The notes beneath the pieces were generated by a model. The model searched no databases. It was not told where the DNA came from and saw only the letters and a program-made list of their open reading frames with translations. A stretch of 64,000 nucleotides of DNA from the NCBI GenBank assembly GCA_001779915.1, contig MFEJ01000023.1, positions 6,165 through 70,164 of the forward strand, in the 5' to 3' direction. This DNA comes from Candidatus Doudnabacteria bacterium RIFCSPHIGHO2_01_FULL_45_18 (GTDB lineage: Bacteria > Patescibacteriota > Doudnabacteria > UBA920 > O2-02-FULL-48-8). The position numbers and the translations under genes were made by a program. How positions within the stretch are numbered: the stretch's first letter is position 1; every line of letters begins with the position of its first letter. Shown here in pieces: positions 1 through 64,000 of the stretch.

Positions 1-418
1 GATCCCGGCGAATTTAAAAAATGTAGTCTGGCCAGTGGGGCGGCTAGACTATTACACCGAAGGCCTTTTAATTCTAACCAATGACGGTGAGTTAACCCAA
101 CTCCTCACCCACCCATCTAAAAAACATGAAAAAGAATACGAAGTCATTCTGGATAAAGAATTATCCGAAGGCCGAATTGAAAAAATTGAGGGCGGGATGA
201 TGATTGATGGAAAAAAAACCGCGCCATCCGATATCCGCACCCAAGGCACAACTGTCTACATCACCATCCGCGAAGGCATGAACCGCCAGGTGCGAAAAAT
301 GTTTGGCAGTTTAGGCTACTCGGTCCGGAACCTCAAGCGCATCCGCATTGGCAAACTTCGGCTAAATGATTTAGAATCAGGACAATATAAGTTTATTACG
401 AAAAAGGACATAATATAA
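1..418 (+). CDS. RNA pseudouridine synthase, RsuA/RluB family (C-terminal part; 5' end lies outside the window)
   Basis: ORF 35..418 stays open in frame back to position 2. Motif GRLDYYTEGLLILTNDGEL...HPS..HEKEY is typical of the RsuA-family catalytic core. Confidence 0.6.
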   Translation, partial: IPANLKNVVWPVGRLDYYTEGLLILTNDGELTQLLTHPSKKHEKEYEVILDKELSEGRIEKIEGGMMIDGKKTAPSDIRTQGTTVYITIREGMNRQVRKMFGSLGYSVRNLKRIRIGKLRLNDLESGQYKFITKKDII

Positions 419-440
419 ATAACAGCATTTGTGGTATAAT
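412..440 (+). promoter_or_regulatory. candidate extended -10 promoter (TGgTATAAT) for the downstream oxidoreductase gene
   Basis: tgtggTATAAT ends at 440, 20 nt upstream of ATG 461. The -35 is weak. Confidence 0.3.
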
Positions 441-460
441 TAACATGTTGTTTTTTTGTC

Positions 461-1696
461 ATGAAACCAAACCAAGAAAAAAAGAATATTGTCATTTTAG
501 GCGGCGGCTACGCCGGAGTCCGCGCAGCTTTGGATTTAAATAACTACTTGCACGATAGTAGTGAATACGAAATCATTCTAATCGACCGCCAAGATTATCA
601 GACTTACTATTCCGGCCTGTATGAAGCGGCTGCCACGGAACATGCGCTCGTGGATGCGAAAAAAGTTAAACGCACGGTGGCCATCCCGTTTACCGAAATT
701 TTCAGCAAAACCCGGGTCAAAGTGTTTAAAGCCTTCATTGACCGGATTGACATCGCGGAGGGAAAAGTGATCACTGATTCGCGGATCATGCCGTTTGACT
801 ATCTGGTGGTCGCCATGGGCTCGGTGGCTGATTTTTATGGCATTCCGAATTTGGATAAATATGGCTTTACGCTCAAAAGCCTGGAAGACGCGATCATGAT
901 CCGCAACCGCGTGGAGGAACTGGTGGTAAAAAAAGATTCCGGACAAATTATTATCGGCGGCGGCGGGTTTGCAGGCGCCGAATTTGCCGGGGAATTACAT
1001 AACCTGCTGAAACACGAATGCCAACAGCACCAGAAAGACCCTAATAATTTTAAAATTTTAGTGGTTGAGGGCGGGTCCAACTTTTTGCCTGGGTTGTCGG
1101 ACAAAGTCTCGGCAATTATCAGCCATCGAACCGCACAAATGGGCATTGAAGCAAAGTTTTCCACCCTGATCACAGAAGCTGGATCCGGATATGTAATTTT
1201 AAATCTGAAGGATCGAATGGAGTGTGATTTGCTGATCTGGACCGGGGGGGTGAAATCCTGCCGCTTGCCGGTGCTCATCAATCTGGAACGTGATAAAAAA
1301 GACCGAACATTGGTGGAGCCAGTGTTAAATCTGAAAAACTACCCGCAGGTGTTTGTGATTGGTGATAACGCCTGCGTAACTGATCCGAAAACCAAAAAGG
1401 CCACAGCCCAAACCGCGCAGGAAGCCATCAACCAAGCCAAGTATACGGCGAAAAATATTTATCGCTCCATCACACAAAAGCCCCTGCTGCCCTATCACGC
1501 CGGCCCTGTTCGGTTTATTATTCCCGTGACTGGTAAATATGCCGTGTTCTATACGCCGAATTTGATCATTGCAGGCTTGGCCGGCTGGGTGGTGCGCAAA
1601 CTTGCCGATCTAAGGTATTTTAGTTCCATCTTGCCAATTTTTACCGCCCTAAAATTCTGGCTATTTGAAAATAAAATCTTCATGAAGAATGATTAG
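461..1696 (+). CDS. ndh: type II NADH dehydrogenase / FAD-dependent pyridine nucleotide-disulfide oxidoreductase
   Basis: Two Rossmann motifs (IVILGGGYAGV and IIIGGGGFAGAEFAGEL); 411 aa, NDH-2-like layout. Confidence 0.65.
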   Translation: MKPNQEKKNIVILGGGYAGVRAALDLNNYLHDSSEYEIILIDRQDYQTYYSGLYEAAATEHALVDAKKVKRTVAIPFTEIFSKTRVKVFKAFIDRIDIAEGKVITDSRIMPFDYLVVAMGSVADFYGIPNLDKYGFTLKSLEDAIMIRNRVEELVVKKDSGQIIIGGGGFAGAEFAGELHNLLKHECQQHQKDPNNFKILVVEGGSNFLPGLSDKVSAIISHRTAQMGIEAKFSTLITEAGSGYVILNLKDRMECDLLIWTGGVKSCRLPVLINLERDKKDRTLVEPVLNLKNYPQVFVIGDNACVTDPKTKKATAQTAQEAINQAKYTAKNIYRSITQKPLLPYHAGPVRFIIPVTGKYAVFYTPNLIIAGLAGWVVRKLADLRYFSSILPIFTALKFWLFENKIFMKND

Positions 1697-1817
1697 CAAT
1701 AAACCTTACTAACCAAGACCTTTAAATTATCATTTTTCTGGATATTTTGTTGATAACTTGTCAGTAACCAGTGTACAAAAAACGGCCCCTATATATCGGA
1801 GCCGTTTGTTTATAGAT

Positions 1818-4658
1818 TTAACTGACTTTCAATTTTTCTTTGAGCACCCTGGCCAAGTATTGGCCGGTATAACTTCGTTTAACCCGCGCGACTTCTTCCG
1901 GCGTACCCACAGCCACCACTTCCCCGCCTTTGTTGCCCCCTTCCGGGCCCAGATCAATCACCCAGTCCGCGGATTTGATGACATCCAAATTATGTTCAAT
2001 CACAAGCACGGTGTTGCCCTTCTCCACTAAACGGCTCAAAACCCTAAGCAATCTTTTCACATCATCAAAATGCAAGCCAGTTGTCGGCTCGTCCAGAATA
2101 TATAAGGTACGGCCGGTTGAAGCGCGGGATAATTCTGAAGATAATTTAATTCGCTGGGCCTCGCCACCGGACAAAGTAGTGGCTTGCTGGCCCAAATGCA
2201 TGTAACCCAAACCCACGAGGGACAAAGTTTCCAGTTTGCGGGCAATCAGCGGGACAGCACGGAAAAACACATGGGCTTCGTCCACAGTCATTTCTAAAAC
2301 ATCCGAAATATTTTTGCCTTTGTAGTGAATGTCCAAGGCTTCCTTGTTATAACGCTTGCCTTTACATTCCTCACATGCCACATACACGTCTGGCAAGAAA
2401 TGCATTTCAATTTTTATAACCCCATCCCCGCCGCAAACCTCGCAGCGGCCACCCTTCACATTAAAGCTAAACCGGCCAGCTTTGTACCCGCGCATTCTAG
2501 CTTCTGGCACTGCCGCAAACAGATCACGGATGTAGGTAAAAACACCAGTATAAGTGGCGGGATTTGATCTGGGAGTGCGGCCAATCGGTGATTGATCAAT
2601 GTTTATAACCTTATCAATATTATCAATGCCTAAAATTTTCTTGTGTTCCCCGGGTGATTCCTTGGCATTATAAAAATATGCAGACAAAGCCTTGGCCAAA
2701 ATTTCGTTAAGCAAGGTTGATTTGCCGGATCCCGACACGCCGGTCAAACACACAAACTTTGACAAGGGAATTTCTACGTCTATATTTTTCAAATTGTTTT
2801 CGGTAGCACCCACGATTTTCAAAGTTTTACTATTGCCCTTTTTTCTGGCTTGCGGCACAGCCACACTTTCCTGACCAGATAAATATTTACCAGTCAAAGA
2901 TTGTTTATCCTTGGCAATCTGGGCGGGCGTGCCCTCGGCCACCACTTCCCCGCCATGCTTGCCCGCTCCGGGACCGATGTCCACCACCCAATCCGATTCC
3001 CAAATCGTTTCTTCGTCATGTTCAACCACAATGACCGTGTTGCCGAGGTCGCGCAGATTTTTCAAAGTCTTAAGCAAGCGTGCATTGTCGCGCTGATGCA
3101 GCCCGATGGAGGGCTCATCCAAAATATACAGAACCCCGGTTAAACCAGAACCGATTTGCGTGGCGAGCCGAATGCGCTGGGCTTCCCCGCCGGACAAAGT
3201 GTCAGCCGAGCGATCTAAGGTTAAGTAATTTAACCCCACATCCAGCAAGAAACTTAACCGCGCCGCGATTTCTTTAAAAATCTGGTGCGCGATTTTCATA
3301 TCTTTTTCGGAAAACTTTTTGGGTAAACTTTCGAAAAACACAACCGCATCATCAATGCTATAATTCGCCACATCCACAATGGATTTATCGTCAATGTGTA
3401 CTGCCAAAAACTCGGGTCGTAAACGCTGGCCTTTGCAAGTGGGACACTTGCTCACCCGCATGTACTGCTCAATCTCGCTGCGCATATAATCTGATTCGGT
3501 TTCTTTATACTTGCGCTCCAAGTTTGGGATCACACCATCAAATGTCGTGTGCCGACCATATCCGGACTCATCTTGAACGTCAATCTTGCGCTCCCCAGTA
3601 CCGTACAGAATCGCGTCCAGAGCTTTTTTAGGTAAATCTCTCACTGGCACATGGACCGAAAAACCATATTCTTTCGTCACAGCTTCCAAAACGCGTGAGT
3701 ACCAAGACAGCCTGGAAGTTGTTTTACTCCATGGACGAATCGCCCCTTCAGCTAAAGTCAATTTTGGATTCGGAATGACCAATTCGTGATCAATTTCCAG
3801 TCTGGTGCCCAAACCCGTACAGTCCGGACAAGCACCGTGCGGTGAATTGAAAGAAAAATTACGCGGATTTAATTCCGGCAAATTCATGTGCCCTTCCGGA
3901 CACGCAAAATTGGACGACAAGAGCATCTCTTCGCCGCCATCTTTCTGAATAATCACGGAGTCGTTGCCTAAATCAAGCGCGGTTTCTAAAGAATCAGCCA
4001 AGCGCGCCCGATCAGAACGATCCAACACAATCCGATCCACCACCACGTCAATCGTATGTTTTTTCTTTTTGTCCACATGAAGCTGCAAAGCTTCGTTCAA
4101 GTCCATGACCGTGCCGTCAAAACGCACGCGCTGGTAGCCGGATTTTTTGGCTTCTTCCAGCAAATGTTTGTGCTCACCCTTCATATCTTTAACCAAAGGG
4201 GCTAAGATTACAAATTTCGTGCCTGTCGGCCAAGCGGAGATCTGATCCACCATTTGGGTCACAGACTGGCCTATAATTTTCTTGCCGCAAACCGGACAAT
4301 GCGGCACACCCACGCGCGCGTAAAGCAACCGCAAGTAGTCGTAAATTTCCGTCACAGTTCCCACGGTTGATCTGGGATTATGAGAAGCGGATTTCTGGTC
4401 AATGGAAATTGCCGGGGATAAGCCTTCAATTTTGTCCACATCCGGTTTGTCCATGAGACCCAAAAACTGTCTGGCATAAGCTGACAAGGATTCCACATAC
4501 CGACGCTGACCTTCGGCATAGATCGTATCAAACGCGAGAGAAGATTTACCGCTACCCGAAAGACCCGTGATCACCACGAGTTTGTTTCTTGGGATATCCA
4601 AGTTGATGTTTTTGAGGTTATGAACCCTGGCGCCCCGAATAACGATTTTTTCTTGCAT
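1818..4658 (-). CDS. uvrA: excinuclease ABC subunit A
   Basis: 946 aa; two ABC ATPase modules ([20 protein letters not shown]), zinc-finger cysteines, LSGGEAQR signature twice. Confidence 0.95.
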
Positions 4659-4744
4659 AAAGAGGTCAGTCTCGGATTCTAAAATTAGCGACGACTATAT
4701 AGCCCTGTTTATAAGGGCTGTAATTAAGCCAACATAGTATATAT

Positions 4745-4785
4745 AAAAAAAATCGCCGGCGCAAGGGGGTGACCTTGGGCCGGCG
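4745..4785 (-). terminator. rho-independent terminator for the 132-aa minus-strand gene
   Basis: Stem CGCCGGC...GCCGGCG (4754-4785) followed on the minus strand by a U-run (A-run 4745-4752 on the plus strand). Confidence 0.5.
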
Positions 4786-4792
4786 AAACAGA

Positions 4793-5191
4793 TCAGTAAA
4801 GCAAAGATCGGAAGTCCTCTACTCCATGCGGACGCTTATAGATGGTCAAATCCTCACCTTCGGGATAAGGACGAACTGTTCCCACTACCACATATAAGCA
4901 ATCGAGGCCGGACCTCCATCGGGATATTCCTGTCTGTTGGTGAAGCGTGATTCCGGGTGCGTCCCACTCAATCTCTTCGACTCGAAACACTCTCGGTCGC
5001 TTGAGCCGACCCATCCGCGAGCCGGAAGCCACCCAGACCCGACTGTCCGGAAACGGCTTGAGTCTATTGAAAGGAATCTTGTGGTTAGCGCGCTTGCAAG
5101 CTATGTCCCTATACTCAAAGTGACCATTGTATACGATGCGCCAGAGCCAAGGATACTCCTTCTCCCACTTTGCCCATTCTGAATATTCCAT
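4793..5191 (-). CDS. hypothetical protein (Trp-rich N-terminus); own terminator; no recognisable domain
   Basis: 132-aa ORF with a downstream terminator and moderately elevated GC; member of a three-gene minus-strand cluster between uvrA and uvrC. Confidence 0.4.
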   Translation of the reverse strand: MEYSEWAKWEKEYPWLWRIVYNGHFEYRDIACKRANHKIPFNRLKPFPDSRVWVASGSRMGRLKRPRVFRVEEIEWDAPGITLHQQTGISRWRSGLDCLYVVVGTVRPYPEGEDLTIYKRPHGVEDFRSLLY

Positions 5192-5306
5192 ACCTGATCC
5201 TCCTGGATCTTTGAGCCATCACGGCAACTGGTAAATGTCTTGCAGCAAAATTACCGCAGGACAGCTCAATATACTATGATCTCATCCTCACCGTCAATAA
5301 CAAATC

Positions 5307-5337
5307 GCATGGAGCATTTTCTGCGCGGCCGAGCAAG
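5307..5337. repeat. 31-bp direct repeat copy A (TTTTCTGCGCGGCCGAGCAAGATTGGACTCA)
   Basis: Matches 5875..5905 with one mismatch (26 bp perfect). A GC-rich repeat in AT-rich intergenic DNA, bracketing gene 5352..5840. Confidence 0.8.
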
Positions 5338-5351
5338 ATTGGACTCACTTG

Positions 5352-5840
5352 CTATTCTAGCAAATTCATTTTCGCGGAAAAAATGCTGATATCACTTTTC
5401 AACTTCAGTTCTTCAATCAAATCTCTGATGTCTTGTGAGATTTCAAATGGACTTAAAAAACAACTCTCTTTGATTTGAGTATAGCCATTCCTGACCAAGA
5501 AGCGTCGGAACATATCACGGGCATTGTGTTTCTCTTCCGGGATATCAAAAATTATCAAAGTCGAAAAGCCGTCCGTCCTTGTTTTCTTCGTAACTGCCTT
5601 GCTTCTTAAAAACTTAGCTTTCTTTGTAATCACAAATACATGGCCATTCGCTGTCTTGGTTTTTTTCACTAAACCATGTTTTTCAAATCTTTTAAGCTTC
5701 TTAAGGTACCCTGACCGAGTTAAATTTATTCCATTCATCTGACCGTACGACTTGAAAACCAATCCCTCAGGTTCCACTTTGCTGATCATCTTAAATAATT
5801 CCCAGGTCAATCTTGCCGCTGCTCTTCTTGAGCTCATCAT
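5352..5840 (-). CDS. winged-helix DNA-binding protein with C-terminal Cas2-like (PaaX_C-like) domain
   Basis: The N-terminal GINLTRSGYLKKLKRFEKHGLV segment is wHTH-like. The C-terminal IIFDIPEEKHNARDMFRRFLVRNGYTQIKESCFLSPF matches the Cas2/PaaX_C pattern. A paralog lies at 53929..54495. Confidence 0.55.
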   Translation of the reverse strand: MMSSRRAAARLTWELFKMISKVEPEGLVFKSYGQMNGINLTRSGYLKKLKRFEKHGLVKKTKTANGHVFVITKKAKFLRSKAVTKKTRTDGFSTLIIFDIPEEKHNARDMFRRFLVRNGYTQIKESCFLSPFEISQDIRDLIEELKLKSDISIFSAKMNLLE

Positions 5841-5874
5841 AATATTTGATTTTAATGATATCTATAGTGTATAC

Positions 5875-5905
5875 TTTTTTGCGCGGCCGAGCAAGATTGG
5901 ACTCA
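5875..5905. repeat. 31-bp direct repeat copy B
   Basis: TTTTTTGCGCGGCCGAGCAAGATTGGACTCA; partner of 5307..5337. Confidence 0.8.
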
Positions 5906-5923
5906 TAAATGTATTATGAAAAT

Positions 5924-5975
5924 AAAAAAACCGCCCTGGTAAGACTCGTCAGATGAGTCAAGATCCTCGGGCGGC
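5924..5975 (-). terminator. rho-independent terminator for the 96-aa minus-strand gene
   Basis: Minus-strand GGGCGG...stem...CCGCCC followed by a run of seven or more T. Confidence 0.5.
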
Positions 5976-5978
5976 GTA

Positions 5979-6269
5979 CTAGTTGTTTAGCGCTTGATGA
6001 TGTCGATCGATCAAGCTTTCCATGAGCATCAATGGGATGCGCTGATCAAGGGCGCTGAACAATTGGGAAAAGGTGATCTCTTCTCCTCTTGCATCCGCCT
6101 GGGCAACTTCGTCATTGATCGCCCGCCGAAAAACTGCAGTAAAGTCATCAACCGTAAGACCCGGTCGCTCTTGAAAGAACTCGGGGTTATCTGCAAAAAA
6201 ATCTTTAAAACCTGCTAGGACAGCTTCGACGACCAGCTCCCATCTTTCGGGAGTCATGGTGATCTCCAT
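5979..6269 (-). CDS. hypothetical small acidic protein
   Basis: 96-aa ORF with its own terminator; no recognisable motif. Confidence 0.35.
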   Translation of the reverse strand: MEITMTPERWELVVEAVLAGFKDFFADNPEFFQERPGLTVDDFTAVFRRAINDEVAQADARGEEITFSQLFSALDQRIPLMLMESLIDRHHQALNN

Positions 6270-6411
6270 GTTCCCTCCTTAGACGTTACTCTTTGAAGAA
6301 AGTATAATACTTCCAGGCGAAAATCGCTAGCGTTTGCTCATGACTAAAGTACTGAGCATGCTACTGAGCAAAGTAAGTACCTATCTCTAGAGATATCTCT
6401 ATACCATTCCT

Positions 6412-8256
6412 ATGAATAAAACCGTCTCGCAAAAACTTAAAAGCCTCCCCCAGAAACCCGGCGTGTATGTTTTTAAAGACGCCAAAGGGTTGGTTCTTTA
6501 TGTGGGCAAGGCGGTGAAATTAAAAAACCGGGTGTCTTCGTATTTCAAAAAAACCGGTGGGGACAACCGCGGCCCCAGAATCCAATTAATGATTTCCCAG
6601 ATCAAGGATCTGGATTATACGGTTTGCGACAATGAGCTCGAAAGTCTGATCCTAGAAAATAACTTTATCAAACAACTCAAGCCCAAATACAACGTCATGC
6701 TGCAGGACGATAAAAACTACCTGTTTCTGAAGATCAATATTAAAGACGAAATTCCGACCATTGGATACGAAAGAAAAATCCTGGATAAATCCGCTCGCTA
6801 CTTCGGCCCGTACACTTCTTCCGTAGCCATCAAAGACACCTTGCGCTTGGTAAGGAAAATTTTTCCATATTGTGCCAATGCCAAGGTTTCCCAGAAACCC
6901 TGTTTTTACTACCACATTGGCAAATGCCCGGGCGTTTGCTTTGGCAAAATCACGCTGGAAGAATACAGAAATAACTACATCAAACCGATTATGCAGTTTT
7001 TAGAAGGTCACCGATCCGAAATTCTCAAAGACTTGCAAGCTCAAATGCGAATTTTTGCCACCCATAAAAAATTCGAAAAAGCGGCAAAAATTCGCGACCA
7101 GATTTTTGCTCTTAATCGCATGCTGGAACGGCAAAAATTAGTGTATCCGAAAAAAATTGACCAAGATGTGTTCTCGATTTTTCAAGATAGGGTGACTTGT
7201 ATCAATTTGTTCATCATCCGAGAAGGCAAAATGATTCAAAAAGAAAACTTTATCCTGGAAAACACCAAACAGCTCTCTCCTGCGGAAATTTTAGAAAACT
7301 TTTTGCCGCGCTACTATCTGGAAGCCAGCAATTGGCCTAAGAAAATTTTGCTACCTGTGGAAATTGATTTCGAACCATTGCGAGGAGTCCGGTCAGATGA
7401 CCGGACGACGAAGCAATCTTACGACAGATCGCCACGCGCCTTCGGCGCTCGCGATGGGCATATTAAAATCGTTATCCCGACCCGAGGCACTAAACTACAG
7501 CTCATGAAACTGGGCGAAAAGAATGCTCAACAGTACTTAGAAGCCCAAGGCGACAAACATTTGCTTGAGGAAGCGCGCCTCTTGTCTTCGCTGAAAGAAC
7601 TCCAGCGCGTGCTGGATTTGCCTGCGCTTCCCGGAAGAATTGAAGCTTATGATATTTCCAACATCCAAGGCACCAATCCGGTCGGATCCATGATTGTCTT
7701 TGATTTCGCAAGGCCAAAAAAATCCGATTACCGCAAATTTAAAATCAAACGCCGGACCGTGTCCGCCGAAGGCTTGCCGAAGGCGGATGACTTTGCCATG
7801 ATGCGGGAAATGCTCGACCGGAGATTCAAAAACGGTTGGTCTAGGCCGGATTTGATCTTAATTGATGGCGGCAAAGGGCAGCTTTCCAGCGCAGTCAGTG
7901 TTCTGAAACAAAATAAGCTAAATATCCCAATTATTGGTCTGGCGAAAAGGCTTGAGGAGATTTTCCTGCCCGCAAAAAAACATCCGATTATGTTGCGCGA
8001 TAATTCCATTGCCCTGTTCCTCCTCCAAAGGATCCGTGATGAAGCGCACCGGTTTGCAGTCAAATACCATCGCCAACTTCGATCAAAAACATCACTCACT
8101 TCGGTTCTGGATCAAATCAGCGGCATTGGGGAAGGGAGAAAGAAACAATTGTTACAAAAATTTGGTTCCCCACGCCTTGTTCGCGAAGCTTCGATCACTG
8201 ACCTGGCCGCGATTGTAGGCAAAACTCTTGCGGAAAAAATCAAAGCCAGCCTGTAA
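6412..8256 (+). CDS. uvrC: excinuclease ABC subunit C, carrying an in-frame repeat-element insertion
   Basis: N-terminal GIY-YIG motif (GVYVFKDAKGLVLYVGKA); UvrC homology region and C-terminal HhH; 614 aa. Confidence 0.9.
   Translation: MNKTVSQKLKSLPQKPGVYVFKDAKGLVLYVGKAVKLKNRVSSYFKKTGGDNRGPRIQLMISQIKDLDYTVCDNELESLILENNFIKQLKPKYNVMLQDDKNYLFLKINIKDEIPTIGYERKILDKSARYFGPYTSSVAIKDTLRLVRKIFPYCANAKVSQKPCFYYHIGKCPGVCFGKITLEEYRNNYIKPIMQFLEGHRSEILKDLQAQMRIFATHKKFEKAAKIRDQIFALNRMLERQKLVYPKKIDQDVFSIFQDRVTCINLFIIREGKMIQKENFILENTKQLSPAEILENFLPRYYLEASNWPKKILLPVEIDFEPLRGVRSDDRTTKQSYDRSPRAFGARDGHIKIVIPTRGTKLQLMKLGEKNAQQYLEAQGDKHLLEEARLLSSLKELQRVLDLPALPGRIEAYDISNIQGTNPVGSMIVFDFARPKKSDYRKFKIKRRTVSAEGLPKADDFAMMREMLDRRFKNGWSRPDLILIDGGKGQLSSAVSVLKQNKLNIPIIGLAKRLEEIFLPAKKHPIMLRDNSIALFLLQRIRDEAHRFAVKYHRQLRSKTSLTSVLDQISGIGEGRKKQLLQKFGSPRLVREASITDLAAIVGKTLAEKIKASL
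7365..7447 (+). repeat. family A palindromic element, copy 1 (in-frame inside uvrC)
   Basis: CCATTGCGAGGAG...GACGAAGCAATC...GCGCCTTCGGCGCTCGCGATGG. Translated as PLRGVRSDDRTTKQSYDRSPRAFGARDG inside the UvrC ORF. Confidence 0.85.
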
Positions 8257-8260
8257 GTAC

Positions 8261-8371
8261 CCATCGCGAGCGACTGCTTGATCATATGGCTTTTATCTTG
8301 GCAGTCGCGTGGCGATCCCTCATAAGAGAGATTGCCACGCCTGCCTGTCCGGTAGGCAGGGCAGGCAGGTC
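8261..8371 (-). repeat. family A element, truncated copy 6, fused to a family B GC palindrome
   Basis: Begins 5 bp after the uvrC stop. CCATCGCGAGCGACTGC...GCAGTCGCGTGGCGATC matches the expanded-loop variant of copy 5; then CTGCCTGTCCGGTAGGCAGGGCAGGCAGG. Confidence 0.7.
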
Positions 8372-8496
8372 GCCGCCAAAATTTAATCTTAACGATACAG
8401 CGGCTCCTCGCAATGGGTTGACGTCTAGCTCTTTTTCTGGCAATATATTTGGGTCTCAAATCTACCAACTACCTACTACTAATTACTCACTAATTT

Positions 8497-8724
8497 ATGC
8501 ATATCTCACAAAACATCCTGACTTTTGCCCTAATCGTTAATAGCGTACTGCTGATCATCACGATTCTTTTGCAACAGCGCGAAGGCGGCCTGTCTACGGT
8601 ATTTGGCGGTGAAGGCGCCATTTACCGACAAAAGCGTGGGTTGGCCAAGGGCCTGCATTATTCCACAATTTTTTTGGTGGTCGTGTTTGTGGCCATCTCG
8701 GTCCTCATCCTATTTCTGAAATAG
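8497..8724 (+). CDS. secG: preprotein translocase subunit SecG
   Basis: 75 aa, two TM segments, LLQQREGGLSTVFGG motif typical of SecG. Confidence 0.6.
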   Translation: MHISQNILTFALIVNSVLLIITILLQQREGGLSTVFGGEGAIYRQKRGLAKGLHYSTIFLVVVFVAISVLILFLK

Positions 8725-8731
8725 ATATCTG

Positions 8732-10474
8732 ATGCGCAATCTTTGGCTGATTATTAAAAATTTTTTCCGTCATCTTTGGCAAGGATTAAGGCTGGTTCCA
8801 TATCTCCGCCGCCAGCAAATTCCACACGTCTTGGAGAACTTTACCAAACGGGAGAGAAACGTCGTCATTGCAAGCCTGCTCGTCATAATTTTGTCTAGCG
8901 GGTTTTTAATTAACGAATTATTTGCGGATGATGGTCTGGGGCCAAACTACGGCGGCGTCTTAACTGAAGGCTTGGTTGGTCAGCCACAATACATTAACCC
9001 CGTGCTTGCTCCCGCCAGTGGCGTGGATTCGGATTTAAGCCGCGTAGTCTATGCCCAGTTGCTGAAATTTGACCAAAACCAAAACCTGCAACCAGATTTG
9101 GCAGCCAATCTGCCTGAAGTCAGCGCTGACCGCAAAACATATACTCTCAAATTGCGTAACAATCTCCAATGGCAGGACGGCAAACCACTAACCGCAGATG
9201 ACGTGGTGTTTACCATCCAAACTATTCAAAATGCCGAATACGAATCTCCGCTGCGGGCCAACTGGACCCGGGTCAAAGTTCAAAAGCTGGATGATGTAAC
9301 GCTCTCGTTCCAAATTCGGGAAGCATCAGCTGGATTTGCGTTAAACTTCACCTTGGGAATTATTCCCAAGCATGTCTGGGGTGAATTGACCCCGCAAAAT
9401 TTTCGGCTATCCGACTATAATCTGAAGGCCGTGGGTTCCGGACCGTTCATGATTACGGAAATTAAAAAAACTTCTGATGGCACCATTAAGTCCGTCAATC
9501 TTAAAAGCCATGCGGACTACTTTGCGGGAGAACCTTTTATCAACCGGCTGACTTTCCGATTCTATGACAGCTATGATAATCTGCTGAATGCATATCAGGG
9601 CAAAGAAATTCAGAGTCTGGGGTTTGTGCCATTTGATAAACAGGCGTTTCTGACCGCCAATGACAAGGTTAACCAATATCAAGCTAATCTTCCGCAATAC
9701 GAAGCGGTATTCTTCAATCTAAGCAAAGCGCCGGTGTCTGAAAAAGCTGTGCGGCAGGCCCTGTGGCTAATGACAGATCGAAGTAAAATCATTGATGAAG
9801 TTTACAAGGGTAATGCTGCGGCTGCTTTCGGTCCGATTTTGCCGGGCAGTCTTGGATACAACGCCAGTATCGAACAAGCAGCGCACTACGACTTAACTGA
9901 AGCCGCGAAAATTCTAGACAAAGCCGGCTGGGTGCTCGGCCCTGGCGCGACCGTGCGCATGAAAAATAAAAAACCTCTGGAATTTACCCTGGCCACGAGC
10001 GGTATGCAAATGCTCAATGTCAAAACCGCGCAGATTCTGCAGAGTCAATGGGAACAGCTGGGCGCGAAAGTGCATCTCAATATCGTCAGTTCCAAAGATC
10101 TGGATCAGAATTACATTCGGTCGCGCAATTTTGATGCGATTCTCGTAGCGGAAAATGTCGGCGCGGATCCGGATCCATATCCGTTCTGGCACTCAAGTCA
10201 ATCGCATGACCCAGGGTTGAACTTGTCTGGATTTAACAACTCGGAAGTAGATAAACTCATTACGGAAGCTAGACTTACTGCGGACGAGAATGTGCGCATA
10301 AAAAATTATGCGCGCTTCCAGGAAATTATTAACGAGCAGTTGCCAGCCATCTTCCTGGTCCGCTCGCTGTATATCTATAACACGCCCAAAAAAATGCTGG
10401 ATGTGAATCTAAGCAACATTGTGGCTCCCTCGGAACGATTCGCTGACATCAGCCACTGGTATTTTAGCGATTAG
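8732..10474 (+). CDS. ABC transporter substrate-binding protein, family 5 (OppA/DppA-like), solo
   Basis: 580 aa with an N-terminal TM anchor and SBP_bac_5-like sequence; no adjacent permease genes. Confidence 0.7.
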   Translation: MRNLWLIIKNFFRHLWQGLRLVPYLRRQQIPHVLENFTKRERNVVIASLLVIILSSGFLINELFADDGLGPNYGGVLTEGLVGQPQYINPVLAPASGVDSDLSRVVYAQLLKFDQNQNLQPDLAANLPEVSADRKTYTLKLRNNLQWQDGKPLTADDVVFTIQTIQNAEYESPLRANWTRVKVQKLDDVTLSFQIREASAGFALNFTLGIIPKHVWGELTPQNFRLSDYNLKAVGSGPFMITEIKKTSDGTIKSVNLKSHADYFAGEPFINRLTFRFYDSYDNLLNAYQGKEIQSLGFVPFDKQAFLTANDKVNQYQANLPQYEAVFFNLSKAPVSEKAVRQALWLMTDRSKIIDEVYKGNAAAAFGPILPGSLGYNASIEQAAHYDLTEAAKILDKAGWVLGPGATVRMKNKKPLEFTLATSGMQMLNVKTAQILQSQWEQLGAKVHLNIVSSKDLDQNYIRSRNFDAILVAENVGADPDPYPFWHSSQSHDPGLNLSGFNNSEVDKLITEARLTADENVRIKNYARFQEIINEQLPAIFLVRSLYIYNTPKKMLDVNLSNIVAPSERFADISHWYFSD

Positions 10475-10535
10475 CGATATACAATAAGTTACTCGGGTAC
10501 GTGGCGGAACTGGCATTATATTGTGTGCAGTTGGC

Positions 10536-10622
10536 GGGCGTGTGGTGGAATTGGCATACACGTACGCTTCAGGAGCGTATAGGCGAAAGCCTGTGAGAGT
10601 TCAAATCTCTCCACGCCCACCA
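10536..10622 (+). tRNA. tRNA-Leu (anticodon CAG)
   Basis: 7-bp acceptor stem GGGCGTG/CACGCCC; D-arm GTGGAATTGGCATACAC; anticodon loop TTCAGGA; long variable arm; T-arm GAGAGTTCAAATCTCTC; encoded CCA. Confidence 0.85.
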
Positions 10623-10755
10623 ACTGCCCATAATGCGTCCCGCCAAAGGCGGGAAAATCCCTGCCTGTCGGCAGGCAGGTCTCCGTACCCACCAGAATAG
10701 AGAAATCTTTAAGGCCCCAAAAGGGCTATTTTTATTGGCTAAAAACGCTTAACTA

Positions 10756-10784
10756 TTGACAAAACCCCTAAAAAGGCGTATACT
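10756..10784 (+). promoter_or_regulatory. consensus sigma70-type promoter TTGACA-N17-TATACT
   Basis: Perfect -35 hexamer, 17-nt spacer, near-consensus -10, about 60 nt upstream of the GC-rich islet gene. Confidence 0.45.
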
Positions 10785-10844
10785 TATATGTTTTGTACAC
10801 TTCACTTCCGAAGTCACAAACGGGCCCAAAGGAGGGCTTAACAG

Positions 10845-11342
10845 ATGAGTATGGAACTCGAGAACTTGATGCGTGGCGCAATCGCTCGAAGCGGACAACT
10901 GCTGGAAGTAATCCTGGTCAACGTGATTTTCAACATTCTCGCCGTGACCATGGGACTGTTCGGTGTGTACCTCGTGGCAGTCGTGCGAACGCCGCAAGCC
11001 TACATGTTTGCGCCGTACGTGATCGCCGGTTCGATGGCACTGGCTGCCAAGGCCGGATTTCTCCTCCATCGCAAATGGAGCGAATACGCGAAAGTGGAAC
11101 GGGTCAGCGAACAGCACGCTGGCGCATTCGTGAACCCGTCGGTCAACGCAAGAAACGAAAGCAGGGTGTCGGTAGGCATCGCCAACTTGATGGCTGTGGC
11201 CGCGATCGCGCTCCCAGTGCTGATCTACAGCTACATGCAGATTTGGACGCAGTCGCCGTCAATGATCGGCGTCCTGCAGGTCCTCCCGTCGCTCGGCATT
11301 ACCATCCTCAGCGTTTGGGCCTGGATTGACTCGGCCCGATAG
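10845..11342 (+). CDS. hypothetical integral membrane protein (about 4 TM) in GC-rich islet
   Basis: RBS AAGGAGGG upstream of the ATG; about 60% GC against a 45% background. Confidence 0.5.
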   Translation: MSMELENLMRGAIARSGQLLEVILVNVIFNILAVTMGLFGVYLVAVVRTPQAYMFAPYVIAGSMALAAKAGFLLHRKWSEYAKVERVSEQHAGAFVNPSVNARNESRVSVGIANLMAVAAIALPVLIYSYMQIWTQSPSMIGVLQVLPSLGITILSVWAWIDSAR

Positions 11343-11382
11343 CTATCCTTTCATCAACACGAGTTTTCACAGGAGCACAGAC

Positions 11383-12189
11383 ATGAACGGACTGATTCGA
11401 TTTGCCGCCTTTCTCGTCGTCACCTCGTTCGCAACGATCGCCACGGCGCAGGAACCGCAGGCCGAACCGCGCGAGCGGTTCACGATCATGGGCGGTGGCG
11501 GGCACAGAACCCTCACCGACTCCTCGTGGGTCGGGTCTGGCGGACCCACCAGCATGACCGACGTGAAGTTCGCCGGCTCAACCGGGGAACTGACGGGCTA
11601 TGCCTGGATCACGAAGAACGCCTTCGTGAAAGGATCCATTGAACGCGGATCCTTAACTCCAGACCGGATGATTTTTAACGGTCAGGGAACTGACGCGTTG
11701 AGATATCAGCGCCACCAGGCGCTGATCGGCTGGGCATTCACCTACGGGTCAATCGCCGGGGGCGTTGATCAGGTTTCTTTCGAACGAAACCAAGCTGGCC
11801 CGTACTCCTGGTCAGCTTGGCGGACGATCACCCGGACCGAAATGTTCGGTCCCGTGCTGGAACTCAATTTGGGATCGACGTTCGGCCGGTTCTATGTCGG
11901 CGAACAGTTCCAGTACAATCCGTTGATGCCGGGAACGTTCCGGCTGATCTCCGGACAAGATGGACTCGCACCGTCCCTGGACCAAGTCCAGAGCGGTCAC
12001 AACTGGTCAGCCTTCGAGCTCGCGATCAAAAGCGAGCTGGAGATCTACCGCGGCGTGGGTCTGACCATGAAGTGGGACATCAGCCGACGTTCCGAAACGG
12101 ACGTCGACACATTTCCCGGCCAAGAAGTGAACCGCCAGAAAGACAGCCAGCGATTCATGGTCGGCGCGATCTATCGATTCGAAAAGTAA
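11383..12189 (+). CDS. secreted beta-barrel-like protein (outer-membrane-protein-like) in GC-rich islet
   Basis: RBS AGGAG 7 nt from the ATG; signal peptide MNGLIRFAAFLVVTSFATIATAQEP; alternating amphipathic beta-strand pattern; C-terminal ...GAIYRFEK. Confidence 0.45.
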   Translation: MNGLIRFAAFLVVTSFATIATAQEPQAEPRERFTIMGGGGHRTLTDSSWVGSGGPTSMTDVKFAGSTGELTGYAWITKNAFVKGSIERGSLTPDRMIFNGQGTDALRYQRHQALIGWAFTYGSIAGGVDQVSFERNQAGPYSWSAWRTITRTEMFGPVLELNLGSTFGRFYVGEQFQYNPLMPGTFRLISGQDGLAPSLDQVQSGHNWSAFELAIKSELEIYRGVGLTMKWDISRRSETDVDTFPGQEVNRQKDSQRFMVGAIYRFEK

Positions 12190-12227
12190 CCATTTTCTTC
12201 GTCTCTCCTCAAGCAAGGGGATAAAAA

Positions 12228-12258
12228 GAGCAGTACGTGCAATACGCTGCTCTTTTTT
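12228..12258 (+). terminator. rho-independent terminator closing the islet
   Basis: Stem GAGCAG...CTGCTC followed by TTTTTT. Confidence 0.5.
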
Positions 12259-12314
12259 CTTGCCCAAATTTTATTTGAATTTTGAATTTTAATTTTTGAA
12301 TTTTCTAGTTAAGG

Positions 12315-12343
12315 TTGACAAGAGGCCCATTCGGGTGTATACT
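12315..12343 (+). promoter_or_regulatory. consensus promoter TTGACA-N17-TATACT upstream of rnj, with a leader of about 180 nt
   Basis: Same hexamers as the promoter at 10756. Confidence 0.45.
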
Positions 12344-12525
12344 ATATATACAGTGAATCTCTTGGAAATCTAAATAATCCGTTCGTTAACAGAAAATAGT
12401 CTGTAATCTTGTATTGACTATTTTGTGTTAATTGAACTTTCAGGCCGTGGGTTTAGCCCCGTTTGAAGTTCTATCTATGTAATTATTTCGTAAAGTAACA
12501 CAGTTACGATGAAGGATTTTTTGCG

Positions 12526-14301
12526 ATGATTTTTCGCAAACCAAACCTGCCTACCGGCAGGCAGGCGCAACCAGTTGCTACGCGCGAAAAAGAAAAAGTA
12601 GCGACACCGCAGACCAAAACCGACAACAAAGCGGCGCTCAAGATTATCCCCTTGGGTGGAATTGAGGAAGTCGGAGAAAACATGACTGTACTCGAGTACG
12701 GTGATGATATTCTTGTCATTGACATGGGACTCGGATTTCCAGACGAGACTATGCCGGGAATTGATTACATCATCCCGAACACCAAATATCTGGAAGATAA
12801 CAAAAAGCGCATCAAAGGCGTGATTATCACTCACGGACATTTGGACCACATTGGCGCCATCCCCTACATCATGCCGAAAATTGGCGACCCGCCGATTTAT
12901 ACCATGAAGTTAACCGGGGAACTGATTAAAAAACGTTTAGAGGAATTTCATCTGCTTGGCCGCTCCCAAATTCACGAACTGAACAAAGATGATGTTCTGA
13001 CTTTGGGGAATTTCCGCATCCGATTCTTCCGAATCAACCACAATATTCCGGATGGCGTGGGTTTGGCGATCAATACGCCAACCGGGCTTCTGATTTACGC
13101 CACGGACTGGAAATTTGACCATACACCTGTAGATGGCCGACCGACGGAATTTGATAAATTGGCCAAATTCGGCGGCGAAGGTGTGGCGCTGCTCATGTCT
13201 GACTCCACCAACGCGGAAAAACCGGGTTATTCCATGTCCGAAAAAACTTTGGGTGATACGATTGATCGAATTATGTCTGATGCGAAAGGCCGCGTAATTT
13301 TCGCGACCTTCTCTACCCTCATTTCCCGTGTCCAGCAAGTGATTGACGCGGCTTATAAATCCAATCGCAAGATTGTGATCACTGGCCGCTCGCTTGTGAA
13401 TAACGTGGAAATTTGTCTGGCCACCAATTATCTAAAAATGCCTGCCAAAGGCATGATCATAAAAATGGAACAGGCCAAGAAACTTCCTGACAATCAAGTC
13501 GTGATCTTAACCACTGGTTCCCAAGGCGAAGAAGCCTCGGCTCTAGCGCGCATCGCCAGAAGCGAACACAAAACGATTGAGATCAAAAAGGGCGACACCT
13601 GCGTGGTGTCTGCTTCCCCGATTCCAGGTAATGAACGAGCCGTGTCGGGAATTTTGTCCAACCTGGCGCGCTTAGGCGCCAAGGTTTTGTACCAAAAAAT
13701 CTTAGACATCCACACTTCCGGACACGCGTATCAGGAAGATTTGAAGCTCATGATTTCTCTGACCAAACCGAAAAACTTCATGCCGATTCACGGCGAGCAC
13801 CACATGTTAGTGGCTCACGCGAATCTCGCGCACGATGTCGGCGTCCCGGATGAAAATATTTTCACCCTGGATAACGGCCAGATGCTTGAGATGTCAGGAT
13901 CAGGAGTCCGCATCCTAGAAGCGAAAATCCCCACCGGCTACGTCTATGTGGACGGACTGGGCGTTGGTGACGTCGGCGAGGTGGTTTTACGCGATCGACA
14001 GGTTATGAGCAAAGATGGCATGTTTGTCATCATCATGACCATTGACCGCAAAACTAGTAAACTTACCCAAGCGCCGGATATTATTTCCAGAGGCTTTATC
14101 TACATGAAAGGCTCGGAAGATTTACTCAAAGAAGTCAAACACGAAGTCCGCAAAGTTGTGGAAAGCAAAGGAAAAAATGGCGGCATGCGTGAACCCAACT
14201 GGGCCTTTGTCCGCTCGGAAGTTCGGGATCAAATCGGCGAATTTCTGTTCCAGAGAACGGAACGAAGACCGATGGTCCTACCAGTTGTGATTGAAGTATA
14301 A
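12526..14301 (+). CDS. rnj: ribonuclease J (metallo-beta-lactamase / beta-CASP)
   Basis: LKIIPLGGIEEVGENMTVLEY start and the HxHxDH motif (ITHGHLDHIGAIP); 591 aa. The roughly 40-aa N-terminal extension contains an in-frame family B palindrome. Confidence 0.85.
   Translation: MIFRKPNLPTGRQAQPVATREKEKVATPQTKTDNKAALKIIPLGGIEEVGENMTVLEYGDDILVIDMGLGFPDETMPGIDYIIPNTKYLEDNKKRIKGVIITHGHLDHIGAIPYIMPKIGDPPIYTMKLTGELIKKRLEEFHLLGRSQIHELNKDDVLTLGNFRIRFFRINHNIPDGVGLAINTPTGLLIYATDWKFDHTPVDGRPTEFDKLAKFGGEGVALLMSDSTNAEKPGYSMSEKTLGDTIDRIMSDAKGRVIFATFSTLISRVQQVIDAAYKSNRKIVITGRSLVNNVEICLATNYLKMPAKGMIIKMEQAKKLPDNQVVILTTGSQGEEASALARIARSEHKTIEIKKGDTCVVSASPIPGNERAVSGILSNLARLGAKVLYQKILDIHTSGHAYQEDLKLMISLTKPKNFMPIHGEHHMLVAHANLAHDVGVPDENIFTLDNGQMLEMSGSGVRILEAKIPTGYVYVDGLGVGDVGEVVLRDRQVMSKDGMFVIIMTIDRKTSKLTQAPDIISRGFIYMKGSEDLLKEVKHEVRKVVESKGKNGGMREPNWAFVRSEVRDQIGEFLFQRTERRPMVLPVVIEV
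12547..12566 (+). repeat. family B GC palindrome CCTGCCTACCGGCAGGCAGG, in-frame in the rnj N-terminal extension
   Basis: Translated PTGRQA; same motif at 10659, 8338, 42393 and 60169. Confidence 0.7.
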
Positions 14302-14302
14302 A

Positions 14303-14388
14303 AGACCTCCCCTACCCCTCCTTTTAAGGAGGGGTATTGTTTTTATCTCTCCTCCTTTTAAGGAGGAGATTAAGAGGAGGTCTAAAAA
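14303..14388 (+). repeat. nested palindrome complex (family C) downstream of rnj
   Basis: Outer stem AGACCTCC...GGAGGTCT encloses CCCCTCCTTTTAAGGAGGGGT and TCTCCTCCTTTTAAGGAGGAGA; the first inner unit also occurs inside valS. Confidence 0.7.
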
Positions 14389-14398
14389 AACAAACCGC

Positions 14399-14424
14399 TC
14401 CGAATGGGACGGTTTTTTGATGCA
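14399..14424 (+). terminator. rho-independent terminator after rnj
   Basis: Hairpin ACCGCTCCGAATGGGACGGT followed by TTTTTT. Confidence 0.5.
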
Positions 14425-14519
14425 AAAAAAGAAGCGCGTGGTGACGAAAGACACCGTCAGGAATCTGACTACAAATAGTAGCACTTTCCAAAGCAAAAAG
14501 CAAGAGCTATAATATCCTC

Positions 14520-15560
14520 ATGCAAGAAACTATCCTTTCTGGTATCCGCGCCTCGGGCAAATTACATCTTGGCAACTATCTAGGTGCTTTAAAGCAATTT
14601 GTGGAATTACAAAATGGAAACTCGTCCGCCGAAGCCTCGGCGAAGGCGGATTGCTATTTTTTTATTGCTGATCTTCACGCACTCACTACCCCGTTTGAAC
14701 CCAAAGAACTGTCACAGAACACGCTGGAAGTAGCCGCTGAATATCTGGCCGCCGGTATTGATCCGGATAAATCGGTGTTTTTTTTGCAAAGCCAAGTTTT
14801 AGAACACGCCCAACTCGCCTGGATCTTTAATTGCCTAACTTCTATAGGCGAACTTGAAAGGATGACTCAATTTAAGGAGAAGACCGAATTTAATGTTACC
14901 GCACGCGGCCGAACTTTAACTATGGGTCACCCAAATAAATTTATAGGCGCTGGGCTTCTAACATATCCGACTCTCATGGCCGCAGACATTTTACTTTACA
15001 AACCTACCGCAGTTCCTGTTGGCGATGACCAAACCCAACATGTGGAATTGACGCGCGACATCGCGAAAAAATTTAACAATCGTTTCGGCGAAACTTTTCC
15101 GATTCCCAAAACTTTTGAACCTGCCCGCCGAAGCCTTGGCGAAGGCGGGAAAAAGCCCCTGCGCATTATGAGCCTAACTGACCCAACCAAAAAAATGAGT
15201 AAGACTGGTGATGAGGCGTTGATGCTTGCTGATTCCCCGGATGAAATTCTGCGCAAACTCAAAAAGGCTGTCACGGCCACCGATACAAACCAAGGCTCAC
15301 CCGGGGTTGATAATCTTAAATTTTTACTGGACCAATTCGGTGGAACTGATCAAGTTCAAGATTTTACTAAATACAATGACGTGAAAGAAACACTTGCTAA
15401 AGTCATTACTAACTACTTTGCTGATTTTCGTGAGAAGAAAGCTAAACTTTTACAAAATCCCAAACAAGTGACTGACATTTTGAATGCTGGCGCGGCCAAA
15501 GCGCAAAAAATCGCATCCCGAACGTTAAACGAAGTGAAGGCAAAAATTGGGTTGATTTAA
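14520..15560 (+). CDS. trpS: tryptophan--tRNA ligase
   Basis: Class I synthetase with a KMSKT (KMSKS) motif and N-terminal GIRASGKLHLGNYLGAL. Confidence 0.8.
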   Translation: MQETILSGIRASGKLHLGNYLGALKQFVELQNGNSSAEASAKADCYFFIADLHALTTPFEPKELSQNTLEVAAEYLAAGIDPDKSVFFLQSQVLEHAQLAWIFNCLTSIGELERMTQFKEKTEFNVTARGRTLTMGHPNKFIGAGLLTYPTLMAADILLYKPTAVPVGDDQTQHVELTRDIAKKFNNRFGETFPIPKTFEPARRSLGEGGKKPLRIMSLTDPTKKMSKTGDEALMLADSPDEILRKLKKAVTATDTNQGSPGVDNLKFLLDQFGGTDQVQDFTKYNDVKETLAKVITNYFADFREKKAKLLQNPKQVTDILNAGAAKAQKIASRTLNEVKAKIGLI

Positions 15561-15751
15561 CTGCCCACTCTTGATTTTTTAAAAAATCAGGAATACAATG
15601 AATATGAGAGAGAAGTGGGGTTTCTGCCCAATGAAACAAACACTGATTATCAAACAAATAGTCCAAAATAACAGCATAAGGATCAACCTGCAAAAGGGCT
15701 AAGTTTTGGTCACACGCGAGTGTGATTTTCGTTTCTTTAGGAGGAACAATC

Positions 15752-16063
15752 ATGTTATGGGTTCAATGCCGGACAGAAGACGACGCGCATCGCCTTCTCG
15801 TATTCGCTCTGGCGGGATCGCTTAACGGTGGGCACTTAACGCCTGCTCGGATCAGCGGTGTATGTCCGCGTAGCGTAGATGTCCTGCTGCCTCCCGAAGA
15901 GGTTCGGGATGACAAAATCCAATGGATTCGTCGCTTCCCATGCGTCGAACAAGCAAACTGGTCCTACGACCCATCTCCCTTCCCTGATTCAGCAACTCTT
16001 CTGCAAGCAGAACTCAATAGCAGTCGATTTGCTCTGGACCCCTCCATCAACCCCGACTACTAA
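15752..16063 (+). CDS. hypothetical small Cys-containing protein in a GC-rich patch (possibly acquired); coding status uncertain
   Basis: Strong RBS TAGGAGGAACAATC before the ATG; GC about 55-57%; terminator-like hairpin at 16088-16120. Confidence 0.3.
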   Translation: MLWVQCRTEDDAHRLLVFALAGSLNGGHLTPARISGVCPRSVDVLLPPEEVRDDKIQWIRRFPCVEQANWSYDPSPFPDSATLLQAELNSSRFALDPSINPDY

Positions 16064-16130
16064 GTTTGGGGTTCTCTTTTTGATTTCGTTTTGCAACCTT
16101 TTGCACGACCGTGCAAAAGGTTGTACATAA

Positions 16131-16931
16131 TTATTTTTGGATTAATCTCCGAATTATCTTTTTTGTTTCTTCTGGACCCGCAACCGGGATATAATCCACG
16201 CCAGTTTTGACGATGGCATAGTCATTACCGCCAGGAAAAATCGCATCGCCGATGAATAACATTTTCTTGATCGGAACTTGAAGATGTTTTTGGATCTGAT
16301 GAATACCGTAAGCCTTATCAATCCCTTTTTTCGTGACATCAATGGAGGTAAATCCCGCGGCTCGAACTTCTAGATCCGGCAGCCGCCTCTGCACGGCTTT
16401 GGCAATTTTCATCTTCAAGTCTTTGTTCTTCCTAAGCCAGGCTTCTTTCATCGCCACGCCCTTTTTCTTACCCAAAATCGCCACCACATCCTGGCCAATG
16501 GCGGAAAAAGTCATTTGCGTCCGTCGATCTTCTAAAACCTTGCCATAGACTTTCTTCGGATGCCTGTAGCCTACTTCCCTCAATCCCTCTTGGAACGCTT
16601 TTCTGATTCTCTGTTTCTGTGATTTCGTGAGTGTCAAAGCGTAAACTTTCTTCCAGCCATTGTGGTAGCGGTAATAAGCCGTGGAAGTTGTGGGAAATAA
16701 AGACAAATCTTTAAAGAAAAATTTCGGGGTTTTCAGATGCCTCAAAAACTGCTCTTGAAAAATCGCGTATTTGCCGCCGCCAATAACCGCCACCTTCTTT
16801 GACATCAGAAGTCTTGTGATCAGTAAGGACATTTCCCGGTCCAGGGCGGACTTGGTCTTGGTGAGTGTCCCATCCAGGTCAAAAACGATTAAATCTTTCG
16901 CCTCAAGTTTTTTCAGATTAGAAATTCTCAT
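16131..16931 (-). CDS. HAD-superfamily hydrolase, subfamily IIB (Cof/PMM-like)
   Basis: FDLDGTL motif and a C-terminal GD motif; 266 aa. Confidence 0.7.
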   Translation of the reverse strand: MRISNLKKLEAKDLIVFDLDGTLTKTKSALDREMSLLITRLLMSKKVAVIGGGKYAIFQEQFLRHLKTPKFFFKDLSLFPTTSTAYYRYHNGWKKVYALTLTKSQKQRIRKAFQEGLREVGYRHPKKVYGKVLEDRRTQMTFSAIGQDVVAILGKKKGVAMKEAWLRKNKDLKMKIAKAVQRRLPDLEVRAAGFTSIDVTKKGIDKAYGIHQIQKHLQVPIKKMLFIGDAIFPGGNDYAIVKTGVDYIPVAGPEETKKIIRRLIQK

Positions 16932-16982
16932 AAGCCACTAAAGTCTACCAAAAAGGGCTAAAAATTGCTAGAATAAATCGTT

Positions 16983-18035
16983 ATGTCATTTTCAGTCGGA
17001 ATCGTTGGGCTACCAAATGTCGGCAAGTCCACATTATTTAACGCTTTAACGAAGCAGCAAGCCGCGGCTTCGAATTTTCCCTTTACCACGATTGATCCGA
17101 ACGTGGGTGTCATTAACGTGCCCGATGAACGGTTGGCGAAACTGGCGGCTTTGGAAAAATCCGAAAAAATTGTGCCCACCTCAATCGAATTCGTGGACAT
17201 TGCCGGGCTGGTCAAGGGTGCTGCCGAAGGCGCTGGCCTTGGCAATAAATTCCTGTCGCACATCCGGGAAGTAGACGCTATTGTCCAGGTGGTGCGTTTT
17301 TTCGAAAATAAAGACATTATTCATGTGGATGGTTCCGTGAATCCAGCGCGAGATATTGAAGTAATCAATATGGAACTCATGCTGGCAGATCTTAATACTG
17401 TTAGTAAACGTCTGGAAAGTTTGCATAAAGAAATCAAAGGTGGGAGTAAAGAAGCCCTGGTCCTCAAATCAGCCTTAGAAAAAATTAAAACCGCTTTGGA
17501 AAAAGGTGATCTGGCTAGATCCGTAAATATGAACGAAGAAGAATCGCGTTTAATGAAAGGCTTAAGTCTCTTAACCATGAAGCCCACATTGTACGTAGCC
17601 AACGCCTCATCTAAGGTTGAGCCGTTGAATGGCATTGAGTTTTTAACGATTGACGTCAAAATTGAATCCGAGCTTGCTGAACTAAAAGACGACGAACGCG
17701 CCGAATACATGAAAGAATTAGGAATAAATGAGTCAGGGCTTGATCGTCTGGCAGCGGCTTCGTATAAACTTTTAAACTTGATCACTTTTATCACAGCCGG
17801 ATCCAAAGAAAGCAAAGCTTGGACAATCGTAGCTGGCACCAAAGCCCCGCAAGCGGCCGGAGTCATCCACACTGACTTTGAAAAAGGCTTTATTCGAGCG
17901 GAAATCATCCAATGGGACAAACTCTTGGAGGCTGGAGGCTACCCAGGTGCTCGCGATAAAGGCTGGCTACGAGTGGAAGGCAAAGAATACGTCATGATGG
18001 ATGGCGATGTCGCGCATTTTCGCTTCAATGTATAG
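16983..18035 (+). CDS. ychF: ribosome-binding ATPase YchF
   Basis: GIVGLPNVGKSTLFNALT G1 motif, TGS domain; 350 aa. Confidence 0.9.
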   Translation: MSFSVGIVGLPNVGKSTLFNALTKQQAAASNFPFTTIDPNVGVINVPDERLAKLAALEKSEKIVPTSIEFVDIAGLVKGAAEGAGLGNKFLSHIREVDAIVQVVRFFENKDIIHVDGSVNPARDIEVINMELMLADLNTVSKRLESLHKEIKGGSKEALVLKSALEKIKTALEKGDLARSVNMNEEESRLMKGLSLLTMKPTLYVANASSKVEPLNGIEFLTIDVKIESELAELKDDERAEYMKELGINESGLDRLAAASYKLLNLITFITAGSKESKAWTIVAGTKAPQAAGVIHTDFEKGFIRAEIIQWDKLLEAGGYPGARDKGWLRVEGKEYVMMDGDVAHFRFNV

Positions 18036-18103
18036 TACTATTCAACTTGTCCCTCTCCCCTTGCGGGAGAGGGTGGCGCGATAGCGCCGGGTGAGGGGTT
18101 ATT

Positions 18104-18502
18104 GTGCAAACAAAAGATAATGCTAAAAAATTAAGACGGTCCCAAACTCCAGAAGAGCTAAAACTTTGGAACCGCTTGAAAAACGGCAGACTAGCTGAGT
18201 ACAAATTTCGTCGCCAAGTCACTATAGATAATTTTATCGTGGACTTCTGTTGTTTTAAAGAACGTCTTATAATTGAACTGGATGGGCAACCGCACCGTGA
18301 GTCTAAGCTTAATGATAAACATAGAGACGAATATTTAAAATCTCAAGGATTTACAGTTATTAGATTTTGGGACGGCCAGATACAAGGAGATTTTGAAAAA
18401 ATTCTAAATATAATCATAAGCGCTCTGGAATCACCCTCATCCGGCCTTCGGCCACCTTCTCCCGTCAAGGGAGAAGGAAAAAATGAAAAATATGAGACCT
18501 AA
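18104..18502 (+). CDS. DUF559 (Vsr-like PD-(D/E)xK) endonuclease domain protein
   Basis: LRRSQTPEELKLWNRLKN...YKFRRQ...IVDFCC...LIIELDGQPH...RDEYLKSQGFTVIRFW matches the DUF559 consensus. Confidence 0.7.
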   Translation: MQTKDNAKKLRRSQTPEELKLWNRLKNGRLAEYKFRRQVTIDNFIVDFCCFKERLIIELDGQPHRESKLNDKHRDEYLKSQGFTVIRFWDGQIQGDFEKILNIIISALESPSSGLRPPSPVKGEGKNEKYET

Positions 18503-19199
18503 AAATAATTCACTCTACGCCTTAGCCATCATTGCGCATCCTGATGATGAAGCCTTTTTGCTGGCTGGCACGTCTTTAAAATTTGCCGACGAAAATAAAA
18601 CAGTGGGAGTGGTTTGCGTGACCAGAGGAGAAAAAGGCGCAGACCGACTTCATCGAAATCTGAGGCAAGATCAAATAGCTAAAATCCGAACGAAAGAACT
18701 GCAAGCAGCTTGTAAGATACTTGGTTGCGAGTGTAAACAAGTCCTTGATTACCCCGATGGAGCCTTGGATCAAGCTGATTTTGAGCAACTGGTCGGCCAA
18801 TTAACCGAAATCGTTAATCATTACCAGCCGCAAGTGGTTTTAACTTTTGGTGAGGAAGGGATTGCCGGCCATAAAGACCATATAACCATCGGCTTGGCCG
18901 CGGTGGCCGCATGCAAAAAAGCTGGTCTGAAGCCAGCGGAAATCTGGTTATCTAGCATCCCATCGTCACTTATCCAAGATTACGAAACCCATATGGAAAA
19001 ACGCAAGGTCCACCATTCTCATTTCGCCCCAAAACGGCTCATGGGCGTGCCTGACGAAAAATTATCCAAAATTGACATTCATAAATACAAAGATTTAAAA
19101 CTCAAGGCCATCGAGGCTCACCAGAGCCAGTACCTACAAGGTGGCGTCTGGCCCGAGGCTTTAAAATCCGAATGGTTTGAGATCGTCAAGCTGACTTGA
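18483..19199 (+). CDS. PIG-L / LmbE-family N-acetylglucosaminyl deacetylase
   Basis: AHPDDE and HKDH motifs. Confidence 0.75.
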   Translation: MKNMRPKNNSLYALAIIAHPDDEAFLLAGTSLKFADENKTVGVVCVTRGEKGADRLHRNLRQDQIAKIRTKELQAACKILGCECKQVLDYPDGALDQADFEQLVGQLTEIVNHYQPQVVLTFGEEGIAGHKDHITIGLAAVAACKKAGLKPAEIWLSSIPSSLIQDYETHMEKRKVHHSHFAPKRLMGVPDEKLSKIDIHKYKDLKLKAIEAHQSQYLQGGVWPEALKSEWFEIVKLT

Positions 19200-19324
19200 C
19201 CATGGTCCATTTTTTTGCTAAAATGGCAAAGCTTTACAAATTAACTCAATATTCGTTCCACCTTGGGCGGGACGATAGTCCGCCAAAGGCGGATCCGCCT
19301 TTGGCGGAAAAGGAACCCCTTTCT

Positions 19325-19777
19325 ATGCCAAAATATGAGCTGATGTATATCTTATCTTCAGCCGTCTCCGATAATGATGTGCCCCAAGTCAGTGAGGAAG
19401 TCAACAAATTCTTAACTGACTCTGGTGCGACACTTCTGGCCCAGGAAATGCTGGGTAAAAAAAAATTGGCCTATCCAATCAAGAAAACCCGGAACGGTTT
19501 TTATGTTGTCCAAACCTTTAACCTGGAAGGTCCTAAATTAACTTCTTTGGATAATAAGCTTCGATCCATGGAACACATAATCCGCTACTTAGTTGCCAAC
19601 ATTGATGAGCAGGAACGCCGAGCCGCGAAAGATAAAACCGTGCAGGAAAAAATGCGCGCCAGCCGCAAACCAATCCCTCGTAAACCAGAACCGGCAGGAC
19701 CCGAAATCAAGTTGACCGACACGGAACTGGAACAACAGATCGAAAAAGCCTTAGAGTCCGAGGATCTATCCAAGTAG
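19325..19777 (+). CDS. rpsF: 30S ribosomal protein S6
   Basis: Homology starts at MPKYELMYIL. The longer listed ORF (19196) only adds a palindromic leader (CCGCCAAAGGCGGATCCGCCTTTGGCGG). Confidence 0.8.
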   Translation: MPKYELMYILSSAVSDNDVPQVSEEVNKFLTDSGATLLAQEMLGKKKLAYPIKKTRNGFYVVQTFNLEGPKLTSLDNKLRSMEHIIRYLVANIDEQERRAAKDKTVQEKMRASRKPIPRKPEPAGPEIKLTDTELEQQIEKALESEDLSK

Positions 19778-19878
19778 TTTACAGTTGTTAGTTAATAATT
19801 TTTAGTGAGTTCTAAATAGTTAATTGTTAATAAAAACTCAATAAAAACTAAAAATTAGAAAATAATTAATTTCATCCT

Positions 19879-20313
19879 ATGGATCTCAATAAAGTCATGC
19901 TCATCGGACGCCTCACCCGCGATCCGGAAATCCGCACCACCCCAACGGGCCAGAATGTCGCGGCGTTTTCCGTGGCCACCAGTTTTAACTGGACTGACCA
20001 GGCCGGCCAGAAAAAGGAACAAACCGAATTTCACAATTGTATTGCCTGGCGCAAATTAGCCGACATCGTGGGACAATATTTGAAAAAAGGTTCCCAAGTT
20101 TACCTGGAAGGCCGCTTACAAACCCGTTCCTGGGATGATAAAACCTCGGGCCAAAAAAAATACCGTACCGAGATTGTGATTGACAACATGATTATGCTCG
20201 GCCGCCCTGTCGGGCAAGCTGGCCAGCCGCAAGCGAAATCAGCGGTTGAGCAGCCAGAACCGCCGCAACCGGAAGCTACGATTCAAATTGATAACGACGA
20301 CCTGCCTTTCTAA
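19879..20313 (+). CDS. ssb: single-stranded DNA-binding protein
   Basis: OB-fold sequence with a C-terminal acidic tail DDLPF. Confidence 0.9.
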   Translation: MDLNKVMLIGRLTRDPEIRTTPTGQNVAAFSVATSFNWTDQAGQKKEQTEFHNCIAWRKLADIVGQYLKKGSQVYLEGRLQTRSWDDKTSGQKKYRTEIVIDNMIMLGRPVGQAGQPQAKSAVEQPEPPQPEATIQIDNDDLPF

Positions 20314-20420
20314 ATCCTTAACTATGAATTAACCTAATTGATCTAATTTCTAAACTTGGAGCTTGGGATTTGGTACTTATTTAGATCAATTAGAAATTAG
20401 TAATTAGAAATTTAACTCTT

Positions 20421-20639
20421 ATGCCTAATAATTTCCCCAAAAAACCCTGTTTGTTCTGTACGGAAAAAATTTCCTATGTCGATTATAAAGACACCCAATT
20501 TATCCGCCGCTTTATGAGCCCATACGCCAAAATCATGTCTTCTCAAAAGACCGGGACCTGCTCCAAGCATCAGCGGATGGTGTCCCAAGCTTTGAAGCGC
20601 GCGCGTCACATGGCGCTTCTGCCATTCGTATCAACGTAA
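20421..20639 (+). CDS. rpsR: 30S ribosomal protein S18
   Basis: Classic rpsF-ssb-rpsR context; 72 aa S18-like. Confidence 0.85.
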   Translation: MPNNFPKKPCLFCTEKISYVDYKDTQFIRRFMSPYAKIMSSQKTGTCSKHQRMVSQALKRARHMALLPFVST

Positions 20640-20739
20640 ATAATTTTAATTTTTGAGTTTTTAATTTCTATTGAATTTTAAATATTTTAATTTAAATTTT
20701 GATATTAAAAATTATAACTATAAATTATAAATTCACTCT

Positions 20740-21312
20740 ATGGCTGTCTTAGACTTTTCCGACCTGAAAAGCACTGGTCACATCATTAAATACAATAATG
20801 AACCATACCAGATCATCTGGTCAAATTTTATGCGTACCGCGCAAAGAAAACCCGTGATCCAGGCCAAACTTCGCAACCTCATGACTGGCAAAGTCATGGA
20901 ATATTCGTTTAAATACGGCGAAAGAATTGACGAAGCAGATGTGGTTAAACGAAAATGCCAATACCTCTACGCAGATGAGGAAGGCGCGCACTTTATGAAT
21001 CCGGAAACTTTCGAAACAATCATGGTGCCTAAAGCCTTAGTCGAAGATCAAGTAAAATTTCTGAAAGAAGGCACGGATACGGTGATTATGTTTTTTGAAG
21101 ATAAACCAATCGCATTGGATCTCCCAGTCAAGATTGATCTGAAAGTCACAGAAACATCCCCAGGAATTAAAGGCGATACGGCCACCGGTGGCACCAAGCC
21201 AGCCACCCTGGAAACCGGACATGTGGTGAACGTGCCCCTGTTTATCAAAAAAGGTGACACGGTTCGGGTGAGTACCCAAACCGGCAACTACGTCGAACGC
21301 GCCAGCCAATAG
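20740..21312 (+). CDS. efp: elongation factor P
   Basis: 190 aa, three-domain EF-P-like. Confidence 0.85.
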   Translation: MAVLDFSDLKSTGHIIKYNNEPYQIIWSNFMRTAQRKPVIQAKLRNLMTGKVMEYSFKYGERIDEADVVKRKCQYLYADEEGAHFMNPETFETIMVPKALVEDQVKFLKEGTDTVIMFFEDKPIALDLPVKIDLKVTETSPGIKGDTATGGTKPATLETGHVVNVPLFIKKGDTVRVSTQTGNYVERASQ

Positions 21313-21342
21313 CATGCTGTTGAAAACTAAATCAACATTTTC

Positions 21343-21367
21343 AAACCCCGAATGATTTGGGGTTTTT
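21343..21367 (+). terminator. rho-independent terminator after efp
   Basis: Hairpin CCCCGAATGATTTGGGG followed by TTTTT. Confidence 0.6.
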
Positions 21368-21421
21368 GACAGCTAAAATTTTCCTGGACTATAATAGAAG
21401 TCCTAAAACTAATTTAATTTT

Positions 21422-21583
21422 ATGTTTATTACAAAAAGTGACATCTGTCATGAAGAAATCAACTATCCCAATCAAATTAACCTAGACTATCGTGGAGATC
21501 ATCCTAAACCTTTTGCTTTTTGCTTGGCTTGTAGTGAAACATTGATCAATTTTCTTAAAAAACACGAACTGTTATACAATTGA
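21422..21583 (+). CDS. hypothetical 53-aa protein with C-x-H...C-x-x-C (possible zinc ribbon)
   Basis: Short ORF (below the ORF-track cutoff) MFITKSDICHEE...FCLACSETL ending at the start of the antitoxin-like gene. Confidence 0.2.
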   Translation: MFITKSDICHEEINYPNQINLDYRGDHPKPFAFCLACSETLINFLKKHELLYN

Positions 21584-21614
21584 CGGATCAGACTGGAAAG
21601 AATTATAATAAAAA

Positions 21615-21780
21615 CATGAAAAATAATAAAGCTCAAATACTAACCATAAAGGATTTGCCCAAATTACGCTATCCTTTACCTGAAAGCCTAATCAAAGCGG
21701 CTGGTTTAATGAAGCATAAACGCAAGGAGTTGGAAGAGCATCTTGAGCAAGTCCGTAATGAATGGGATCGTAAAGTCTAA
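21615..21780 (+). CDS. putative antitoxin (VapB-like) of a type II TA pair
   Basis: Small basic/acidic ORF; its stop TAA is directly followed by the ATG of the PIN-domain gene. ATG 21615 is preferred over TTG 21580. Confidence 0.45.
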
Positions 21781-22152
21781 ATGACTTTAGACGCGAATAT
21801 TGTAATTGCCTATCTAAACGGCGACCCTATTATCGAGGAATTTATTAAAAAGTCTCGATCTGAGGGTCTGCTTTTGTTTTTGCCTACTGTAGCAGAAAGT
21901 GAAGTACTTTCTTTTTCAAATTGGACTCCAGAGGAGCGCAAGGCAACCGAGCAATTCTTAGAAGAGAATTTTACTTCTATAACATTTGACCGCAGTATTG
22001 CCAGGATTGCCGCTGAAATAAGACGAACTGTGAAAATAAAATTTCCTGACGCGGCTATCGCGGCCACGGCATTGTTTACCAAAACACCTCTGCTGACTCG
22101 AAACTTACACGACTTCCAAAACGTTCCTGATCTGCAAATACTATCAATTTAA
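21781..22152 (+). CDS. vapC: PIN-domain toxin, VapC-like
   Basis: N-terminal LDANIVIAYL acidic motif, IAATAL...LLTRNLHDF C-terminal PIN motif; 123 aa. Confidence 0.7.
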   Translation: MTLDANIVIAYLNGDPIIEEFIKKSRSEGLLLFLPTVAESEVLSFSNWTPEERKATEQFLEENFTSITFDRSIARIAAEIRRTVKIKFPDAAIAATALFTKTPLLTRNLHDFQNVPDLQILSI

Positions 22153-22157
22153 AAAAA

Positions 22158-22208
22158 CCCTCCGCCGTCGCATAAAGCTTTGGCGGAGGGTTTTTTTTAT
22201 GATTTTAT
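22158..22208. terminator. bidirectional rho-independent terminator
   Basis: AAAAAACCCTCCGCC...GGCGGAGGGTTTTTTTT, a perfect 9-bp stem with flanking A and T runs. Confidence 0.75.
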
Positions 22209-22579
22209 AATTGCGGTGGTCGCATTTCCACGATCGGTCCGATCGGCATGGCTAGATCTGCCGCGTTGGCTTGGACTAATTCGGAGAAACTATGGCCCCA
22301 GGAGAAAAACACTTCTGGGCTTGGGAAAGCATAACGCAAATCGGTTCCCAGGAAAAAGACTGTGCCAGCCGGGTCGAAGCGGATGGCACTGATTGCATAA
22401 AAAAAACGCCGGAAAAAACAGCGCAAAAAACTAAGAAAAAAACTATACTAATCCAAACTCGAATCCTATAAGCCCCCCCCCTCACTTGGTTTGTTGTACT
22501 CATAAAGCGAGCGATTATTAATTGCTAATTTTACTTTTATATATTATAGCATACTTTCAGATTTTATGCAAGTTAAATT

Positions 22580-23020
22580 TTACTCGGTGACTGTGACGGA
22601 GCCGTATTTGGTGGAGTTCAAATGATCATGATATTTCCAAGTTCCGACTTTATCAAACGTAAATGTCCAACTCGCATCTGCGGCAATGGCTTTTTTCGGA
22701 TCAAATTCCGGATAATCCGTATGTGTTGGATGCGGGGCTGATGCTGGCCAACGATTCTTGGAATCGTTATTGATAAAAGTCACGGTCGTGCCATTGGCAA
22801 TGGTGATGCTTGCCGGTTCAAAGCCGCTGGCGGTAATTTTAACTTCAACATTGGTGCTTTGTGGCTGACTTGGTGCTGGGGTTGGAGTTGGAGTTGGGAC
22901 TGGCGTTGGCGCTGGCGCTGGAGTCGGTGTCGGTGTTGGGGTAGGCGCGGGTGGAGTTGATTTGTTACATGCGGCCGCTAACAACATTAAACCGAGAACT
23001 AAAACTAAAATTTTTCGCAT
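22580..23020 (-). CDS. lipoprotein with Pro/Thr-rich linker and cupredoxin-like beta domain
   Basis: Signal plus lipobox (LLAAAC) after MRKIL; the (PT)n linker is encoded by a GGTGTTGGAGTTGG-type codon repeat; the C-terminal domain is beta-rich. Confidence 0.5.
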   Translation of the reverse strand: MRKILVLVLGLMLLAAACNKSTPPAPTPTPTPTPAPAPTPVPTPTPTPAPSQPQSTNVEVKITASGFEPASITIANGTTVTFINNDSKNRWPASAPHPTHTDYPEFDPKKAIAADASWTFTFDKVGTWKYHDHLNSTKYGSVTVTE

Positions 23021-23032
23021 CGCTGCTCCTGT

Positions 23033-23159
23033 CCATTGCGAGGAGGCCAATTTATTATAAAGCTCTATTCTTGTGGCCGACGCGGCAATCTGACTCTTTG
23101 GTTAGATCGCCACGCGCCTGTCAAGATTTGAGCTTTAATAAAGCAGTCGCTCGCGATGG
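23033..23159 (+). repeat. family A element copy 7 (expanded-loop variant) in the 5' region of the lipoprotein gene
   Basis: CCATTGCGAGGAG...CGACGCGGCAATCT...GATCGCCACGCGCC...AAAGCAGTCGCTCGCGATGG. Confidence 0.75.
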
Positions 23160-23180
23160 TCTTAAAAATATAATTACTTA

Positions 23181-24419
23181 TCAAAGGCCTCGATCGCGCA
23201 TGGCTTGGGCGATACGATTAATAGCTAAAATAAATGCGGCTGTTCGAAAATCGGTCTGATATTTTTCGTGCGTCGCCAAAACCTGCTGCCAGGCTTTCGT
23301 CATATACACTGTCAGTTTTCCCAAAACCACTTTTTTCGTCCACTTCAGCCCTTTGAGATTTTGCGACCATTCAAGGTAAGATGCCGCCACCCCGCCGGAA
23401 TTTGCCAAAACGTCAGGAATCACCCAAACGCCACGTGCATTCAAAATCAGATCAGCTGCTGGCGTGGTTGGTCCATTGGCCATTTCCACAATAATCTTCG
23501 CCCGGATTTTTTTGGCATTTCCTTGATGAATTTGATTTTCTAGGGCGGCCGGGACTAAGACATCCACGGGCAATTCTAATAATTTTTCATTAGTCACTTC
23601 CGCGGCTCCTGGAAAACCGATAAAAGTCTGATGCTGATGTTTATAATCACGCAATTTTTTTAAATCAAGTCCCTTAGGGCTATAAATACCGCTCTTCGAA
23701 TCAGAAACCGCGACCAGTTTAAAGCCGGCCTGGATGGCCACTTCGGAAAAATTGGAACCCACATTACCAAAACCTTGAACGGCCATGGTCGCATGTTTCT
23801 TTAACTTCGCCGCTTTTGCTGCTTGCTTTAAAACTGCCACCCCGCCAAAACCCGTAGCCTCTTCCCGACCCTGACTGCCGCCCATGCTTAAAGGTTTTCC
23901 AGTAATCACGGCGGGCGTAAATTTGCCGACTAACTTGGAATATTCATCCACCATCCAGCCCATAATTTCCGGCGTGGTGTTCACATCCGGCGCCGGCACA
24001 TCAACTTTCGGCCCAATATCTTTATAAATCAAGTCAATAAATTTGCGAGACAGTCGTTCCAGTTCCCGCTTGGACAATTTTTTCGGATCCACCGCAATGC
24101 CGCCCTTGCCGCCGCCGAAAGGAATGTCTACGACCGCATTTTTGATACTCATCCAGAAAGCCAAGGCTTTGACTTCATCCATATCCACCTGTGAATGGTA
24201 TCGCAGGCCCCCTTTGAAGGGTCCGCGCGCATCGTTATATTGCACGCGAAAGCCTTGGAAAACCCGAACCTCGCCATTGTCCAAATTTATCGGCACCGAC
24301 ACAGACAACACCCTGCTCGGGTGTTGCAATTGGACTAAAATTTGTTTATCGAGGTTTAAAATTTTTGCCGCGACATCCAGTTGCTGCATGGCTGATTGAA
24401 ACAGATTGATTTTTGCCAT
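23181..24419 (-). CDS. gdhA: glutamate dehydrogenase (Glu/Leu/Phe/Val dehydrogenase family)
   Basis: GGGKGG catalytic Lys region and a Rossmann domain; 412 aa. Confidence 0.9.
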   Translation of the reverse strand: MAKINLFQSAMQQLDVAAKILNLDKQILVQLQHPSRVLSVSVPINLDNGEVRVFQGFRVQYNDARGPFKGGLRYHSQVDMDEVKALAFWMSIKNAVVDIPFGGGKGGIAVDPKKLSKRELERLSRKFIDLIYKDIGPKVDVPAPDVNTTPEIMGWMVDEYSKLVGKFTPAVITGKPLSMGGSQGREEATGFGGVAVLKQAAKAAKLKKHATMAVQGFGNVGSNFSEVAIQAGFKLVAVSDSKSGIYSPKGLDLKKLRDYKHQHQTFIGFPGAAEVTNEKLLELPVDVLVPAALENQIHQGNAKKIRAKIIVEMANGPTTPAADLILNARGVWVIPDVLANSGGVAASYLEWSQNLKGLKWTKKVVLGKLTVYMTKAWQQVLATHEKYQTDFRTAAFILAINRIAQAMRDRGL

Positions 24420-24423
24420 TACC

Positions 24424-24936
24424 TTACCTTACCTTCTCTGGTCCTTGATCGTAGTAAGCTTGAATAAATTTTAAGATGGCCGACTCATCAAAACTTTCCA
24501 AATTTTGCATATGCCCCCAAGCCGCAAGCGAGATCCGCGTATCGTTCATTTCTCTTGGTTCCACGATAATTTTCGCATAGCGACTAGCAAAATCATTCAG
24601 CCGATTAATCGTATCCTGGTCAACTTGATCCGGTTTATAAGCAATCCAAATGCCGCCATGCTCCAAATTATGAATCAAGCGTTCGTCCGGCTGCCTGACT
24701 TTATAAATCCCCCAAGCCGCGGGCGCTGGCCAATGCCAACCAGAGGTCGGCGGGTTGGAATTATATGCCGGGTGATCAGTGGAACCTTCCGCAATATGCT
24801 CCTGGCCCTGAATTTCAAAAGCCGTTCCTGGTAAATCTTGTGGCGGCTTTTCTGACCCTTCGAACAACCAGAATCCTATTCCAACAAAACCAGCAACTAC
24901 CACCAAATAAATTAAAATTAGTTTAAATTTACCCAT
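24424..24936 (-). CDS. DUF3105-like membrane-anchored protein
   Basis: N-terminal TM and an HNLEHGGIWIAY motif. Confidence 0.45.
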   Translation of the reverse strand: MGKFKLILIYLVVVAGFVGIGFWLFEGSEKPPQDLPGTAFEIQGQEHIAEGSTDHPAYNSNPPTSGWHWPAPAAWGIYKVRQPDERLIHNLEHGGIWIAYKPDQVDQDTINRLNDFASRYAKIIVEPREMNDTRISLAAWGHMQNLESFDESAILKFIQAYYDQGPEKVR

Positions 24937-24962
24937 GTTTAAAGATTATAGCACAAACTTGA

Positions 24963-25892
24963 CTATCCCTGGTCTGCGCCGAGGTATTTTTCTGCATCCA
25001 GTGCAGCCATACAGCCCATCCCAGCCGCGGTCACCGCCTGACGATAATGGTAATCGCGGACATCGCCGGCGACAAACACGCCTGGGATATTGGTTTTAGT
25101 CTGGTCTATCGGCACAATGTATCCTTTTTGGTCTAAATCAATTTGTCCCTGGAAGACTTCGGTATTGGGTTTGTGGCCAATGGCAATAAAAGCGCCTTCC
25201 GTGGCACGTTCCTCCGCACGTGCCTGTTTGATATCTCTAATTTTCACTCCGATTAGTTTTTCATCACCCAAAAATTCTTCCACCACTTTGTTGTATTCAA
25301 TCGTGATCTTCGGATGAGCAAATACCCGATCCTGCATGATTTTAGACGCGCGTAGTTTATCACTGCGATTTAGGATCGTGACTTTTTTTACAAATTTCGT
25401 TAGATACAACGCTTCTTCCATAGCCGCATCCCCACCACCAACCACAATAATCTCTTTATCCTTAAAGAAAAACCCATCGCAGGTCGCACATGCCGAAACC
25501 CCTTTGCCGCGTAATTTTTCTTCAGAAGGCAGGCCCAACCAGATGTTGGAAGCGCCGGTGGCCAAAATCACACTTTTGGTGCTATACAGATTGGTATCCA
25601 CCCAGATCTGGAATGGTGGTTTGCTAAAATCCACTTTCGTAACATCTTCGTATATTATTTTTGCGCCAAATTGTTCAGCCTGGGCAATCATTTTTTGCAT
25701 CAGATCCGGGCCCTGGATGCCTTCGGGAAAACCCGGATAATTTTCCACATCCGTAGTGATCATCAATTGCCCGCCGAAAGTCAGTCCCGCGATAACCAAG
25801 GGCTCCAGATTGGCCCTGGCGGCGTATAAGGCGGCGGTCAGGCCCGCTGGCCCGGAACCGATGATAATCAGCTTGTGAGTATCCATATCCAT
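24963..25892 (-). CDS. trxB: thioredoxin-disulfide reductase
   Basis: FAD motif GSGPAG, redox CATC, NADPH motif VVGGGDAAMEEA. Confidence 0.85.
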   Translation of the reverse strand: MDMDTHKLIIIGSGPAGLTAALYAARANLEPLVIAGLTFGGQLMITTDVENYPGFPEGIQGPDLMQKMIAQAEQFGAKIIYEDVTKVDFSKPPFQIWVDTNLYSTKSVILATGASNIWLGLPSEEKLRGKGVSACATCDGFFFKDKEIIVVGGGDAAMEEALYLTKFVKKVTILNRSDKLRASKIMQDRVFAHPKITIEYNKVVEEFLGDEKLIGVKIRDIKQARAEERATEGAFIAIGHKPNTEVFQGQIDLDQKGYIVPIDQTKTNIPGVFVAGDVRDYHYRQAVTAAGMGCMAALDAEKYLGADQG

Positions 25893-25896
25893 AGTT

Positions 25897-26856
25897 TTAA
25901 CTTTTTACTCTTTTAATTTGCGTCCAATCCGAAGTCAGCCCGTGCTTGCCTTGCTGTCGCATTAAATAATCAAAGCAGGCCAAAGCGGCGGTTGCTCCTT
26001 CGCCGGCGGAAATCACAGCTTGTTTATAAATGCGGTTGGTTGCATCTCCTGCGGCGAAAATACCAGGCAGTGAAGTTGACTGATCGGAGGCCACGATAAT
26101 CTGTTCCTGCTCATCTAACTTTACAATATTTTTGCTAATTTGGGAATCAACCACGTATCCTAACTCCACCAACAGCGCATCCAACGGCAAATCATAGTGC
26201 TGGCCGGTTTTTAGATTGATTAACCCAAGTCCGCTAAGTCGTTGCTCGCCTAAAATTTGCTGAATCTGGACAAATGGCACGAGTGTCACATTTTTTTTGC
26301 GTAGCATCGCTTTGACCAGGGACGGGTGCGCGATCAATTTATCGGTTTTGGAAAGCACATAAACTTTTTTGGCGAATTTTGAGCAAAGCAGAGCCGCATC
26401 AGCCGCAATATCGCCAAGGCCGGCGATGGCCACGATTTTGTTTTTATAAAGCGGGGCGTCACAGTTCGCGCAATACGAAACCCCGCGACCCTTAAGCTCA
26501 TTTTCTCCAGGCACGCCTAAGTCCCTGGGAGTTTTGCCATAAGCCAAAATCAAACTTTTTGCCTTATACTGTTTGCCATAAGCCGTGACGGTAAAAGCTT
26601 GAGCCGCCAGCTTAATTTTAGAAACCTCGGCTTGTATAAATTTAACGCCGTAAGCTTCGGCTTGCGCTTTGATGGAGCTGATCAACGCAAACCCACCGAT
26701 TGGCGCAGCGCCTGGAAAATTTTCAATCTGATCCGTAAAATTGGCTTGGCCGCCAATGTCTTTGCCTAAAACCAAGACTCCCAGTCCGCGACGCGCGCAA
26801 AAGAGTGCGGCAGAAAAACCAGCGACACCACCGCCGATAATTATGACATCAAACAT
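25897..26856 (-). CDS. thioredoxin reductase-like flavoprotein, second copy with a degenerate NAD(P)H motif
   Basis: GGGVAG FAD motif and CANC redox pair; the pyridine-nucleotide GxGxxA motif is replaced by AIAGLGDIAADAA. Start placed at MFDVIIIGGG. Confidence 0.6.
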   Translation of the reverse strand: MFDVIIIGGGVAGFSAALFCARRGLGVLVLGKDIGGQANFTDQIENFPGAAPIGGFALISSIKAQAEAYGVKFIQAEVSKIKLAAQAFTVTAYGKQYKAKSLILAYGKTPRDLGVPGENELKGRGVSYCANCDAPLYKNKIVAIAGLGDIAADAALLCSKFAKKVYVLSKTDKLIAHPSLVKAMLRKKNVTLVPFVQIQQILGEQRLSGLGLINLKTGQHYDLPLDALLVELGYVVDSQISKNIVKLDEQEQIIVASDQSTSLPGIFAAGDATNRIYKQAVISAGEGATAALACFDYLMRQQGKHGLTSDWTQIKRVKS

Positions 26857-27664
26857 GGGGCTTCTCCTTGGCAACTTTAACGACATTAGACAAGAGTTGC
26901 GCCACAGTCACAGGCCCCACCCCGCCCGGAACCGGCGAAACAACTGAAGCGGCCTTTTGTACTGATTCAAGCTCCACATCCCCCACAATCCCGGCTCCGG
27001 ATTCCGCCGTACCGCAATCAATCACCACCGCACCGGGTTTAATCATGTGCCCTTTAATCAAATTTGCCTGACCCGTGCCGGAAATAATCACGTCCGCACT
27101 TATAGTCAGTTTGGCTAAATTTTGAATTTGTGAATCGGCAGTAGTCACTTGGAGGTTGCGGTTTTTCAGCAAGACCGTGACCGGACGGCCGACCAGTTCC
27201 CCTTGTCCCACGACCAAAATTTGAGCGCGGGTTAAATCCAAATTCAACGAATCAAGTATGGTCATAATCGCTGCGGCAGTTGGAGGTGAAAGCCGGGTTT
27301 GAGTTTGATTGAGACAGTCCACATCCACCGCTGTGCCAATGGCGTTTAATACTTGTTGTTTGTCTAAATGGCTTGGCAAGGGCAGCTGGATAATCAAACC
27401 GGCCAGATTTGGATCAAGCTGTTTTTGCTTTAGTTTCAAAATTACATCTTGGGTTGACACTGACTCTGGCAGTTCCACCAGCTCAAATTTCAGCCCAATC
27501 GAGGCGGCGGCGCGCGCTTTAGTGTTCACATACGATCTGGCGACCGAGTCTTGCCCGATCAGCACGTCACAAAACAAGGGCTGAAAAGGCAACAGCGATA
27601 CTTCCTGTTTTAAATTGTTTAAAATCTCAGCGGCAAGCGCCCGTCCGTCAACTAACTTTGTCAT
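26849..27664 (-). CDS. folD: bifunctional methylenetetrahydrofolate dehydrogenase/cyclohydrolase
   Basis: 271 aa, FolD-like throughout. Confidence 0.8.
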   Translation of the reverse strand: MTKLVDGRALAAEILNNLKQEVSLLPFQPLFCDVLIGQDSVARSYVNTKARAAASIGLKFELVELPESVSTQDVILKLKQKQLDPNLAGLIIQLPLPSHLDKQQVLNAIGTAVDVDCLNQTQTRLSPPTAAAIMTILDSLNLDLTRAQILVVGQGELVGRPVTVLLKNRNLQVTTADSQIQNLAKLTISADVIISGTGQANLIKGHMIKPGAVVIDCGTAESGAGIVGDVELESVQKAASVVSPVPGGVGPVTVAQLLSNVVKVAKEKPHV

Positions 27665-27679
27665 GTCAATGATAAATAA

Positions 27680-28438
27680 TTAAGCCGCCAAATATTTGCC
27701 CAAGGCCGTCAAAAAATCATGTCTGATATCCAGTTGTTTCCTGACACCTTCCCACACCAAGGCCTTGGATTCCGGATCAAACACCAGTTTGTCCAAAAGG
27801 TGCGTGGAAAATTTTGCCTGCGGCTGATGAGTTTGAGTAAAAACTTCTAAATCATGGTCAGTCAGACTGGTATTTTGTTTCAGCGCGGAAACATAAATGC
27901 GAAATTCTTCTGATTCAGCCAGTTCCTGCGCAAACATGGTGCCGAGCGCCATCTGCCATTCCGAGTTAGAGTAAACATCGGACAAATCGGCGATATAATT
28001 CCGCGTCATCTCCTTGGCCTGAGCCCGCTCAATCTCTTCCAAACTTAAGCCCAAAGCTTTTAAAAACCGCAGCCACTGTTCACGGGTGGCCGTTTGGATG
28101 ACGTCATTTTCAAGCCTGTGACCGGCCAGTTCATCCTGCCGCTTTTTCTCCAAGATTTCCAAAGATGATTCGGCCAAAGGATCATCGGATTCAGATAGGT
28201 TGGCCAGGGCAAACCGCAAAAAACCCGGATCCCCGCTTTTACGTCCAAACCAGGCTTCGGCCGCCAGAAATCTTTGCACCATAAACTTCTTAAGCTTAGC
28301 AGGCGTTGGATGGACATGACTAATTTGGGCCATAAACGGCCAACTGGCCACCTCTTGCGGGATAAAATTAACCAGCCATTCCACAAATTGCTCACCTATG
28401 TATTCTTCAATGGCTTGGGTGGGGTTGATCAGTGTCAT
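27680..28438 (-). CDS. hypothetical all-alpha protein (possibly heme-oxygenase-like/TenA fold)
   Basis: 252 aa with no clear motif. Confidence 0.35.
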   Translation of the reverse strand: MTLINPTQAIEEYIGEQFVEWLVNFIPQEVASWPFMAQISHVHPTPAKLKKFMVQRFLAAEAWFGRKSGDPGFLRFALANLSESDDPLAESSLEILEKKRQDELAGHRLENDVIQTATREQWLRFLKALGLSLEEIERAQAKEMTRNYIADLSDVYSNSEWQMALGTMFAQELAESEEFRIYVSALKQNTSLTDHDLEVFTQTHQPQAKFSTHLLDKLVFDPESKALVWEGVRKQLDIRHDFLTALGKYLAA

Positions 28439-28598
28439 GTGAGTAGTGTAAAATATGAGGGTTGTTAATGCAACCCTATGTCAGACATTTTTCAGGGAAT
28501 TTTAAACATTATTAAAAGCGGTGTTATTGTTTCGACCTCACAGCTAATCAAAATCGGCCGAAAGATTTTCGGTAAAAATCGCAAACCGCGTCAATAAT

Positions 28599-29366
28599 TT
28601 AAGTAATTTTACGATAGCTTCGGACAGCCAGTGGCACGAAGACGATCAAAATTCCGATAATCCAAATTAGCGAATACCAGGCATTATCACCCACCGGAGT
28701 TCCCAAGATTAATGCCCGGACGGTATTCGCCACATAGCTAATGGGGTTGTGTTCGGCAAAAACTCGCAAGCCATGCCCCATGGTTTCCACAGGCACAAAG
28801 ATGGAGCTGGCAAAAACTAAAGGAAAAACCCAGATGAATCCGGCCGATTGGACGGTTTCCACATTTTTGGCCGCCAAACCAATGGTGGCGGAAATCCAAG
28901 AAAAGGCAAAACCAAAGAACGAAGTCAGCAACAAGGCTAAGACGAAATTACCAAAACCATTTTCAATTGTAAACCCAATAAGCAGACCAACTAGGGTCAT
29001 TAAAATTAGCACAAATACATTCCGGATCAATTCGGTGACGGTTCGGCCAACCAAAACTGCGGAACGAGCGATTGGTAAGGATCGAAACCGATCAATCAGC
29101 CCCTTCGATAGGTCATCTGCCAGACCAACGCCGGTCATCATGGCTCCAAACAAAACGGTTTGGACAAAAATCCCGGGCAACAGATAGTTAACATACTTGG
29201 AAGCCGAGGTGCTAATCGCCCCGCCAAAAACGAAGACAAATAGTAAGACGAACATCACTGGCTGGATGGATGAAAACACGATCAATTGCGGCAACCTCCG
29301 GTAACGCAACAAATTGCGCCCAATCATGACGACCATATCCGATGAAGTTTCGGAAAAGTTTGACAT
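28599..29366 (-). CDS. ABC-2 type transporter permease
   Basis: 6 TM; sits 6 bp downstream of the ATPase gene. Confidence 0.7.
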   Translation of the reverse strand: MSNFSETSSDMVVMIGRNLLRYRRLPQLIVFSSIQPVMFVLLFVFVFGGAISTSASKYVNYLLPGIFVQTVLFGAMMTGVGLADDLSKGLIDRFRSLPIARSAVLVGRTVTELIRNVFVLILMTLVGLLIGFTIENGFGNFVLALLLTSFFGFAFSWISATIGLAAKNVETVQSAGFIWVFPLVFASSIFVPVETMGHGLRVFAEHNPISYVANTVRALILGTPVGDNAWYSLIWIIGILIVFVPLAVRSYRKIT

Positions 29367-29372
29367 AAATTT

Positions 29373-30464
29373 TTACTCTGTTGCGTGGCCAGTTAATTTC
29401 ATAAACACATCATCAAGCGAGGGCCTTCTTAAGATTATATCGAGCACTTTCAAACCTAAAGTATCAAGTTGGCGCACCGCATCTACCAGTACCGCGGAAC
29501 CACCCCGGACAGGAACTGTGACAATGCCCGTGGCAGGATCCGCGTGCGCTTCTTCGGTACCAAATTGTCTGATCGCCACCGCGGCCCGCGCGGCATCCGC
29601 ATGATTGACTAAATGGAGTTCCAAAATATCGCCACCAACTTGGTTTTTGAGCTCATCAGAAGTACCAATGGTGATAATATGGCCACGATCCATGACAAAA
29701 ATCTTATCAGCCAGCTGATCAGCTTCTTCCATGTACTGGGTCGTTAAAAGGACCGTCGTGCCATTGGCCACCAAGTCTCTAATCACGTTCCAAAGCGCGA
29801 AGCGTGATCTCGGGTCAAGGCCAGAGGTTGGTTCGTCCAAAAACAAAACTTGCGGACGAATCACCAAACTGGCGGCCAGATCAAGCCTTCGGCGCATGCC
29901 GCCCGAATAAGTTTTTAGAATCCTGTCGGCCGCATCTTCCAGATTAAACTGATGCAATAATTCTATCGCCCGAGCTTTGGCGGCAGTTCTAGTCAAATGA
30001 TAAAGCCGACCAAACATTTCCAAATTTTCTCGACCGGTCAAGGTTTCATCAACGGCTGCATATTGACCAGCTAATCCGATTATCCCTCGCAATTTCTGGG
30101 CGTCTCGAATAACATCTAATCCAGCCACTGTGACTTGGCCTGATGTGGGTAGTAACAGTGTGGTTAAAATTCGAATCAGAGTGGTTTTGCCGGCGCCATT
30201 GGGACCCAAAAGGGCAGTGACCTGGCCGCGATGAATTTTTAAACTGATATTATCCAAAGCCTTGACCTGGCCGTAAGATTTAGACAGATTTTCAACTAAA
30301 ATCACGGGAGGAGTAGCCACGGCCGTTGGTTTTGGTTCGATAATCAAATCCAAAAGATCGTGCACTTGCCAACCAGCTTGAGTCAGCTCCTGCATGATCT
30401 GTTGGTTGCTCATCCCGGCCTGATGCGCATCCTTAATGTATACTTGTAGCGCTTGTTTACTCAT
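29373..30464 (-). CDS. ABC transporter ATP-binding protein (DrrA-like) with an N-terminal extension of about 50 aa
   Basis: Walker A GPNGAGKTT, signature LSGGMRRR, Walker B LFLDEP. Confidence 0.8.
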   Translation of the reverse strand: MSKQALQVYIKDAHQAGMSNQQIMQELTQAGWQVHDLLDLIIEPKPTAVATPPVILVENLSKSYGQVKALDNISLKIHRGQVTALLGPNGAGKTTLIRILTTLLLPTSGQVTVAGLDVIRDAQKLRGIIGLAGQYAAVDETLTGRENLEMFGRLYHLTRTAAKARAIELLHQFNLEDAADRILKTYSGGMRRRLDLAASLVIRPQVLFLDEPTSGLDPRSRFALWNVIRDLVANGTTVLLTTQYMEEADQLADKIFVMDRGHIITIGTSDELKNQVGGDILELHLVNHADAARAAVAIRQFGTEEAHADPATGIVTVPVRGGSAVLVDAVRQLDTLGLKVLDIILRRPSLDDVFMKLTGHATE

Positions 30465-30568
30465 AAATGATTGCTTTGACGTCTAGACATTCTAGCCTAA
30501 ATCCCTCGGCGTGTCAATAGCTGAGGTTGATCTATACGCGTTTTTATTATATAATCTTGAAGCTTTGA

Positions 30569-30643
30569 GGCCCTATCGTCTAACGGTCAGGACGCCAGGT
30601 TTTCATCCTGGTAATCCGGGTTCGATTCCCGGTGGGGTCACCA
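30569..30643 (+). tRNA. tRNA-Glu (anticodon TTC)
   Basis: Acceptor GGCCCTA/TGGGGTC; anticodon loop TTTTCAT; T-arm CCGGGTTCGATTCCCGG; CCA encoded. Confidence 0.85.
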
Positions 30644-31020
30644 AGAAAAAACATGACGCAAAACTAAAAACCGCCTCATCCCTCATCCTATGAGACGGCT
30701 TTAGCGTAAATGGGTCGAATTCATTTTAATCTTGCGTTCTCTAAATATTTTTTAATAAAAGGCTTACCGCCTTTGAGGTTAACGCAAGTTGCATTTGACT
30801 CACCTGCGAACTTCATCTTTTCCATCTGGTTTGTGATATTTAATTATGAAATAAATTTGTTTTCTCCTCCATCACCTCCTTCCTTTCTCACCATAACCCT
30901 GGTGATTTTTTTTGTCAAGGATATTTTGTTAATAAGTTGTGCATAAATACTTCGGTATTATAAGTTAAAGATAGACGTTGACCAACAATGTCACAAATTG
31001 CTAAACTTTGTTAGGATCAT

Positions 31021-32100
31021 ATGAAAAAAATTCTGAAAATTTTAAGTATAGAAACCAGTTGCGACGAGACTGCGGCGGCGGTGATTGTTAATGGCACGAT
31101 TAAATCCAACATTATTGCCTCCCAAGTCAAGCTGCACGCAAAATTTGGCGGGGTCGTCCCAGAAGTAGCCGCTCGCGAACATCTAATGGCTATCATCCCG
31201 ACTATAGATTTGGCTTTAAAAACTGCAAAAACAAATTTGGAAGACCTGGATTACATCGCAGTCACACAAGGACCTGGGCTTGCGACCTCGCTTATGGTCG
31301 GCATTGATACCGCGAAAGCCTTAGGCGCGGCTTTGGATATCCCGGTTATCCCCATCAATCATTTGGAAGCGCATATATACGCGAACTTCGTTAAACCTTT
31401 AACCATTGCGAGGAGCGTAGCGACGAAGCAATCTTACGATAGATCGCCACGCGCCTTCGGCGCTCGCGATGGTAATATTTTCCCCTCCCTGATTCTCATC
31501 GTCTCTGGCGGGCACACGCTTTTGGTCCAAATGAGGGATCATGGCCAATATCATATTTTAGGTGAGACGGTGGATGATGCTGCGGGGGAAGCCTTTGATA
31601 AAACCGCCAAGATGTTGGGGTTGGGTTATCCTGGCGGGCCAGCGCTTTCCAAATTGGCAAAATCTGGTAACCCAACAGCCTTTAATTTCCCGCGCCCCAT
31701 GCTTAACTCGGCTAATTTTGAATTCAGTTTCTCGGGGCTGAAGACCGCCGTGCTGTACAAAATCATGGAACATGAAACATGGAACATGAAACAGAAAGCA
31801 GATATAGCCGCCTCGGTCCAGGCCGCGATCGTGGATGTCTTAATCGCTAAATTAGAAAAAGCTATCCAAAGATACCACCCGAAAACCATTATGTTAGGCG
31901 GTGGGGTGGCGGCCAACGAACTTTTGCGCCAGCGTTTCAAGTTTCAAGCTTCACGTTTCAAAATTCATTGCTCTATTCCAGCACTGGAGTACTGCACTGA
32001 CAATGCAGCCATGATCGGACTCGCAGCTTACCATCGTTTGATCAGAAAAAAACCGCAAACAAAAAATTTCTCGGCTCAACCCAATCTGAGCTTAAAATGA
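31021..32100 (+). CDS. tsaD: tRNA N6-adenosine threonylcarbamoyltransferase TsaD, carrying an in-frame repeat-element insertion
   Basis: SIETSCDETAAAV and a GGH metal motif; the insertion encodes TIARSVATKQSYDRSPRAFGARDGN. Confidence 0.9.
   Translation: MKKILKILSIETSCDETAAAVIVNGTIKSNIIASQVKLHAKFGGVVPEVAAREHLMAIIPTIDLALKTAKTNLEDLDYIAVTQGPGLATSLMVGIDTAKALGAALDIPVIPINHLEAHIYANFVKPLTIARSVATKQSYDRSPRAFGARDGNIFPSLILIVSGGHTLLVQMRDHGQYHILGETVDDAAGEAFDKTAKMLGLGYPGGPALSKLAKSGNPTAFNFPRPMLNSANFEFSFSGLKTAVLYKIMEHETWNMKQKADIAASVQAAIVDVLIAKLEKAIQRYHPKTIMLGGGVAANELLRQRFKFQASRFKIHCSIPALEYCTDNAAMIGLAAYHRLIRKKPQTKNFSAQPNLSLK
31403..31472 (+). repeat. family A palindromic element copy 2 (in-frame inside tsaD)
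   Basis: CCATTGCGAGGAGCGTAGCGACGAAGCAATCTTACGATAGATCGCCACGCGCCTTCGGCGCTCGCGATGG. Confidence 0.85.
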
Positions 32101-32112
32101 TATAATACTGGC

Positions 32113-34293
32113 ATGCGAGAAATTCCGAAAACTTACGACCAATCCAAAGAAACGGACATCTACCAACTCTGGGAATCATCCGGGTTTTTTAATCCTGACA
32201 ATCTTTCGGGCAAACCGTTTACCATCATGATGCCGCCACCCAATGCCACAGGCACGCTACATATTGGGCACGCGTTTGAAACATCAATCCAAGATATCTT
32301 GATTCGCTACCACAGGATGAAGGGAGAAAAAACGCTATGGTTACCGGGCACTGATCACGCCGCTATTGCCACAAATACCAAAGTTGAAAAAATTTTGATT
32401 AAGGAAACCGGCAAAAACCGCCATGATATTGGCCGCGAGGCATTTGTAAAAAAAGTTGAAGAGTTTGTGGAAAAAAGTCGTGGTACGATTCAACAACAAT
32501 TGCGAACTGTGGGTGCTTCCGCCGACTGGTCGCGCGAAGCGTTTACATTTGATGAACCCCGCAACCTGGCGATCCGAACCGCGTTTAAGAAAATGTTTGA
32601 GGCTGGGCTGATTTATCGCGGTATCCGCGTGATCAACTGGGATCCGAAAGGTCAGACTTCGGTTTCGGATGACGAAGTCGTCCATAAATCCGAAAAAGCC
32701 CAGCTATATACGTTTAAATATTCGAAAGACTTTCCAATTGCTATCGCAACCACTCGGCCGGAAACTAAAGTGGGTGATGTGGCAGTGGCCGTACATCCTG
32801 CTGATGTTCGCTATAAAAAATTTGTAGGCCAAGAATTCAAAGTCAATTTTGCTGGCGCTGATTTAAATATCAAAATCGTGGCCGATGAATCCGTGGACCC
32901 AGAATTTGGCACAGGTGCGGTTGGAGTTACGCCCGCACATAGCATGGCAGACTTTGACATTGCTCAAAGACACAATTTGCCAGCGCCACAAGTGATCAAC
33001 GAATTTGCAAAAATGACCGACACGGCCGGTTCTTTGATTGCTGGTAAAAAAACCAAAGAAGCTCGTGAGATAATAGTCGCTTGGCTAACTGAACAAGGCT
33101 TGTTAGAAAAAACTGAAGCCATAGATATCAATCTTGCTACTGCGGAACGAAGCGGCGGTACGATTGAACCTTTACCAAAACTCCAATGGTTTGTAAATGT
33201 AAACAAGGCCGTGGCCGAACGGAGCGGAAAAACGCTGAAAGAGCTAATGCGTGACGCTGTAGCAAGTGGCAAAATAAAAATCCTCCCAGAACGATTTGAA
33301 AAAACATATTTTCATTGGATAGATAATTTACGCGATTGGAACATCAGCCGCCAGCTTTGGTACGGCCACCGGATTCCGGTTTGGTACAAAGGTGAGGAAA
33401 TTTATTCCGGGATTGAAGAACCGGAAGGCAGTGGCTGGTCGCAAGACGAAGACACTTTAGACACTTGGTTCTCCTCGGCACTTTGGACGTTCTCGACTTT
33501 AGGTTGGCCAAACGAAACTGCTGATCTCAAAACATTCCACCCAACAGATGTCATGGCACCTGGGTACGAAATTCTGTTTTTCTGGGTAGCGCGCATGATT
33601 CTTATGAGCACGTTTCTGCTTGACGACGTGCCGTTTAAAACCGTTTATCTGCATGGCATTGTTCGCGATATCCAAGGCAAAAAGTTCAGCAAATCTCTAG
33701 ACAATGGGATTGATCCAGTAGAAGTCATTAAACAATACGGCGCCGATGCCTTACGCATGGGTTTGGTCGTGGGGGTGGGTGCAGGCAATGACAGTAAATA
33801 TGACCAAATGAAAGTGAAAGGCTATCGCAATTTCGCGAACAAAATTTGGAATGCAGCTAGATTTGTCATGCAAAACACTCAAGACATGACCCCCTCTAAC
33901 TCCCCCTTAAAAGGGGGAGAGAAAAAGAACCCCCCTCCTTTTAAGGAGGGGTTGGGGGAGGTCAAACTCACCCCCGAAGACCAAGCTATTCTCTACGAAC
34001 TTAATCAACTCTTGGCCAAAACTACTATACAAATGGACAACTTTGACTTTGCGCATGCGGCGGAAAACCTGTATCACTACTTCTGGCACACTTTTGCGGA
34101 CAAAATCCTCGAAGAATCAAAAGTCAAACTTGCGAATGAGAAAACAAAAGCCTCGGCGCAACTCATGCTCAAAACCATCCTGGAAACTTCGTTAAAACTT
34201 CTGCATCCGTTCATGCCATTTGTCACTGAAACCATCTGGCAACTGGATCACAAGGATCTGCTGATGATAGAGAAGTGGCCCCGCCTGCGCTAA
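32113..34293 (+). CDS. valS: valine--tRNA ligase (short form, 726 aa), carrying an in-frame family C palindrome
   Basis: HIGH (LHIGHA) and KMSKS (KFSKS) motifs and an editing domain. Confidence 0.85.
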   Translation: MREIPKTYDQSKETDIYQLWESSGFFNPDNLSGKPFTIMMPPPNATGTLHIGHAFETSIQDILIRYHRMKGEKTLWLPGTDHAAIATNTKVEKILIKETGKNRHDIGREAFVKKVEEFVEKSRGTIQQQLRTVGASADWSREAFTFDEPRNLAIRTAFKKMFEAGLIYRGIRVINWDPKGQTSVSDDEVVHKSEKAQLYTFKYSKDFPIAIATTRPETKVGDVAVAVHPADVRYKKFVGQEFKVNFAGADLNIKIVADESVDPEFGTGAVGVTPAHSMADFDIAQRHNLPAPQVINEFAKMTDTAGSLIAGKKTKEAREIIVAWLTEQGLLEKTEAIDINLATAERSGGTIEPLPKLQWFVNVNKAVAERSGKTLKELMRDAVASGKIKILPERFEKTYFHWIDNLRDWNISRQLWYGHRIPVWYKGEEIYSGIEEPEGSGWSQDEDTLDTWFSSALWTFSTLGWPNETADLKTFHPTDVMAPGYEILFFWVARMILMSTFLLDDVPFKTVYLHGIVRDIQGKKFSKSLDNGIDPVEVIKQYGADALRMGLVVGVGAGNDSKYDQMKVKGYRNFANKIWNAARFVMQNTQDMTPSNSPLKGGEKKNPPPFKEGLGEVKLTPEDQAILYELNQLLAKTTIQMDNFDFAHAAENLYHYFWHTFADKILEESKVKLANEKTKASAQLMLKTILETSLKLLHPFMPFVTETIWQLDHKDLLMIEKWPRLR
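33900..33952 (+). repeat. family C palindromes (CTCCCCCTTAAAAGGGGGAG + CCCCTCCTTTTAAGGAGGGGT) in-frame in valS
   Basis: The second unit matches 14315..14335 exactly; translated SPLKGGEKKNPPPFKEGLG. Confidence 0.75.
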
Positions 34294-34390
34294 AGCTTCG
34301 GCGGGCAGGCAAAATAAAAAGTACTGAGCATGCTCAGTAGCAACCTCAGGAGATGCCTCCTGAGATAAACACTTGCTAAAACAAGTGTTT

Positions 34391-34418
34391 AAAAAAAGAG
34401 CCTCAAGGCTCTTTTTTT
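34391..34418. terminator. bidirectional terminator
   Basis: AAAAAAAGAGCCTCAAGGCTCTTTTTTT. Confidence 0.6.
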
Positions 34419-34424
34419 AAATTC

Positions 34425-34997
34425 TTATTTAAATCTCACTGGTACGGCAAACGAAGAGTCAAATTCGGGTAACCCCGAGGGATTATCTTTTTCAATAATC
34501 AACACGCCGTATTCCGCATCACCTGGATCAAACGGTAAACTTACGGCGAAAGGCACATAGTCACTAGTCATCCAATCGCCTAGAGCTTGTGCTCCGACTT
34601 GGAATAAAATATTACCCTTATCATCTTTCAGGATGATTGGCAGGTTCGCTTCAAAATACCAAAAACCGCGGGCACGACCCATGACAGCCATAGGACTCGT
34701 GACAAGTTCACCAAACGCAGGTGTATCCACAATCACTTCCGGTTCATTATGTTCGGCTTCGTTAAATACCAAACCTCGGTATTCACATTTCACCGGTTCA
34801 CCGTCAATAATGATCCCGCCGGCCAGTTCACAAGATTGAAAATCCGTCACTTCCGGCCCAACTTTTCTCTGGATGATAAATAAAGCTAATCCGGCCAGGA
34901 TAATCAACACGCCAATTTGTAGCAACCGATTATTCATAAAGGCAGTATAATTAGTAATTAGTAAGGAGTAAAGAGCGACGAAAAAACAAAAAACCAT
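34425..34997 (-). CDS. membrane-anchored hypothetical protein (possible Gmad2-like Ig domain)
   Basis: N-terminal TM; start ambiguous (ATG at 34997 inside the repeat terminus, or a downstream MNNRLL). Confidence 0.4.
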   Translation of the reverse strand: MVFCFFVALYSLLITNYTAFMNNRLLQIGVLIILAGLALFIIQRKVGPEVTDFQSCELAGGIIIDGEPVKCEYRGLVFNEAEHNEPEVIVDTPAFGELVTSPMAVMGRARGFWYFEANLPIILKDDKGNILFQVGAQALGDWMTSDYVPFAVSLPFDPGDAEYGVLIIEKDNPSGLPEFDSSFAVPVRFK

Positions 34998-35077
34998 TGC
35001 GAGGAGTCCTGGTTGCTCGGGACGACGAAGCAATCTATCCTAATGACAGATCGCCACGGCCTTCGGCCTCGCGATGG
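34994..35077 (+). repeat. family A element copy 3 (between rpoC and the downstream gene)
   Basis: CCATTGCGAGGAGTCCTGGTTGCTCGGGACGACGAAGCAATC...GGCCTTCGGCCTCGCGATGG. Confidence 0.8.
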
Positions 35078-35100
35078 TTAGTATTCTTCTTATTACTATT

Positions 35101-38100
35101 TTATAAGTTATCTGCCACTTCGGCCGCTTCTTTTTCACCCAAGGCCTCGGCGCGATACCCGGTGCCGGCCGGGATGAGTTTGCCGATGATGACGTTTTCT
35201 TTCAAACCTCGCAGGTAATCAGTTTTGGCAGTGATGGCGGCCTCAATCAGGACACGGGTAGTTTCTTGGAAACTTGCCGCAGCCAAGAATGATTCCGTGT
35301 TTAGAGATGACTTCGTAATGCCCATGAGCAGCTGCTCAACTTCAGCCTTGCGTCCCTTGGCCGCAACTTTGGCATTGGATAATTTTAGCCGAGATTTATC
35401 AATCAAATCCCCAACCAAGGTATCGGTATCACCCGGCTCGGTGATGCGGACTTTGGAAAACATCTGCCGGACGATAATCTCAATGTGCTTTTCGTTGACA
35501 TTCTGCCCTTGGGAAGAATAAATTTCCTGCACGTCTTTGATGATATAGTCCTGACAAGCTTCAATGCCTTTGAGCGCGAACACCTGATGTAAGTTGAGGT
35601 TACCTTCGGTCAAAGGTTGGCCTTTGGTGATTAGAGATTTCTCTTTAACAATCACGCTATATCCAGAGGGGACAGTGTATTCCTTAAAATTCTCACCTTC
35701 GCGCACCACAGTCAGTTTATCCTTACCAAGCTTAACTATCCCTGCCGCCTTGGCTTTGACGATCACACCTTTAATATTGGTGAACAATGGATCGCCTTCG
35801 TTAACTTTCTCCCCGTCAGTCAGCTGTAATTTCCCGCCTGGCAGCAAATATTCATCCTTGACCACATCCTTGGTTTCCACCCGAATAGTGGTTTCTTTAT
35901 TCGTGGCTTTGATGTTGGTCACAAATCCGTCAATTTCAGAAATCAAGGCTTGTCCTTTTGGCTCTCTGGCTTCCAGCAACTCCTCAACCCGCGGCAATCC
36001 TTGGGTGATATCTAAACCCGCCACACCGCCGGTGTGGAAAGTTCGCATGGTCAGCTGGGTGCCTGGTTCGCCAATGGCTTGGGCCGCCACAATTCCCACA
36101 GCCGCGCCCAGCTCCACCGGTTTGTTAAATCCTAAATCGTAACCATAACATTTGGCGCACACGCCGCGTGTGAGGGTACAGCGAAGCACGGTGCGAACTT
36201 CTGCCTCCGCTGCGGTAGACTTGTCAATTTCCTGAGCCAATTTTTCATCAATCATGGACCCGGCTTTGGCCACAACTAAACTCTTGGCGTCTTTGACGTC
36301 AGAAGCAAGTACTCGGCCAAAAATTCGACGGGCCAGCGGCCGGCCCAAGGCTTCCGAAGAAACTCTGGTAATGACGCGCCCGGAATCAATTTCACAATCA
36401 TCCGCGTTAATCACAATGTCTTGCGCCACATCCACCAAACGACGAGTCAGGTACCCGGCGTCAGCCGTACGAAGGGCGGTGTCGGTCATCCCTTTTCTGG
36501 ACCCGTGGGTGGAAATAAAATATTCCAAAATATTCAAACCTTCTTTAAACGAATCACGAGCTGGGAGTTCAATAACTTCTCCGGCCGGATTGGTCACGAG
36601 TCCCTTCATGCCGGCCATTTGGGCGACCTGGGAGACTGAACCTCTGGCTCCGGAGTTGACCATCTGATACACCGTGCCGTATTCGTCCAAAGTCGTGGTG
36701 ATGGCCTCGGTCACCTTATCGCGAACCTCGGCCCAAATTTCAATGACCCGGTTATAACGCTCCTGCGCGGTGAGCAACCCTTGCTGATACTGTTCCAGGG
36801 TTTTTAAAACTTCCTCATCAGCTTTTACCAACAGCTCTTTTTTGATCTCTGGGACTTTCAAATCATCCATACCCCAAGAAATTCCTGATTTGGTCACATA
36901 ATGAAACCCGACACCCTTGATATCATCCAGAAGTTGCGCCGTGCGCTCAATTCCATAATCGCGGTAGCAAACCTGCACCACTTGCTGTAAGCGTTTCTTA
37001 TCCATGACATCATTGTTAAACCGCATGCCTTCAGGCAAAACCTGATTGAAAATAATCCGGCCCACACAAGTCTCTAGACGCTGCTTATTGCCCCAGCTTT
37101 CATCTAACCGCACGGAAATTTTCGCTTTCAAACTAATAATCTCGGAAAGATAAGCCAAAAGGGCTTCATCGGCTGATCCAAAAAACTTGCCTTCCCCTTT
37201 TTCTTTCGGATGAATCCGGGTCAACCAATAACAACCCAAGACCATGTCCTGGTTCGGGCCCATGATCGGCTCACCGGAAGCCGGCTTGAGCAAATTTTTG
37301 GCAGACAGCATGATGTTGCGAGCTTCTTCTTGGGCCGGAGCGGTTAAAGAAACGTGTACCGCCATCTGGTCCCCGTCAAAGTCCGCGTTAAAAGCCGGAC
37401 AGACCAAAGGATGAATCTGAATAGCTTTGCCTTCAATCAAAACCGGCAAGAAAGCCTGGAAACCCAAACGGTGCAAGGTTGGCGCGCGGTTTAAAAGCAC
37501 ATAATGTCCTTTGGTCACTTCTTCCAAAATATCGTAGACCACGGTCGCGCCCTGTTCAATGAGCCGATTCGCCGACCTCACATTGTGCGCGTATTCGCGC
37601 TGAATAAGCTTGGAAGTCACAAATGGCTTAAATAATTCTAAAGCCATTTTTTTAGGAAGACCGCATTGGTGCAGTTTCAAACTCGGTCCCCCGACAATAA
37701 CGGAACGACCGGAATAGTCCACTCGTTTACCTAAAAGATTTTGTCGGAAACGGCCTTGTTTACCTTTGAGCATGTCCGCCAAAGATCGGAGCTTGCGTTT
37801 TTGTCCGGTCGAGGCAGTCACTTCCTTGCCGTGCCTGATGGAATTATCAATCAGGGCGTCCACGGCTTCCTGCAGCATGCGCTTTTCATTACGGGTGATT
37901 ACTTCCGGCGCGCCGATTTCCAAAAGTTTTTTTAGTCGATTGTTGCGATTAATGACCCGGCGATACAAATCATTTAAATCAGACGCAGCAAACCGGCCGC
38001 CGTCTAACTGCACCATTGGGCGCAAATCCGGCGGAATCACCGGTAGGTTGTTGATGATCATCCACTCCGGACGAATAGCAGCCTTGATCATGGATTTGAC

Positions 38101-38931
38101 GAGTTTCAACCGTTTGATCAATTTACGCTTATATACGCCTTCGGCGATTACGATTTCTTCATGAAGTTGCGTAAATAATTTTTCCAAATCAATTTCTTCG
38201 ACGAGTTGGGTAATCGCCGCGGCTCCAATCCCGGCCGCGAATACTGGCCCATATTTTAAAGACAGGTCACGATATTCAAGTTCGGAAATAATCTGGTATT
38301 TTTTAATGGACTTAAGTTCAGAGCGCGCCAGATCGCGGATGCTTTCCAAATGTTCAACTTCCTTGCCCCACATGTCGCGCACGCGCACGGTTTCCGGATC
38401 AGAGGAATTGTTTTGTTTAACCAAATTCTCATATCGGCTGTCAATTTCCCGGCGCTTAGCTTTGAATTCCCGTTCAATCTGCTCGGTCGTTTGGGCCCGG
38501 GCATCTTCATCCACACTGGTAATAATGTAAGAAGCAAAGTAAACAACTTTTTCCAGTTCCTGTACTGACAGATCTAGGATTAATCCTAAACGGGAAGGCA
38601 CGCCTCGTAAAAACCAGATGTGGGCCACCGGGGCGGCCAGCTTAATATGGCCCATGCGTTCGCGCCTGACCGAGGCGCGGGTCACTTCCACCCCGCACTT
38701 GTCGCAAACAATACCTTTGTAGCGGATACGTTTATATTTACCACAATAACATTCCCAGTCTTTGATCGGGCCGAAAATCTTTTCATCAAATAGCCCATCT
38801 TTTTCCGGCCGCTGGGTCCGGTAGTTGATCGTTTCCGGCTTGGTCACCTCACCATAAGACCAATTCAAAATATCCGCGGGAGAAGCGAGTCTCAAACGAA
38901 CAGCTTTAAATTCTTCGGTCTGTTGGAGCAT
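35101..38931 (-). CDS. rpoC: DNA-directed RNA polymerase subunit beta'
   Basis: 1276 aa with the NADFDGD catalytic motif. Confidence 0.95.
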
Positions 38932-38943
38932 AAAAGTTAAAAA

Positions 38944-41900
38944 TTATTTCTTGGCTTTTCGCTTTTTATCTGATTTGTCTTCGGCAAATTCCAGAACTTT
39001 TTCATCCAAGCGATCCGTGGTCGCCATTTCCTTAAGCTCCCCGGCGGTGTCAGTCTCGGCAGACAATTTTTCACCAATCAGTTCTACATTTAAACAAAGC
39101 GATTGCAGTTCTTTGACCAAAACTCGGAACGATTCCGGGACATTCGGTTTTTTAATCGGCTCGTCTTTAACAATTGATTCATAGGTTTTGGCCCGTCCGA
39201 CGACGTCGTCGGATTTGATGGTCAGCATTTCCTGCAACGTGTGCGCGGCACCATAACCTTCCAAGGCCCAAACTTCCATTTCGCCAAACCGCTGGCCGCC
39301 AAACTGGGCTTTCCCGCCCAAAGGCTGCTGGGTGATCAAAGAATAAGGACCAGTGGAACGAGCGTGCATTTTATCATCAACCAAGTGATGCAGTTTTAAC
39401 ATATAAATAATGCCCACCGTGATTTTCGAGCTAAAGGCCGCGCCGGTCTTGCCATCATACATCGTGACCTTACCGTCTTCGGGAAACCCCGCTTTCTTAA
39501 GTTCCTGTTTAATCACTTCTTCCGGCACCCCGTCGAGTGCTGGCGAAGCGACTTTGTAACCAAGTTTTTTGGCAGCCAAACCCAAATGCGTTTCCAAAAT
39601 CTGACCAATGTTCATGCGACTAGCTACTCCCAAAGGATTTAAAATCAGATCCACCGGGGTCCCATCTTGCATAAACGGCATGTTCTCCACTGGGATAACT
39701 TGGGAGATCACGCCCTTGTTGCCGTGTCGGCCAGCCATTTTGTCGCCAACTTGAATTTTACGAAGCACGGCCACGGAAACCTGAATGGACTTAATCACGC
39801 CCGAAGGCAGTTTGTCTCCCGCTTCACGGGAAAATTCGCGAATGTTCACGACTTTACCATACTCGCCATGCGGCAGAGTCAGCGAAGTGTCTTTCACGTC
39901 CCGGGACTTTTCTCCGAAAATCACGCGCAATAATTTTTCTTCGGCCGTCAGATCAGTTTCACCTTTCGGTGTAATTTTGCCAACCAAAATATCTCCGGCC
40001 TTAATCTGCGCCCCGATCCGGATCACACCGTTCTCGTCCAAGTCCTTCAATTTTTCTTCACCAACATTCGGAATATCACGGGTGATAATTTCCGGGCCCA
40101 GTTTCGTATCGCGCAGATCGACTTTAAAATCTTCAATATGAATCGACGAGTAACGATCTTCTTCCACCACCCGAGATGAAATTAAAATGGCATCTTCGTA
40201 GTTGCCGCCCTCCCAAGACATAAATGCCACCAACATGTTTTGGCCCAAAGCCAATTCGCCTTGTTCAATAGCCGCGCCATCGGCGATGGGTTGGCCGGCT
40301 TTAATTGCTTGTCCTTTCACAACTGTGGGATGCTGGTTAATGGAAGTCGAGGTATTGGAACGGATAAATTTTTGCAATAAATATTCTTTTTTCTTGCCAC
40401 CCTTGGACTCGCCAAGCACAATTTTATCGCCAGTCACGCTTAAAACCACACTGTCACTTTCCGCAATCACAACCTGGCCGGAATCATAAGCCGCCTTGGC
40501 TTCCACCCCGGTGCCGACGACCGGCGAATCGGGTTTAATGCAAGACACGGCCTGACGTTGCATGTTGGAACCCATCAACGCGCGGTTCGCGTCGTCGTGC
40601 TCCAAGAAAGGAATCAGGGAAGTGGTGACGGAAATAATTTGTTTGGGTGAAACTTCCACATAATCAATTTCCGAAGTTTCCGTGATGGAAGGCTCGCCAT
40701 GGACGCGCACGGAAGCCCGCGGTTCGGTAAAAAATTCTTTGTCATCCACGTCAATCGTGGCCTGGGCAATCACGGCAAACTGCTCTTCATAAGCGTCTAG
40801 GTAAACAATTTCGTTAGTCACCTGGGAGCGGGCATGAGGAACCTTTTTCACCTTGCGATAAGGAGTTTCAATAAATCCAAAATCATTGATCCGAGCATAG
40901 CTGGCCAAGTGCGCCACCAGACCGATGTTGGGGCCTTCTGGCGTGGTAATCGGGCAAAGCCGGCCATAGTGGGAACGATGTACGTCACGAACTTCAAACC
41001 CGGCGCGTTCGCGTGACAGTCCGCCCGGACCCATAGCCGAAAGCCTTCGCTTGTGTTCCAGTTCCGCCAACGGATTAGTCTGATCCATAAACTGGGACAG
41101 CTGGGAAGAAGAGAAAAATTCCTGAATCACGGCTACGATCGGGCGCACATGAATCAGTTGCGCTGGTGTCACTGTCTCCATGTCAGCCAAACTCATCCGG
41201 TCCTTGGCAATCCGGCTCATCCGGGCCAGCCCAATGCGAAATTTGCTTTGAATCAGCTCCCCCACAGCCCTGACACGTCGGTTAGACAGATGATCAATAT
41301 CATCCCAAGTCCCTTGGGAATTATTAAGCTGAATGACTTCGCGGATAATGTCGGTTAAATCCTGTTTGGTTAAAATCCGATCCGCGCGGTCGTTGATTTT
41401 TAGTCTTTGATTAAGTTTATAGCGGCCGACTTCGGAAAGATCATAGCGGTCCGCGTGAAAAAACATAGCTTCAATTAAAGATCTGGCATTGTCCACGGTG
41501 GCTAAATCTCCCGGCCGGATTCGTTTATAAACTTCCTTAAAACCTTCGTCTGCGGTTTTGGACGGGTCCTTTTCCAAAGTATTTTGGATGTAGCGCATAT
41601 CCGGATTGGTGTCCACATCCACAAAGGCCGCCAAAATTTCCTCGTCTGATCCAAATTTAAAGACACGCATAAGGGCCGTGATAGGAATCCGGCGCTTGCG
41701 GTCAATCTTCACACTGATAATGCCGTTTAAATCGGTTTCCACTTCCAGCCACGCGCCGCGGTTAGGAATAATTTTCGCGCCATACCAATTCCGGCCACGC
41801 ACTGTTTCACCGGAAAAAAACACACCTGGGGATTTGACCAGTTGCGAGACGACAACGCGCTCGACGCCATTAATCACAAACGTGCCGCGCGGCGTCATCA

Positions 41901-42285
41901 GTGGAAAATCACCCAAGTAGACATCCTGAGTTTTAGTTTTGCCACTGACCTTGTTAATCAGTTTGACGGAAACATAAAGGGGCGCTTCAAAAGTCGTGTT
42001 GCGCTCCTTGGCGGTTTTTTCATCATACTTCGGCTTATCCAAAAAGTATTCCCCAAACTGCAGTTCCAAATTCTTGCCAGTAAAATCTTTAATGGAATTA
42101 ATCTCGGCAAACAGCTCTTTTAAGCCTCTTTCCAAAAACCATTTATAACTCCGAAGCTGGGCTTCGATCAAGTGAGGCATCTCCATAACGTCATGGAAGG
42201 CGGTAAAAAAATTCCGATGGCCTTTTTGACCCATGGGGCTTGCTAAATTTAGGCTTAAATTAGCCATTTTCTTTTTTGGAGACAT
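38944..42285 (-). CDS. rpoB: DNA-directed RNA polymerase subunit beta
   Basis: 1113 aa, conserved Rpb2 domains. Confidence 0.95.
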
Positions 42286-42392
42286 AAAATAATCCCTCTT
42301 TTTCGCATACGCAAAAAAGAGCCGCTAGTGGCTATACTCTTATTAAATTAGATATCACACTTACATCTTAAGCTATATGGAAAAATTGTCAA

Positions 42393-42406
42393 GCCTGCCG
42401 GCAGGC
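42393..42406. repeat. family B-related perfect palindrome GCCTGCCGGCAGGC between the MFS gene stop and the rpoB start
   Basis: Perfect 14-bp palindrome. Confidence 0.6.
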
Positions 42407-42412
42407 ACATAC

Positions 42413-43615
42413 CTATATAATTGGTTTAGGACGAGTCCCCAACCCGAACATCACCAACACCAAGCCGAGGCCGGCCATAATGAATCCCAAGGAAATTTGA
42501 TCTGCCAAAACCCCAACTAGGATCGTAGGCGTAGTTGCGGATAACTGCAGCAAGACATGCAGGGATCCATAAACCCTGCCGCGGATGTGTGAAAGCGCGT
42601 GGGTCTGTAAAAGTGAATGGGCAGGGGCGAAAATATGCGCATTGAAAAAACCAATGACAAAACCGATGACCGAATAATAAATATATTTATGCACAAAAAG
42701 TTCGATAAACGATAACGCAAACAACATGAGACCCATGCCTAAAAATCCCATAAGAATTAAGCTGGGTTTCGAAAGAAAACGTGATTCCCAACCTAAACTT
42801 AAAGCGCCGACAAGAATTCCGAGACCCAGCGGCACCACGACAAAAATCGAACCGGTATTTAAATTAATGCCGATGGCTTTCTCCATAAACGCCGGCGCGA
42901 TAGTAATCAGCATACCGTTCACGATCTGAATGGAAACCAAACTCACGAGCGGAAAATGCAAGGGCTTGTTCGCCCAAAAATGAACAATCCCTTCCCGAAA
43001 CTCCCACCAAACATGCGGGTGCTTTTGGACAACCTCGGGTTTTAAGGAAGGTAAAGACAAAGTTGCCAAACCCGCGATAGTCAGCAAAACCACACCCACG
43101 ATAAACGGTGCGGCTTGACCGAAAGCCTGCGACATGGGCCCGGCAGCTGCAAATCCGATGATCAGAGAAGCCGAATTAGTAAACGCAAAATAGCTATTGG
43201 CTATCAAAATCTGATCATGAGGGACCAAATTCGGAATGGACGGGGCTTCCGCCGGCAAATAAAATTGATTCAAAGAAGCATATAAAAATGTAATCAAAAA
43301 CAAACCCCAAAAATCCGAGCCAACCACAAAATACAGGGCAATTGCGCCGGCTTGCAGGAAATTAATAATGGTCAAAAGCCACTTGCGGTCAAATCGGTCG
43401 GCATAAACTCCGGCCAAACTTCCAAACAACACCGTGGCCAAACCAAAAGCCATGATAATCAAGGCCACGGACAGGGACGAACTGGTCAACTGAAACACTT
43501 TGATTAAAATCGCGAAGCTTAAAATGTAATTGGTCAGTTGCGAGGTCGCCTGTGAAATCCAAAGCTTGGTAAAATCCCAATTTTTTAAAACCGCGACGTA
43601 GGATTGAAAACTCAT
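42413..43615 (-). CDS. MFS transporter
   Basis: 12 TM, 400 aa. Confidence 0.75.
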   Translation of the reverse strand: MSFQSYVAVLKNWDFTKLWISQATSQLTNYILSFAILIKVFQLTSSSLSVALIIMAFGLATVLFGSLAGVYADRFDRKWLLTIINFLQAGAIALYFVVGSDFWGLFLITFLYASLNQFYLPAEAPSIPNLVPHDQILIANSYFAFTNSASLIIGFAAAGPMSQAFGQAAPFIVGVVLLTIAGLATLSLPSLKPEVVQKHPHVWWEFREGIVHFWANKPLHFPLVSLVSIQIVNGMLITIAPAFMEKAIGINLNTGSIFVVVPLGLGILVGALSLGWESRFLSKPSLILMGFLGMGLMLFALSFIELFVHKYIYYSVIGFVIGFFNAHIFAPAHSLLQTHALSHIRGRVYGSLHVLLQLSATTPTILVGVLADQISLGFIMAGLGLVLVMFGLGTRPKPII

Positions 43616-43935
43616 GAGCGTTTTTTAGGCCTGGTGATGTTGGGCGCTCGACTATACGTGGACTCTATCAAATCTTGCGAAAGTTTCAAACCAAATGCCA
43701 GGGCATTGGCCGTAGCCACCACGGTGCGGGTTTTGGAAAAATGACCAGGATCGGCCTGGACTTCAATTTTAGTTAAATCAGAAAGTTTGATTTTTTGTTT
43801 TCGACAAAACTTTTTGATTTCTAAAAGCAGGTTTTCTGATAAATTTTGATTTTGAAAATGGTGTTCCCTAATCCTGTTTTTTGAAACTAAAGCCAACCGC
43901 GCCAACTCGGGATTAATAATATCAATCAACAACAT
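43612..43935 (-). CDS. minimal TsaB/YeaZ-like protein (N-terminal domain only)
   Basis: MLLIDI... then DPGHFSKTRTVVATANALAFGL, resembling the TsaB GPGSFTGLRIG...GLA motif; 107 aa; ATGA overlap with the MFS gene. Confidence 0.4.
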   Translation of the reverse strand: MLLIDIINPELARLALVSKNRIREHHFQNQNLSENLLLEIKKFCRKQKIKLSDLTKIEVQADPGHFSKTRTVVATANALAFGLKLSQDLIESTYSRAPNITRPKKRS

Positions 43936-43940
43936 AATAA

Positions 43941-44513
43941 TTACAACACCTCTTCTTTCCTCGGATGTTTTTGTTTATCATTCAGTTTGATCAGTTTTAC
44001 GACTTTATCAATTAGCTTTTTCGGATCCGCATCAAACACCACGCGTCGGCGTCCCCGCTTGGCCAATTTTAAAATTCGATCAATTTCCGGTTCCACCCCC
44101 CCGGTACCTGTCAGCACGCCAACCACCCGCTTATCCTCAAACGCGGACGTAAACTCGTTTAGGGTCCCGATCCGGCCGCAAACCACAATAATGGCATCAG
44201 CCGATCTGGTCATCAGCATATTCCGGCCGGAATAATCAAAACCCGTATAAATAATCAGATCCATGTAACGGGTCGGCAACCGGTAACTGTGCACATGTGA
44301 TTGTTTGGAAACCGCCGGCGATAATCCGATAGAAATGCCACCCACGGACTTGGCGCCTCTCGTTGCCCATTCCGGCACGCCGATGGTCGCGCCAGTGATC
44401 AAGACACAGCTATGTAAAGCAATTTGCCGGCCGACTTCGTAGGCTTTTTTAAACGCGCCCTTGGTGCAGTTGTTGATGGCCGAACCGGACACCGCGATTT
44501 TGTATTGGATCAT
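43941..44513 (-). CDS. TIGR00725/LOG-like Rossmann-fold protein
   Basis: IAVSGSA...GVLTGTGG pattern; 190 aa. Confidence 0.45.
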   Translation of the reverse strand: MIQYKIAVSGSAINNCTKGAFKKAYEVGRQIALHSCVLITGATIGVPEWATRGAKSVGGISIGLSPAVSKQSHVHSYRLPTRYMDLIIYTGFDYSGRNMLMTRSADAIIVVCGRIGTLNEFTSAFEDKRVVGVLTGTGGVEPEIDRILKLAKRGRRRVVFDADPKKLIDKVVKLIKLNDKQKHPRKEEVL

Positions 44514-45445
44514 TTTTTAATTAGATTGCGAACCAGTCTTACTTGCTTATAAACATTATACCAAATTGGCGAGAAAATCAGATCAAACGCGCCTGGAAAC
44601 ATAACTTCCAGTCCGCCGAAGCCTTTTTTAAATCTCGTAATCCCGGCCCAGGCTTGGGTTTGATCGCTACTTCCTGCAATCCCTCCAAAATCGTAAAACT
44701 TCAAGCCGGAATTTTTTGCCAACCGAATCGCTTCCCAGTGCAGTAAATAAGACGCCTGCGCTTCTTTCATTTTGCTGCTGGAACCGCCATGCAAAAAAGT
44801 TGCCGTCTCGCCAAAGCGGCTGACAAATATCGCAGCCAAGGGTTCGCCTTTATATTCGGCGATTAAAATTTTCAGAAATTTGGGAGACAAATGCTCCCAC
44901 ATTTGTAAATAATAATTTTGCGCGTGCAATTTATATCCATTTCGGCCGGCTGTTTCTAAAAATAATTTCCAGGCCATGATCAGATCCGCCTTGGTCCCTT
45001 CCCTGACGACCACACCTTTGCGTTGGGCCAGATTGATATTATACCGGGTTTTGGGTTTCATGCCGATCAATAATTCTTCTTCAGTTTTTTCTAAATCCAA
45101 AACCCAATTATGCAACGGCTGCATGTCTTTCACGGCTTTCGGTAAACTGACGGCTTGTATCGGTTCAATTCGAGAAAAAATAATGCTATGATCAGACTCA
45201 AATTTTCTTAAATCTGCCAAAGCGGCTTCCACCTTGCCTACCGGCCCCCTCGGACAATAAAGATATTTTTTGCCAGCCGGCAAAGCAATTTCAAAAGCCA
45301 GACAAAGATAATCACTGCCTGAAAAACGGTAAATTTTTTGGCCCAGAGCTTGCTGAAATTCACCCCAAGCCCATGCTTGCAAAATCGACCCACCGAGGTC
45401 GATAACTTTTTTATCCCAAGCTTCTGGCGAGAGATTTGAAATCAT
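44510..45445 (-). CDS. FemAB-family peptidoglycan-bridge aminoacyltransferase
   Basis: 311 aa, FemAB/GNAT-like C-terminal region. Confidence 0.65.
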   Translation of the reverse strand: MISNLSPEAWDKKVIDLGGSILQAWAWGEFQQALGQKIYRFSGSDYLCLAFEIALPAGKKYLYCPRGPVGKVEAALADLRKFESDHSIIFSRIEPIQAVSLPKAVKDMQPLHNWVLDLEKTEEELLIGMKPKTRYNINLAQRKGVVVREGTKADLIMAWKLFLETAGRNGYKLHAQNYYLQMWEHLSPKFLKILIAEYKGEPLAAIFVSRFGETATFLHGGSSSKMKEAQASYLLHWEAIRLAKNSGLKFYDFGGIAGSSDQTQAWAGITRFKKGFGGLEVMFPGAFDLIFSPIWYNVYKQVRLVRNLIKK

Positions 45446-45621
45446 TTTCGTTTCTTCGTCCTTGCATCCCGAATCACAATCGCGCCGTTGATTTTCCGAA
45501 CCAGCATGCGCTGATGCTCGCGCAAGCTTAAAGCGCGAACAATGTCGGCCGGAATGATTACCGACAAAGAACCATTGCCAATCTTTTGGAGTTTTCTAAT
45601 CGAATTTGTGGGTCTAGCCAT
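45442..45621 (-). CDS. AbrB/MazE (SpoVT-AbrB) family small DNA-binding protein
   Basis: 59-aa ORF MARPTNSIRKLQKIGNGSLSVIIPADIVRALSL...; its stop overlaps the femAB ATG (ATGA). Confidence 0.4.
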   Translation of the reverse strand: MARPTNSIRKLQKIGNGSLSVIIPADIVRALSLREHQRMLVRKINGAIVIRDARTKKRK

Positions 45622-45821
45622 ATGATTTAATTATATAACTAATTATATAATTATCTATATAATTAATAAATACTGAGTAATCTCCTGCGGCACCACTTTT
45701 TTCTGGAAATTTGCCGCTGTCCGAGCATGATAAATCCGGTTAGATTTGTCCGTTCATGCGAGTCCGGCAAATTTCCGACTTTTTTCCGCCTCTTTTTTCT
45801 AGAAAAAAGAGGCTAAAGAAA

Positions 45822-46388
45822 TCATTTACTTAAAGCTTTCAGGGCAATCTTAACTTTCTCCTGCAAATTCGCGACATTTTTCGGCACACTCTGAAGTGCC
45901 TCGCGAGCCTGCTGCTGGTTGTACCCAAGCGCTATGAGCGCATCCATGGCATCCGAGTGCTCGCGCGCGACAGGCGTGCTGTCTGTTTCGTCTTTGAGCT
46001 TTTCTTTGAGTTCCACGATCACCCGTTCCGCGGTTTTGCGGCCAATGCCAGAGACTTTCGTAAATACGCCCGCATCTCCGGAGACAATCGCGGATTTGAT
46101 CATCTCCAAGCCGGACAGCGACATGATCCCCAGCGCGGATTTGGGCCCCACACCTGATACGGTCAAAAGTAGTTCAAAAAATTCCAGATCTGGCAAGGTT
46201 TGAAAGCCGTACAAAGTCAGCTGGTCTTCCCGCACATACGTATGCGTGACTAAACTTACGTCTTGATTGGGCTTTAAGGTCAGAAAAAAAACTTGCGGCA
46301 AAAAAACTTTGTAACCAATGCCATTGGTTTCCACAATGATATAATTGCTACTTTTATGACTAATTTTGCCCTTGATTGATCCGATCAT
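45822..46388 (-). CDS. ruvA: Holliday junction DNA helicase RuvA
   Basis: OB-fold N-terminus MIGSIKGKI...GYKVFLP and an HhH pair. Confidence 0.85.
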   Translation of the reverse strand: MIGSIKGKISHKSSNYIIVETNGIGYKVFLPQVFFLTLKPNQDVSLVTHTYVREDQLTLYGFQTLPDLEFFELLLTVSGVGPKSALGIMSLSGLEMIKSAIVSGDAGVFTKVSGIGRKTAERVIVELKEKLKDETDSTPVAREHSDAMDALIALGYNQQQAREALQSVPKNVANLQEKVKIALKALSK

Positions 46389-46447
46389 ATGGTCATTATA
46401 CGCAAATTTCGGGCATAAAAAAAGAGCCGGAGCTGAAGCTTCGGCTG

Positions 46448-47386
46448 TTACTGGGCTTTTTCAGACGGCTTGCTGAACTTTAGGGAAAAGCCCATCAGAT
46501 CCGCGCCGCTTGATATGTCCTTGATAATGCTGAAATACAAAGCTGACGGCACCCTGGCGCTTGATGCCGGAAACGGAAGGATGAAACTCTTCAGTCTGAT
46601 TGCTGCTCCCCAGGTAATGCCGATCTCGCCGGCCTTCCCGCTTCCGCCCATGAACATAATTCCGGGTAAGCGACCTTCAACCCGGCCATGAGTCAAAGGA
46701 ATATCTATACCGGGAGCAAGACCGAGTAGTCCCACCACCCTGCCTGGATCAGTCGTTGGTGCGTAGATGAAGTCGAGCATCAAATACTTGAGTATAATCG
46801 ACTGCGTCACCAACACTTCTTTGCGCTGGATCTGCACCATCGTCTGAAGCATATCCTGCCCTTGACGCAAACGATTGGCAAGGCTGGGGTCTTTCCAAAT
46901 CCGAAGCCATTGGCAGGGTTGAACCAGATCAGCGTTATTATCAACGCTTCCGGTCAACTCCTCGCATGCACGCCCTAGAAATGCTGGAGGCGTTGGCTCC
47001 TGTTCAAACAGCTCACCGTTAAGGCTCTGAAATAGTGACCACCAAGGATAACTTTCGATCGTGGCAATCCGTCTCCATTGCCAGAATCTCCAAGAGTATC
47101 CAATGGGATAACGATTCAGATTCGTCGGAGCTTGTTTCATCCAAGATGCATAAAGCTCGGACCAATCATTTCCCATCAGCAAGTTCTCAAGCGTAATCAC
47201 AAACAATGCCGGGGCTTCGGCGACATCTTGGCTGACAGACGACGGAGTTTCGGGTGTAGTCACCTCTTGGGCTTGGACTGTTGCGCCCAAGCAGATCCAG
47301 GCGACAACCATATAAACAACCTTATTGCGCACACAGTCCTCCCTTCGCATTTTCCCCATTCTAGACCCTAGCCAAAAGTTTGCCAA
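46448..47386 (-). CDS. hypothetical secreted/membrane-anchored protein, Trp-rich
   Basis: Hydrophobic signal-anchor region VVYMVVAWICLGATVQA; start ambiguous; GC slightly elevated. Confidence 0.35.
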   Translation of the reverse strand: MANFWLGSRMGKMRREDCVRNKVVYMVVAWICLGATVQAQEVTTPETPSSVSQDVAEAPALFVITLENLLMGNDWSELYASWMKQAPTNLNRYPIGYSWRFWQWRRIATIESYPWWSLFQSLNGELFEQEPTPPAFLGRACEELTGSVDNNADLVQPCQWLRIWKDPSLANRLRQGQDMLQTMVQIQRKEVLVTQSIILKYLMLDFIYAPTTDPGRVVGLLGLAPGIDIPLTHGRVEGRLPGIMFMGGSGKAGEIGITWGAAIRLKSFILPFPASSARVPSALYFSIIKDISSGADLMGFSLKFSKPSEKAQ

Positions 47387-47412
47387 GTCTGCTAAAATGA
47401 AATTTAGACAAC

Positions 47413-49413
47413 ATGAAATTTAAACTTCAGTCCGAATTCAAACCGGCCGGCGACCAGCCGCAGGCCATTGAAAAGCTGATCCAGGGTTTGGGCAAAAAAT
47501 TCCGGTATCAAACCTTGTTGGGTGTCACAGGTAGTGGCAAAACTTTTACCATGGCTAATGTCGTGGAAAAAATCCAGCGGCCAACGCTCGTCATTTCGCA
47601 TAATAAGACTTTGGCTGCGCAACTAGCAAGCGAATTCCAAAATTTTTTTCCGGACAATGCCGTGCATTATTTTGTGTCTTACTATGACTACTATCAGCCA
47701 GAAGCGTATATTCCTAGATCAGATACCTATATCGAAAAAGAAACCGAGATCAACGAAGAAATTGATAAATTGCGAAACGCGGCCACGCAAAGTTTATTGT
47801 CCCGCAAAGACGTTTTGATCGTCGCGTCTGTGTCCTGTATTTACGGGCTGGGTAATCCGGGCGACTATTTGGATTTGTCCATCCCGATTAAAGTTGGCGC
47901 GAGTATCAAACGCGATAAATTTTTGCGTCGCTTAACTGACCTGCAATTTACTCGCAATGATCTCAACCTGACCCGCGGCACATTTCGCGTGCGTGGGGAT
48001 GTGGTGGAGTTGATCCCTGCTTCCGCTGACAAAATCCTACGTTTAAATTTTTATGGGGATGAGATCGAGAAAATTTCCGAGCATGACCCCTTAACTGGAC
48101 AAGATTTCGGCAACCGCAAGGACCTAACCATCTTTCCGGCCAAGCATTTCGTAACCACCAAAGAAAAATTATTGGCTGCCGTCGAAAATATCCGCGCGGA
48201 ACTGCGGGACCAAATCAAACTTTTTAAAAAACAGGATAAACCCATTGAAGCCCAGCGCATTGAACAGCGCACCAACTTTGACATTGAGATGATGCTGGAG
48301 ACCGGGTTTGTATCAGGCATTGAAAACTACTCCCGCCACTTGGATTTTCGCAAACCCGGTGAGCCACCTTCCACGCTACTGGATTATTTTCCGGATAATT
48401 TTTTACTTTTCATCGACGAATCCCACATGACTCTGCCGCAAATTGGTGGGATGTATCTGGGGGATCAGTCGCGAAAGAAAACTTTGGTGGATTATGGCTT
48501 TCGACTCCCTTCCGCTATGGATAACCGACCCCTGAAGTTTGAAGAATTTGAAAAAATCATTGATCAAACAATCTTTGTCTCGGCCACCCCGACCAAAGAG
48601 CGGGAAATTAAAGTTTCCAAACAAGTGGCGGAACAGCTGATCCGCCCAACCGGCTTACTTGATCCAGAAATTGAAATCCGGCCAACCAAAAATCAGGTGG
48701 ATGATCTCATGGAAGAAATTCAGAAACGAGTTAAAAAGAAGCAGCGCGTGCTGGTGACCACGCTTACCAAAAATATGGCCGAGGAATTATCGAATTACTT
48801 AGTGGAATATGGCATCCGTGGGCATTACCTGCATTCTGACATTCAAACTTTGGAGCGGCTGGAAATTCTACGCGATTTGCGGCTGGGAGTTTATGATGTC
48901 GTAATTGGCATCAACCTCCTACGGGAAGGGTTGGACTTGCCAGAAGTGTCCCTGGTCGCCATCCTGGACGCCGACAAAGAAGGGTTCCTGCGCTCCGATA
49001 CGTCCCTCATCCAAACCATGGGCCGGGCCGCGCGCCACATTGACGGCCATGTCATTATGTATGCTGATCGCGTCACTGGATCTATGCAGCGAGCCATGGA
49101 TGAGGTCTTACGGCGCCGAAAAAATCAGCAAGACTATAATAAAAAGCATGATATTATTCCGCAAGGCATTCAAAAATCCATCAAAGAAACTCGCTTGGCC
49201 GGTATGAAAGCCGTGGAAGAAAAAACCGACACTTCCAAAGAAATGGACTTAACGAAAATGACCAAACAGGATATCGCGTATGCGATTGAGGAGCTACGAG
49301 ATCAGATGGATTTGGCTTCCCGCAACCTGGATTTCGAAAAAGCCGCCGCCTTGCGCGATCAAATCACGGCGATCCGCAATAAGACTCGAATGAAAAAACA
49401 TAAGTTTAAATAA
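47413..49413 (+). CDS. uvrB: excinuclease ABC subunit B
   Basis: Helicase motifs (GVTGSGKT); C-terminal UVR domain; 666 aa. Confidence 0.95.
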
Positions 49414-50031
49414 CTAAAACCCTAATTTTTCGTTCACGAATATTACACGCACCTGGCGGCCCATTCGCTGGTTCTCCCTGTGAAAAATCAAAACCTTGGA
49501 CATCATGGTGTGGGCCTGATATACGGCGAACAATCGCTTATCTTCCAGAGGCACCACATATTCTTCTAATCTTTTTATGGCATCAGGTAGGGTTGGCATA
49601 ATTTTCTGGGCCCCGACCACAAAGATTAAGTTCGGCGCAGTATTCACAATATAAGGTAATTGACTGCCGGTGTTGGATGCAATCACCATTTCTCCAGTTT
49701 CAGAAACCGCATGCACAGAACCCAAATAATAATCTGATAAGACGGCTTGGCGGCGCATTTCCATCTGTCTGGCCGGATCTTTTTCAGCTAAAATTCCGGC
49801 GTGCAAATTATTCCATCCGTGCAAGCCGGATTGAAGATACTCCACAAAGCCAATTTGTTCGAGCGTTCGTGACGAACCATTCATCACGGACGAGCCTGCT
49901 GGAATTAATTCTTTGATTTTTGCCAAAGCTTCTTTTTTGGTCGCGACTAATTCAGCTTCCACACCATGTTCTTTCAACGCTTGGATGGTTTTTTGAATAC
50001 TATCTTGCGAGGCTAAGGTATCGTAGTTCAT
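49414..50031 (-). CDS. LUD-domain (LutC/YkgG-like) protein
   Basis: 205 aa, DUF162/LUD-like sequence. Confidence 0.55.
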   Translation of the reverse strand: MNYDTLASQDSIQKTIQALKEHGVEAELVATKKEALAKIKELIPAGSSVMNGSSRTLEQIGFVEYLQSGLHGWNNLHAGILAEKDPARQMEMRRQAVLSDYYLGSVHAVSETGEMVIASNTGSQLPYIVNTAPNLIFVVGAQKIMPTLPDAIKRLEEYVVPLEDKRLFAVYQAHTMMSKVLIFHRENQRMGRQVRVIFVNEKLGF

Positions 50032-50110
50032 ATATTTCTTAATTCTTATTTGCAGTCTAACATTTAAAGGACTTGATTACCACCCTGATTTCTGCTATTA
50101 TCTCAAAGCT

Positions 50111-50374
50111 ATGCCGAATACTAAATCAGCAATCAAGGCCGCCAGGCAAAATATCAAACGCCGGGTGGTAAACCTCAAGGCCCTGGACCAGATTAAGAAA
50201 ACCGCGAAGGCGGTTCGGAAATTCACCGCCGCCGCGAATAAATCCGAAGCCCAGAAGGCCTTATCTTTGGCGTTTGCCGCGCTGGATAAAGCCGCCAAGA
50301 AAAACATTATTCACAAGAATAACGCCAATCGCCACAAATCCCGACTAGCCGACATGGTCGCGAAAGTAAAATAA
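50111..50374 (+). CDS. rpsT: 30S ribosomal protein S20
   Basis: 87 aa, basic helical protein. Confidence 0.85.
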   Translation: MPNTKSAIKAARQNIKRRVVNLKALDQIKKTAKAVRKFTAAANKSEAQKALSLAFAALDKAAKKNIIHKNNANRHKSRLADMVAKVK

Positions 50375-50383
50375 TCGGAAACT

Positions 50384-50408
50384 AAAAACCGCCTTCGGGC
50401 GGTTTTTT
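50384..50408. terminator. bidirectional terminator (serves rpsT on the plus strand and ppa on the minus strand)
   Basis: AAAAACCGCCTTCGGGCGGTTTTTT with a UUCG-type loop. Confidence 0.65.
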
Positions 50409-50841
50409 AAATCATTGCTTTCTTAATCTCCTCTTCGGTCTGATCCGCGCCTTCAAATCCTGTAATCTCAATGATCTTTTGCTTTTGGCGGGCCACTTCG
50501 GCATAAAACTTTCGAAGTGCTTCCGGGTCGTACTTCTCATCTGGCGCGGATGCTTCGACGGCGATGATTTTATCATCCTGCTCTCCTCGGTCCAGCATCC
50601 GCATAATCCCAATTGCCCTCGCTTTGACCATACTGCCGGAAGCAATTGGCTTGTCCCCAAGTAAAATTACATCGAGCGTGTCCCCATCTCCACCTAGGGT
50701 GTTTGGAATAAACCCGTAATTAAATAAAAACTTCAGACCATCCTTAAACACAAAATCCAAAACCATAGCTTTTTTGACTTCGTCATACTCATATTTGTTT
50801 TCCGAGCCTTTCGGAATTTCCACCATGACATCAAAGGTCAT
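50407..50841 (-). CDS. ppa: inorganic pyrophosphatase (family I)
   Basis: Family I PPase homology begins at MTFDVMVEIPKGS; start at MTFDV, whose ATG overlaps the polA stop TGA (ATGA). Confidence 0.8.
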   Translation of the reverse strand: MTFDVMVEIPKGSENKYEYDEVKKAMVLDFVFKDGLKFLFNYGFIPNTLGGDGDTLDVILLGDKPIASGSMVKARAIGIMRMLDRGEQDDKIIAVEASAPDEKYDPEALRKFYAEVARQKQKIIEITGFEGADQTEEEIKKAMI

Positions 50842-53366
50842 ATTTCTGTCATCTCCGCCCAATTAAGGCCGGCTTTGGCTGCCACCACAATTGGCACTTT
50901 TAATTTATAGACTGATTCCATGATATATCGAAGCTTCGGCGCAATTTTTTTCGCTTCATCTTGATCTACTTCAAAGACTAATTCATCGTGGACAGATAAA
51001 ATCATGTTAGCTTCTGGGTACTTCCTCTCAATTTCAATCATGGCCATCTTCATAATATCCGCGGCTAAGGATTGCAGCGGCATATTCACGGCCGCGCGCT
51101 CGGCGCCACCACGAACCGCAAAATTTGAAGAGTTAATTTCCGGAAAATATCGGATCCGACCCAAAGGATTTCTGATAAACCCATCTTTATGCGCCGAATC
51201 TTTCATTTTATCGATAAATTCTTTCAATCTTGGAAAGGCTTCATAGTATTTCTGGATATATTCCTGCGCTTCACCGCGTTCCATCTCGGATCGTTCGGAT
51301 AATCCAAACGCCGAAACACCATAGAGAATGCTAAAATTTATGGTTTTAGCATCGCGCCTTTGGTTCGGCGTGATTTTATCTTCTTTCACGCCGAAAATTT
51401 TCGCCGCAGTGGCGGAATGAAAATCTTCGCCGGATTTAAATATGCGCATCATCTCTTTATCTTGGGACATGGAGGCCGCAATGCGAAGTTCAATCTGTGA
51501 ATAATCCAGTGAGAGCAAAGCCTTGCCTTGTTCTGCCACAAACGCCTTCCGAACTTCGTTTCCCAGATCCGAACGGATGGGAATATTCTGCAAATTAGGA
51601 TTCAGCGACGACAATCGGCCGGTCGCGGCTATAGTTTGGTTATAAGTTGTATGAATCCGGCCGTCATCAGGAAAAACTAATTCTGGCAAAGCATCTACAT
51701 AAGTGGATTTAAGCTTGGTTAATTCCCGGTATTCGAAAATTGAATCAATGATTGGGTGTAGGCCGCGTAATTTTTCCAATTGTTCCGCTGCCGTGGATAA
51801 TTCTTTAGTTTTGCCAGTTTTTTTTAGATTATCCGTCGGGATTTTTAACTTTTCAAACAAAATTTCCCGCAGTTGAATCGGTGAGGCGATATTAAATTTA
51901 CTCTTGGCTTGCTTGTGAATCTCTTTCGTCAATTTTGTGATACGAGTTTCAAGCTTCAAGCTTAAAGCTTTTAGCCAGGCTTTATCGAGCTTAATCCCGC
52001 GCGCTTCCATTTTGATCAGCACGGCAAGCAGCGGCATTTCAATATCTTCAAAAATCTGGGTGAGTTTCTTTTCTTTCAATTCCGAGCCAATGCTGTGATA
52101 GAGGCGAAACACCGAAGCCGCGTCTTTGCCGTCCAGCAAATAATGGCGGCGACCCGGGTCAGCCAGAAACATGGCAATCTGCGTATCAAATGACAGTGGC
52201 GTTAACTCAATTCCTGCTTTTCGCAAATCGGAATAATTAACTTTCAAATCGTGGCCAATTTTTTGGATATCTTCATCTTCTAACACTCCTTTGATGCGAG
52301 TAGGTGTTGTAAATTTATAACTGTGTTCCCCGCTTGTCGCCACCGACACCCCTGACGCATCCGTAAAAATCGCTAAAGCTTTTTTATCTGACAGTGATTT
52401 AATCAATTTGGGCAGATGATCTTCATCCACAATTTCCACAGGTGATATCTTTTCGGCCTTCTTTTCAGCCTTGGCTTCCGCTTCTTGGCTCAATTTTGGC
52501 AATCTAGCAATGAGGGCGCGAATGCCAAGGGCATGCAGCAGTTCCGTAACCTTGTTTTTTTCATAATCACCAATTTCAGTATCTTTAAAATCAAAGTCTA
52601 AATGATCCTTCTGATCAATCGTAGCCAGTTTCTGGGACAGATAAGCTTTGGCTTTGCCGGCAACTAATTTTTTGAGCGTGCCGTCTTTAATTTTTTTTGA
52701 TCCTTTATCTGCAGCCTCATATACCCCATCCAAACTGCCAAAGGTCTTCATCAACTCCAGTGCGCCCTTCTCCCCAATCCCTGGCACGCCAGGAATATTA
52801 TCCGAGGTATCCCCCCGAATCGCTTTATAATCCACCCACTGACTCGGATGCAAACCGTAGATTTCTACCATTTTGTCCGCATCAAAAATTTGAATATCGG
52901 AAAAGCCGATTTTAAATCGATAAACTTGCGTATGGTTATCAATCAACTGCAATAAATCCAAATCCCCGGTCACGATGATGTTCAAAACATCTTTCGGAGT
53001 TTTATGGCAAATAATTCCCAGTAAATCATCAGCTTCAAAACCGGCTTTTTCATAAATTGGCATATTCAAAGCTTTGAGAATTTCTTTCAGTTTCGGTAGC
53101 TGAACCATCATGGCCTCATCTGGCGCTTTTCTGGTGGCTTTATAATCGGCGGACAATTTATCACGAAAAGTCGGACCCTTTACATCAAACGTCACCAGCG
53201 CGTGCGTGGGCTTAATATCTGCTAAGGCTTTCAGAAACATGGATAAAAATCCAAAAATCGCGCCGGTTGGAAACCCACCCGGCCCGGTCATGTTGGGCAG
53301 GGCATGATAAGCGCGATGAAACAGCGCATGCCCATCAATTAAGAGTAATTTTTTCTTAAAATCCAT
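50838..53366 (-). CDS. polA: DNA polymerase I
   Basis: 5'-3' exonuclease N-terminal domain; polymerase motifs A, B and C; 842 aa. Confidence 0.9.
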   Translation of the reverse strand: MDFKKKLLLIDGHALFHRAYHALPNMTGPGGFPTGAIFGFLSMFLKALADIKPTHALVTFDVKGPTFRDKLSADYKATRKAPDEAMMVQLPKLKEILKALNMPIYEKAGFEADDLLGIICHKTPKDVLNIIVTGDLDLLQLIDNHTQVYRFKIGFSDIQIFDADKMVEIYGLHPSQWVDYKAIRGDTSDNIPGVPGIGEKGALELMKTFGSLDGVYEAADKGSKKIKDGTLKKLVAGKAKAYLSQKLATIDQKDHLDFDFKDTEIGDYEKNKVTELLHALGIRALIARLPKLSQEAEAKAEKKAEKISPVEIVDEDHLPKLIKSLSDKKALAIFTDASGVSVATSGEHSYKFTTPTRIKGVLEDEDIQKIGHDLKVNYSDLRKAGIELTPLSFDTQIAMFLADPGRRHYLLDGKDAASVFRLYHSIGSELKEKKLTQIFEDIEMPLLAVLIKMEARGIKLDKAWLKALSLKLETRITKLTKEIHKQAKSKFNIASPIQLREILFEKLKIPTDNLKKTGKTKELSTAAEQLEKLRGLHPIIDSIFEYRELTKLKSTYVDALPELVFPDDGRIHTTYNQTIAATGRLSSLNPNLQNIPIRSDLGNEVRKAFVAEQGKALLSLDYSQIELRIAASMSQDKEMMRIFKSGEDFHSATAAKIFGVKEDKITPNQRRDAKTINFSILYGVSAFGLSERSEMERGEAQEYIQKYYEAFPRLKEFIDKMKDSAHKDGFIRNPLGRIRYFPEINSSNFAVRGGAERAAVNMPLQSLAADIMKMAMIEIERKYPEANMILSVHDELVFEVDQDEAKKIAPKLRYIMESVYKLKVPIVVAAKAGLNWAEMTEI

Positions 53367-53839
53367 TATCTTAATTTTACCTCTATTCTCTTATCCACAT
53401 GATGTCCATTAATTTTATCAGCAGTATTTATCCAAACTTGTTTAGGTACTGCTTTATAGACTCTCCGAGGACTTTCTTGTATAAAATCAGTAACGGGTCT
53501 TGTTGGTTTATTTTTTCGTCCATATTGATACTTTAAGATGCGTTCAATTTCTTGTTTATCTATAATCATGGACGCTTCTGCTTGGATATAAACCCCACGA
53601 CCGGTTCCTTCCTTCGCCGTAGAATCGTAGATTGCTAAAAAGACGTTTTTATTACTGGCAATATTTTTTGAATGCTGCGAGTACTGATCGGACACCCAGA
53701 AAAAATTATATTCCTCGTCGAACGAAGAGTAAACCGGTGTATTCCAAGGTTCACCATTTGGACTCACTGTCGCGATAGTGATATACAAAATCTTATTTAT
53801 AATTTCTTTAGCCTGTACACTATAGTCTTCCATACCCAA
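53366..53839 (-). CDS. pyridoxamine 5'-phosphate oxidase-family FMN-binding protein
   Basis: ILYITIATVSPNGEPWNTPV split-barrel motif. Confidence 0.6.
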   Translation of the reverse strand: MGMEDYSVQAKEIINKILYITIATVSPNGEPWNTPVYSSFDEEYNFFWVSDQYSQHSKNIASNKNVFLAIYDSTAKEGTGRGVYIQAEASMIIDKQEIERILKYQYGRKNKPTRPVTDFIQESPRRVYKAVPKQVWINTADKINGHHVDKRIEVKLR

Positions 53840-53878
53840 ATCATACCAAAAAATCGCCTCTTTATCGAGCCCTTAGAC

Positions 53879-53919
53879 TTGACAATTATTACCGACGTTA
53901 TAATATTAACTATAGTTAA
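53879..53919 (+). promoter_or_regulatory. promoter (TTGACA ... TATAAT) with an overlapping palindromic operator TTAACTATAGTTAA
   Basis: -35 at 53879-53884, -10 at 53899-53904, palindrome at 53906-53919, immediately upstream of the wHTH regulator gene. Confidence 0.45.
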
Positions 53920-53928
53920 GTTTATAAC

Positions 53929-54495
53929 GTGCCACGAAAACCAAACGAACACTTATCTGTTTATCTTCTAAAGCTTGTGGGACTGGGAAGCTTGTTTTTG
54001 TTAGTTTCAATTTTATCTCCACAACTGCCCTATTTGGTAATCAAAGCCCTATTAAAGAAACGGTTCGGGGCTAAGTATAACAATAAACAAATTGGACATT
54101 CTATTCGATATCTTAAACGAAAAAAATTTATAGCTCTTGAAAATAAATCCGGTAAGATACAGATGGTCCTGACTAAGCTTGGGTTGAAACATTTACAAAA
54201 TGCTGACCTTGATATGATCAAAATTGCTCCTCATGCCTGGGATGCCAAGTGGCGAATAGTTATGTTTGATATCCCTGAAGAACATAAACCAGCTCGGCAT
54301 GTCTTTCGCAGGAAACTTAAAGAGTTGGGATTTGTTCATTTCCAAAGAAGCGTCTTTTTACTCCCATTCAAGTGTGAAAAAGAAATATACGAACTGGCTG
54401 AGCATCTTTCAATCAGTTCTTATGTCCACATATTATCCGCAGATCGCTTTCCAAACGATAAATCGCTTCTGAAAAGATGCCAAATCACCCACTGA
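53929..54495 (+). CDS. winged-helix + Cas2-like (PaaX_C-like) protein, paralog of 5352..5840
   Basis: KWRIVMFDIPEEHKPARHVFRRKLKELGFVHFQRSVFLLPF aligns with the paralog's IIFDIPEEKHNARDMFRRFLVRNGYTQIKESCFLSPF; non-ATG start (GTG) likely. Confidence 0.5.
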   Translation: MPRKPNEHLSVYLLKLVGLGSLFLLVSILSPQLPYLVIKALLKKRFGAKYNNKQIGHSIRYLKRKKFIALENKSGKIQMVLTKLGLKHLQNADLDMIKIAPHAWDAKWRIVMFDIPEEHKPARHVFRRKLKELGFVHFQRSVFLLPFKCEKEIYELAEHLSISSYVHILSADRFPNDKSLLKRCQITH

Positions 54496-54582
54496 TAATA
54501 ATGTTAACGATAGTGAAATTTATTATCATCTCAAAAATCATATAATAAAACCGCCTTTTGGGCGATTCAGTTAATACGTATC

Positions 54583-54596
54583 TAACTACGTAGTTA
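54583..54596. repeat. palindrome TAACTACGTAGTTA, related to the operator-like TTAACTATAGTTAA upstream of the same gene
   Basis: Shares the half-site TAACTA..TAGTTA with 53906-53919. Confidence 0.5.
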
Positions 54597-54597
54597 A

Positions 54598-54798
54598 TTA
54601 CAGACTTAACTCCGGAGCTACCTCCTGAGTTATTTTTTCGTATTCTCGTCCGATATAAATACCGAGTAATAACACCAAGATAAATACTATGACGGCGACA
54701 AGCTTACTATACCAAGTCACTTTGTTCCATTGGATTTTCATCTTAATTTGCCCGAAATCCCGGGCCCTTTCTTCGGTCATCCATTTTTTTCTGAACAT
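54598..54798 (-). CDS. hypothetical small membrane protein (overlaps the next ORF; possible frameshift)
   Basis: 66 aa with one TM. Confidence 0.2.
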   Translation of the reverse strand: MFRKKWMTEERARDFGQIKMKIQWNKVTWYSKLVAVIVFILVLLLGIYIGREYEKITQEVAPELSL

Positions 54799-55012
54799 CG
54801 GCTCTTCTTTGTTGGTCTTCTTCGCGTCGTTTTCGACTTTTCAGATCGCTAAGGCCCAGTTTTTTGCGCGCCAATTCTTCTTCCAATTTTTTTACTTCTT
54901 CTGGAGTACCTGTCAATTTTTTGGCAGACAAATCCGACTCTATTCTTCGGACTTCGGCCTCCAAATATTTTATCTCGTTATCGTTCACCATAAATTTATT
55001 CCTCGGTGACAC
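54743..55012 (-). CDS. hypothetical coiled-coil protein immediately downstream of pilB
   Basis: 89 aa, charged heptad-like sequence, overlaps the pilB stop. Confidence 0.3.
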   Translation of the reverse strand: MSPRNKFMVNDNEIKYLEAEVRRIESDLSAKKLTGTPEEVKKLEEELARKKLGLSDLKSRKRREEDQQRRADVQKKMDDRRKGPGFRAN

Positions 55013-56627
55013 GGAAGACTTCCTCCACGTCCGTAATTCCTTGCAAAGCTTTCAAAAGACCGTCTTGCGCCATGGTCAGCATGCCATCCACAATGGCCTG
55101 CTTTTTTATTTCCGTGGTGGTTGCCATTTTAATAATTAATTTTTCAATCGCATCATTGATCACAAACATTTCGTACACCCCGATCCGGCCCTTGTAGCCC
55201 AACCCTTGGCATTTATCGCATCCTGGCGAGTGATAAAAAATTAATTTTGAGGGGATTTCTGCTCGAGATGCTTTAGGAATAGTTTTTAAAATCATTTCCA
55301 CCCGACTCTGCAAGTTAGCAGGCAGTTGGTAAACAACCTTGCAAGACTGACAAATTTTCCGCACCAATCTCTGAGCAATAATGGCGTTAATCGCCGGTCC
55401 CAATACAAAAGGTTTCACTCCCAAGTCCAAAAGTCTGGGAAGGGTCGCGGCGGCGTCATTCGTGTGCAAAGTTGATAACACAATATGCCCAGTCAGGGCC
55501 GCCTGACAGGCGGTTTCCGCGGTTTCCAGATCGCGCATTTCCCCAACCATGACAATGTCCGGATCTTGGCGCAGAATTGCCCGCAGACCGGCTGCAAATG
55601 TCATACCCACACGCGCATCGATCGGCGTTTGCGTAATCCCTGTTAATTTATACTCCACTGGATCTTCCAGAGTGATAATTTTTACCCCTGGCTCATTCAG
55701 TTTGTTCAAAATTGCATAAAGCGTTGTGGTTTTCCCGCTGCCTGTCGGGCCAGTCGTCAGAATCATGCCGTTTGGTTTCTGGATTTCCTGCAACATCTGT
55801 TCTTTCGCCAAGCCCGTAAGACCAAGTTCATCAAATTGGAGAGAGCCTTTGTCTTGTCGCAAAATTCGCATAACCACGGATTCGCCAAACGCGGACGGAA
55901 TCACCGAGACGCGAATGTCGATGGGAGCCGAATCCAAGGTTAAGCTGAAACTTCCGTCTTGGGGAGTGTTCGTAACGTTCAACTTCACTTTAGATAGAAT
56001 TTTGACGCGCGAAATAATTTGCTGATAAATATTTTGTGGTAAGGTCGCCGCGTCCTGCAAGACCCCGTCAATCCGAAACCGAATTTTCGAAGCACCTGCT
56101 TCCGGCTCGATGTGAACATCCGAAGCGGCTAGGTGCAAACCGAATCCTAGGATACTTTCAATCATCCCGGTGGCCGAAGTCCCGGAAAATTTCGCGGCTA
56201 ATTCAGAAAGTGCCCCGATTTGATAATCCGAACTTTTCAAAATAATTGCTTCGGATTTATGTTTGCTCACAATCACCTTGGAGTATTCATCCAAGGCGTG
56301 CTGCAAGCTACTATTCGAGATCATCACCACATCAACCAAGTATCCTTGCGCTGACAACTCTTTCAGAAGTTTACTGGCCTCGTCCGTGCGCTGTGTGATC
56401 CCGACTTTCAGATGATTTTTTTCTTTCAAAAAAATTGCCGCCCCCAAAGTCTGAGCGCGATCAAACGACACCAAAGCTAAAGCTTGCGGATCAATGGGAA
56501 AACCATACAAATTCAGATACGCAATTTTTTGATCAGTTGCTTTGGTTTGGGTTTCTTCTTCTTCAAACTTGCGATTAAGCTCGGTGTAAACCTGCTTAAC
56601 CTTGGCGGCTTTATCCAAAGGCTGCAT
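54996..56627 (-). CDS. pilB: type II/IV secretion system ATPase (PilB/GspE family)
   Basis: Walker A GPTGSGKTTT, Asp/His boxes, C-terminal zinc CxxC pair. Confidence 0.85.
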   Translation of the reverse strand: MQPLDKAAKVKQVYTELNRKFEEEETQTKATDQKIAYLNLYGFPIDPQALALVSFDRAQTLGAAIFLKEKNHLKVGITQRTDEASKLLKELSAQGYLVDVVMISNSSLQHALDEYSKVIVSKHKSEAIILKSSDYQIGALSELAAKFSGTSATGMIESILGFGLHLAASDVHIEPEAGASKIRFRIDGVLQDAATLPQNIYQQIISRVKILSKVKLNVTNTPQDGSFSLTLDSAPIDIRVSVIPSAFGESVVMRILRQDKGSLQFDELGLTGLAKEQMLQEIQKPNGMILTTGPTGSGKTTTLYAILNKLNEPGVKIITLEDPVEYKLTGITQTPIDARVGMTFAAGLRAILRQDPDIVMVGEMRDLETAETACQAALTGHIVLSTLHTNDAAATLPRLLDLGVKPFVLGPAINAIIAQRLVRKICQSCKVVYQLPANLQSRVEMILKTIPKASRAEIPSKLIFYHSPGCDKCQGLGYKGRIGVYEMFVINDAIEKLIIKMATTTEIKKQAIVDGMLTMAQDGLLKALQGITDVEEVFRVTEE

Positions 56628-56660
56628 AGACTTAAGCTTAAGTAATTTATGTTTATTATA

Positions 56661-57824
56661 TCACAATTTGGCCCTTAAGACTTCGTTGCCAAGGATTTGA
56701 AGCACTTGTTTTTCAGTTTCCATCAGGGGTTTCAAGATGGTGAACTTAATTGTTTGGTGGTTGAAACTCTCCGGTTGAAATTGGCTAAACATGGAAGCGA
56801 GTGGCAGGGGCAAGTGACTTTGACAAAATACGGTCGTGGTTGCGTTGGCTTCTTCTTTGAGAAACACGAAAATTTTAGCAAAGCCCAAATTCGCAGCCAT
56901 CTCTTTAATAATGCTGTTTGCATCCTCCTGTGTCGCTTGCGCTTTATCCAGATCAGATTGATTCACTGCGGAATAAACCAGTAAATTATTAAAGTCCTGT
57001 TTTAAGCGCGCCAAAACCCTGCCCCATAATTTTAAAAGTCCTAGACTTTTACTCTTATATAAGTGATTGATGATCTCCTGTTGTTTGGCTCCCAGACTTA
57101 CCAGCTGGGAAGCTTTCAGAAAAGTTTGAGGGGTCGTGCGTACATGCTGGAAACTGTTGGTCTCCGCGATAATGCCGGCTAAAAGTTGCGTGGCCATGGA
57201 TTCGTCAAGTAAAGTGCTTTCAAATTTATTAATTAAATCCAAAACAATTTCGCTGCAGGAAGTCGCGGTTAAGTCCACCAGATTAAATTGCGCGTAATTT
57301 TCATTACTGCCACGAAAGTCAATGTTCAAAATTGGGGTCTCGAAAAACAACGGCGCGTTTTGGTTATAAAATTCGCCCAGTTGTTCCAGCGCCGACACGC
57401 CGATTAAAATCACCAACTCAAAAGGGAAATTCGAACTGCCAAACGAGATGTCAGTCGGCCCAAACTCGCCCTTCACGGGTTTTAAGTATATGGACAGCTG
57501 GTCAGTCTGCTTTTTGTAACTAAGTTCCTCTAAACGCGTGCGTCCGGTTGCAACATTAATTACAAAGCTTTTGGTCAGATCAATCTGTTGGGAAACCCCG
57601 GAGGTCCCTTCCAAAAAACCAAATCGCGGATTGATTTGAGTGTAACTTAAGAGCTTAACCTCTTTTTCCAGCTTGCTTAAAAAAGCCTGCAGGGCAAGCC
57701 CGGAAGCAAGACCGTCTCCAGTATTCCCTGCTGTGATAATCAGAATACTTTGGACCTGGGAAACTTTATTAATGAGAGTTTGGGTGGAATCCATAAATTT
57801 GAGGTGATTTGGCAACCAAATCAT
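56661..57824 (-). CDS. DHH-family phosphoesterase (NrnA-like)
   Basis: Motif LLAGIIAETNSF (DHH motif III-like) and a DHHA1-like C-terminus. Start placed at an internal Met to avoid a divergent overlap with tsaE. Confidence 0.5.
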   Translation of the reverse strand: MIWLPNHLKFMDSTQTLINKVSQVQSILIITAGNTGDGLASGLALQAFLSKLEKEVKLLSYTQINPRFGFLEGTSGVSQQIDLTKSFVINVATGRTRLEELSYKKQTDQLSIYLKPVKGEFGPTDISFGSSNFPFELVILIGVSALEQLGEFYNQNAPLFFETPILNIDFRGSNENYAQFNLVDLTATSCSEIVLDLINKFESTLLDESMATQLLAGIIAETNSFQHVRTTPQTFLKASQLVSLGAKQQEIINHLYKSKSLGLLKLWGRVLARLKQDFNNLLVYSAVNQSDLDKAQATQEDANSIIKEMAANLGFAKIFVFLKEEANATTTVFCQSHLPLPLASMFSQFQPESFNHQTIKFTILKPLMETEKQVLQILGNEVLRAKL

Positions 57825-57876
57825 AGTACTATAATAGGTTTTACTCCATTCGTCAACTAATGTTAATATAACCCTG

Positions 57877-58296
57877 ATGCAATTCAAAAATCTCGCTTTG
57901 GTTCAGGTTAAAAAACTAGCCCAAAATTTGGCAAAGGAAGTCAAAAAAACAGGCATGGTCATTGGCCTGACTGGCAATTTAGGCAGCGGCAAAACGACTT
58001 TTGTCAAAGCTTTTGCCACCAAATTAGGCTTTAAAAAAATTCACAGCCCAACGTTTGTGATTTCGCATCAATACCGATTGGGTTCTAAATTTTTATACCA
58101 TTTAGATTTCTATCGGCTTGCTCATCTCAAGCAACTAGCCCCCTTAGGTTTAGAAGAAATCATTGGTGGCAAAAACATTGTCCTGATTGAATGGGTGGAC
58201 AAATTTCCGAAAATTTTCAAACAATGCGATCTTGTTATTCACTTTCAAGTTAAACCTTATGATCAACGCGATATTACAATCAAGTTTCAAAATTAG
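57877..58296 (+). CDS. tsaE: tRNA threonylcarbamoyladenosine biosynthesis ATPase TsaE
   Basis: GLTGNLGSGKTTFVKAF P-loop; 139 aa. Confidence 0.8.
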   Translation: MQFKNLALVQVKKLAQNLAKEVKKTGMVIGLTGNLGSGKTTFVKAFATKLGFKKIHSPTFVISHQYRLGSKFLYHLDFYRLAHLKQLAPLGLEEIIGGKNIVLIEWVDKFPKIFKQCDLVIHFQVKPYDQRDITIKFQN

Positions 58297-59473
58297 GACC
58301 ATTGCGAGGAGGAACGTTCCGACGAAGCAATCTTTAAAAAAGATCGCCACGGCCTTCGGCCTCGCGATGGTTATTTATTTATTTATCGTGCCTAATCTTG
58401 CATCGGCCAAAACCTTGCTCTTTTTCGACAAAACTTGGGAAGTTTTACCGTTCCCGTCAGGCACGGTTAACCTCCTGCCCATCAGAAACGACCTGGACTT
58501 AACTATGCTTGCCAAGCAAGCTATTTTGGGGCGCGAGGAACTGGCTCAGACCTGGCTCTTAGACGAAATCTCGATCAAACAACTGGATGATATCAGTAGT
58601 CAGGTCAACCAAGTCGGCCAAGATGCCAAACTGGTTATGGACGGAAATCGCGCCGCGGAATTTAATCCGGGACAAAACGGCCAGGCTTTGGATTTATATA
58701 CGCTTAAAATTCTGCTACGGTCAGACCAAGCGGAAATCAGTCTGCCAGTTTTAATCAGCGAACCGGCGGTTAAATTATCCGACACGAACCGTCTTGGGAT
58801 TAACGAGCTGGTGGCTGTGGGTGAATCGGATTTTGCAGGTTCACCAAAAAACCGGATTCACAACCTGACGGTAGGAGCGAATAAATTCAATGGCCTCATC
58901 ATAGAGCCGGGTGAAGTATTTTCGTTTAATAAGTATTTGGGTGACGTGGATGGCGAGCACGGCTTTTTACCGGAACTGGTGATTAAAGCTGGCGGCGTGA
59001 CCCCAGAATTCGGCGGTGGGCTTTGCCAAGTTTCCTCCACGACCTTCCGGGCGGCCATGAACGCCGGTTTGCCGATTACGGCTAGACGAAACCACAGCTT
59101 TGCGGTACAATACTATGCTCCCCAGGGAACGGATGCCACGATCTATCCCGGAGCCGTAGATTTAAAATTTGTTAATAATTTGCCAAGCAAATTGTTGATT
59201 CAAACCAAAATTGTGGGAACCAAATTATATTTTAACTTGTACGCCACGAAAGATAATCGAACGGTAAGCTTTGAAGGCCCCACCCAATACGATCAGAAGC
59301 CTGATGGATCCATGAAAGCGATCTGGACCAGGCATGTGACCCTTAATGGCCAAACTACGGATCAAGAGTTTAAAAGCGCGTATTCCCCGCCAGCGCTGTA
59401 TCATCGCGATTCATCAGAACAAAGCGCAACTCCCAATCCTGATGCGCAACCAGATCCACAACCGACCACTTAA
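58259..59473 (+). CDS. VanW-family protein; its N-terminal tail/TM runs through a family A element
   Basis: GGGLCQVSSTTFRAAMNAGL VanW motif; start uncertain (ATG 58259 overlapping tsaE, or ATG 58363 inside the repeat terminus). Confidence 0.65.
   Translation: MINAILQSSFKIRTIARRNVPTKQSLKKIATAFGLAMVIYLFIVPNLASAKTLLFFDKTWEVLPFPSGTVNLLPIRNDLDLTMLAKQAILGREELAQTWLLDEISIKQLDDISSQVNQVGQDAKLVMDGNRAAEFNPGQNGQALDLYTLKILLRSDQAEISLPVLISEPAVKLSDTNRLGINELVAVGESDFAGSPKNRIHNLTVGANKFNGLIIEPGEVFSFNKYLGDVDGEHGFLPELVIKAGGVTPEFGGGLCQVSSTTFRAAMNAGLPITARRNHSFAVQYYAPQGTDATIYPGAVDLKFVNNLPSKLLIQTKIVGTKLYFNLYATKDNRTVSFEGPTQYDQKPDGSMKAIWTRHVTLNGQTTDQEFKSAYSPPALYHRDSSEQSATPNPDAQPDPQPTT
58299..58370 (+). repeat. family A element copy 4
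   Basis: CCATTGCGAGGAGGAACGTTCCGACGAAGCAATCTTTAAAAAAGATCGCCACGGCCTTCGGCCTCGCGATGG. Confidence 0.85.
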
Positions 59474-59482
59474 ACATTCTTT

Positions 59483-60928
59483 ATGATCAAAATAAGTACG
59501 AACAAAACCATTCAGACTGATCTAATCATTCTGCCCTTGTTCGAAAAAGACCAATCACCAATCGCGCTACCACAGGCAGTGCTTTTGGATTTCAAAAATA
59601 CTTTAGGGGCAACCCAAATGGTTTACTCCAATCAAGGCCAGAAGCGGATTTTGCTTGTAGGGCTCGGCCACAAGCAAAAGTTTGGACCCCAAGCCTGGCG
59701 GCAAGCCATACACAGCATCATGTCTTATATCAGAACCTTGGATGTGGCCCAAGCATCATTGGTTCTGCCCAAAGTTTCTAAACTTTCACCAGTGAAGTTC
59801 ATGGAACTGACGGCTTTTGGCGTAATTTTCAGCCACTACCATTTTGACGAATATAAACAAGAAAAAACTCCAAGAAAACTTCAAAGCCTGGAACTAATTA
59901 CCAAAATAAGCGGCAAAAAAATCAATCAGGCCATCGAACACGGCATCATTATCGGCCTGGCCGCCAATGAAGCCCGAAGTCTTGCCAACCATCCAGGCAA
60001 CTTGGTCACCCCAAGCCATTTAGCCAAATACGCGCAGGAGTTAGCGCGAAAATATAAATTCGCCTGTAAAATTTTAGGCCCTGCCGAAATCAAGAAAGAA
60101 AAAATGGGCCTGCTTGCCGGTGTGGCTAAGGGTTCGGATGAACCAGCTAGATTTATAGTGCTCGAATACCTGCCTGCCGGCAGGCAGGCGGAAAATAAAA
60201 AACTTGAACCAATTGTCTTAATCGGCAAGGGGCTGACTTTTGATTCCGGCGGCATATCTATTAAGCCGGCGGATCGCATGGAAGAAATGAAATATGACAT
60301 GTGTGGCGCCGCTGACGTCCTGGCAATTTTTGAAGCCGTCAGTCAACTGAAATTACCAATCCACCTTATTGGTTTAATTCCCTCGACCGAGAACTTAATT
60401 TCTGGCCAAGCCACCAAGCCGGGCGACATTTTAATTTCCAAATCAGGAGTCAGTGTGGAGATTGTTAACACCGATGCCGAAGGCCGCCTGGTGCTGGCGG
60501 ATGCAATTGATTACGCCAGAGCGCACTTTCAACCAAAGCTCATTATTGATTACGCCACCTTAACCGGCGCCGTGCTTGTGGCCTTAGGAGATCAGCTAGC
60601 CGGATTTTTTGCCAATACCAAATCGTATGACGCCGGATTTAAAAAAGCGGCGGCGACAGCTGCGGAAAATTTTTGGCCTCTCCCCATGCCAGAAGAATAT
60701 AAAGAACATATTAAAAGCCAAGTGGCTGATATCCGAAACGTGGGGGAAAAAGGATTGGCCGGAGCAACAGCCGGCGCCATGTTTTTAGAACATTTCATCG
60801 GCACAACCCCTTGGATCCACTTAGATATCGCCGGCACGGCCTGGACCATGCGGCCTAAACCATCGCTGGCGGTTGGGGCCACGGCCTGGGGGGTTTATCT
60901 AACCGTGGACTTTTTGCGCAACCTTTAG
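59483..60928 (+). CDS. pepA: leucyl aminopeptidase (M17)
   Basis: NTDAEGRL motif; 481 aa. Confidence 0.85.
   Translation: MIKISTNKTIQTDLIILPLFEKDQSPIALPQAVLLDFKNTLGATQMVYSNQGQKRILLVGLGHKQKFGPQAWRQAIHSIMSYIRTLDVAQASLVLPKVSKLSPVKFMELTAFGVIFSHYHFDEYKQEKTPRKLQSLELITKISGKKINQAIEHGIIIGLAANEARSLANHPGNLVTPSHLAKYAQELARKYKFACKILGPAEIKKEKMGLLAGVAKGSDEPARFIVLEYLPAGRQAENKKLEPIVLIGKGLTFDSGGISIKPADRMEEMKYDMCGAADVLAIFEAVSQLKLPIHLIGLIPSTENLISGQATKPGDILISKSGVSVEIVNTDAEGRLVLADAIDYARAHFQPKLIIDYATLTGAVLVALGDQLAGFFANTKSYDAGFKKAAATAAENFWPLPMPEEYKEHIKSQVADIRNVGEKGLAGATAGAMFLEHFIGTTPWIHLDIAGTAWTMRPKPSLAVGATAWGVYLTVDFLRNL
60169..60188 (+). repeat. family B palindrome CCTGCCTGCCGGCAGGCAGG in-frame inside pepA
   Basis: Translated LPAGRQA; perfect 20-bp palindrome. 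Confidence 0.7.
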
Positions 60929-60933
60929 TCAAC

Positions 60934-61042
60934 CCATCGCGAGCGACTGCTTTATATATTCAGCTTAACCCTTGGCAGTCGCGTGGCGATCTTAATTAAG
61001 ATTGCTTCGTCGTCCCGATAAATCGGGACTCCTCGCAATGGG
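60934..61042 (-). repeat. family A element copy 5 (reverse orientation, expanded-loop variant) between pepA and ruvB
   Basis: The reverse complement reads CCATTGCGAGGAGTCCCGATTTATCGGGACGACGAAGCAATC...GCGACTGCC...AAAGCAGTCGCTCGCGATGG. Confidence 0.8.
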
Positions 61043-61065
61043 CCACACATGATATACTAAAACAA

Positions 61066-62103
61066 ATGATTAACCAAGACTCGGTTGAAATAGACATCAT
61101 CAACCCAAGCGCAGCTTCCGACGAAACCCTGTTTGAGGCGACTTTACGGCCGCAAAAATTAGCCGAGTATGTGGGTCAAGAAAAAATCAAGGCAAACCTT
61201 AAAATCTTGGTGGATGCGGCTCATGCCCGCAAAGAAACTCTCGAGCATATCCTACTTTATGGCCCACCGGGACTTGGGAAAACCACTTTGGCGCACATTA
61301 TCGCCCGTGAGGTTGGCGCAAATATCAAAATCACATCCGGCCCGGCCATTGAAAAAGCTGGCGACGTGGCCGCACTCTTAACCAATCTTTCGGAAAACGA
61401 TATTTTGTTCATTGACGAAATTCATCGCTTAAATAAAATCGTGGAAGAGGTTTTGTACCCGGCCATGGAGGATTATTGCCTGGATATTGTCTTGGGTAAA
61501 GGCGCTGGCGCCAAGGCCTTGCGTTTGGATTTGCCGAAATTTACCCTGATTGGCGCGACCACCAGAATTGGTCTCTTAACCGCTCCCCTGCGCGATCGGT
61601 TCGGCATGACTTACCGCTTAGATTACTACGAGGTGCCGGAAATTGAACAAATTATCAAACGCGCGGCCAAAATTTTAAACATCACAATTGATGAAGGTGG
61701 CCGAGCGGAGATTGCGAAACGCGCCAGACGCACGCCGCGTGTGGCCAACCGGCTGCTCAAACGTGTGCGCGATTTTGCGCAAGTCAAAGCCAAAGGGGAA
61801 ATCAACCAGCGTATAGCCCAAGAAGCCCTGGCGCTTTTGGAGGTTGACGATTTAGGACTAGACAACAATGACCGAAGAATTTTAGAAGCGTTAATTGATA
61901 AATTCGCCGGCGGCCCAGTTGGGGTTTCATCTCTAGCCGCGGCAACCTCGGAAGATTCCGGCACCATTGAAGACATTTATGAACCCTACCTTCTGAGGCT
62001 GGGGTTGATTGCTCGCACACCCAAGGGACGTGTGGCCACTCCGGCCGCATATGAGCATTTAAAGAAACCCGTTAAGAAACCGGGCACTCAAACTCTGCTA
62101 TAA
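61066..62103 (+). CDS. ruvB: Holliday junction DNA helicase RuvB
   Basis: AAA+ Walker [10 protein letters not shown], sensor motifs; 345 aa. Confidence 0.95.
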
Positions 62104-62199
62104 TTGTTAATTTTCAGTTTTTAGTTTCTAGTGAATTTTAATTATATAATTAGTTATTAAAAACTCACTAAAAACTAGAAATTCGTAACTAAAAAATCT

Positions 62200-62421
62200 A
62201 TGAACGCATACCAACCAACTAGTCTTGGTACCACAATCCTTACTTTGGTGTTTTATATCACCATAATTGGATTTGCGATCTATTCCCTGATTGCGCTTTA
62301 TGCGCTTTTACGTTTCGGCCGATCTAAAATTCTATCTATGACGATCACAATTTTATACTTAATTATAGCCGCGGGGCTGTATGCGGCGGCGATCACGAAT
62401 CTTCATGCAATTAGGTTCTAA
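62200..62421 (+). CDS. hypothetical small membrane protein (2 TM)
   Basis: 73 aa, hydrophobic. Confidence 0.3.
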   Translation: MNAYQPTSLGTTILTLVFYITIIGFAIYSLIALYALLRFGRSKILSMTITILYLIIAAGLYAAAITNLHAIRF

Positions 62422-62956
62422 TCCGCACAATTTATTCCCTGGCCAGCAGGAGAACGAAGAGGTTCTGCTTATCACCCGGCCGCATTGGATGGTATTTTTA
62501 GGCAAAATTATTTTTTGGATGATCTTTGTGGGAATCCTGTTTTTAGCTGACTGGGCGATCGCCAACTATGCGCCTATCCTGAATACCGAACCCCATGTGA
62601 ACTGGATCAATCTGCTCAAAAACATCTATTTAATGTTTTTGATTTTGGGTTTACTGATTCTGTGGGTCATGTATTATTTGAATTTACAAATTATTACCAA
62701 CGAGCGAGTAGTGGACGTCACTCAAACTTCCCTGTTGCACCATACGGTGTCGGAACTGCACTTAAGTAACATTGAGGACGTGACGGCCGAGACCAAGGGC
62801 TTGCTGGGAACATTTTTGGATTATGGTAATGTCTATGTGCAGACAGCCGCCGAAACTACCCGCTTTGTGTTTGATCGCGTCCCCAACCCCGCAGCTGTCG
62901 AAAAATTGATTCTAGATCTCTACGAAGCCCTACCACCGGATCAAAAAGGTGAATAA
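62405..62956 (+). CDS. membrane protein with bacterial PH-like (YdbS/YdbT) domain
   Basis: Two TM segments followed by a beta-rich domain. Confidence 0.45.
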   Translation: MQLGSNPHNLFPGQQENEEVLLITRPHWMVFLGKIIFWMIFVGILFLADWAIANYAPILNTEPHVNWINLLKNIYLMFLILGLLILWVMYYLNLQIITNERVVDVTQTSLLHHTVSELHLSNIEDVTAETKGLLGTFLDYGNVYVQTAAETTRFVFDRVPNPAAVEKLILDLYEALPPDQKGE

Positions 62957-63077
62957 ATATTAAACACTTGCTAAAACACTTGCCTAAACAAGTGTTTTTT
63001 AACGCTTGAAAAAAATCCCCAAACCTGTTAGTTTAATCAAACTACGTTGTTTACCAAACCTTCCGGAGGATTGAGAA

Positions 63078-64000
63078 ATGAAAAAACCAGTCGCGCTGGT
63101 TCTAGGCAGTGGCTCAAGAGAACATTCGGTGGTTGAAAGCGTGGCCAGAAGCGCCAATGTCTTCTGGTATCCTGGCAATGGCATCACTGGTGTAGTGGGT
63201 TTAAGACCCTTGATTAAGCCTGGCCACACTCCGCTAGTTACGAATCCGATGGAAATGCTTGGGCTTGCAGGTTACGTGAATGCCGACCTGACTTTCGTTG
63301 GCCCAGAGGCTCCGCTGGATGCCGGGATCGCAGATCAGTTCGCTGCCGCAGGCAGTTTACTTCTCGGCCCAACTCGTGCCGCCGCCCGACTTGAAACCAG
63401 TAAGGTGTTTGCCAAAGAGTTCATGCGCCGGCACAACATTCTAACTGCTGACTTTAGGGTTTTTGAGGATGCGGACGAAGCTTTGGCCTACGTCCGAAAC
63501 CGGAACTGCTCGCTGGTCGTAAAAGCTGACGGACTCGCCGACGGTAAGGGGGTTTACGTCTGTGACGACGCGCAACAAGCTCAAAGGGCTGTGTTGGAAC
63601 TCATGGTTGAGAAAGTCCATGGGAAAGCTGGCGAGCGAATTGTGATCGAAGAAAAACTCAACGGCGAAGAGTGCTCGTTCTTCGTCCTCTGCGATGGCAC
63701 GGTAGCGATTGAGTTTGGAACAGCCGGCGACCACAAACGGGCCTTTGATGGCGACCTCGGACCAAACACCGGCGGCATGGGAGCTTTCGCTCCCCATCCT
63801 GCCATGGCCGACCTTGGGCTTCGTGAACGGATCATGCGCGAGATCATCTACCCCACCCTAGAAGGCATGAAAGCGGAAGGCTATCCTTTCCGGGGATTTC
63901 TGTACGTGGGGCTCATGCTGACAGACGAAGGACCAAAGGTGATCGAGTTCAATGTTCGACTCGGTGACCCAGAGGCGCAGGTGATTCTCCCACTACTTGA
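63078..64000 (+). CDS. purD: phosphoribosylamine--glycine ligase (N-terminal about 300 aa; 3' end outside window)
   Basis: RBS GGAGGA; ATP-grasp motifs (VVKADGLADGKGV; EFNVRLGDPE); GC higher than the window average. Confidence 0.8.
   Translation, partial: MKKPVALVLGSGSREHSVVESVARSANVFWYPGNGITGVVGLRPLIKPGHTPLVTNPMEMLGLAGYVNADLTFVGPEAPLDAGIADQFAAAGSLLLGPTRAAARLETSKVFAKEFMRRHNILTADFRVFEDADEALAYVRNRNCSLVVKADGLADGKGVYVCDDAQQAQRAVLELMVEKVHGKAGERIVIEEKLNGEECSFFVLCDGTVAIEFGTAGDHKRAFDGDLGPNTGGMGAFAPHPAMADLGLRERIMREIIYPTLEGMKAEGYPFRGFLYVGLMLTDEGPKVIEFNVRLGDPEAQVILPLL

Follow-up and report, generated by a model that had tools for sequence, protein, structure and literature searches.

A REP-like palindromic repeat present in more than ten phyla lies in frame within two essential genes, tsaD and uvrC, in a Candidatus Doudnabacteria genome

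The tsaD gene of Candidatus Doudnabacteria bacterium RIFCSPHIGHO2_01_FULL_45_18 contains a palindrome within its reading frame, which raises the question of what kind of element this is and how it comes to be accommodated in a coding sequence. We examined the gene within a 64-kb stretch of DNA, referred to here as the window. The gene (31021–32100, plus strand; Pfam PF00814 TsaD, E = 2.7e-93) encodes 359 aa, compared to ~331–340 aa for TsaD orthologues. In a codon alignment with the orthologues at loci L068 and L069, exactly 24 extra codons fell between ...KPL and NIFPS..., corresponding to an in-frame insert of 72 nt (31402–31473, plus strand) made up of a 70-nt palindromic core (31403–31472) and the flanking A/T, with the peptide T-I-A-R-S-V-A-T-K-Q-S-Y-D-R-S-P-R-A-F-G-A-R-D-G. 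The element was absent from all 119 of the other TsaD orthologues listed. Query residues 125–154 face 7 residues of Thermotoga maritima TsaD in the PDB alignment, and AlphaFold2 modelled the insert as a disordered loop (pLDDT ~51, compared to a model average of 91); both results bear out the proposal, made by a sequence-only reading, that the site is a loop just 5' of the VSGGHT strand.

A sister copy, identified as a covariance-model match with an 18-nt P2 hairpin, lies in frame within uvrC (6412–8256) at 7375–7457 on the plus strand and adds 28 codons (P-L-R-G-V-R-S-D-D-R-T-T-K-Q-S-Y-D-R-S-P-R-A-F-G-A-R-D-G). As that reading had stated, both ORFs run through their copies. The tsaD and uvrC copies are 95% identical over their 3' 59 nt, and a 31-nt block at the 3' end occurs exactly twice in the window (31442–31472 and 7427–7457; chance expectation 0). 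Their different 5' frames and common 3' frame, also recognized earlier, are explained by an indel in the internal hairpin P2, which measures 5 nt in the tsaD copy and 18 nt in the uvrC copy: since the difference of 13 nt amounts to four codons plus one base, the two copies are read in the same frame on its 3' side and in different frames on its 5' side. Most of 90 orthologues have nothing at the UvrC site, and others have related or unrelated repeats there; from the orthologue comparison, the TsaD and UvrC loops both take unrelated repeat families as well. Exhaustive comparison of the 31-aa uvrC insert to 1.84 billion representative proteins by phmmer yielded no match at E ≤ 0.001, owing to the shortness of the query, and tblastn with UvrC against the collected loci matched only the element-encoded peptide, in unrelated context (L072, L098).

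A covariance model identified seven copies and no further match in the window, with the tsaD copy at the top (82.6 bits). All seven share four blocks and so form a single repeat family, as had been claimed. Two copies are genic (tsaD and uvrC) and five intergenic; all five of the latter lie 2–23 nt after a stop codon, between co-directional genes, and four of them are antisense to the flanking genes. A long copy 4 nt past the uvrC stop (8261–8416, minus strand) has a different palindrome nested within it, and a second long copy (23033–23159, plus strand) lies 21 nt downstream of the stop of the minus-strand glutamate dehydrogenase gene. The copy at 34994–35077 (plus strand) is 23 nt downstream of the stop of a minus-strand ORF (35101–38931), which encodes RNA polymerase beta' by similarity to L068, and 59 nt upstream of the ATG of a Gmad2-like gene. 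The copy at 60934–61041 (minus strand), with a long P4 hairpin, lies 5 nt past the stop of ORF 59483–60928, upstream of ruvB. The remaining copy (58299–58370, plus strand) starts 3 nt past the tsaE stop, and the first canonical start of the VanW-like ORF is an ATG at 58367, within the 3' arm of the element, which probably starts that gene. The sequence-only reading had this copy read as KIATAFGLAMV; the frame is indeed open, but with the tsaE stop on one side and the ATG at 58367 on the other, most of the copy is probably untranslated.

Each copy is built as a head-to-head dimer of two REP-like units, ATTGC...GCAAT (A) and ATCGC...GCGAT (B), with a minority of A plus inverted-A homodimers (for example at L022:1407, L070 and L113). 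The basal stem of a unit is 5 bp; beyond it come an internal loop (GAG/CGACGAA, or CAC/none) and a distal hairpin of 5 to ~60 nt. The tsaD core reads CCATTGCGAG GAG CGTAG CGACGAA GCAATC TTACGATA GATCGC CACG CGCCTTCGGCG CTCGCGATGG. Its unit A (31403–31433, plus strand) comprises arm a CCATTGCGAG, a GCGTAGC mini-hairpin in the P2 position (one variant of GCGNAGC), the junction CGACGAA and arm a' GCAATC, a block structure common to all copies. A spacer that differs in length and sequence in every copy follows, forming the loop of helix P3 (31434–31441, plus strand), and then the inverted unit B (31442–31472, plus strand), with arm b GATCGC, CAC, the hairpin P4 GCGCC-TTC-GGCGC and arm b' CTCGCGATGG.

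The distal hairpins vary in sequence while their pairing is kept. Consecutive end pairs averaged 4.39 in P4 compared to 0.74 in shuffles (94 distinct sequences, with 15 different basal stems), and 4.05 compared to 0.68 in P2. Furthermore, the stem of unit A, ATTGC/GCAAT, covaries to ACTGC/GCAGT in other copies, that of unit B, ATCGC/GCGAT, changes as a pair to ATTGC/GCAAT in homodimer copies, and the outermost pair of the outer helix is A-T, G-C or C-G among copies. Inversion of the two units also allows one strand to adopt a four-way junction, which an outer helix of 10–11 bp closes.

It had been suggested that the element is stop-free in several frames and that this is a hallmark of repeats selected for tolerance within coding sequence. 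The four conserved blocks do contain no stop triplet on either strand, although 11% of shuffled block sets are stop-free as well, and the excess of open frames is slight: 2.81 of 6 per copy, compared to 2.53 ± 0.13 in dinucleotide shuffles. The six full-pattern copies in the window have 2.33 compared to 2.40. Thus, openness comes mostly from shortness and G+C content, and the hallmark reading is not supported. In low-GC loci, 46 of 57 copies are intergenic and 11 are inside long ORFs, all 11 of them <100 nt; long variants contain several stops, and none of 17 long copies is genic, compared to 11 of 45 short ones. Selection sorts which insertions survive, and has no visible action on the consensus. 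Outside the window, seven of nine host ORFs have Pfam matches: two PrmC, LigD, an IleRS-like class I tRNA synthetase, a GT4 glycosyltransferase, UDP-GlcNAc 2-epimerase and a DHOD Fe-S subunit. Its position is inter-domain in LigD and in the GT4 glycosyltransferase, and the UvrC, PrmC and IleRS sites are each occupied in several genomes.

The exact 26-base pattern of the element occurs in 67 stretches of GTDB representative genomes, from seven Doudnabacteria MAGs, other Patescibacteria, Verrucomicrobiota and alpha-, beta-, gamma- and delta-proteobacteria to Chloroflexota, Acidobacteriota, Omnitrophota, Nitrospinota and Ignavibacteria, and additionally in 35 metagenome stretches and 7 viral-contig stretches. 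The element is present in more than ten phyla, with cross-phylum conservation overstated because the pattern scans held the conserved blocks fixed. Some genomes carry tandem arrays (loci L009, L017 and L028), and the unit is 92–100% identical to plasmid sequences of Methylosinus, Methylocystis and Novosphingobium aromaticivorans. In copies from outside the CPR, position −1 is G in 54 of 54 cases and position −2 is C or T in 51 of 54, so that this end reads YGTC-ATTGC, whereas the seven window copies have ACC, TCC, CCC or GCC before ATTGC and not the GTC tag. CCA directly follows GCAAT in 46 of the 114 unique copies, most of these from outside the CPR; at this position CTT, CTA or CTC stands in low-GC copies, and CTT or CTA in those of the window.

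Features of this kind are described for the CGTC-tagged REP superfamily, with families CGTC-1 to CGTC-4 (Di Nocera, De Gregorio and Rocco 2013, BMC Genomics 14:522, PMC3733652). The CGTC REPs have an AT-first stem of 8–9 bp with a loop of 4–5 nt, a terminal (C/T)GTC tag outside the stem (CGTC, TGTC or CCTC, unpaired) and an unpaired 3-nt CCA tail, and they mostly form head-to-head dimers, commonly heterodimers, with the tags outside, folding apart or as one large structure (PMC3733652). Intergenic copies follow closely on the upstream ORF's 3' end, in co-directional or convergent gene pairs, while others add 20–30 aa in frame to uvrA/B/C/D, dnaE2, tRNA synthetase and RNA-modification genes; hosts span several phyla, the repeats have no dedicated transposase, and Rickettsia RPE-4 is identified with CGTC-4, and RPE-6 with CGTC-1 (PMC3733652).

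Our element agrees with the CGTC REPs in that its stems open with an A-T and then a T-A pair (ATTGC/GCAAT or ATCGC/GCGAT throughout, allowing for the variants given above), its copies are dimers of A and inverted B with tags or outer arms outside, the intergenic copies in the window all lie just past a stop codon within co-directional pairs, and the unit also occurs in N. aromaticivorans, a species named there. It differs in having a unit of 5-bp basal stem, internal loop and variable distal hairpin, in the lack of both GTC tag and CCA tail from the Doudnabacteria copies, in its peptides (VIARSEATKQS and related), which match none of the tabulated ones (VIPAKAGI, VIAGLDPAI and others), and in its hosts, since those published include no Patescibacteria (CPR) (PMC3733652). 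The element most likely belongs to the CGTC-tagged superfamily or is a close variant of it, a placement that rests on the published text description and the shared host species. In kind, this is an ordinary repeat of a known type in a new host lineage.

The in-frame copies also recall the Rickettsia palindromic elements (RPEs), reportedly described by Ogata and colleagues in 2000. RPEs are palindromic repeats known only from Rickettsia that lie in frame in housekeeping genes, where they are translated as extra surface segments, with others intergenic; RPE-1 is 100–150 bp long. Our element is likewise an in-frame palindromic repeat of protein-coding genes, with intergenic copies, in a small gene-dense genome, but its sequence differs from RPE-1 to RPE-8, its host is a Candidatus Doudnabacteria, in keeping with the best-named relatives of its TsaD and UvrC, and it extends to more than ten phyla.

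REPINs and E. coli BIMEs, which consist of two inverted REP units with a spacer and are associated with RAYT (Y1/HUH) transposases (PMC3116915, PMC2817692), offer a further parallel in the two inverted units with a spacer, in a heterodimer like that of the Y and Z units of BIMEs, in tandem arrays in some genomes and in the lack of a target duplication. In contrast to REPINs, the element has no conserved GTAG at the hairpin foot and no RAYT gene recurs near copies in the 67 loci; moreover, each REPIN population belongs to one lineage and passes down vertically, while several phyla share this element. Its sequence is absent from the REP/RAYT papers PMC6006769 and PMC2817692. The ERIC/RU-1, RU-2 and RU-3 elements are small mobile enterobacterial repeats, mostly intergenic, some with open frames in genes (PMC2759123, PMC2229807); they are unrelated in sequence, longer (103–168 bp) and MITE-like in organization. 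Literature searches with the encoded peptides and DNA words returned chance primer matches only, and we found no earlier account of palindromic or in-frame repeats in CPR/Patescibacteria.

We consider it probable, at roughly three in four, that the element is a non-autonomous REP/BIME-type palindromic repeat, a head-to-head heterodimer, whose genic copies are translated survivors. It would spread within genomes by a trans-acting activity that leaves no target duplication, and within the gene-dense genome of Doudnabacteria, insertions into genes would mostly be lost. Those surviving would be short, of a whole number of codons, stop-free in the frame used and placed in permissive loops or inter-domain linkers, and would be transcribed and translated as 24–30 hydrophilic, disordered residues; the tsaD and uvrC copies would then be two survivors of one subfamily, in which the P2 indel produced the different 5' frames. 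Frame and stop constraints are what suggest that the insert is actually translated, and it is presumably neutral for protein function.

The main competitor, which we regard as unlikely, is that the element is a structured RNA, such as a stabilizer of mRNA 3' ends, a terminator, a processing site or a small RNA, with the junction under selection and the genic copies incidental. RNA folding far under the level of shuffled sequences (uvrC copy, z = −5.1; tsaD copy, z = −2.7), the position of all five intergenic copies shortly after stop codons, conservation of P2 and P4 in structure and not in sequence, and a T·G position kept in the outer helix, which pairs only as G·U in RNA on that strand, are all consistent with such a role. 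However, helix P3 has a conserved A·C mismatch on the very strand with the G·U, such that neither strand makes a clean RNA, and the DNA fold is equally good on either strand. The antisense orientation of four of the five intergenic copies also argues against it, as does one beta-proteobacterial lineage that keeps the stem ACTGC/GCAGT and sacrifices the junction helices. Rfam gave no match to the element: the only hits in the window at gathering score were two tRNAs, and at E ≤ 10 over 7340–8450 there was nothing relevant. Ribozyme, tRNA-like, intron and integron attC readings were dropped, given that Rfam and ARAGORN lent no support, that genic copies are under frame and stop constraints and that the attC consensus is missing.

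We think it very unlikely that the element is a DDE-type MITE, although it does have terminal inverted repeats (CCATTGCGAG and CTCGCGATGG), many dispersed copies and orthologous sites that are either filled or empty. Scanning 115 copies revealed no target duplication of 2–5 nt at any boundary offset; the best 2-nt configuration was seen in 13 of 61 copies of CC type and 22 of 54 of TC type, the top one of TC type overlapping the element's own end, and there was none of 3–5 nt. Because the closest relatives are only ~70% identical in DNA, with no empty site above 80% nucleotide identity among them, the exact insertion junction and the lack of a duplication are provisional. Furthermore, all-against-all clustering of ORFs from the 67 loci revealed no transposase, and no other gene family, recurring near copies; among the ORFs listed, those between neighbouring copies start like ordinary gene products, with no RAYT evident. 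The conserved internal half-sites, a palindrome of palindromes, are also not needed for recognition of terminal repeats. The weakest alternative, that the inserted peptide is a selected functional module altering TsaD and UvrC activity, in line with the speculation of Di Nocera et al. on REP tags in repair genes (PMC3733652), draws on the enrichment of hosts in repair and translation genes (UvrC, LigD, TsaD, IleRS and PrmC), in agreement with the published CGTC gene list (PMC3733652), and on the reuse of the UvrC, PrmC and IleRS sites, but is highly improbable given that the same DNA is read in various frames and orientations into unrelated peptides, that identical loops accept unrelated repeat families, and that the insert is predicted to be disordered and is patchy among close orthologues.

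A REP/BIME-type origin adds the candidate phyla radiation to the range of intragenic REP/RPE-type elements, or "selfish DNA in genes", and presents certain loops (the TsaD loop before VSGGHT, the UvrC loop in the PF22920 region, the PrmC loop and the IleRS loop) as places where several unrelated repeat families insert repeatedly. For annotation and alignment, such inserts matter in that they make proteins longer, can supply start codons and cause misleading similarity among proteins that are not related. The search for what mobilizes transposase-less CGTC-type REPs could also draw on the small gene set of CPR genomes. Given a core that is near-identical across more than ten phyla, and no dedicated transposase, we considered that the four-way junction might be the recognition structure of a widely conserved host enzyme that mobilizes the whole CGTC-type REP superfamily, which is a long shot; if true, the minimal gene sets of element-propagating CPR bacteria would sharply narrow the candidate enzymes. 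Candidates of this sort are replication-, repair- or recombination-associated nucleases or recombinases acting on single-stranded DNA.

The tsaD ORF (31021-32100; Pfam TsaD, E = 2.7e-93) carries a 70-nt copy of the palindromic element at 31403-31472 (+), CCATTGCGAGGAGCGTAGCGACGAAGCAATCTTACGATAGATCGCCACGCGCCTTCGGCGCTCGCGATGG, which is translated as TIARSVATKQSYDRSPRAFGARDG, and the uvrC ORF (6412-8256) carries another at 7375-7457 (+), translated as PLRGVRSDDRTTKQSYDRSPRAFGARDG. The two copies are 95% identical over their 3' 59 nt, and the window contains exactly two occurrences of the 31-nt 3' block, for which chance predicts none. Their sole large difference is an internal hairpin, of 5 nt in tsaD and 18 nt in uvrC; since this 13-nt gap equals four codons plus one base, the copies are read in different 5' frames and a common 3' frame, as the sequence-only reading had correctly described.

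The tsaD insert occupies a loop. TsaD is 359 aa long in the window, compared to about 331-340 aa in orthologues, and when its codons are aligned with those of two relatives, the excess is exactly 24 codons, located between KPL and NIF. This insert is present in none of the 119 other TsaD orthologues listed; the closest relative (P0002, 78% identity) has another palindromic repeat (SPSLKGG...PPFKGELEG) in this loop, and other relatives have at least two further repeat families there. In alignment to solved structures, query residues 125-154 lie opposite 7 residues (123-129) of T. maritima TsaD, between the VSGGHT strand and the helix after the HxxxH motif, and AlphaFold2 (60 sequences) predicts the insert without secondary structure (pLDDT ~51, compared to a mean of 91.4 for TsaD). 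The corresponding UvrC site is a short loop in most of 90 orthologues, with a PPLKGG-type repeat in at least six and related element copies in three (P0126, P0138 and P0161); the frames used in these copies are different ones. A selected peptide module is a weaker explanation of the element.

Additional genes carry the element. Of the 57 copies in low-GC loci that had sufficient flanking sequence, 11 fall within long ORFs, 9 in sense and 2 in antisense orientation. Besides tsaD and uvrC of the window, seven of nine host ORFs have a Pfam match and two have none; the matches are to PrmC (twice), LigD (whose ligase and primase-polymerase domains flank the insert), an IleRS-like class I tRNA synthetase, a GT4 glycosyltransferase (with its two domains separated by the insert), UDP-GlcNAc 2-epimerase and a DHOD Fe-S subunit. 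Two IleRS orthologues have the filled site in common. In PrmC orthologues (L063:5308-5381 compared to L022:1407-1479 and L022:1731-1804), a shared site is filled by copies that point in opposite directions, and one of the two element-bearing orthologues has a further copy elsewhere; this suggests that the element either inverted by way of its own inverted arms or inserted independently more than once. We also note that UvrC tblastn searches matched an unrelated locus (L072:6068-6352, L098:4173-4457; E = 1e-7) solely via the element-encoded peptide, so that such inserts create spurious protein similarity.

We considered whether genic copies are translated or excised. Every genic copy is below 100 nt in length, no gene contains any of the 17 long copies (hypergeometric p ~0.02, from counts in low-GC loci), and the long forms have AT-rich loops holding several stops. 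Since the frame used is stop-free in every genic copy, and the tsaD insert, for which this was shown, is a whole number of codons, these features favor simple read-through translation over excision.

The sequence-only reading had also taken stop-freeness as a mark of selection for coding tolerance, and this part is not supported. The four conserved blocks are free of stop triplets on both strands, but so are 11% of shuffled block sets. Whole copies have 2.81 of six frames open, compared to 2.53 +/- 0.13 in dinucleotide shuffles; the figure is 3.9 (3.36 shuffled) for short copies and 2.33 (2.40 shuffled) for the six full-pattern window copies. Since these counts are near those of the shuffles, frame openness is mostly composition and length. 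The refuting outcome named with that reading, stops in most frames together with many broken genes, was not observed either; no window gene is visibly broken by a copy. We conclude that selection filters insertions; shaping of the consensus for coding tolerance is not supported by the data.

The window has seven copies, at 7375-7457(+), 8261-8416(-), 23033-23159(+), 31403-31472(+), 34994-35077(+), 58299-58370(+) and 60934-61041(-), and a covariance model (28 instances) found the same seven and no others. All copies share four blocks in constant order, CCATTGCGAG(GAG), CGACG(A/C)(A/G)GCAATC, GATCGCCACG and CTCGCGATGG, separated by three variable segments. As a single strand of RNA or DNA, each folds into a four-way junction comprising an outer helix of 10-11 bp (P1), whose outermost pair alternates A-T, G-C and C-G, a GCAATC/GATCGC helix with a conserved A.C mismatch (P3), and two variable hairpins (P2 and P4) in which pairing is kept while the sequence changes. 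Specifically, P4 has a mean of 4.39 consecutive end pairs (0.74 shuffled) and 15 different 4-bp basal stems among 94 distinct segments, and P2 a mean of 4.05 (0.68 shuffled; 43 distinct segments). Rfam has no family for the element, and a structured RNA element is a weaker reading. The reverse-complemented 3' half (GTCATCGCGAG-hairpin-CGTGGCGATCC) nearly matches the 5' half (GTCATTGCGAG-hairpin-CG..GCAATCC); therefore, the element consists of two inverted units, each an imperfect palindrome. Unit stems covary pairwise (ATTGC/GCAAT, ATCGC/GCGAT and ACTGC/GCAGT were seen), and the heterodimer is commoner, although homodimers (A + inverted A) also occur. The long copy at 8261-8416 is a repeat inserted into a repeat: a different palindrome, CCTGCCTACCGGACAGGCAGG, with further window copies at 10659, 12545 and 60168, is nested between P2 and P3.

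The element is a REP-type palindromic repeat of known kind, and the nearest published description is the CGTC-tagged REP superfamily, which includes Rickettsia RPE-4 and RPE-6 and Neisseria dRS3 (Di Nocera et al. 2013, PMC3733652). Those REPs have an unpaired CGTC or TGTC tag, a stem opened by A-T and T-A pairs and a CCA tail; they lack a dedicated transposase, adjoin the 3' end of the upstream ORF, and occur mainly as head-to-head dimers, often heterodimers, with tags outside, which can fold separately or as one large structure. Intragenic copies are in frame and encode 20-30 aa, notably in uvrA/B/C/D, recBCD, dnaE2, tRNA synthetase and RNA-modification genes; decorated uvrC is tabulated for R. 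conorii and X. autotrophicus, and decorated isoleucyl-tRNA synthetase for E. litoralis (PMC3733652). Similarly, our copies from outside the candidate phyla radiation (CPR) read YGTC-ATTGC...GCAAT-CCA, with the YGTC tag in 51 of 54 and CCA as the commonest tail. In contrast, tag and tail are degenerate in the window copies, each unit combines a 5-bp stem with an internal loop and a distal hairpin, where the published REPs have a stem of 8-9 bp and a loop of 4-5 nt, and the element-encoded peptides are absent from the published table (PMC3733652). Compared by published description rather than by consensus sequences, the element is a REP dimer that behaves like the CGTC superfamily and is probably a member of it; any placement in one of the four published families would be tentative. 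The literature searched contains no earlier report of this Doudnabacteria lineage as a host.

Modules are mixed between copies: one locus (L085) combines the 5' half of the tsaD copy with the spacer of the 60934 copy, and another (L095) P2 of the 60934 copy with P4 of the uvrC copy, a pattern that points to exchange between copies by recombination or gene conversion. The copies show no detectable target duplication, and no element-associated gene was found among the loci examined. Most likely, the element would spread by a mode acting on single-stranded DNA hairpins, HUH-like or replication-linked; a DDE-type MITE is a weaker explanation.

Scanning GTDB representatives (one genome per species) with GCAATC-N(4-24)-GATCGCCACG-N(8-38)-CTCGCGATGG, a pattern of 26 fixed bases, yielded 67 stretches. 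Hosts were seven Candidatus Doudnabacteria MAGs with several copies each, other Patescibacteria, Verrucomicrobiota/Opitutia, alpha-, beta-, gamma- and delta-proteobacteria, Chloroflexota, Acidobacteriota, Omnitrophota, Nitrospinota and Ignavibacteria, including two complete chromosomes (Arenicellales and Chloroflexia); because the scans held conserved blocks fixed, cross-phylum conservation is overstated, and the unbiased sample is the ~35 extra copies that the model detected within fetched loci. A stricter pattern matched 35 metagenome stretches, and seven IMG/VR viral contigs carry the element. Three candidates (L024 and L036 from the GTDB scan, L111 from the viral scan) were rejected as chance matches within coding sequence. 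Among cultured bacteria, plasmids of Methylosinus, Methylocystis and Novosphingobium aromaticivorans carry the unit at 92-100% identity, and those of Legionella and Nostocales give weaker matches. The best-named TsaD and UvrC homologues of the window are from Candidatus Doudnabacteria (~70% identity); judged by these, its source is a relative of that group. A MAG labeled Candidatus Saccharibacteria (L069, contig CAYOPE010000025.1) shares synteny with the window and encodes a TsaD 78% identical to that of the window; this label is probably wrong, or the bin mixed. In a beta-proteobacterial MAG (LJ-7-9m_bin-0415), tandem arrays of the element with extra partial 3' units, in which GGCCTCGCGATGAC is repeated (L009, L017 and L028), resemble BIME clusters, and in this lineage the unit stem is altered to ACTGC/GCAGT.

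Unrelated repeats also lie in uvrC and valS. A GC-rich palindrome in uvrC (7756-7786; family CCGCCGAAG..CGAAGGCGG, with more copies at 14619, 15118 and 34280) adds 7-8 residues (TVSAEGLP); T. maritima UvrC lacks them, as do 59 of the 60 Doudnabacteria orthologues shown. In valS (32113-34293), an in-frame palindrome at about 33900-33965, CCCCTCCTTTTAAGGAGGGG, also seen at 14315 and 14349, is translated as SNSPLKGGEKKNPPPFKEGLGEV and is lacking in the L068 orthologue; its family also fills the TsaD loop of P0002/L069 and the UvrC loop of P0123, P0180 and others. Finally, the 3' arm (CTCGCGATGG) of the 58299-58370 copy contains an ATG (58367-58369) that is the first canonical in-frame start of a VanW-like ORF past the tsaE stop; since the resulting N-terminus, MVIYLFIVPNLASA, resembles a signal peptide, this repeat may donate the start codon.

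What the first reader, a model, noticed from the sequence alone, without database searches (positions are those of the whole stretch)
53879..54596. Second wHTH + Cas2-like paralog, bracketed by related palindromes TTAACTATAGTTAA (at its promoter) and TAACTACGTAGTTA (downstream)
The paralog at 53929..54495 shares the C-terminal FDIPEE...FRR.L...G.....S.FL.PF...LAE.L....Y..ILSA block with gene 5352..5840. Its promoter region carries a perfect 14-bp palindrome overlapping the -10 element, and a near-identical palindrome lies about 660 bp away just past the gene end. Two paralogs, each flanked by a pair of related sequence elements, suggest a family of small autoregulated or mobile cassettes. Pairing a winged helix with a Cas2-like nuclease fold is reminiscent of PaaX-type regulators and of Cas2/VapD-type toxins.
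Basis: partly seen in the sequence, partly recalled or inferred. Interest (0 to 1): 0.55.

Follow-up and report, generated by a model that had tools for sequence, protein, structure and literature searches.

The report
Self-bracketed mini-PaaX regulator gene cassette
A small DNA-binding protein of ultra-small (CPR) bacteria, wrongly labelled "Cas2" in databases, has its gene bracketed by two copies of its own private 36-bp palindrome, a layout shared by most relatives examined in a large family and apparently not described before.

Summary
The ORF 53929-54495 is real. It is a truncated PaaX-type protein: a winged HTH plus a Cas2-like domain, with no PaaX_C domain (Pfam PaaX_M E=4.5e-23; best fold match E. 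coli PaaX). It is a paralog of 5352-5840.

The promoter palindrome is the core of a 36-bp site (53895-53930) that covers the -10 box, the predicted transcription start and the GTG start codon. Its true twin is a degenerate copy right after the stop codon (54493-54528).

The bracketing is a family trait. 59 of 76 relatives across Patescibacteria have a matching site pair, against 1 of 326 other ORFs in the same loci. Sites are tripartite: a conserved core GCGA|TCGC, an A/T-rich spacer, and locus-specific arms at positions ±10-17. This resembles the E. coli PaaX operator TGATTC-N27-GAATCA. The downstream site tracks the gene's own stop codon whichever way the neighbour points.

Synteny indicates vertical inheritance, not recent mobility. 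No CRISPR array or viral copies were found.

Most likely this is a self-contained autorepressed module with a second operator acting as a loop partner or insulator. The biological role is unknown. I rate it a new variant of a known kind.

The parts
53879..53906 (+). Promoter-like element of the gene: -35 TTGACA (53879-53884), 16-nt spacer, -10 TAATAT (53901-53906). An overlapping TATAAT lies at 53899-53904.
   Evidence: Consensus scan, (10/12 matches). Conserved in ortholog L001. Not experimentally mapped.
53895..53930 (.). Site 1: 36-bp tripartite palindrome ACGTTATAATATTAACTA|TAGTTAAGTTTATAACGT. The dyad is at 53912/53913 and the core ACTA|TAGT at 53909-53916. The site overlaps the -10 box, the predicted transcription start and the first 2 nt of the GTG start codon.
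   Evidence: (I4, 16/18 arm pairs). 32/36 identical to L001 site 1.
53929..54495 (+). Gene for the 188-aa mini-PaaX protein. It has an N-terminal hydrophobic segment (about res 11-29), a winged HTH (recognition helix about 52-64, wing 68-81), a linker helix 83-96 and a Cas2-like beta-alpha-beta-beta-alpha-beta domain 107-183 with invariant FDIPE (D114) and S141.
54493..54528 (.). Site 2: a degenerate copy of site 1, TGATAATAATGTTAACGA|TAGTGAAATTTATTATCA. The dyad is at 54510/54511, 598 bp from the site 1 dyad. The site begins at the TGA stop codon.
   Evidence: D7, I8; 21/26 in register, p~0; 34/36 identical to L001 site 2, with homology to L001 ending at 54528.
53831..54528 (.). Block conserved with the ortholog locus L001 (85.3% over 715 nt). 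It contains the divergent promoter region, site 1, the gene and site 2.
   Evidence: BLASTN. Adjacent polA is only 71.5% identical. The gene between polA and the block is unrelated.
53840..53868 (-). Promoter-like element facing away from the cassette (TCGATA-17-TATGAT with TG), in front of the PNPOx-like gene and polA operon. It lies inside the conserved block but does not overlap site 1.
54569..54632 (.). Non-canonical cluster of p2 core half-sites (TAACT/AGTTA at 54569, 54583, 54592, 54607 and 54628). Status unknown.
   Evidence: (I16). It violates the core rule. It lies in the 3' end of the minus-strand ORF 54598-54798.
54548..54568 (-). Terminator-like hairpin plus T-run for the convergent minus-strand operon (pilB-like gene and others). 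It lies between site 2 and the half-site cluster.
5352..5840 (-). Paralog 1: a 162-aa wHTH plus Cas2-like protein without the hydrophobic N-terminal segment.
5875..5905 (-). Paralog 1 upstream site (31-nt repeat). The palindrome TTGCTCGGCCGCGCAA doubles as the -35 hexamer (TTGCTC, 5889-5894) plus spacer of a promoter whose -10 is TACACT (5866-5871).
   Evidence: The same layout is seen in orthologs L095-L098.
5317..5347 (-). Paralog 1 downstream site: a 30/31 identical direct copy, 4-34 nt past the stop codon and 558 bp from the upstream copy.

Best explanation
The locus is a self-contained regulatory module.

1. The 188-aa protein is a shortened PaaX-type DNA-binding protein. It has a winged helix-turn-helix joined to a Cas2-like domain, which I infer serves as the dimerisation domain by analogy with PaaX. 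It lacks the PaaX C-terminal effector-binding domain.

2. I infer that a dimer recognises a roughly 36-bp tripartite palindrome. The two wHTH domains would read the locus-specific arms at ±10-17 bp from the dyad. A conserved part of the protein near the dimer axis would read the family-wide core ([G/A]C[G/T]A|T[C/A]G[C/T]).

3. One copy of the site (53895-53930) lies over the -10 box, the transcription start and the start codon of the protein's own gene. Binding there should repress transcription, giving negative autoregulation.

4. A second copy (54493-54528) begins at the stop codon. It belongs to the gene, not to the neighbour. Most likely it cooperates with site 1 by bridging a loop of about 600 bp, or it acts as a bound roadblock that insulates the gene from convergent or read-through transcription.

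Shown here: family membership and fold, the paired sites and their architecture, their specificity to this gene family, their anchoring to the gene ends, and overlap with promoter-like elements.

Inferred: that the encoded protein is what binds the sites, that binding represses, and what the second site does. What the module does for the cell is unknown. In a few relatives a third copy sits at a neighbour's promoter, and the paralog-1 clade sits next to DNA-repair genes, so local regulation of neighbours may be an added role.
For: Protein:
- PF20803 PaaX_M, E=4.5e-23.
- AlphaFold pLDDT 85 with a wHTH plus beta-alpha-beta-beta-alpha-beta domain. The top PDB match is E. coli PaaX 8a39, followed by Rv0674, VapD and Cas2.

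Operator geometry:
- The published E. coli PaaX operator is TGATTC(N27)GAATCA, and PaaX represses its own promoter (PMC9493321).
- Here the arms lie at ±10-17 around a core.

Pairing:
- The flank-repeat score is >=14 in 54/76 loci, against 0/76 mismatched-locus controls.
- It is >=14 in 59/76 family genes, against 1/326 other ORFs in the same loci.
- Both window paralogs are bracketed by their own unrelated sites.

Position-specific constraint (61 loci):
- The core is 82-95% dyad-symmetric and 95-98% identical between the two copies.
- The arms are 73-90% symmetric and 79-86% identical.
- The spacer is only 51-60% symmetric.
- Background identity is about 40%.
- The core itself is palindromic, as expected for recognition of double-stranded DNA by a symmetric dimer.

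Arms differ between loci but match within a locus. In the syntenic secY-adk ortholog group both copies change in parallel, e.g. GTTAA to GTGAA (L030, L050, L073).

Purifying selection: window and L001 sites are 32/36 and 34/36 identical while the adjacent DNA cannot be aligned.

Promoter overlap: seen in this window, in 32/43 loci with a detectable promoter, and in the p1 clade, where the site is the -35 hexamer plus spacer.

Site 2 belongs to the cassette:
- It is retained in 78-81% of loci whatever the orientation of either neighbour.
- It is anchored to the gene's own stop codon (median 31 nt, SD 27), not to the next start codon (median 86 nt, SD 130).

No other copies of the sites:
- The window holds only the flanking copies.
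- A metagenome census of the L088 core found only the two flanking copies in that sample.
- Extra copies within ±3 kb occur in 3/59 loci.
Against: - No binding, repression or looping data exist. All function is inferred from position and conservation.
- A regulator whose only detectable sites flank its own gene has no obvious output.
- Spacer positions are not symmetric, yet they are 71-79% identical between the two copies, and direct orientation is favoured (40 loci against 12). A symmetric dimer alone does not explain this. It points to common descent or gene conversion of the copies, or to a process that senses orientation.
- The family keeps the Cas2/VapD catalytic Asp (invariant FDIPE) that canonical PaaX proteins have lost. 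This hints at an activity beyond dimerisation.
- Most members carry a strongly hydrophobic N-terminal segment that a soluble repressor would not need.
- The promoter-overlap statistic has no formal null model. Start codons in the relatives were called mechanically.
- The site census would miss diverged sites.
Confidence: 0.6

Rival explanations
1. Recombination or excision cassette. The two palindromes are substrates rather than operators. The wHTH domains clamp the arms and the Cas2-like dimer, with its catalytic Asp retained, nicks or cuts at the conserved core. The 'site-gene-site' unit could then excise or integrate at a cognate site. Alternatively the sites act as hot spots where other genes are inserted.
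For: - Layout of inverted arms, spacer and conserved core, about 34-36 bp, resembling lox/FRT/dif-type sites (the comparison rests on my own knowledge).
- Direct orientation is favoured, 40 loci against 12.
- The asymmetric spacer is 71-79% identical between copies.
- Asp114 and Ser141 are invariant, as in Cas2/VapD, while the Asp is lost in canonical PaaX.
- Homology between the window and L001 ends exactly at the outer edge of site 2.
- The cassette is 85% identical against 71.5% for adjacent polA.
- In L001 a lipoprotein gene is itself bracketed by site 2 and a third site.
- Unrelated small genes abut the cassette borders in otherwise syntenic regions.
Against: - Several ortholog groups keep synteny on both sides with the same ~70% divergence as the gene, which indicates long vertical inheritance.
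- There are no near-identical multi-copy elements and no tandem arrays.
- No solo or empty sites were seen, and there are no viral copies.
- 12 loci have the copies in inverted orientation, which would invert the gene rather than excise it.
- Orthologous sites are more alike than the two copies within a genome (window against L001), so there has been no recent duplication or conversion there.
- No known recombinase chemistry is associated with the Cas2 fold.
Confidence: 0.12
2. RNA-level elements. The palindromes act as transcript hairpins. The downstream one would be a terminator or 3'-end stabiliser. The upstream one would be a terminator that blocks read-in transcription. Their similarity would reflect duplication, not binding by a shared protein.
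For: - Site 2 sits 15-50 nt past the stop codon, where terminators usually lie.
- The sites would fold as hairpins (mean -11 to -13 kcal/mol against -3.7 for shuffled sequence).
- 17/61 downstream sites are followed by five or more T in 8 nt.
Against: - The centre of the site, which would be the hairpin loop, is the best-conserved and itself palindromic part (95-98% identical between copies, C at ±3 in 238/244 half-sites). Spacer positions, which would be stem, are only 51-60% complementary. This is the opposite of what a hairpin requires.
- Most sites lack a T-tract.
- In this window the predicted transcription start lies inside site 1, so the 5' hairpin would not be transcribed whole.
- Locus-specific arms kept identical at both gene ends are not needed for termination.
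- Other genes in the same genomes lack such pairs (1/326).
Confidence: 0.08
3. Ordinary local transcription factor. The flanking sites exist to control the two neighbouring transcription units, and autoregulation is incidental. An example would be the paralog-1 clade acting as a regulator of nucleotide-excision-repair genes.
For: - The p1 clade lies next to uvrA, uvrB, uvrC, ruvA or polA in 5 of 7 contexts.
- The third site in L001 is at the promoter of the adjacent lipoprotein gene.
- The extra site in L046 lies upstream of a neighbouring 207-aa ORF that I took for an HD-domain protein from its sequence, without scanning it.
- The conserved block in the window includes the promoter region of the divergent polA operon.
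Against: - Paired sites are retained equally when the downstream neighbour is convergent (22/28) or co-directional (40/51).
- Site 2 tracks the gene's own stop codon, not the neighbour's start codon.
- Neighbours are not conserved across the p2 clade.
- In the window, site 1 does not overlap the divergent promoter (27 bp away), and site 2 faces the 3' end of a convergent operon.
Confidence: 0.12
4. Single-chain toxin-antitoxin-like or defence nuclease. The Cas2/VapD-like domain would be an RNase or DNase toxin, held in check and autoregulated through its fused wHTH domain and the flanking sites.
For: - The Cas2/VapD catalytic-type residues are retained.
- VapD and Cas2 are among the top fold matches.
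- There are several divergent paralogs per genome with non-overlapping site specificities.
- The only PADLOC hits are Cas2 models.
Against: - There is no conserved partner gene.
- The family is inherited vertically inside housekeeping gene strings such as secY-adk-map.
- It is absent from viral contigs and has no significant PHROGs hit.
- There is no CRISPR array or cas1 nearby.
- It cannot be tested with these tools.
Confidence: 0.08

Closest known systems
PaaX (GntR-type repressor of phenylacetate catabolism; Pfam PaaX / PaaX_M / PaaX_C; TIGR02277; PDB 8a39, 3l09, 3kfw)
   Same: - N-terminal winged HTH followed by the Cas2-like middle domain (PF20803, E=4.5e-23). PaaX is the best structural match.
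- The operator has short inverted arms far apart. PaaX uses TGATTC-N27-GAATCA and represses its own promoter (PMC9493321).
   Different: - No PaaX_C effector-binding domain, since the protein ends at residue 188.
- TIGR02277 scores 36.6 bits against a 264.55 cut-off.
- No paa genes nearby.
- It keeps the Cas2 catalytic Asp (FDIPE), where E. coli PaaX has LLLSEG and Rv0674 has LIVTSIG.
- The operator has an additional conserved central core and occurs twice, bracketing the gene.
- Most members have a hydrophobic N-terminal segment.
- The family is restricted to Patescibacteria in the loci seen.
Cas2 (CRISPR adaptation protein) and VapD (Cas2-like endoribonuclease toxin)
   Same: - Ferredoxin-like beta-alpha-beta-beta-alpha-beta fold.
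- Sequence motif hhhFD(I/M)P...R..FRK.L...GF...Q.SVF, shared with type II-A Cas2.
- Passes the Pfam and NCBIfam Cas2 cut-offs marginally (25.8 against 23.8 bits; 27.4 against 24.5 bits). This is why NCBI names relatives 'Cas2'.
   Different: - Fused to a wHTH domain.
- No cas1, no CRISPR array in the window and no cas genes in the 13 annotated relatives' loci.
- No VapX-like partner gene.
- The database name 'CRISPR-associated endonuclease Cas2' is very likely a misnomer for this family.
Lambdoid phage immunity regions (cI flanked by OL and OR) and other looping repressors (DeoR, GalR, LacI)
   Same: It works like them in concept. A repressor gene is bracketed by two cognate operators, there are orthogonal specificities among relatives, and a loop of hundreds of bp is plausible. 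This comparison rests on my own knowledge and was not tested.
   Different: - The protein fold is unrelated.
- There is a single tripartite site at each end, not operator triplets.
- No outward lytic promoters have been demonstrated.
- The loop would enclose only the regulator gene.
- Looping itself is not shown.
Insertion sequences with transposase-bound terminal repeats overlapping the transposase promoter, and RAYT genes flanked by their cognate REP palindromes
   Same: A small gene of about 0.65 kb is flanked at its promoter and just past its stop codon by sequences that its own product presumably binds. Each end carries a palindrome, as with RAYT-REP and the IS200/IS605 ends. This comparison rests on my own knowledge.
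   Different: - No HUH/Tyr, DDE or other transposase motifs.
- The sites are not dispersed (only two copies).
- There are no multi-copy identical elements.
- Stable synteny is seen over about 30% nucleotide divergence.
- The orientation of the copies is mixed.

Membership tests
PaaX family (canonical, TIGR02277 equivalog) | N-terminal winged HTH plus Cas2-like middle domain (PaaX_M, PF20803) | tested here: met
   PF20803 at 81.6 bits against a cut-off of 24. The AF2 model shows a wHTH plus beta-alpha-beta-beta-alpha-beta domain and has 8a39 as its top hit.
PaaX family (canonical, TIGR02277 equivalog) | C-terminal PaaX_C effector (phenylacetyl-CoA) domain and full-length equivalog score | tested here: not met
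   No PF08223 hit. The protein is 188 aa long, against about 300 for PaaX. TIGR02277 scores 36.6 bits against a cut-off of 264.55.
PaaX family (canonical, TIGR02277 equivalog) | Genomic association with paa catabolic genes | tested here: not met
   The neighbours are polA, a PNPOx-like gene and a pilB-like ATPase. Relatives' neighbours are varied housekeeping genes.
PaaX family (canonical, TIGR02277 equivalog) | Binds a long operator with distant inverted arms and represses its own promoter | tested here: inconclusive
   The site geometry is compatible (arms ±10-17, against N27 in PMC9493321), and site 1 overlaps the promoter. Binding has not been measured.
Cas2 (CRISPR-associated) | Cas2 sequence profile and fold with the catalytic Asp at the end of beta-1 | tested here: met
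   PF09827 at 25.8 against 23.8 bits, and TIGR01573 at 27.4 against 24.5 bits, for the target. Paralog 1 is below both cut-offs. D114 is invariant. Fold matches include 5xvn, 5zyf and 6qxt.
Cas2 (CRISPR-associated) | Encoded next to cas1 and a CRISPR array; stand-alone protein of about 90-110 aa | tested here: not met
   No CRISPR-like array in 64 kb. No cas genes among the neighbours here or in the 13 annotated relatives' loci. The domain is fused to a wHTH.
VapD-type toxin-antitoxin | Adjacent cognate antitoxin gene (VapX-like) forming a two-gene operon | tested here: not met
   No conserved small partner ORF. Neighbours differ between loci.
VapD-type toxin-antitoxin | Nuclease activity or toxicity | not testable with these tools
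   The only evidence is residue conservation (D114, S141).
Insertion sequence / transposon | Several near-identical copies, variable insertion sites, terminal inverted repeats and target-site duplications | tested here: not met
   The two window paralogs are only 26% identical overall and have unrelated sites. Synteny is conserved in ortholog groups. The copies are mostly direct repeats, not inverted. There are no relatives on viral contigs.
REP/RAYT-type association | The cognate palindrome is dispersed in many copies around the genome | tested here: not met
   There are only the two flanking copies in the 64-kb window for each paralog. Only the two flanking copies of the L088 core occur in its whole metagenome sample.
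Integron gene cassette | Promoterless ORF followed by attC, arrayed next to an integrase and attI | tested here: not met
   The gene has its own promoter-like element. There are no tandem arrays. No integrase is present among the neighbours.

The most novel reading that the evidence does not exclude
The Cas2-like domain is catalytically or architecturally active on the conserved core of the flanking 36-bp palindromic repeats. That would make these units site-specific 'repeat-gene-repeat' modules. They would either be excisable or invertible cassettes run by a Cas2-fold enzyme, or membrane-anchored tethers of their own locus through the hydrophobic N-terminus. In the first case this would be a Cas2 relative with intrinsic, sequence-specific recognition of roughly 36-bp partly palindromic direct repeats. 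That would bear directly on how Cas2 came to work on CRISPR repeats.
Probability: 0.07. Interest if true: 0.9.

Novelty: new variant of a known kind. Interest (0 to 1): 0.62.

Why it matters
- CPR/Patescibacteria have very few recognisable regulators. This family is large (1,526 cluster representatives at 50% identity with E<=1e-10) and occurs several times per genome. Public databases mostly label it 'CRISPR-associated endonuclease Cas2', which is almost certainly wrong.

- Most members carry their own private tripartite palindrome at both ends of the gene. That gives dozens of protein-site pairs ready for binding assays, a natural set of orthogonal repressor-operator pairs, and a clear experimental handle in organisms that cannot be cultured alone.

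- It also raises an open question. It is unclear why a regulator would bracket only itself, keep a nuclease-type Asp that PaaX lost, and often carry a membrane-like helix.

- If the second site proves to be a loop partner or insulator, this would be a compact, portable design for an insulated, autoregulated gene. If the Cas2-like domain acts on the repeats, it would bear on the origin of CRISPR adaptation.

Tried and rejected
1. Rejected: it is not in register with the five canonical sites of the window and L001, it violates the core rule, and it lies outside the conserved block.

2. Terminator reading of the sites. Rejected: most sites lack T-tracts, and the would-be 'loop' is the most conserved part while the would-be 'stem' spacer is not complementary.

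3. 'The gene always lies antisense to its neighbours'. This held for the first seven loci, but over 87 loci the orientations are mixed.

4. Tandem arrays or CRISPR-like arrays. None were found.

5. A dispersed regulon or REP-like spread of the site. None was seen in the window or in the metagenome census of the L088 core. The three hits in other samples have no family gene nearby and look like chance.

6. A conserved partner ORF between paralog 1 and uvrA. The small ORFs are unrelated.

7. A phage or defence origin. There are no viral relatives, no significant PHROGs hit, and only Cas2 models in PADLOC.

8. Literature. No paper contained both PaaX and 'Cas2-like', and none described this family. 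The library does not cover subscription journals, so absence there is not proof.

9. The weak direct repeat D3 (53838-53862 against 54535-54559) was considered part of the cassette. I dropped it because its order relative to the sites is inconsistent.
Full report
**What is at the coordinates.**

The ORF 53929-54495 (+, GTG start, 188 aa) is present. The 88%-identical ortholog in locus L001 has an ATG at the aligned position, which supports the start codon. TTAACTATAGTTAA lies at 53906-53919 and TAACTACGTAGTTA at 54583-54596. These are the only two occurrences of TAACTA-N0-12-TAGTTA in the window. A sigma70-like match, TTGACA-16-TAATAT, spans 53879-53906.

Perfect palindromes of 14 bp or longer are common in this window (20 observed against 5.35 expected under a first-order Markov model). 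A 14-mer palindrome alone is therefore weak evidence.

The 14-mer is the centre of a 36-bp imperfect palindrome, 53895-53930: ACGTTATAATATTAACTA|TAGTTAAGTTTATAACGT, with 16/18 arm pairs (I4). It covers the -10 box, the predicted transcription start and the first two bases of the start codon.

**What the protein is.**

- Pfam gives PaaX_M ('PaaX central Cas2-like domain', PF20803) at E=4.5e-23 for the target and 1.3e-15 for paralog 5352-5840. The target also passes the Cas2 gathering score (25.8 against 23.8 bits).
- NCBIfam gives Cas2 TIGR01573 at 27.4 against 24.5 bits. It gives the PaaX equivalog TIGR02277 at only 36.6 against 264.55 bits.
- The two paralogs share 40% identity over the C-terminal 67 residues (E=9e-15). 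An HMM of the family finds only these two in the window.
- An AlphaFold model built on 23 homologs (pLDDT 85) shows three helices and a beta-hairpin wing (res 7-81), a linker helix, and a beta-alpha-beta-beta-alpha-beta domain (107-183).
- The best PDB match is E. coli PaaX (8a39, E=1e-5). Next come Rv0674, VapD and type II-A Cas2.
- There is no PaaX_C domain.
- Canonical PaaX proteins have LLLSEG (E. coli) or LIVTSIG (Rv0674) where this family has an invariant FDIPE, so the Cas2/VapD catalytic Asp is kept here.

The protein is a truncated PaaX-type protein, not a canonical PaaX and not a CRISPR Cas2. There is no CRISPR-like array in the window. There are no cas genes among the neighbours here or in the 13 annotated loci of relatives.

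**The real bracket.**

In L001 the promoter palindrome is conserved and a near-identical copy lies right after the stop codon. The window has the same element at 54493-54528 (TGATAATAATGTTAACGA|TAGTGAAATTTATTATCA). It starts at the TGA stop codon, and its dyad is 598 bp from the site 1 dyad. It matches site 1 in 21/26 positions in register (p~0 against shuffles).

BLASTN of L001 against the window shows three things:
- a 715-nt block at 85.3% identity (window 53831-54528) that ends exactly at the outer edge of this downstream palindrome;
- adjacent polA at only 71.5% identity;
- an unrelated gene between polA and the block.

Orthologous sites are 32/36 (site 1) and 34/36 (site 2) identical. 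Both are therefore under purifying selection.

It has two extra central bp, no arms, and lies in DNA not shared with L001. It does sit in the only cluster of three or more TAACT/AGTTA half-sites in the window (4 within 45 nt; 3 of 300 simulations reach that). I leave that cluster unexplained.

**A family-wide architecture.**

I fetched 80 further loci from GTDB species genomes, nearly all Patescibacteria and often several per genome.

| Test | Family genes | Control |
|---|---|---|
| Best ungapped direct match, 150 nt upstream of the start against 150 nt downstream of the stop, score >=14 | 54/76 | 0/76 mismatched-locus pairs |
| Same flanks, either orientation, score >=14 | 59/76 (78%) | 1/326 other ORFs in the same loci |

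Sixty-one loci have two clearly palindromic copies. Folding the 122 sites on their dyads gives a tripartite profile:

| Positions from dyad | Element | Dyad symmetry | Identity between the two copies |
|---|---|---|---|
| ±1-4 | Conserved core GCGA\|TCGC (C at ±3 in 238/244 half-sites) | 82-95% | 95-98% |
| ±5-9 | A/T-rich spacer | 51-60% | 71-79% |
| ±10-17 | Locus-specific arms | 73-90% | 79-86% |
| ±22 and beyond | Background | 25-37% | about 40% |

The dyads lie at a median of -43 from the start codon and +35 from the stop codon, and are 645 bp apart (range 575-866).

The window's site 1 fits this profile, with core ACTA|TAGT and arms ACGTTATAA/TTATAACGT.

Paralog 1 fits too, with an unrelated site. 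It is a 31-nt repeat (30/31 identical) at 5875-5905 and 5317-5347. Its palindrome TTGCTCGGCCGCGCAA is the -35 hexamer plus spacer of a TTGCTC-N17-TACACT promoter. Three of four p1-clade orthologs show the same pair.

**Why I read the sites as operators of the encoded protein.**

- The arms differ from locus to locus but agree within a locus. The sites are specific to this gene family. The only locus-specific candidate binder is the gene's own product.
- The centre of the site is itself palindromic and is the most constrained part. That is expected for a two-fold symmetric dimer on double-stranded DNA and is the opposite of a hairpin loop.
- The published E. coli PaaX operator is TGATTC(N27)GAATCA, and PaaX represses its own promoter (PMC9493321). 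The long palindromes with distant arms fit that type.
- In the window, site 1 covers the -10 box and the start of transcription. In the p1 clade the site is the -35 hexamer plus spacer. Across relatives the repeat overlaps the best promoter-like match in 32 of 43 loci, and many genes look leaderless. I have no formal null model for that overlap.
- In the syntenic secY-adk ortholog group both copies change in parallel, for example GTTAA to GTGAA (L030, L050, L073).

**What the second site is for.**

It belongs to the gene, not to the neighbour. Paired sites are kept in 40/51 loci with a co-directional downstream neighbour and in 22/28 with a convergent one. The corresponding figures are 45/57 and 17/21 for the two upstream orientations. 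The site tracks the gene's own stop codon (median 31 nt, SD 27), not the next start codon (median 86 nt, SD 130).

It is not a typical intrinsic terminator. Only 17/61 downstream sites have five or more T in the following 8 nt.

Cognate sites are essentially confined to the gene ends:
- each window paralog has only its two flanking copies in 64 kb;
- the 20-nt core of the L088 site occurs in its JGI sample only at the two flanking positions, and the three hits in other samples have no family gene nearby;
- extra copies within ±3 kb occur in 3 of 59 loci.

I therefore favour a self-contained module. Site 1 provides autorepression. Site 2 is either a loop partner (a loop of about 600 bp) or a bound roadblock or insulator. 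This step is inference.

**Mobility.**

For mobility:
- homology with L001 breaks at the site edge, and the cassette is better conserved than polA;
- unrelated genes abut both cassettes;
- in L001 a lipoprotein gene is bracketed by site 2 and a third site;
- direct orientation of the copies is favoured (40 direct, 12 inverted, 13 ties);
- the non-symmetric spacer is still 71-79% identical between copies.

Against mobility:
- several ortholog groups keep synteny on both sides with the same ~70% identity as the gene (L050/L072/L073/L080/L036 between secY and adk; L013/L021/L024/L026; L059/L060);
- there are no tandem arrays and no near-identical multi-copy elements;
- there are no relatives in 2.9 million viral contigs;
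- the 12 loci with inverted copies do not fit an excision model.

I rate recent mobility as unlikely. I keep a recombination or cleavage role for the sites as a minority rival.

**Other leads.**

- The p1 clade lies next to uvrA, uvrB, uvrC, ruvA or polA in 5 of 7 contexts. The L001 third site is at a neighbour's promoter, and the L046 extra site lies upstream of a neighbouring gene. Some members probably also regulate neighbours.
- Twenty of 23 aligned members, including the target but not paralog 1, have a strongly hydrophobic segment at about residues 11-33 (Kyte-Doolittle 19-mer average 1.55-2.48). AlphaFold models it with low confidence. It may be a membrane anchor.

**Known or new.**

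The domain family is in Pfam, and relatives are named 'Cas2' or 'PaaX' by annotation pipelines. I found no paper describing this truncated CPR family or genes bracketed by their own cognate palindromes. That library lacks many subscription journals.

The family is large: 1,526 representatives at 50% identity with E<=1e-10.

I classify it as a new variant of a known kind, a PaaX-type regulator. The biological role is unresolved. I give a small probability of something more unusual, namely a Cas2-fold protein acting on its flanking repeats.

Noticed in passing
window 5317-5905 with 1818-4658 (uvrA) and 6412-8256 (uvrC); loci L095, L096, L097, L099: The paralog-1 clade is repeatedly next to DNA-repair genes. 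The contexts are uvrA/uvrC (window), polA-rpsT-[gene]-uvrB (L095), [gene]-uvrA (L096, L099) and uvrB-[gene]-ruvA (L097), which is 5 of 7 contexts. Its operator TTGCTCG-N2-CGAGCAA doubles as the -35 hexamer plus spacer of its promoter. It may be a damage-response regulator in bacteria of this group.
   Followed up: partly
window 54569-54632: This is the only cluster of three or more TAACT/AGTTA half-sites in the 64-kb window (5 in 64 nt). It lies at the 3' end of the minus-strand pilB-like operon, just upstream of that operon's terminator hairpin (54568-54548). It is not a canonical family site. It could be a decayed site or a set of auxiliary low-affinity sites.
   Followed up: partly
window 53959-54015 (protein residues about 11-29) and homologs in alignment A1: A conserved, strongly hydrophobic N-terminal segment with a G-x-G motif and an invariant Pro31 occurs in 20 of 23 members. 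It is absent from paralog 1. It could be a membrane anchor or a re-entrant hairpin on a DNA-binding protein.
   Followed up: partly
window 16093-16122: The 30-nt palindrome CAACCTTTTGCACGACCGTGCAAAAGGTTG lies between convergent ORFs. Its layout is like the paralog-1 promoter-operator (TTGCAC-N17-TACATA), but there is no family gene nearby. It could be a solo or remnant site, or just a bidirectional terminator.
   Followed up: partly
L001 6565-7245: In the closest relative, a lipoprotein-like gene (6631-7197, minus strand) is bracketed by site 2 of the regulator and a third near-identical site at its own promoter (7207-7245). The site and about 16 nt of right flank are duplicated.
   Followed up: partly
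window 53366-53839 against L001 5373-5957; window 4793-5191 against L096 965-1393 and L099 3748-4197: The small genes wedged between the cassettes and the conserved neighbours (polA, uvrA) are unrelated between genomes. The cassette borders coincide with gene-content variation.
   Followed up: partly
L050 869-6195, L073 1105-5819 and their orthologs: In one ortholog group (Nomurabacteria and Saccharibacteria MAGs) the family gene, with both sites, sits co-directionally between secY and adk. It therefore interrupts the otherwise near-universal secY-adk-map gene string.
   Followed up: partly
window, whole: There is an excess of perfect palindromes of 14 bp or longer (20 against 5.35 expected). 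Long examples are at 19279-19308 (30 bp), 45788-45813 (26 bp), 60169-60188 (20 bp), 15572-15589, 34322-34339 and 39196-39213.
   Followed up: no
window 6382-6401: Two overlapping 14-bp palindromes (TATCTCTAGAGATATCTCTA) lie immediately upstream of the uvrC start codon (6412). They may be an operator for another factor.
   Followed up: no
public annotations of homologs P0007, P0014, P0017, P0033, P0038, P0055, P0246: NCBI names these proteins 'CRISPR-associated endonuclease Cas2', and JGI names others 'PaaX' or 'phenylacetic acid degradation operon negative regulatory protein'. Neither name fits the evidence. This could inflate counts of orphan cas2 genes in CPR genomes.
   Followed up: yes
loci L008, L023, L026, L040, L046, L061, L066 and others: Many family genes have a -10-like hexamer ending about 7 nt before the start codon, which suggests leaderless mRNAs. 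In those loci the site centre lies about 38-47 bp upstream of the predicted transcription start and overlaps the -35 hexamer.
   Followed up: no
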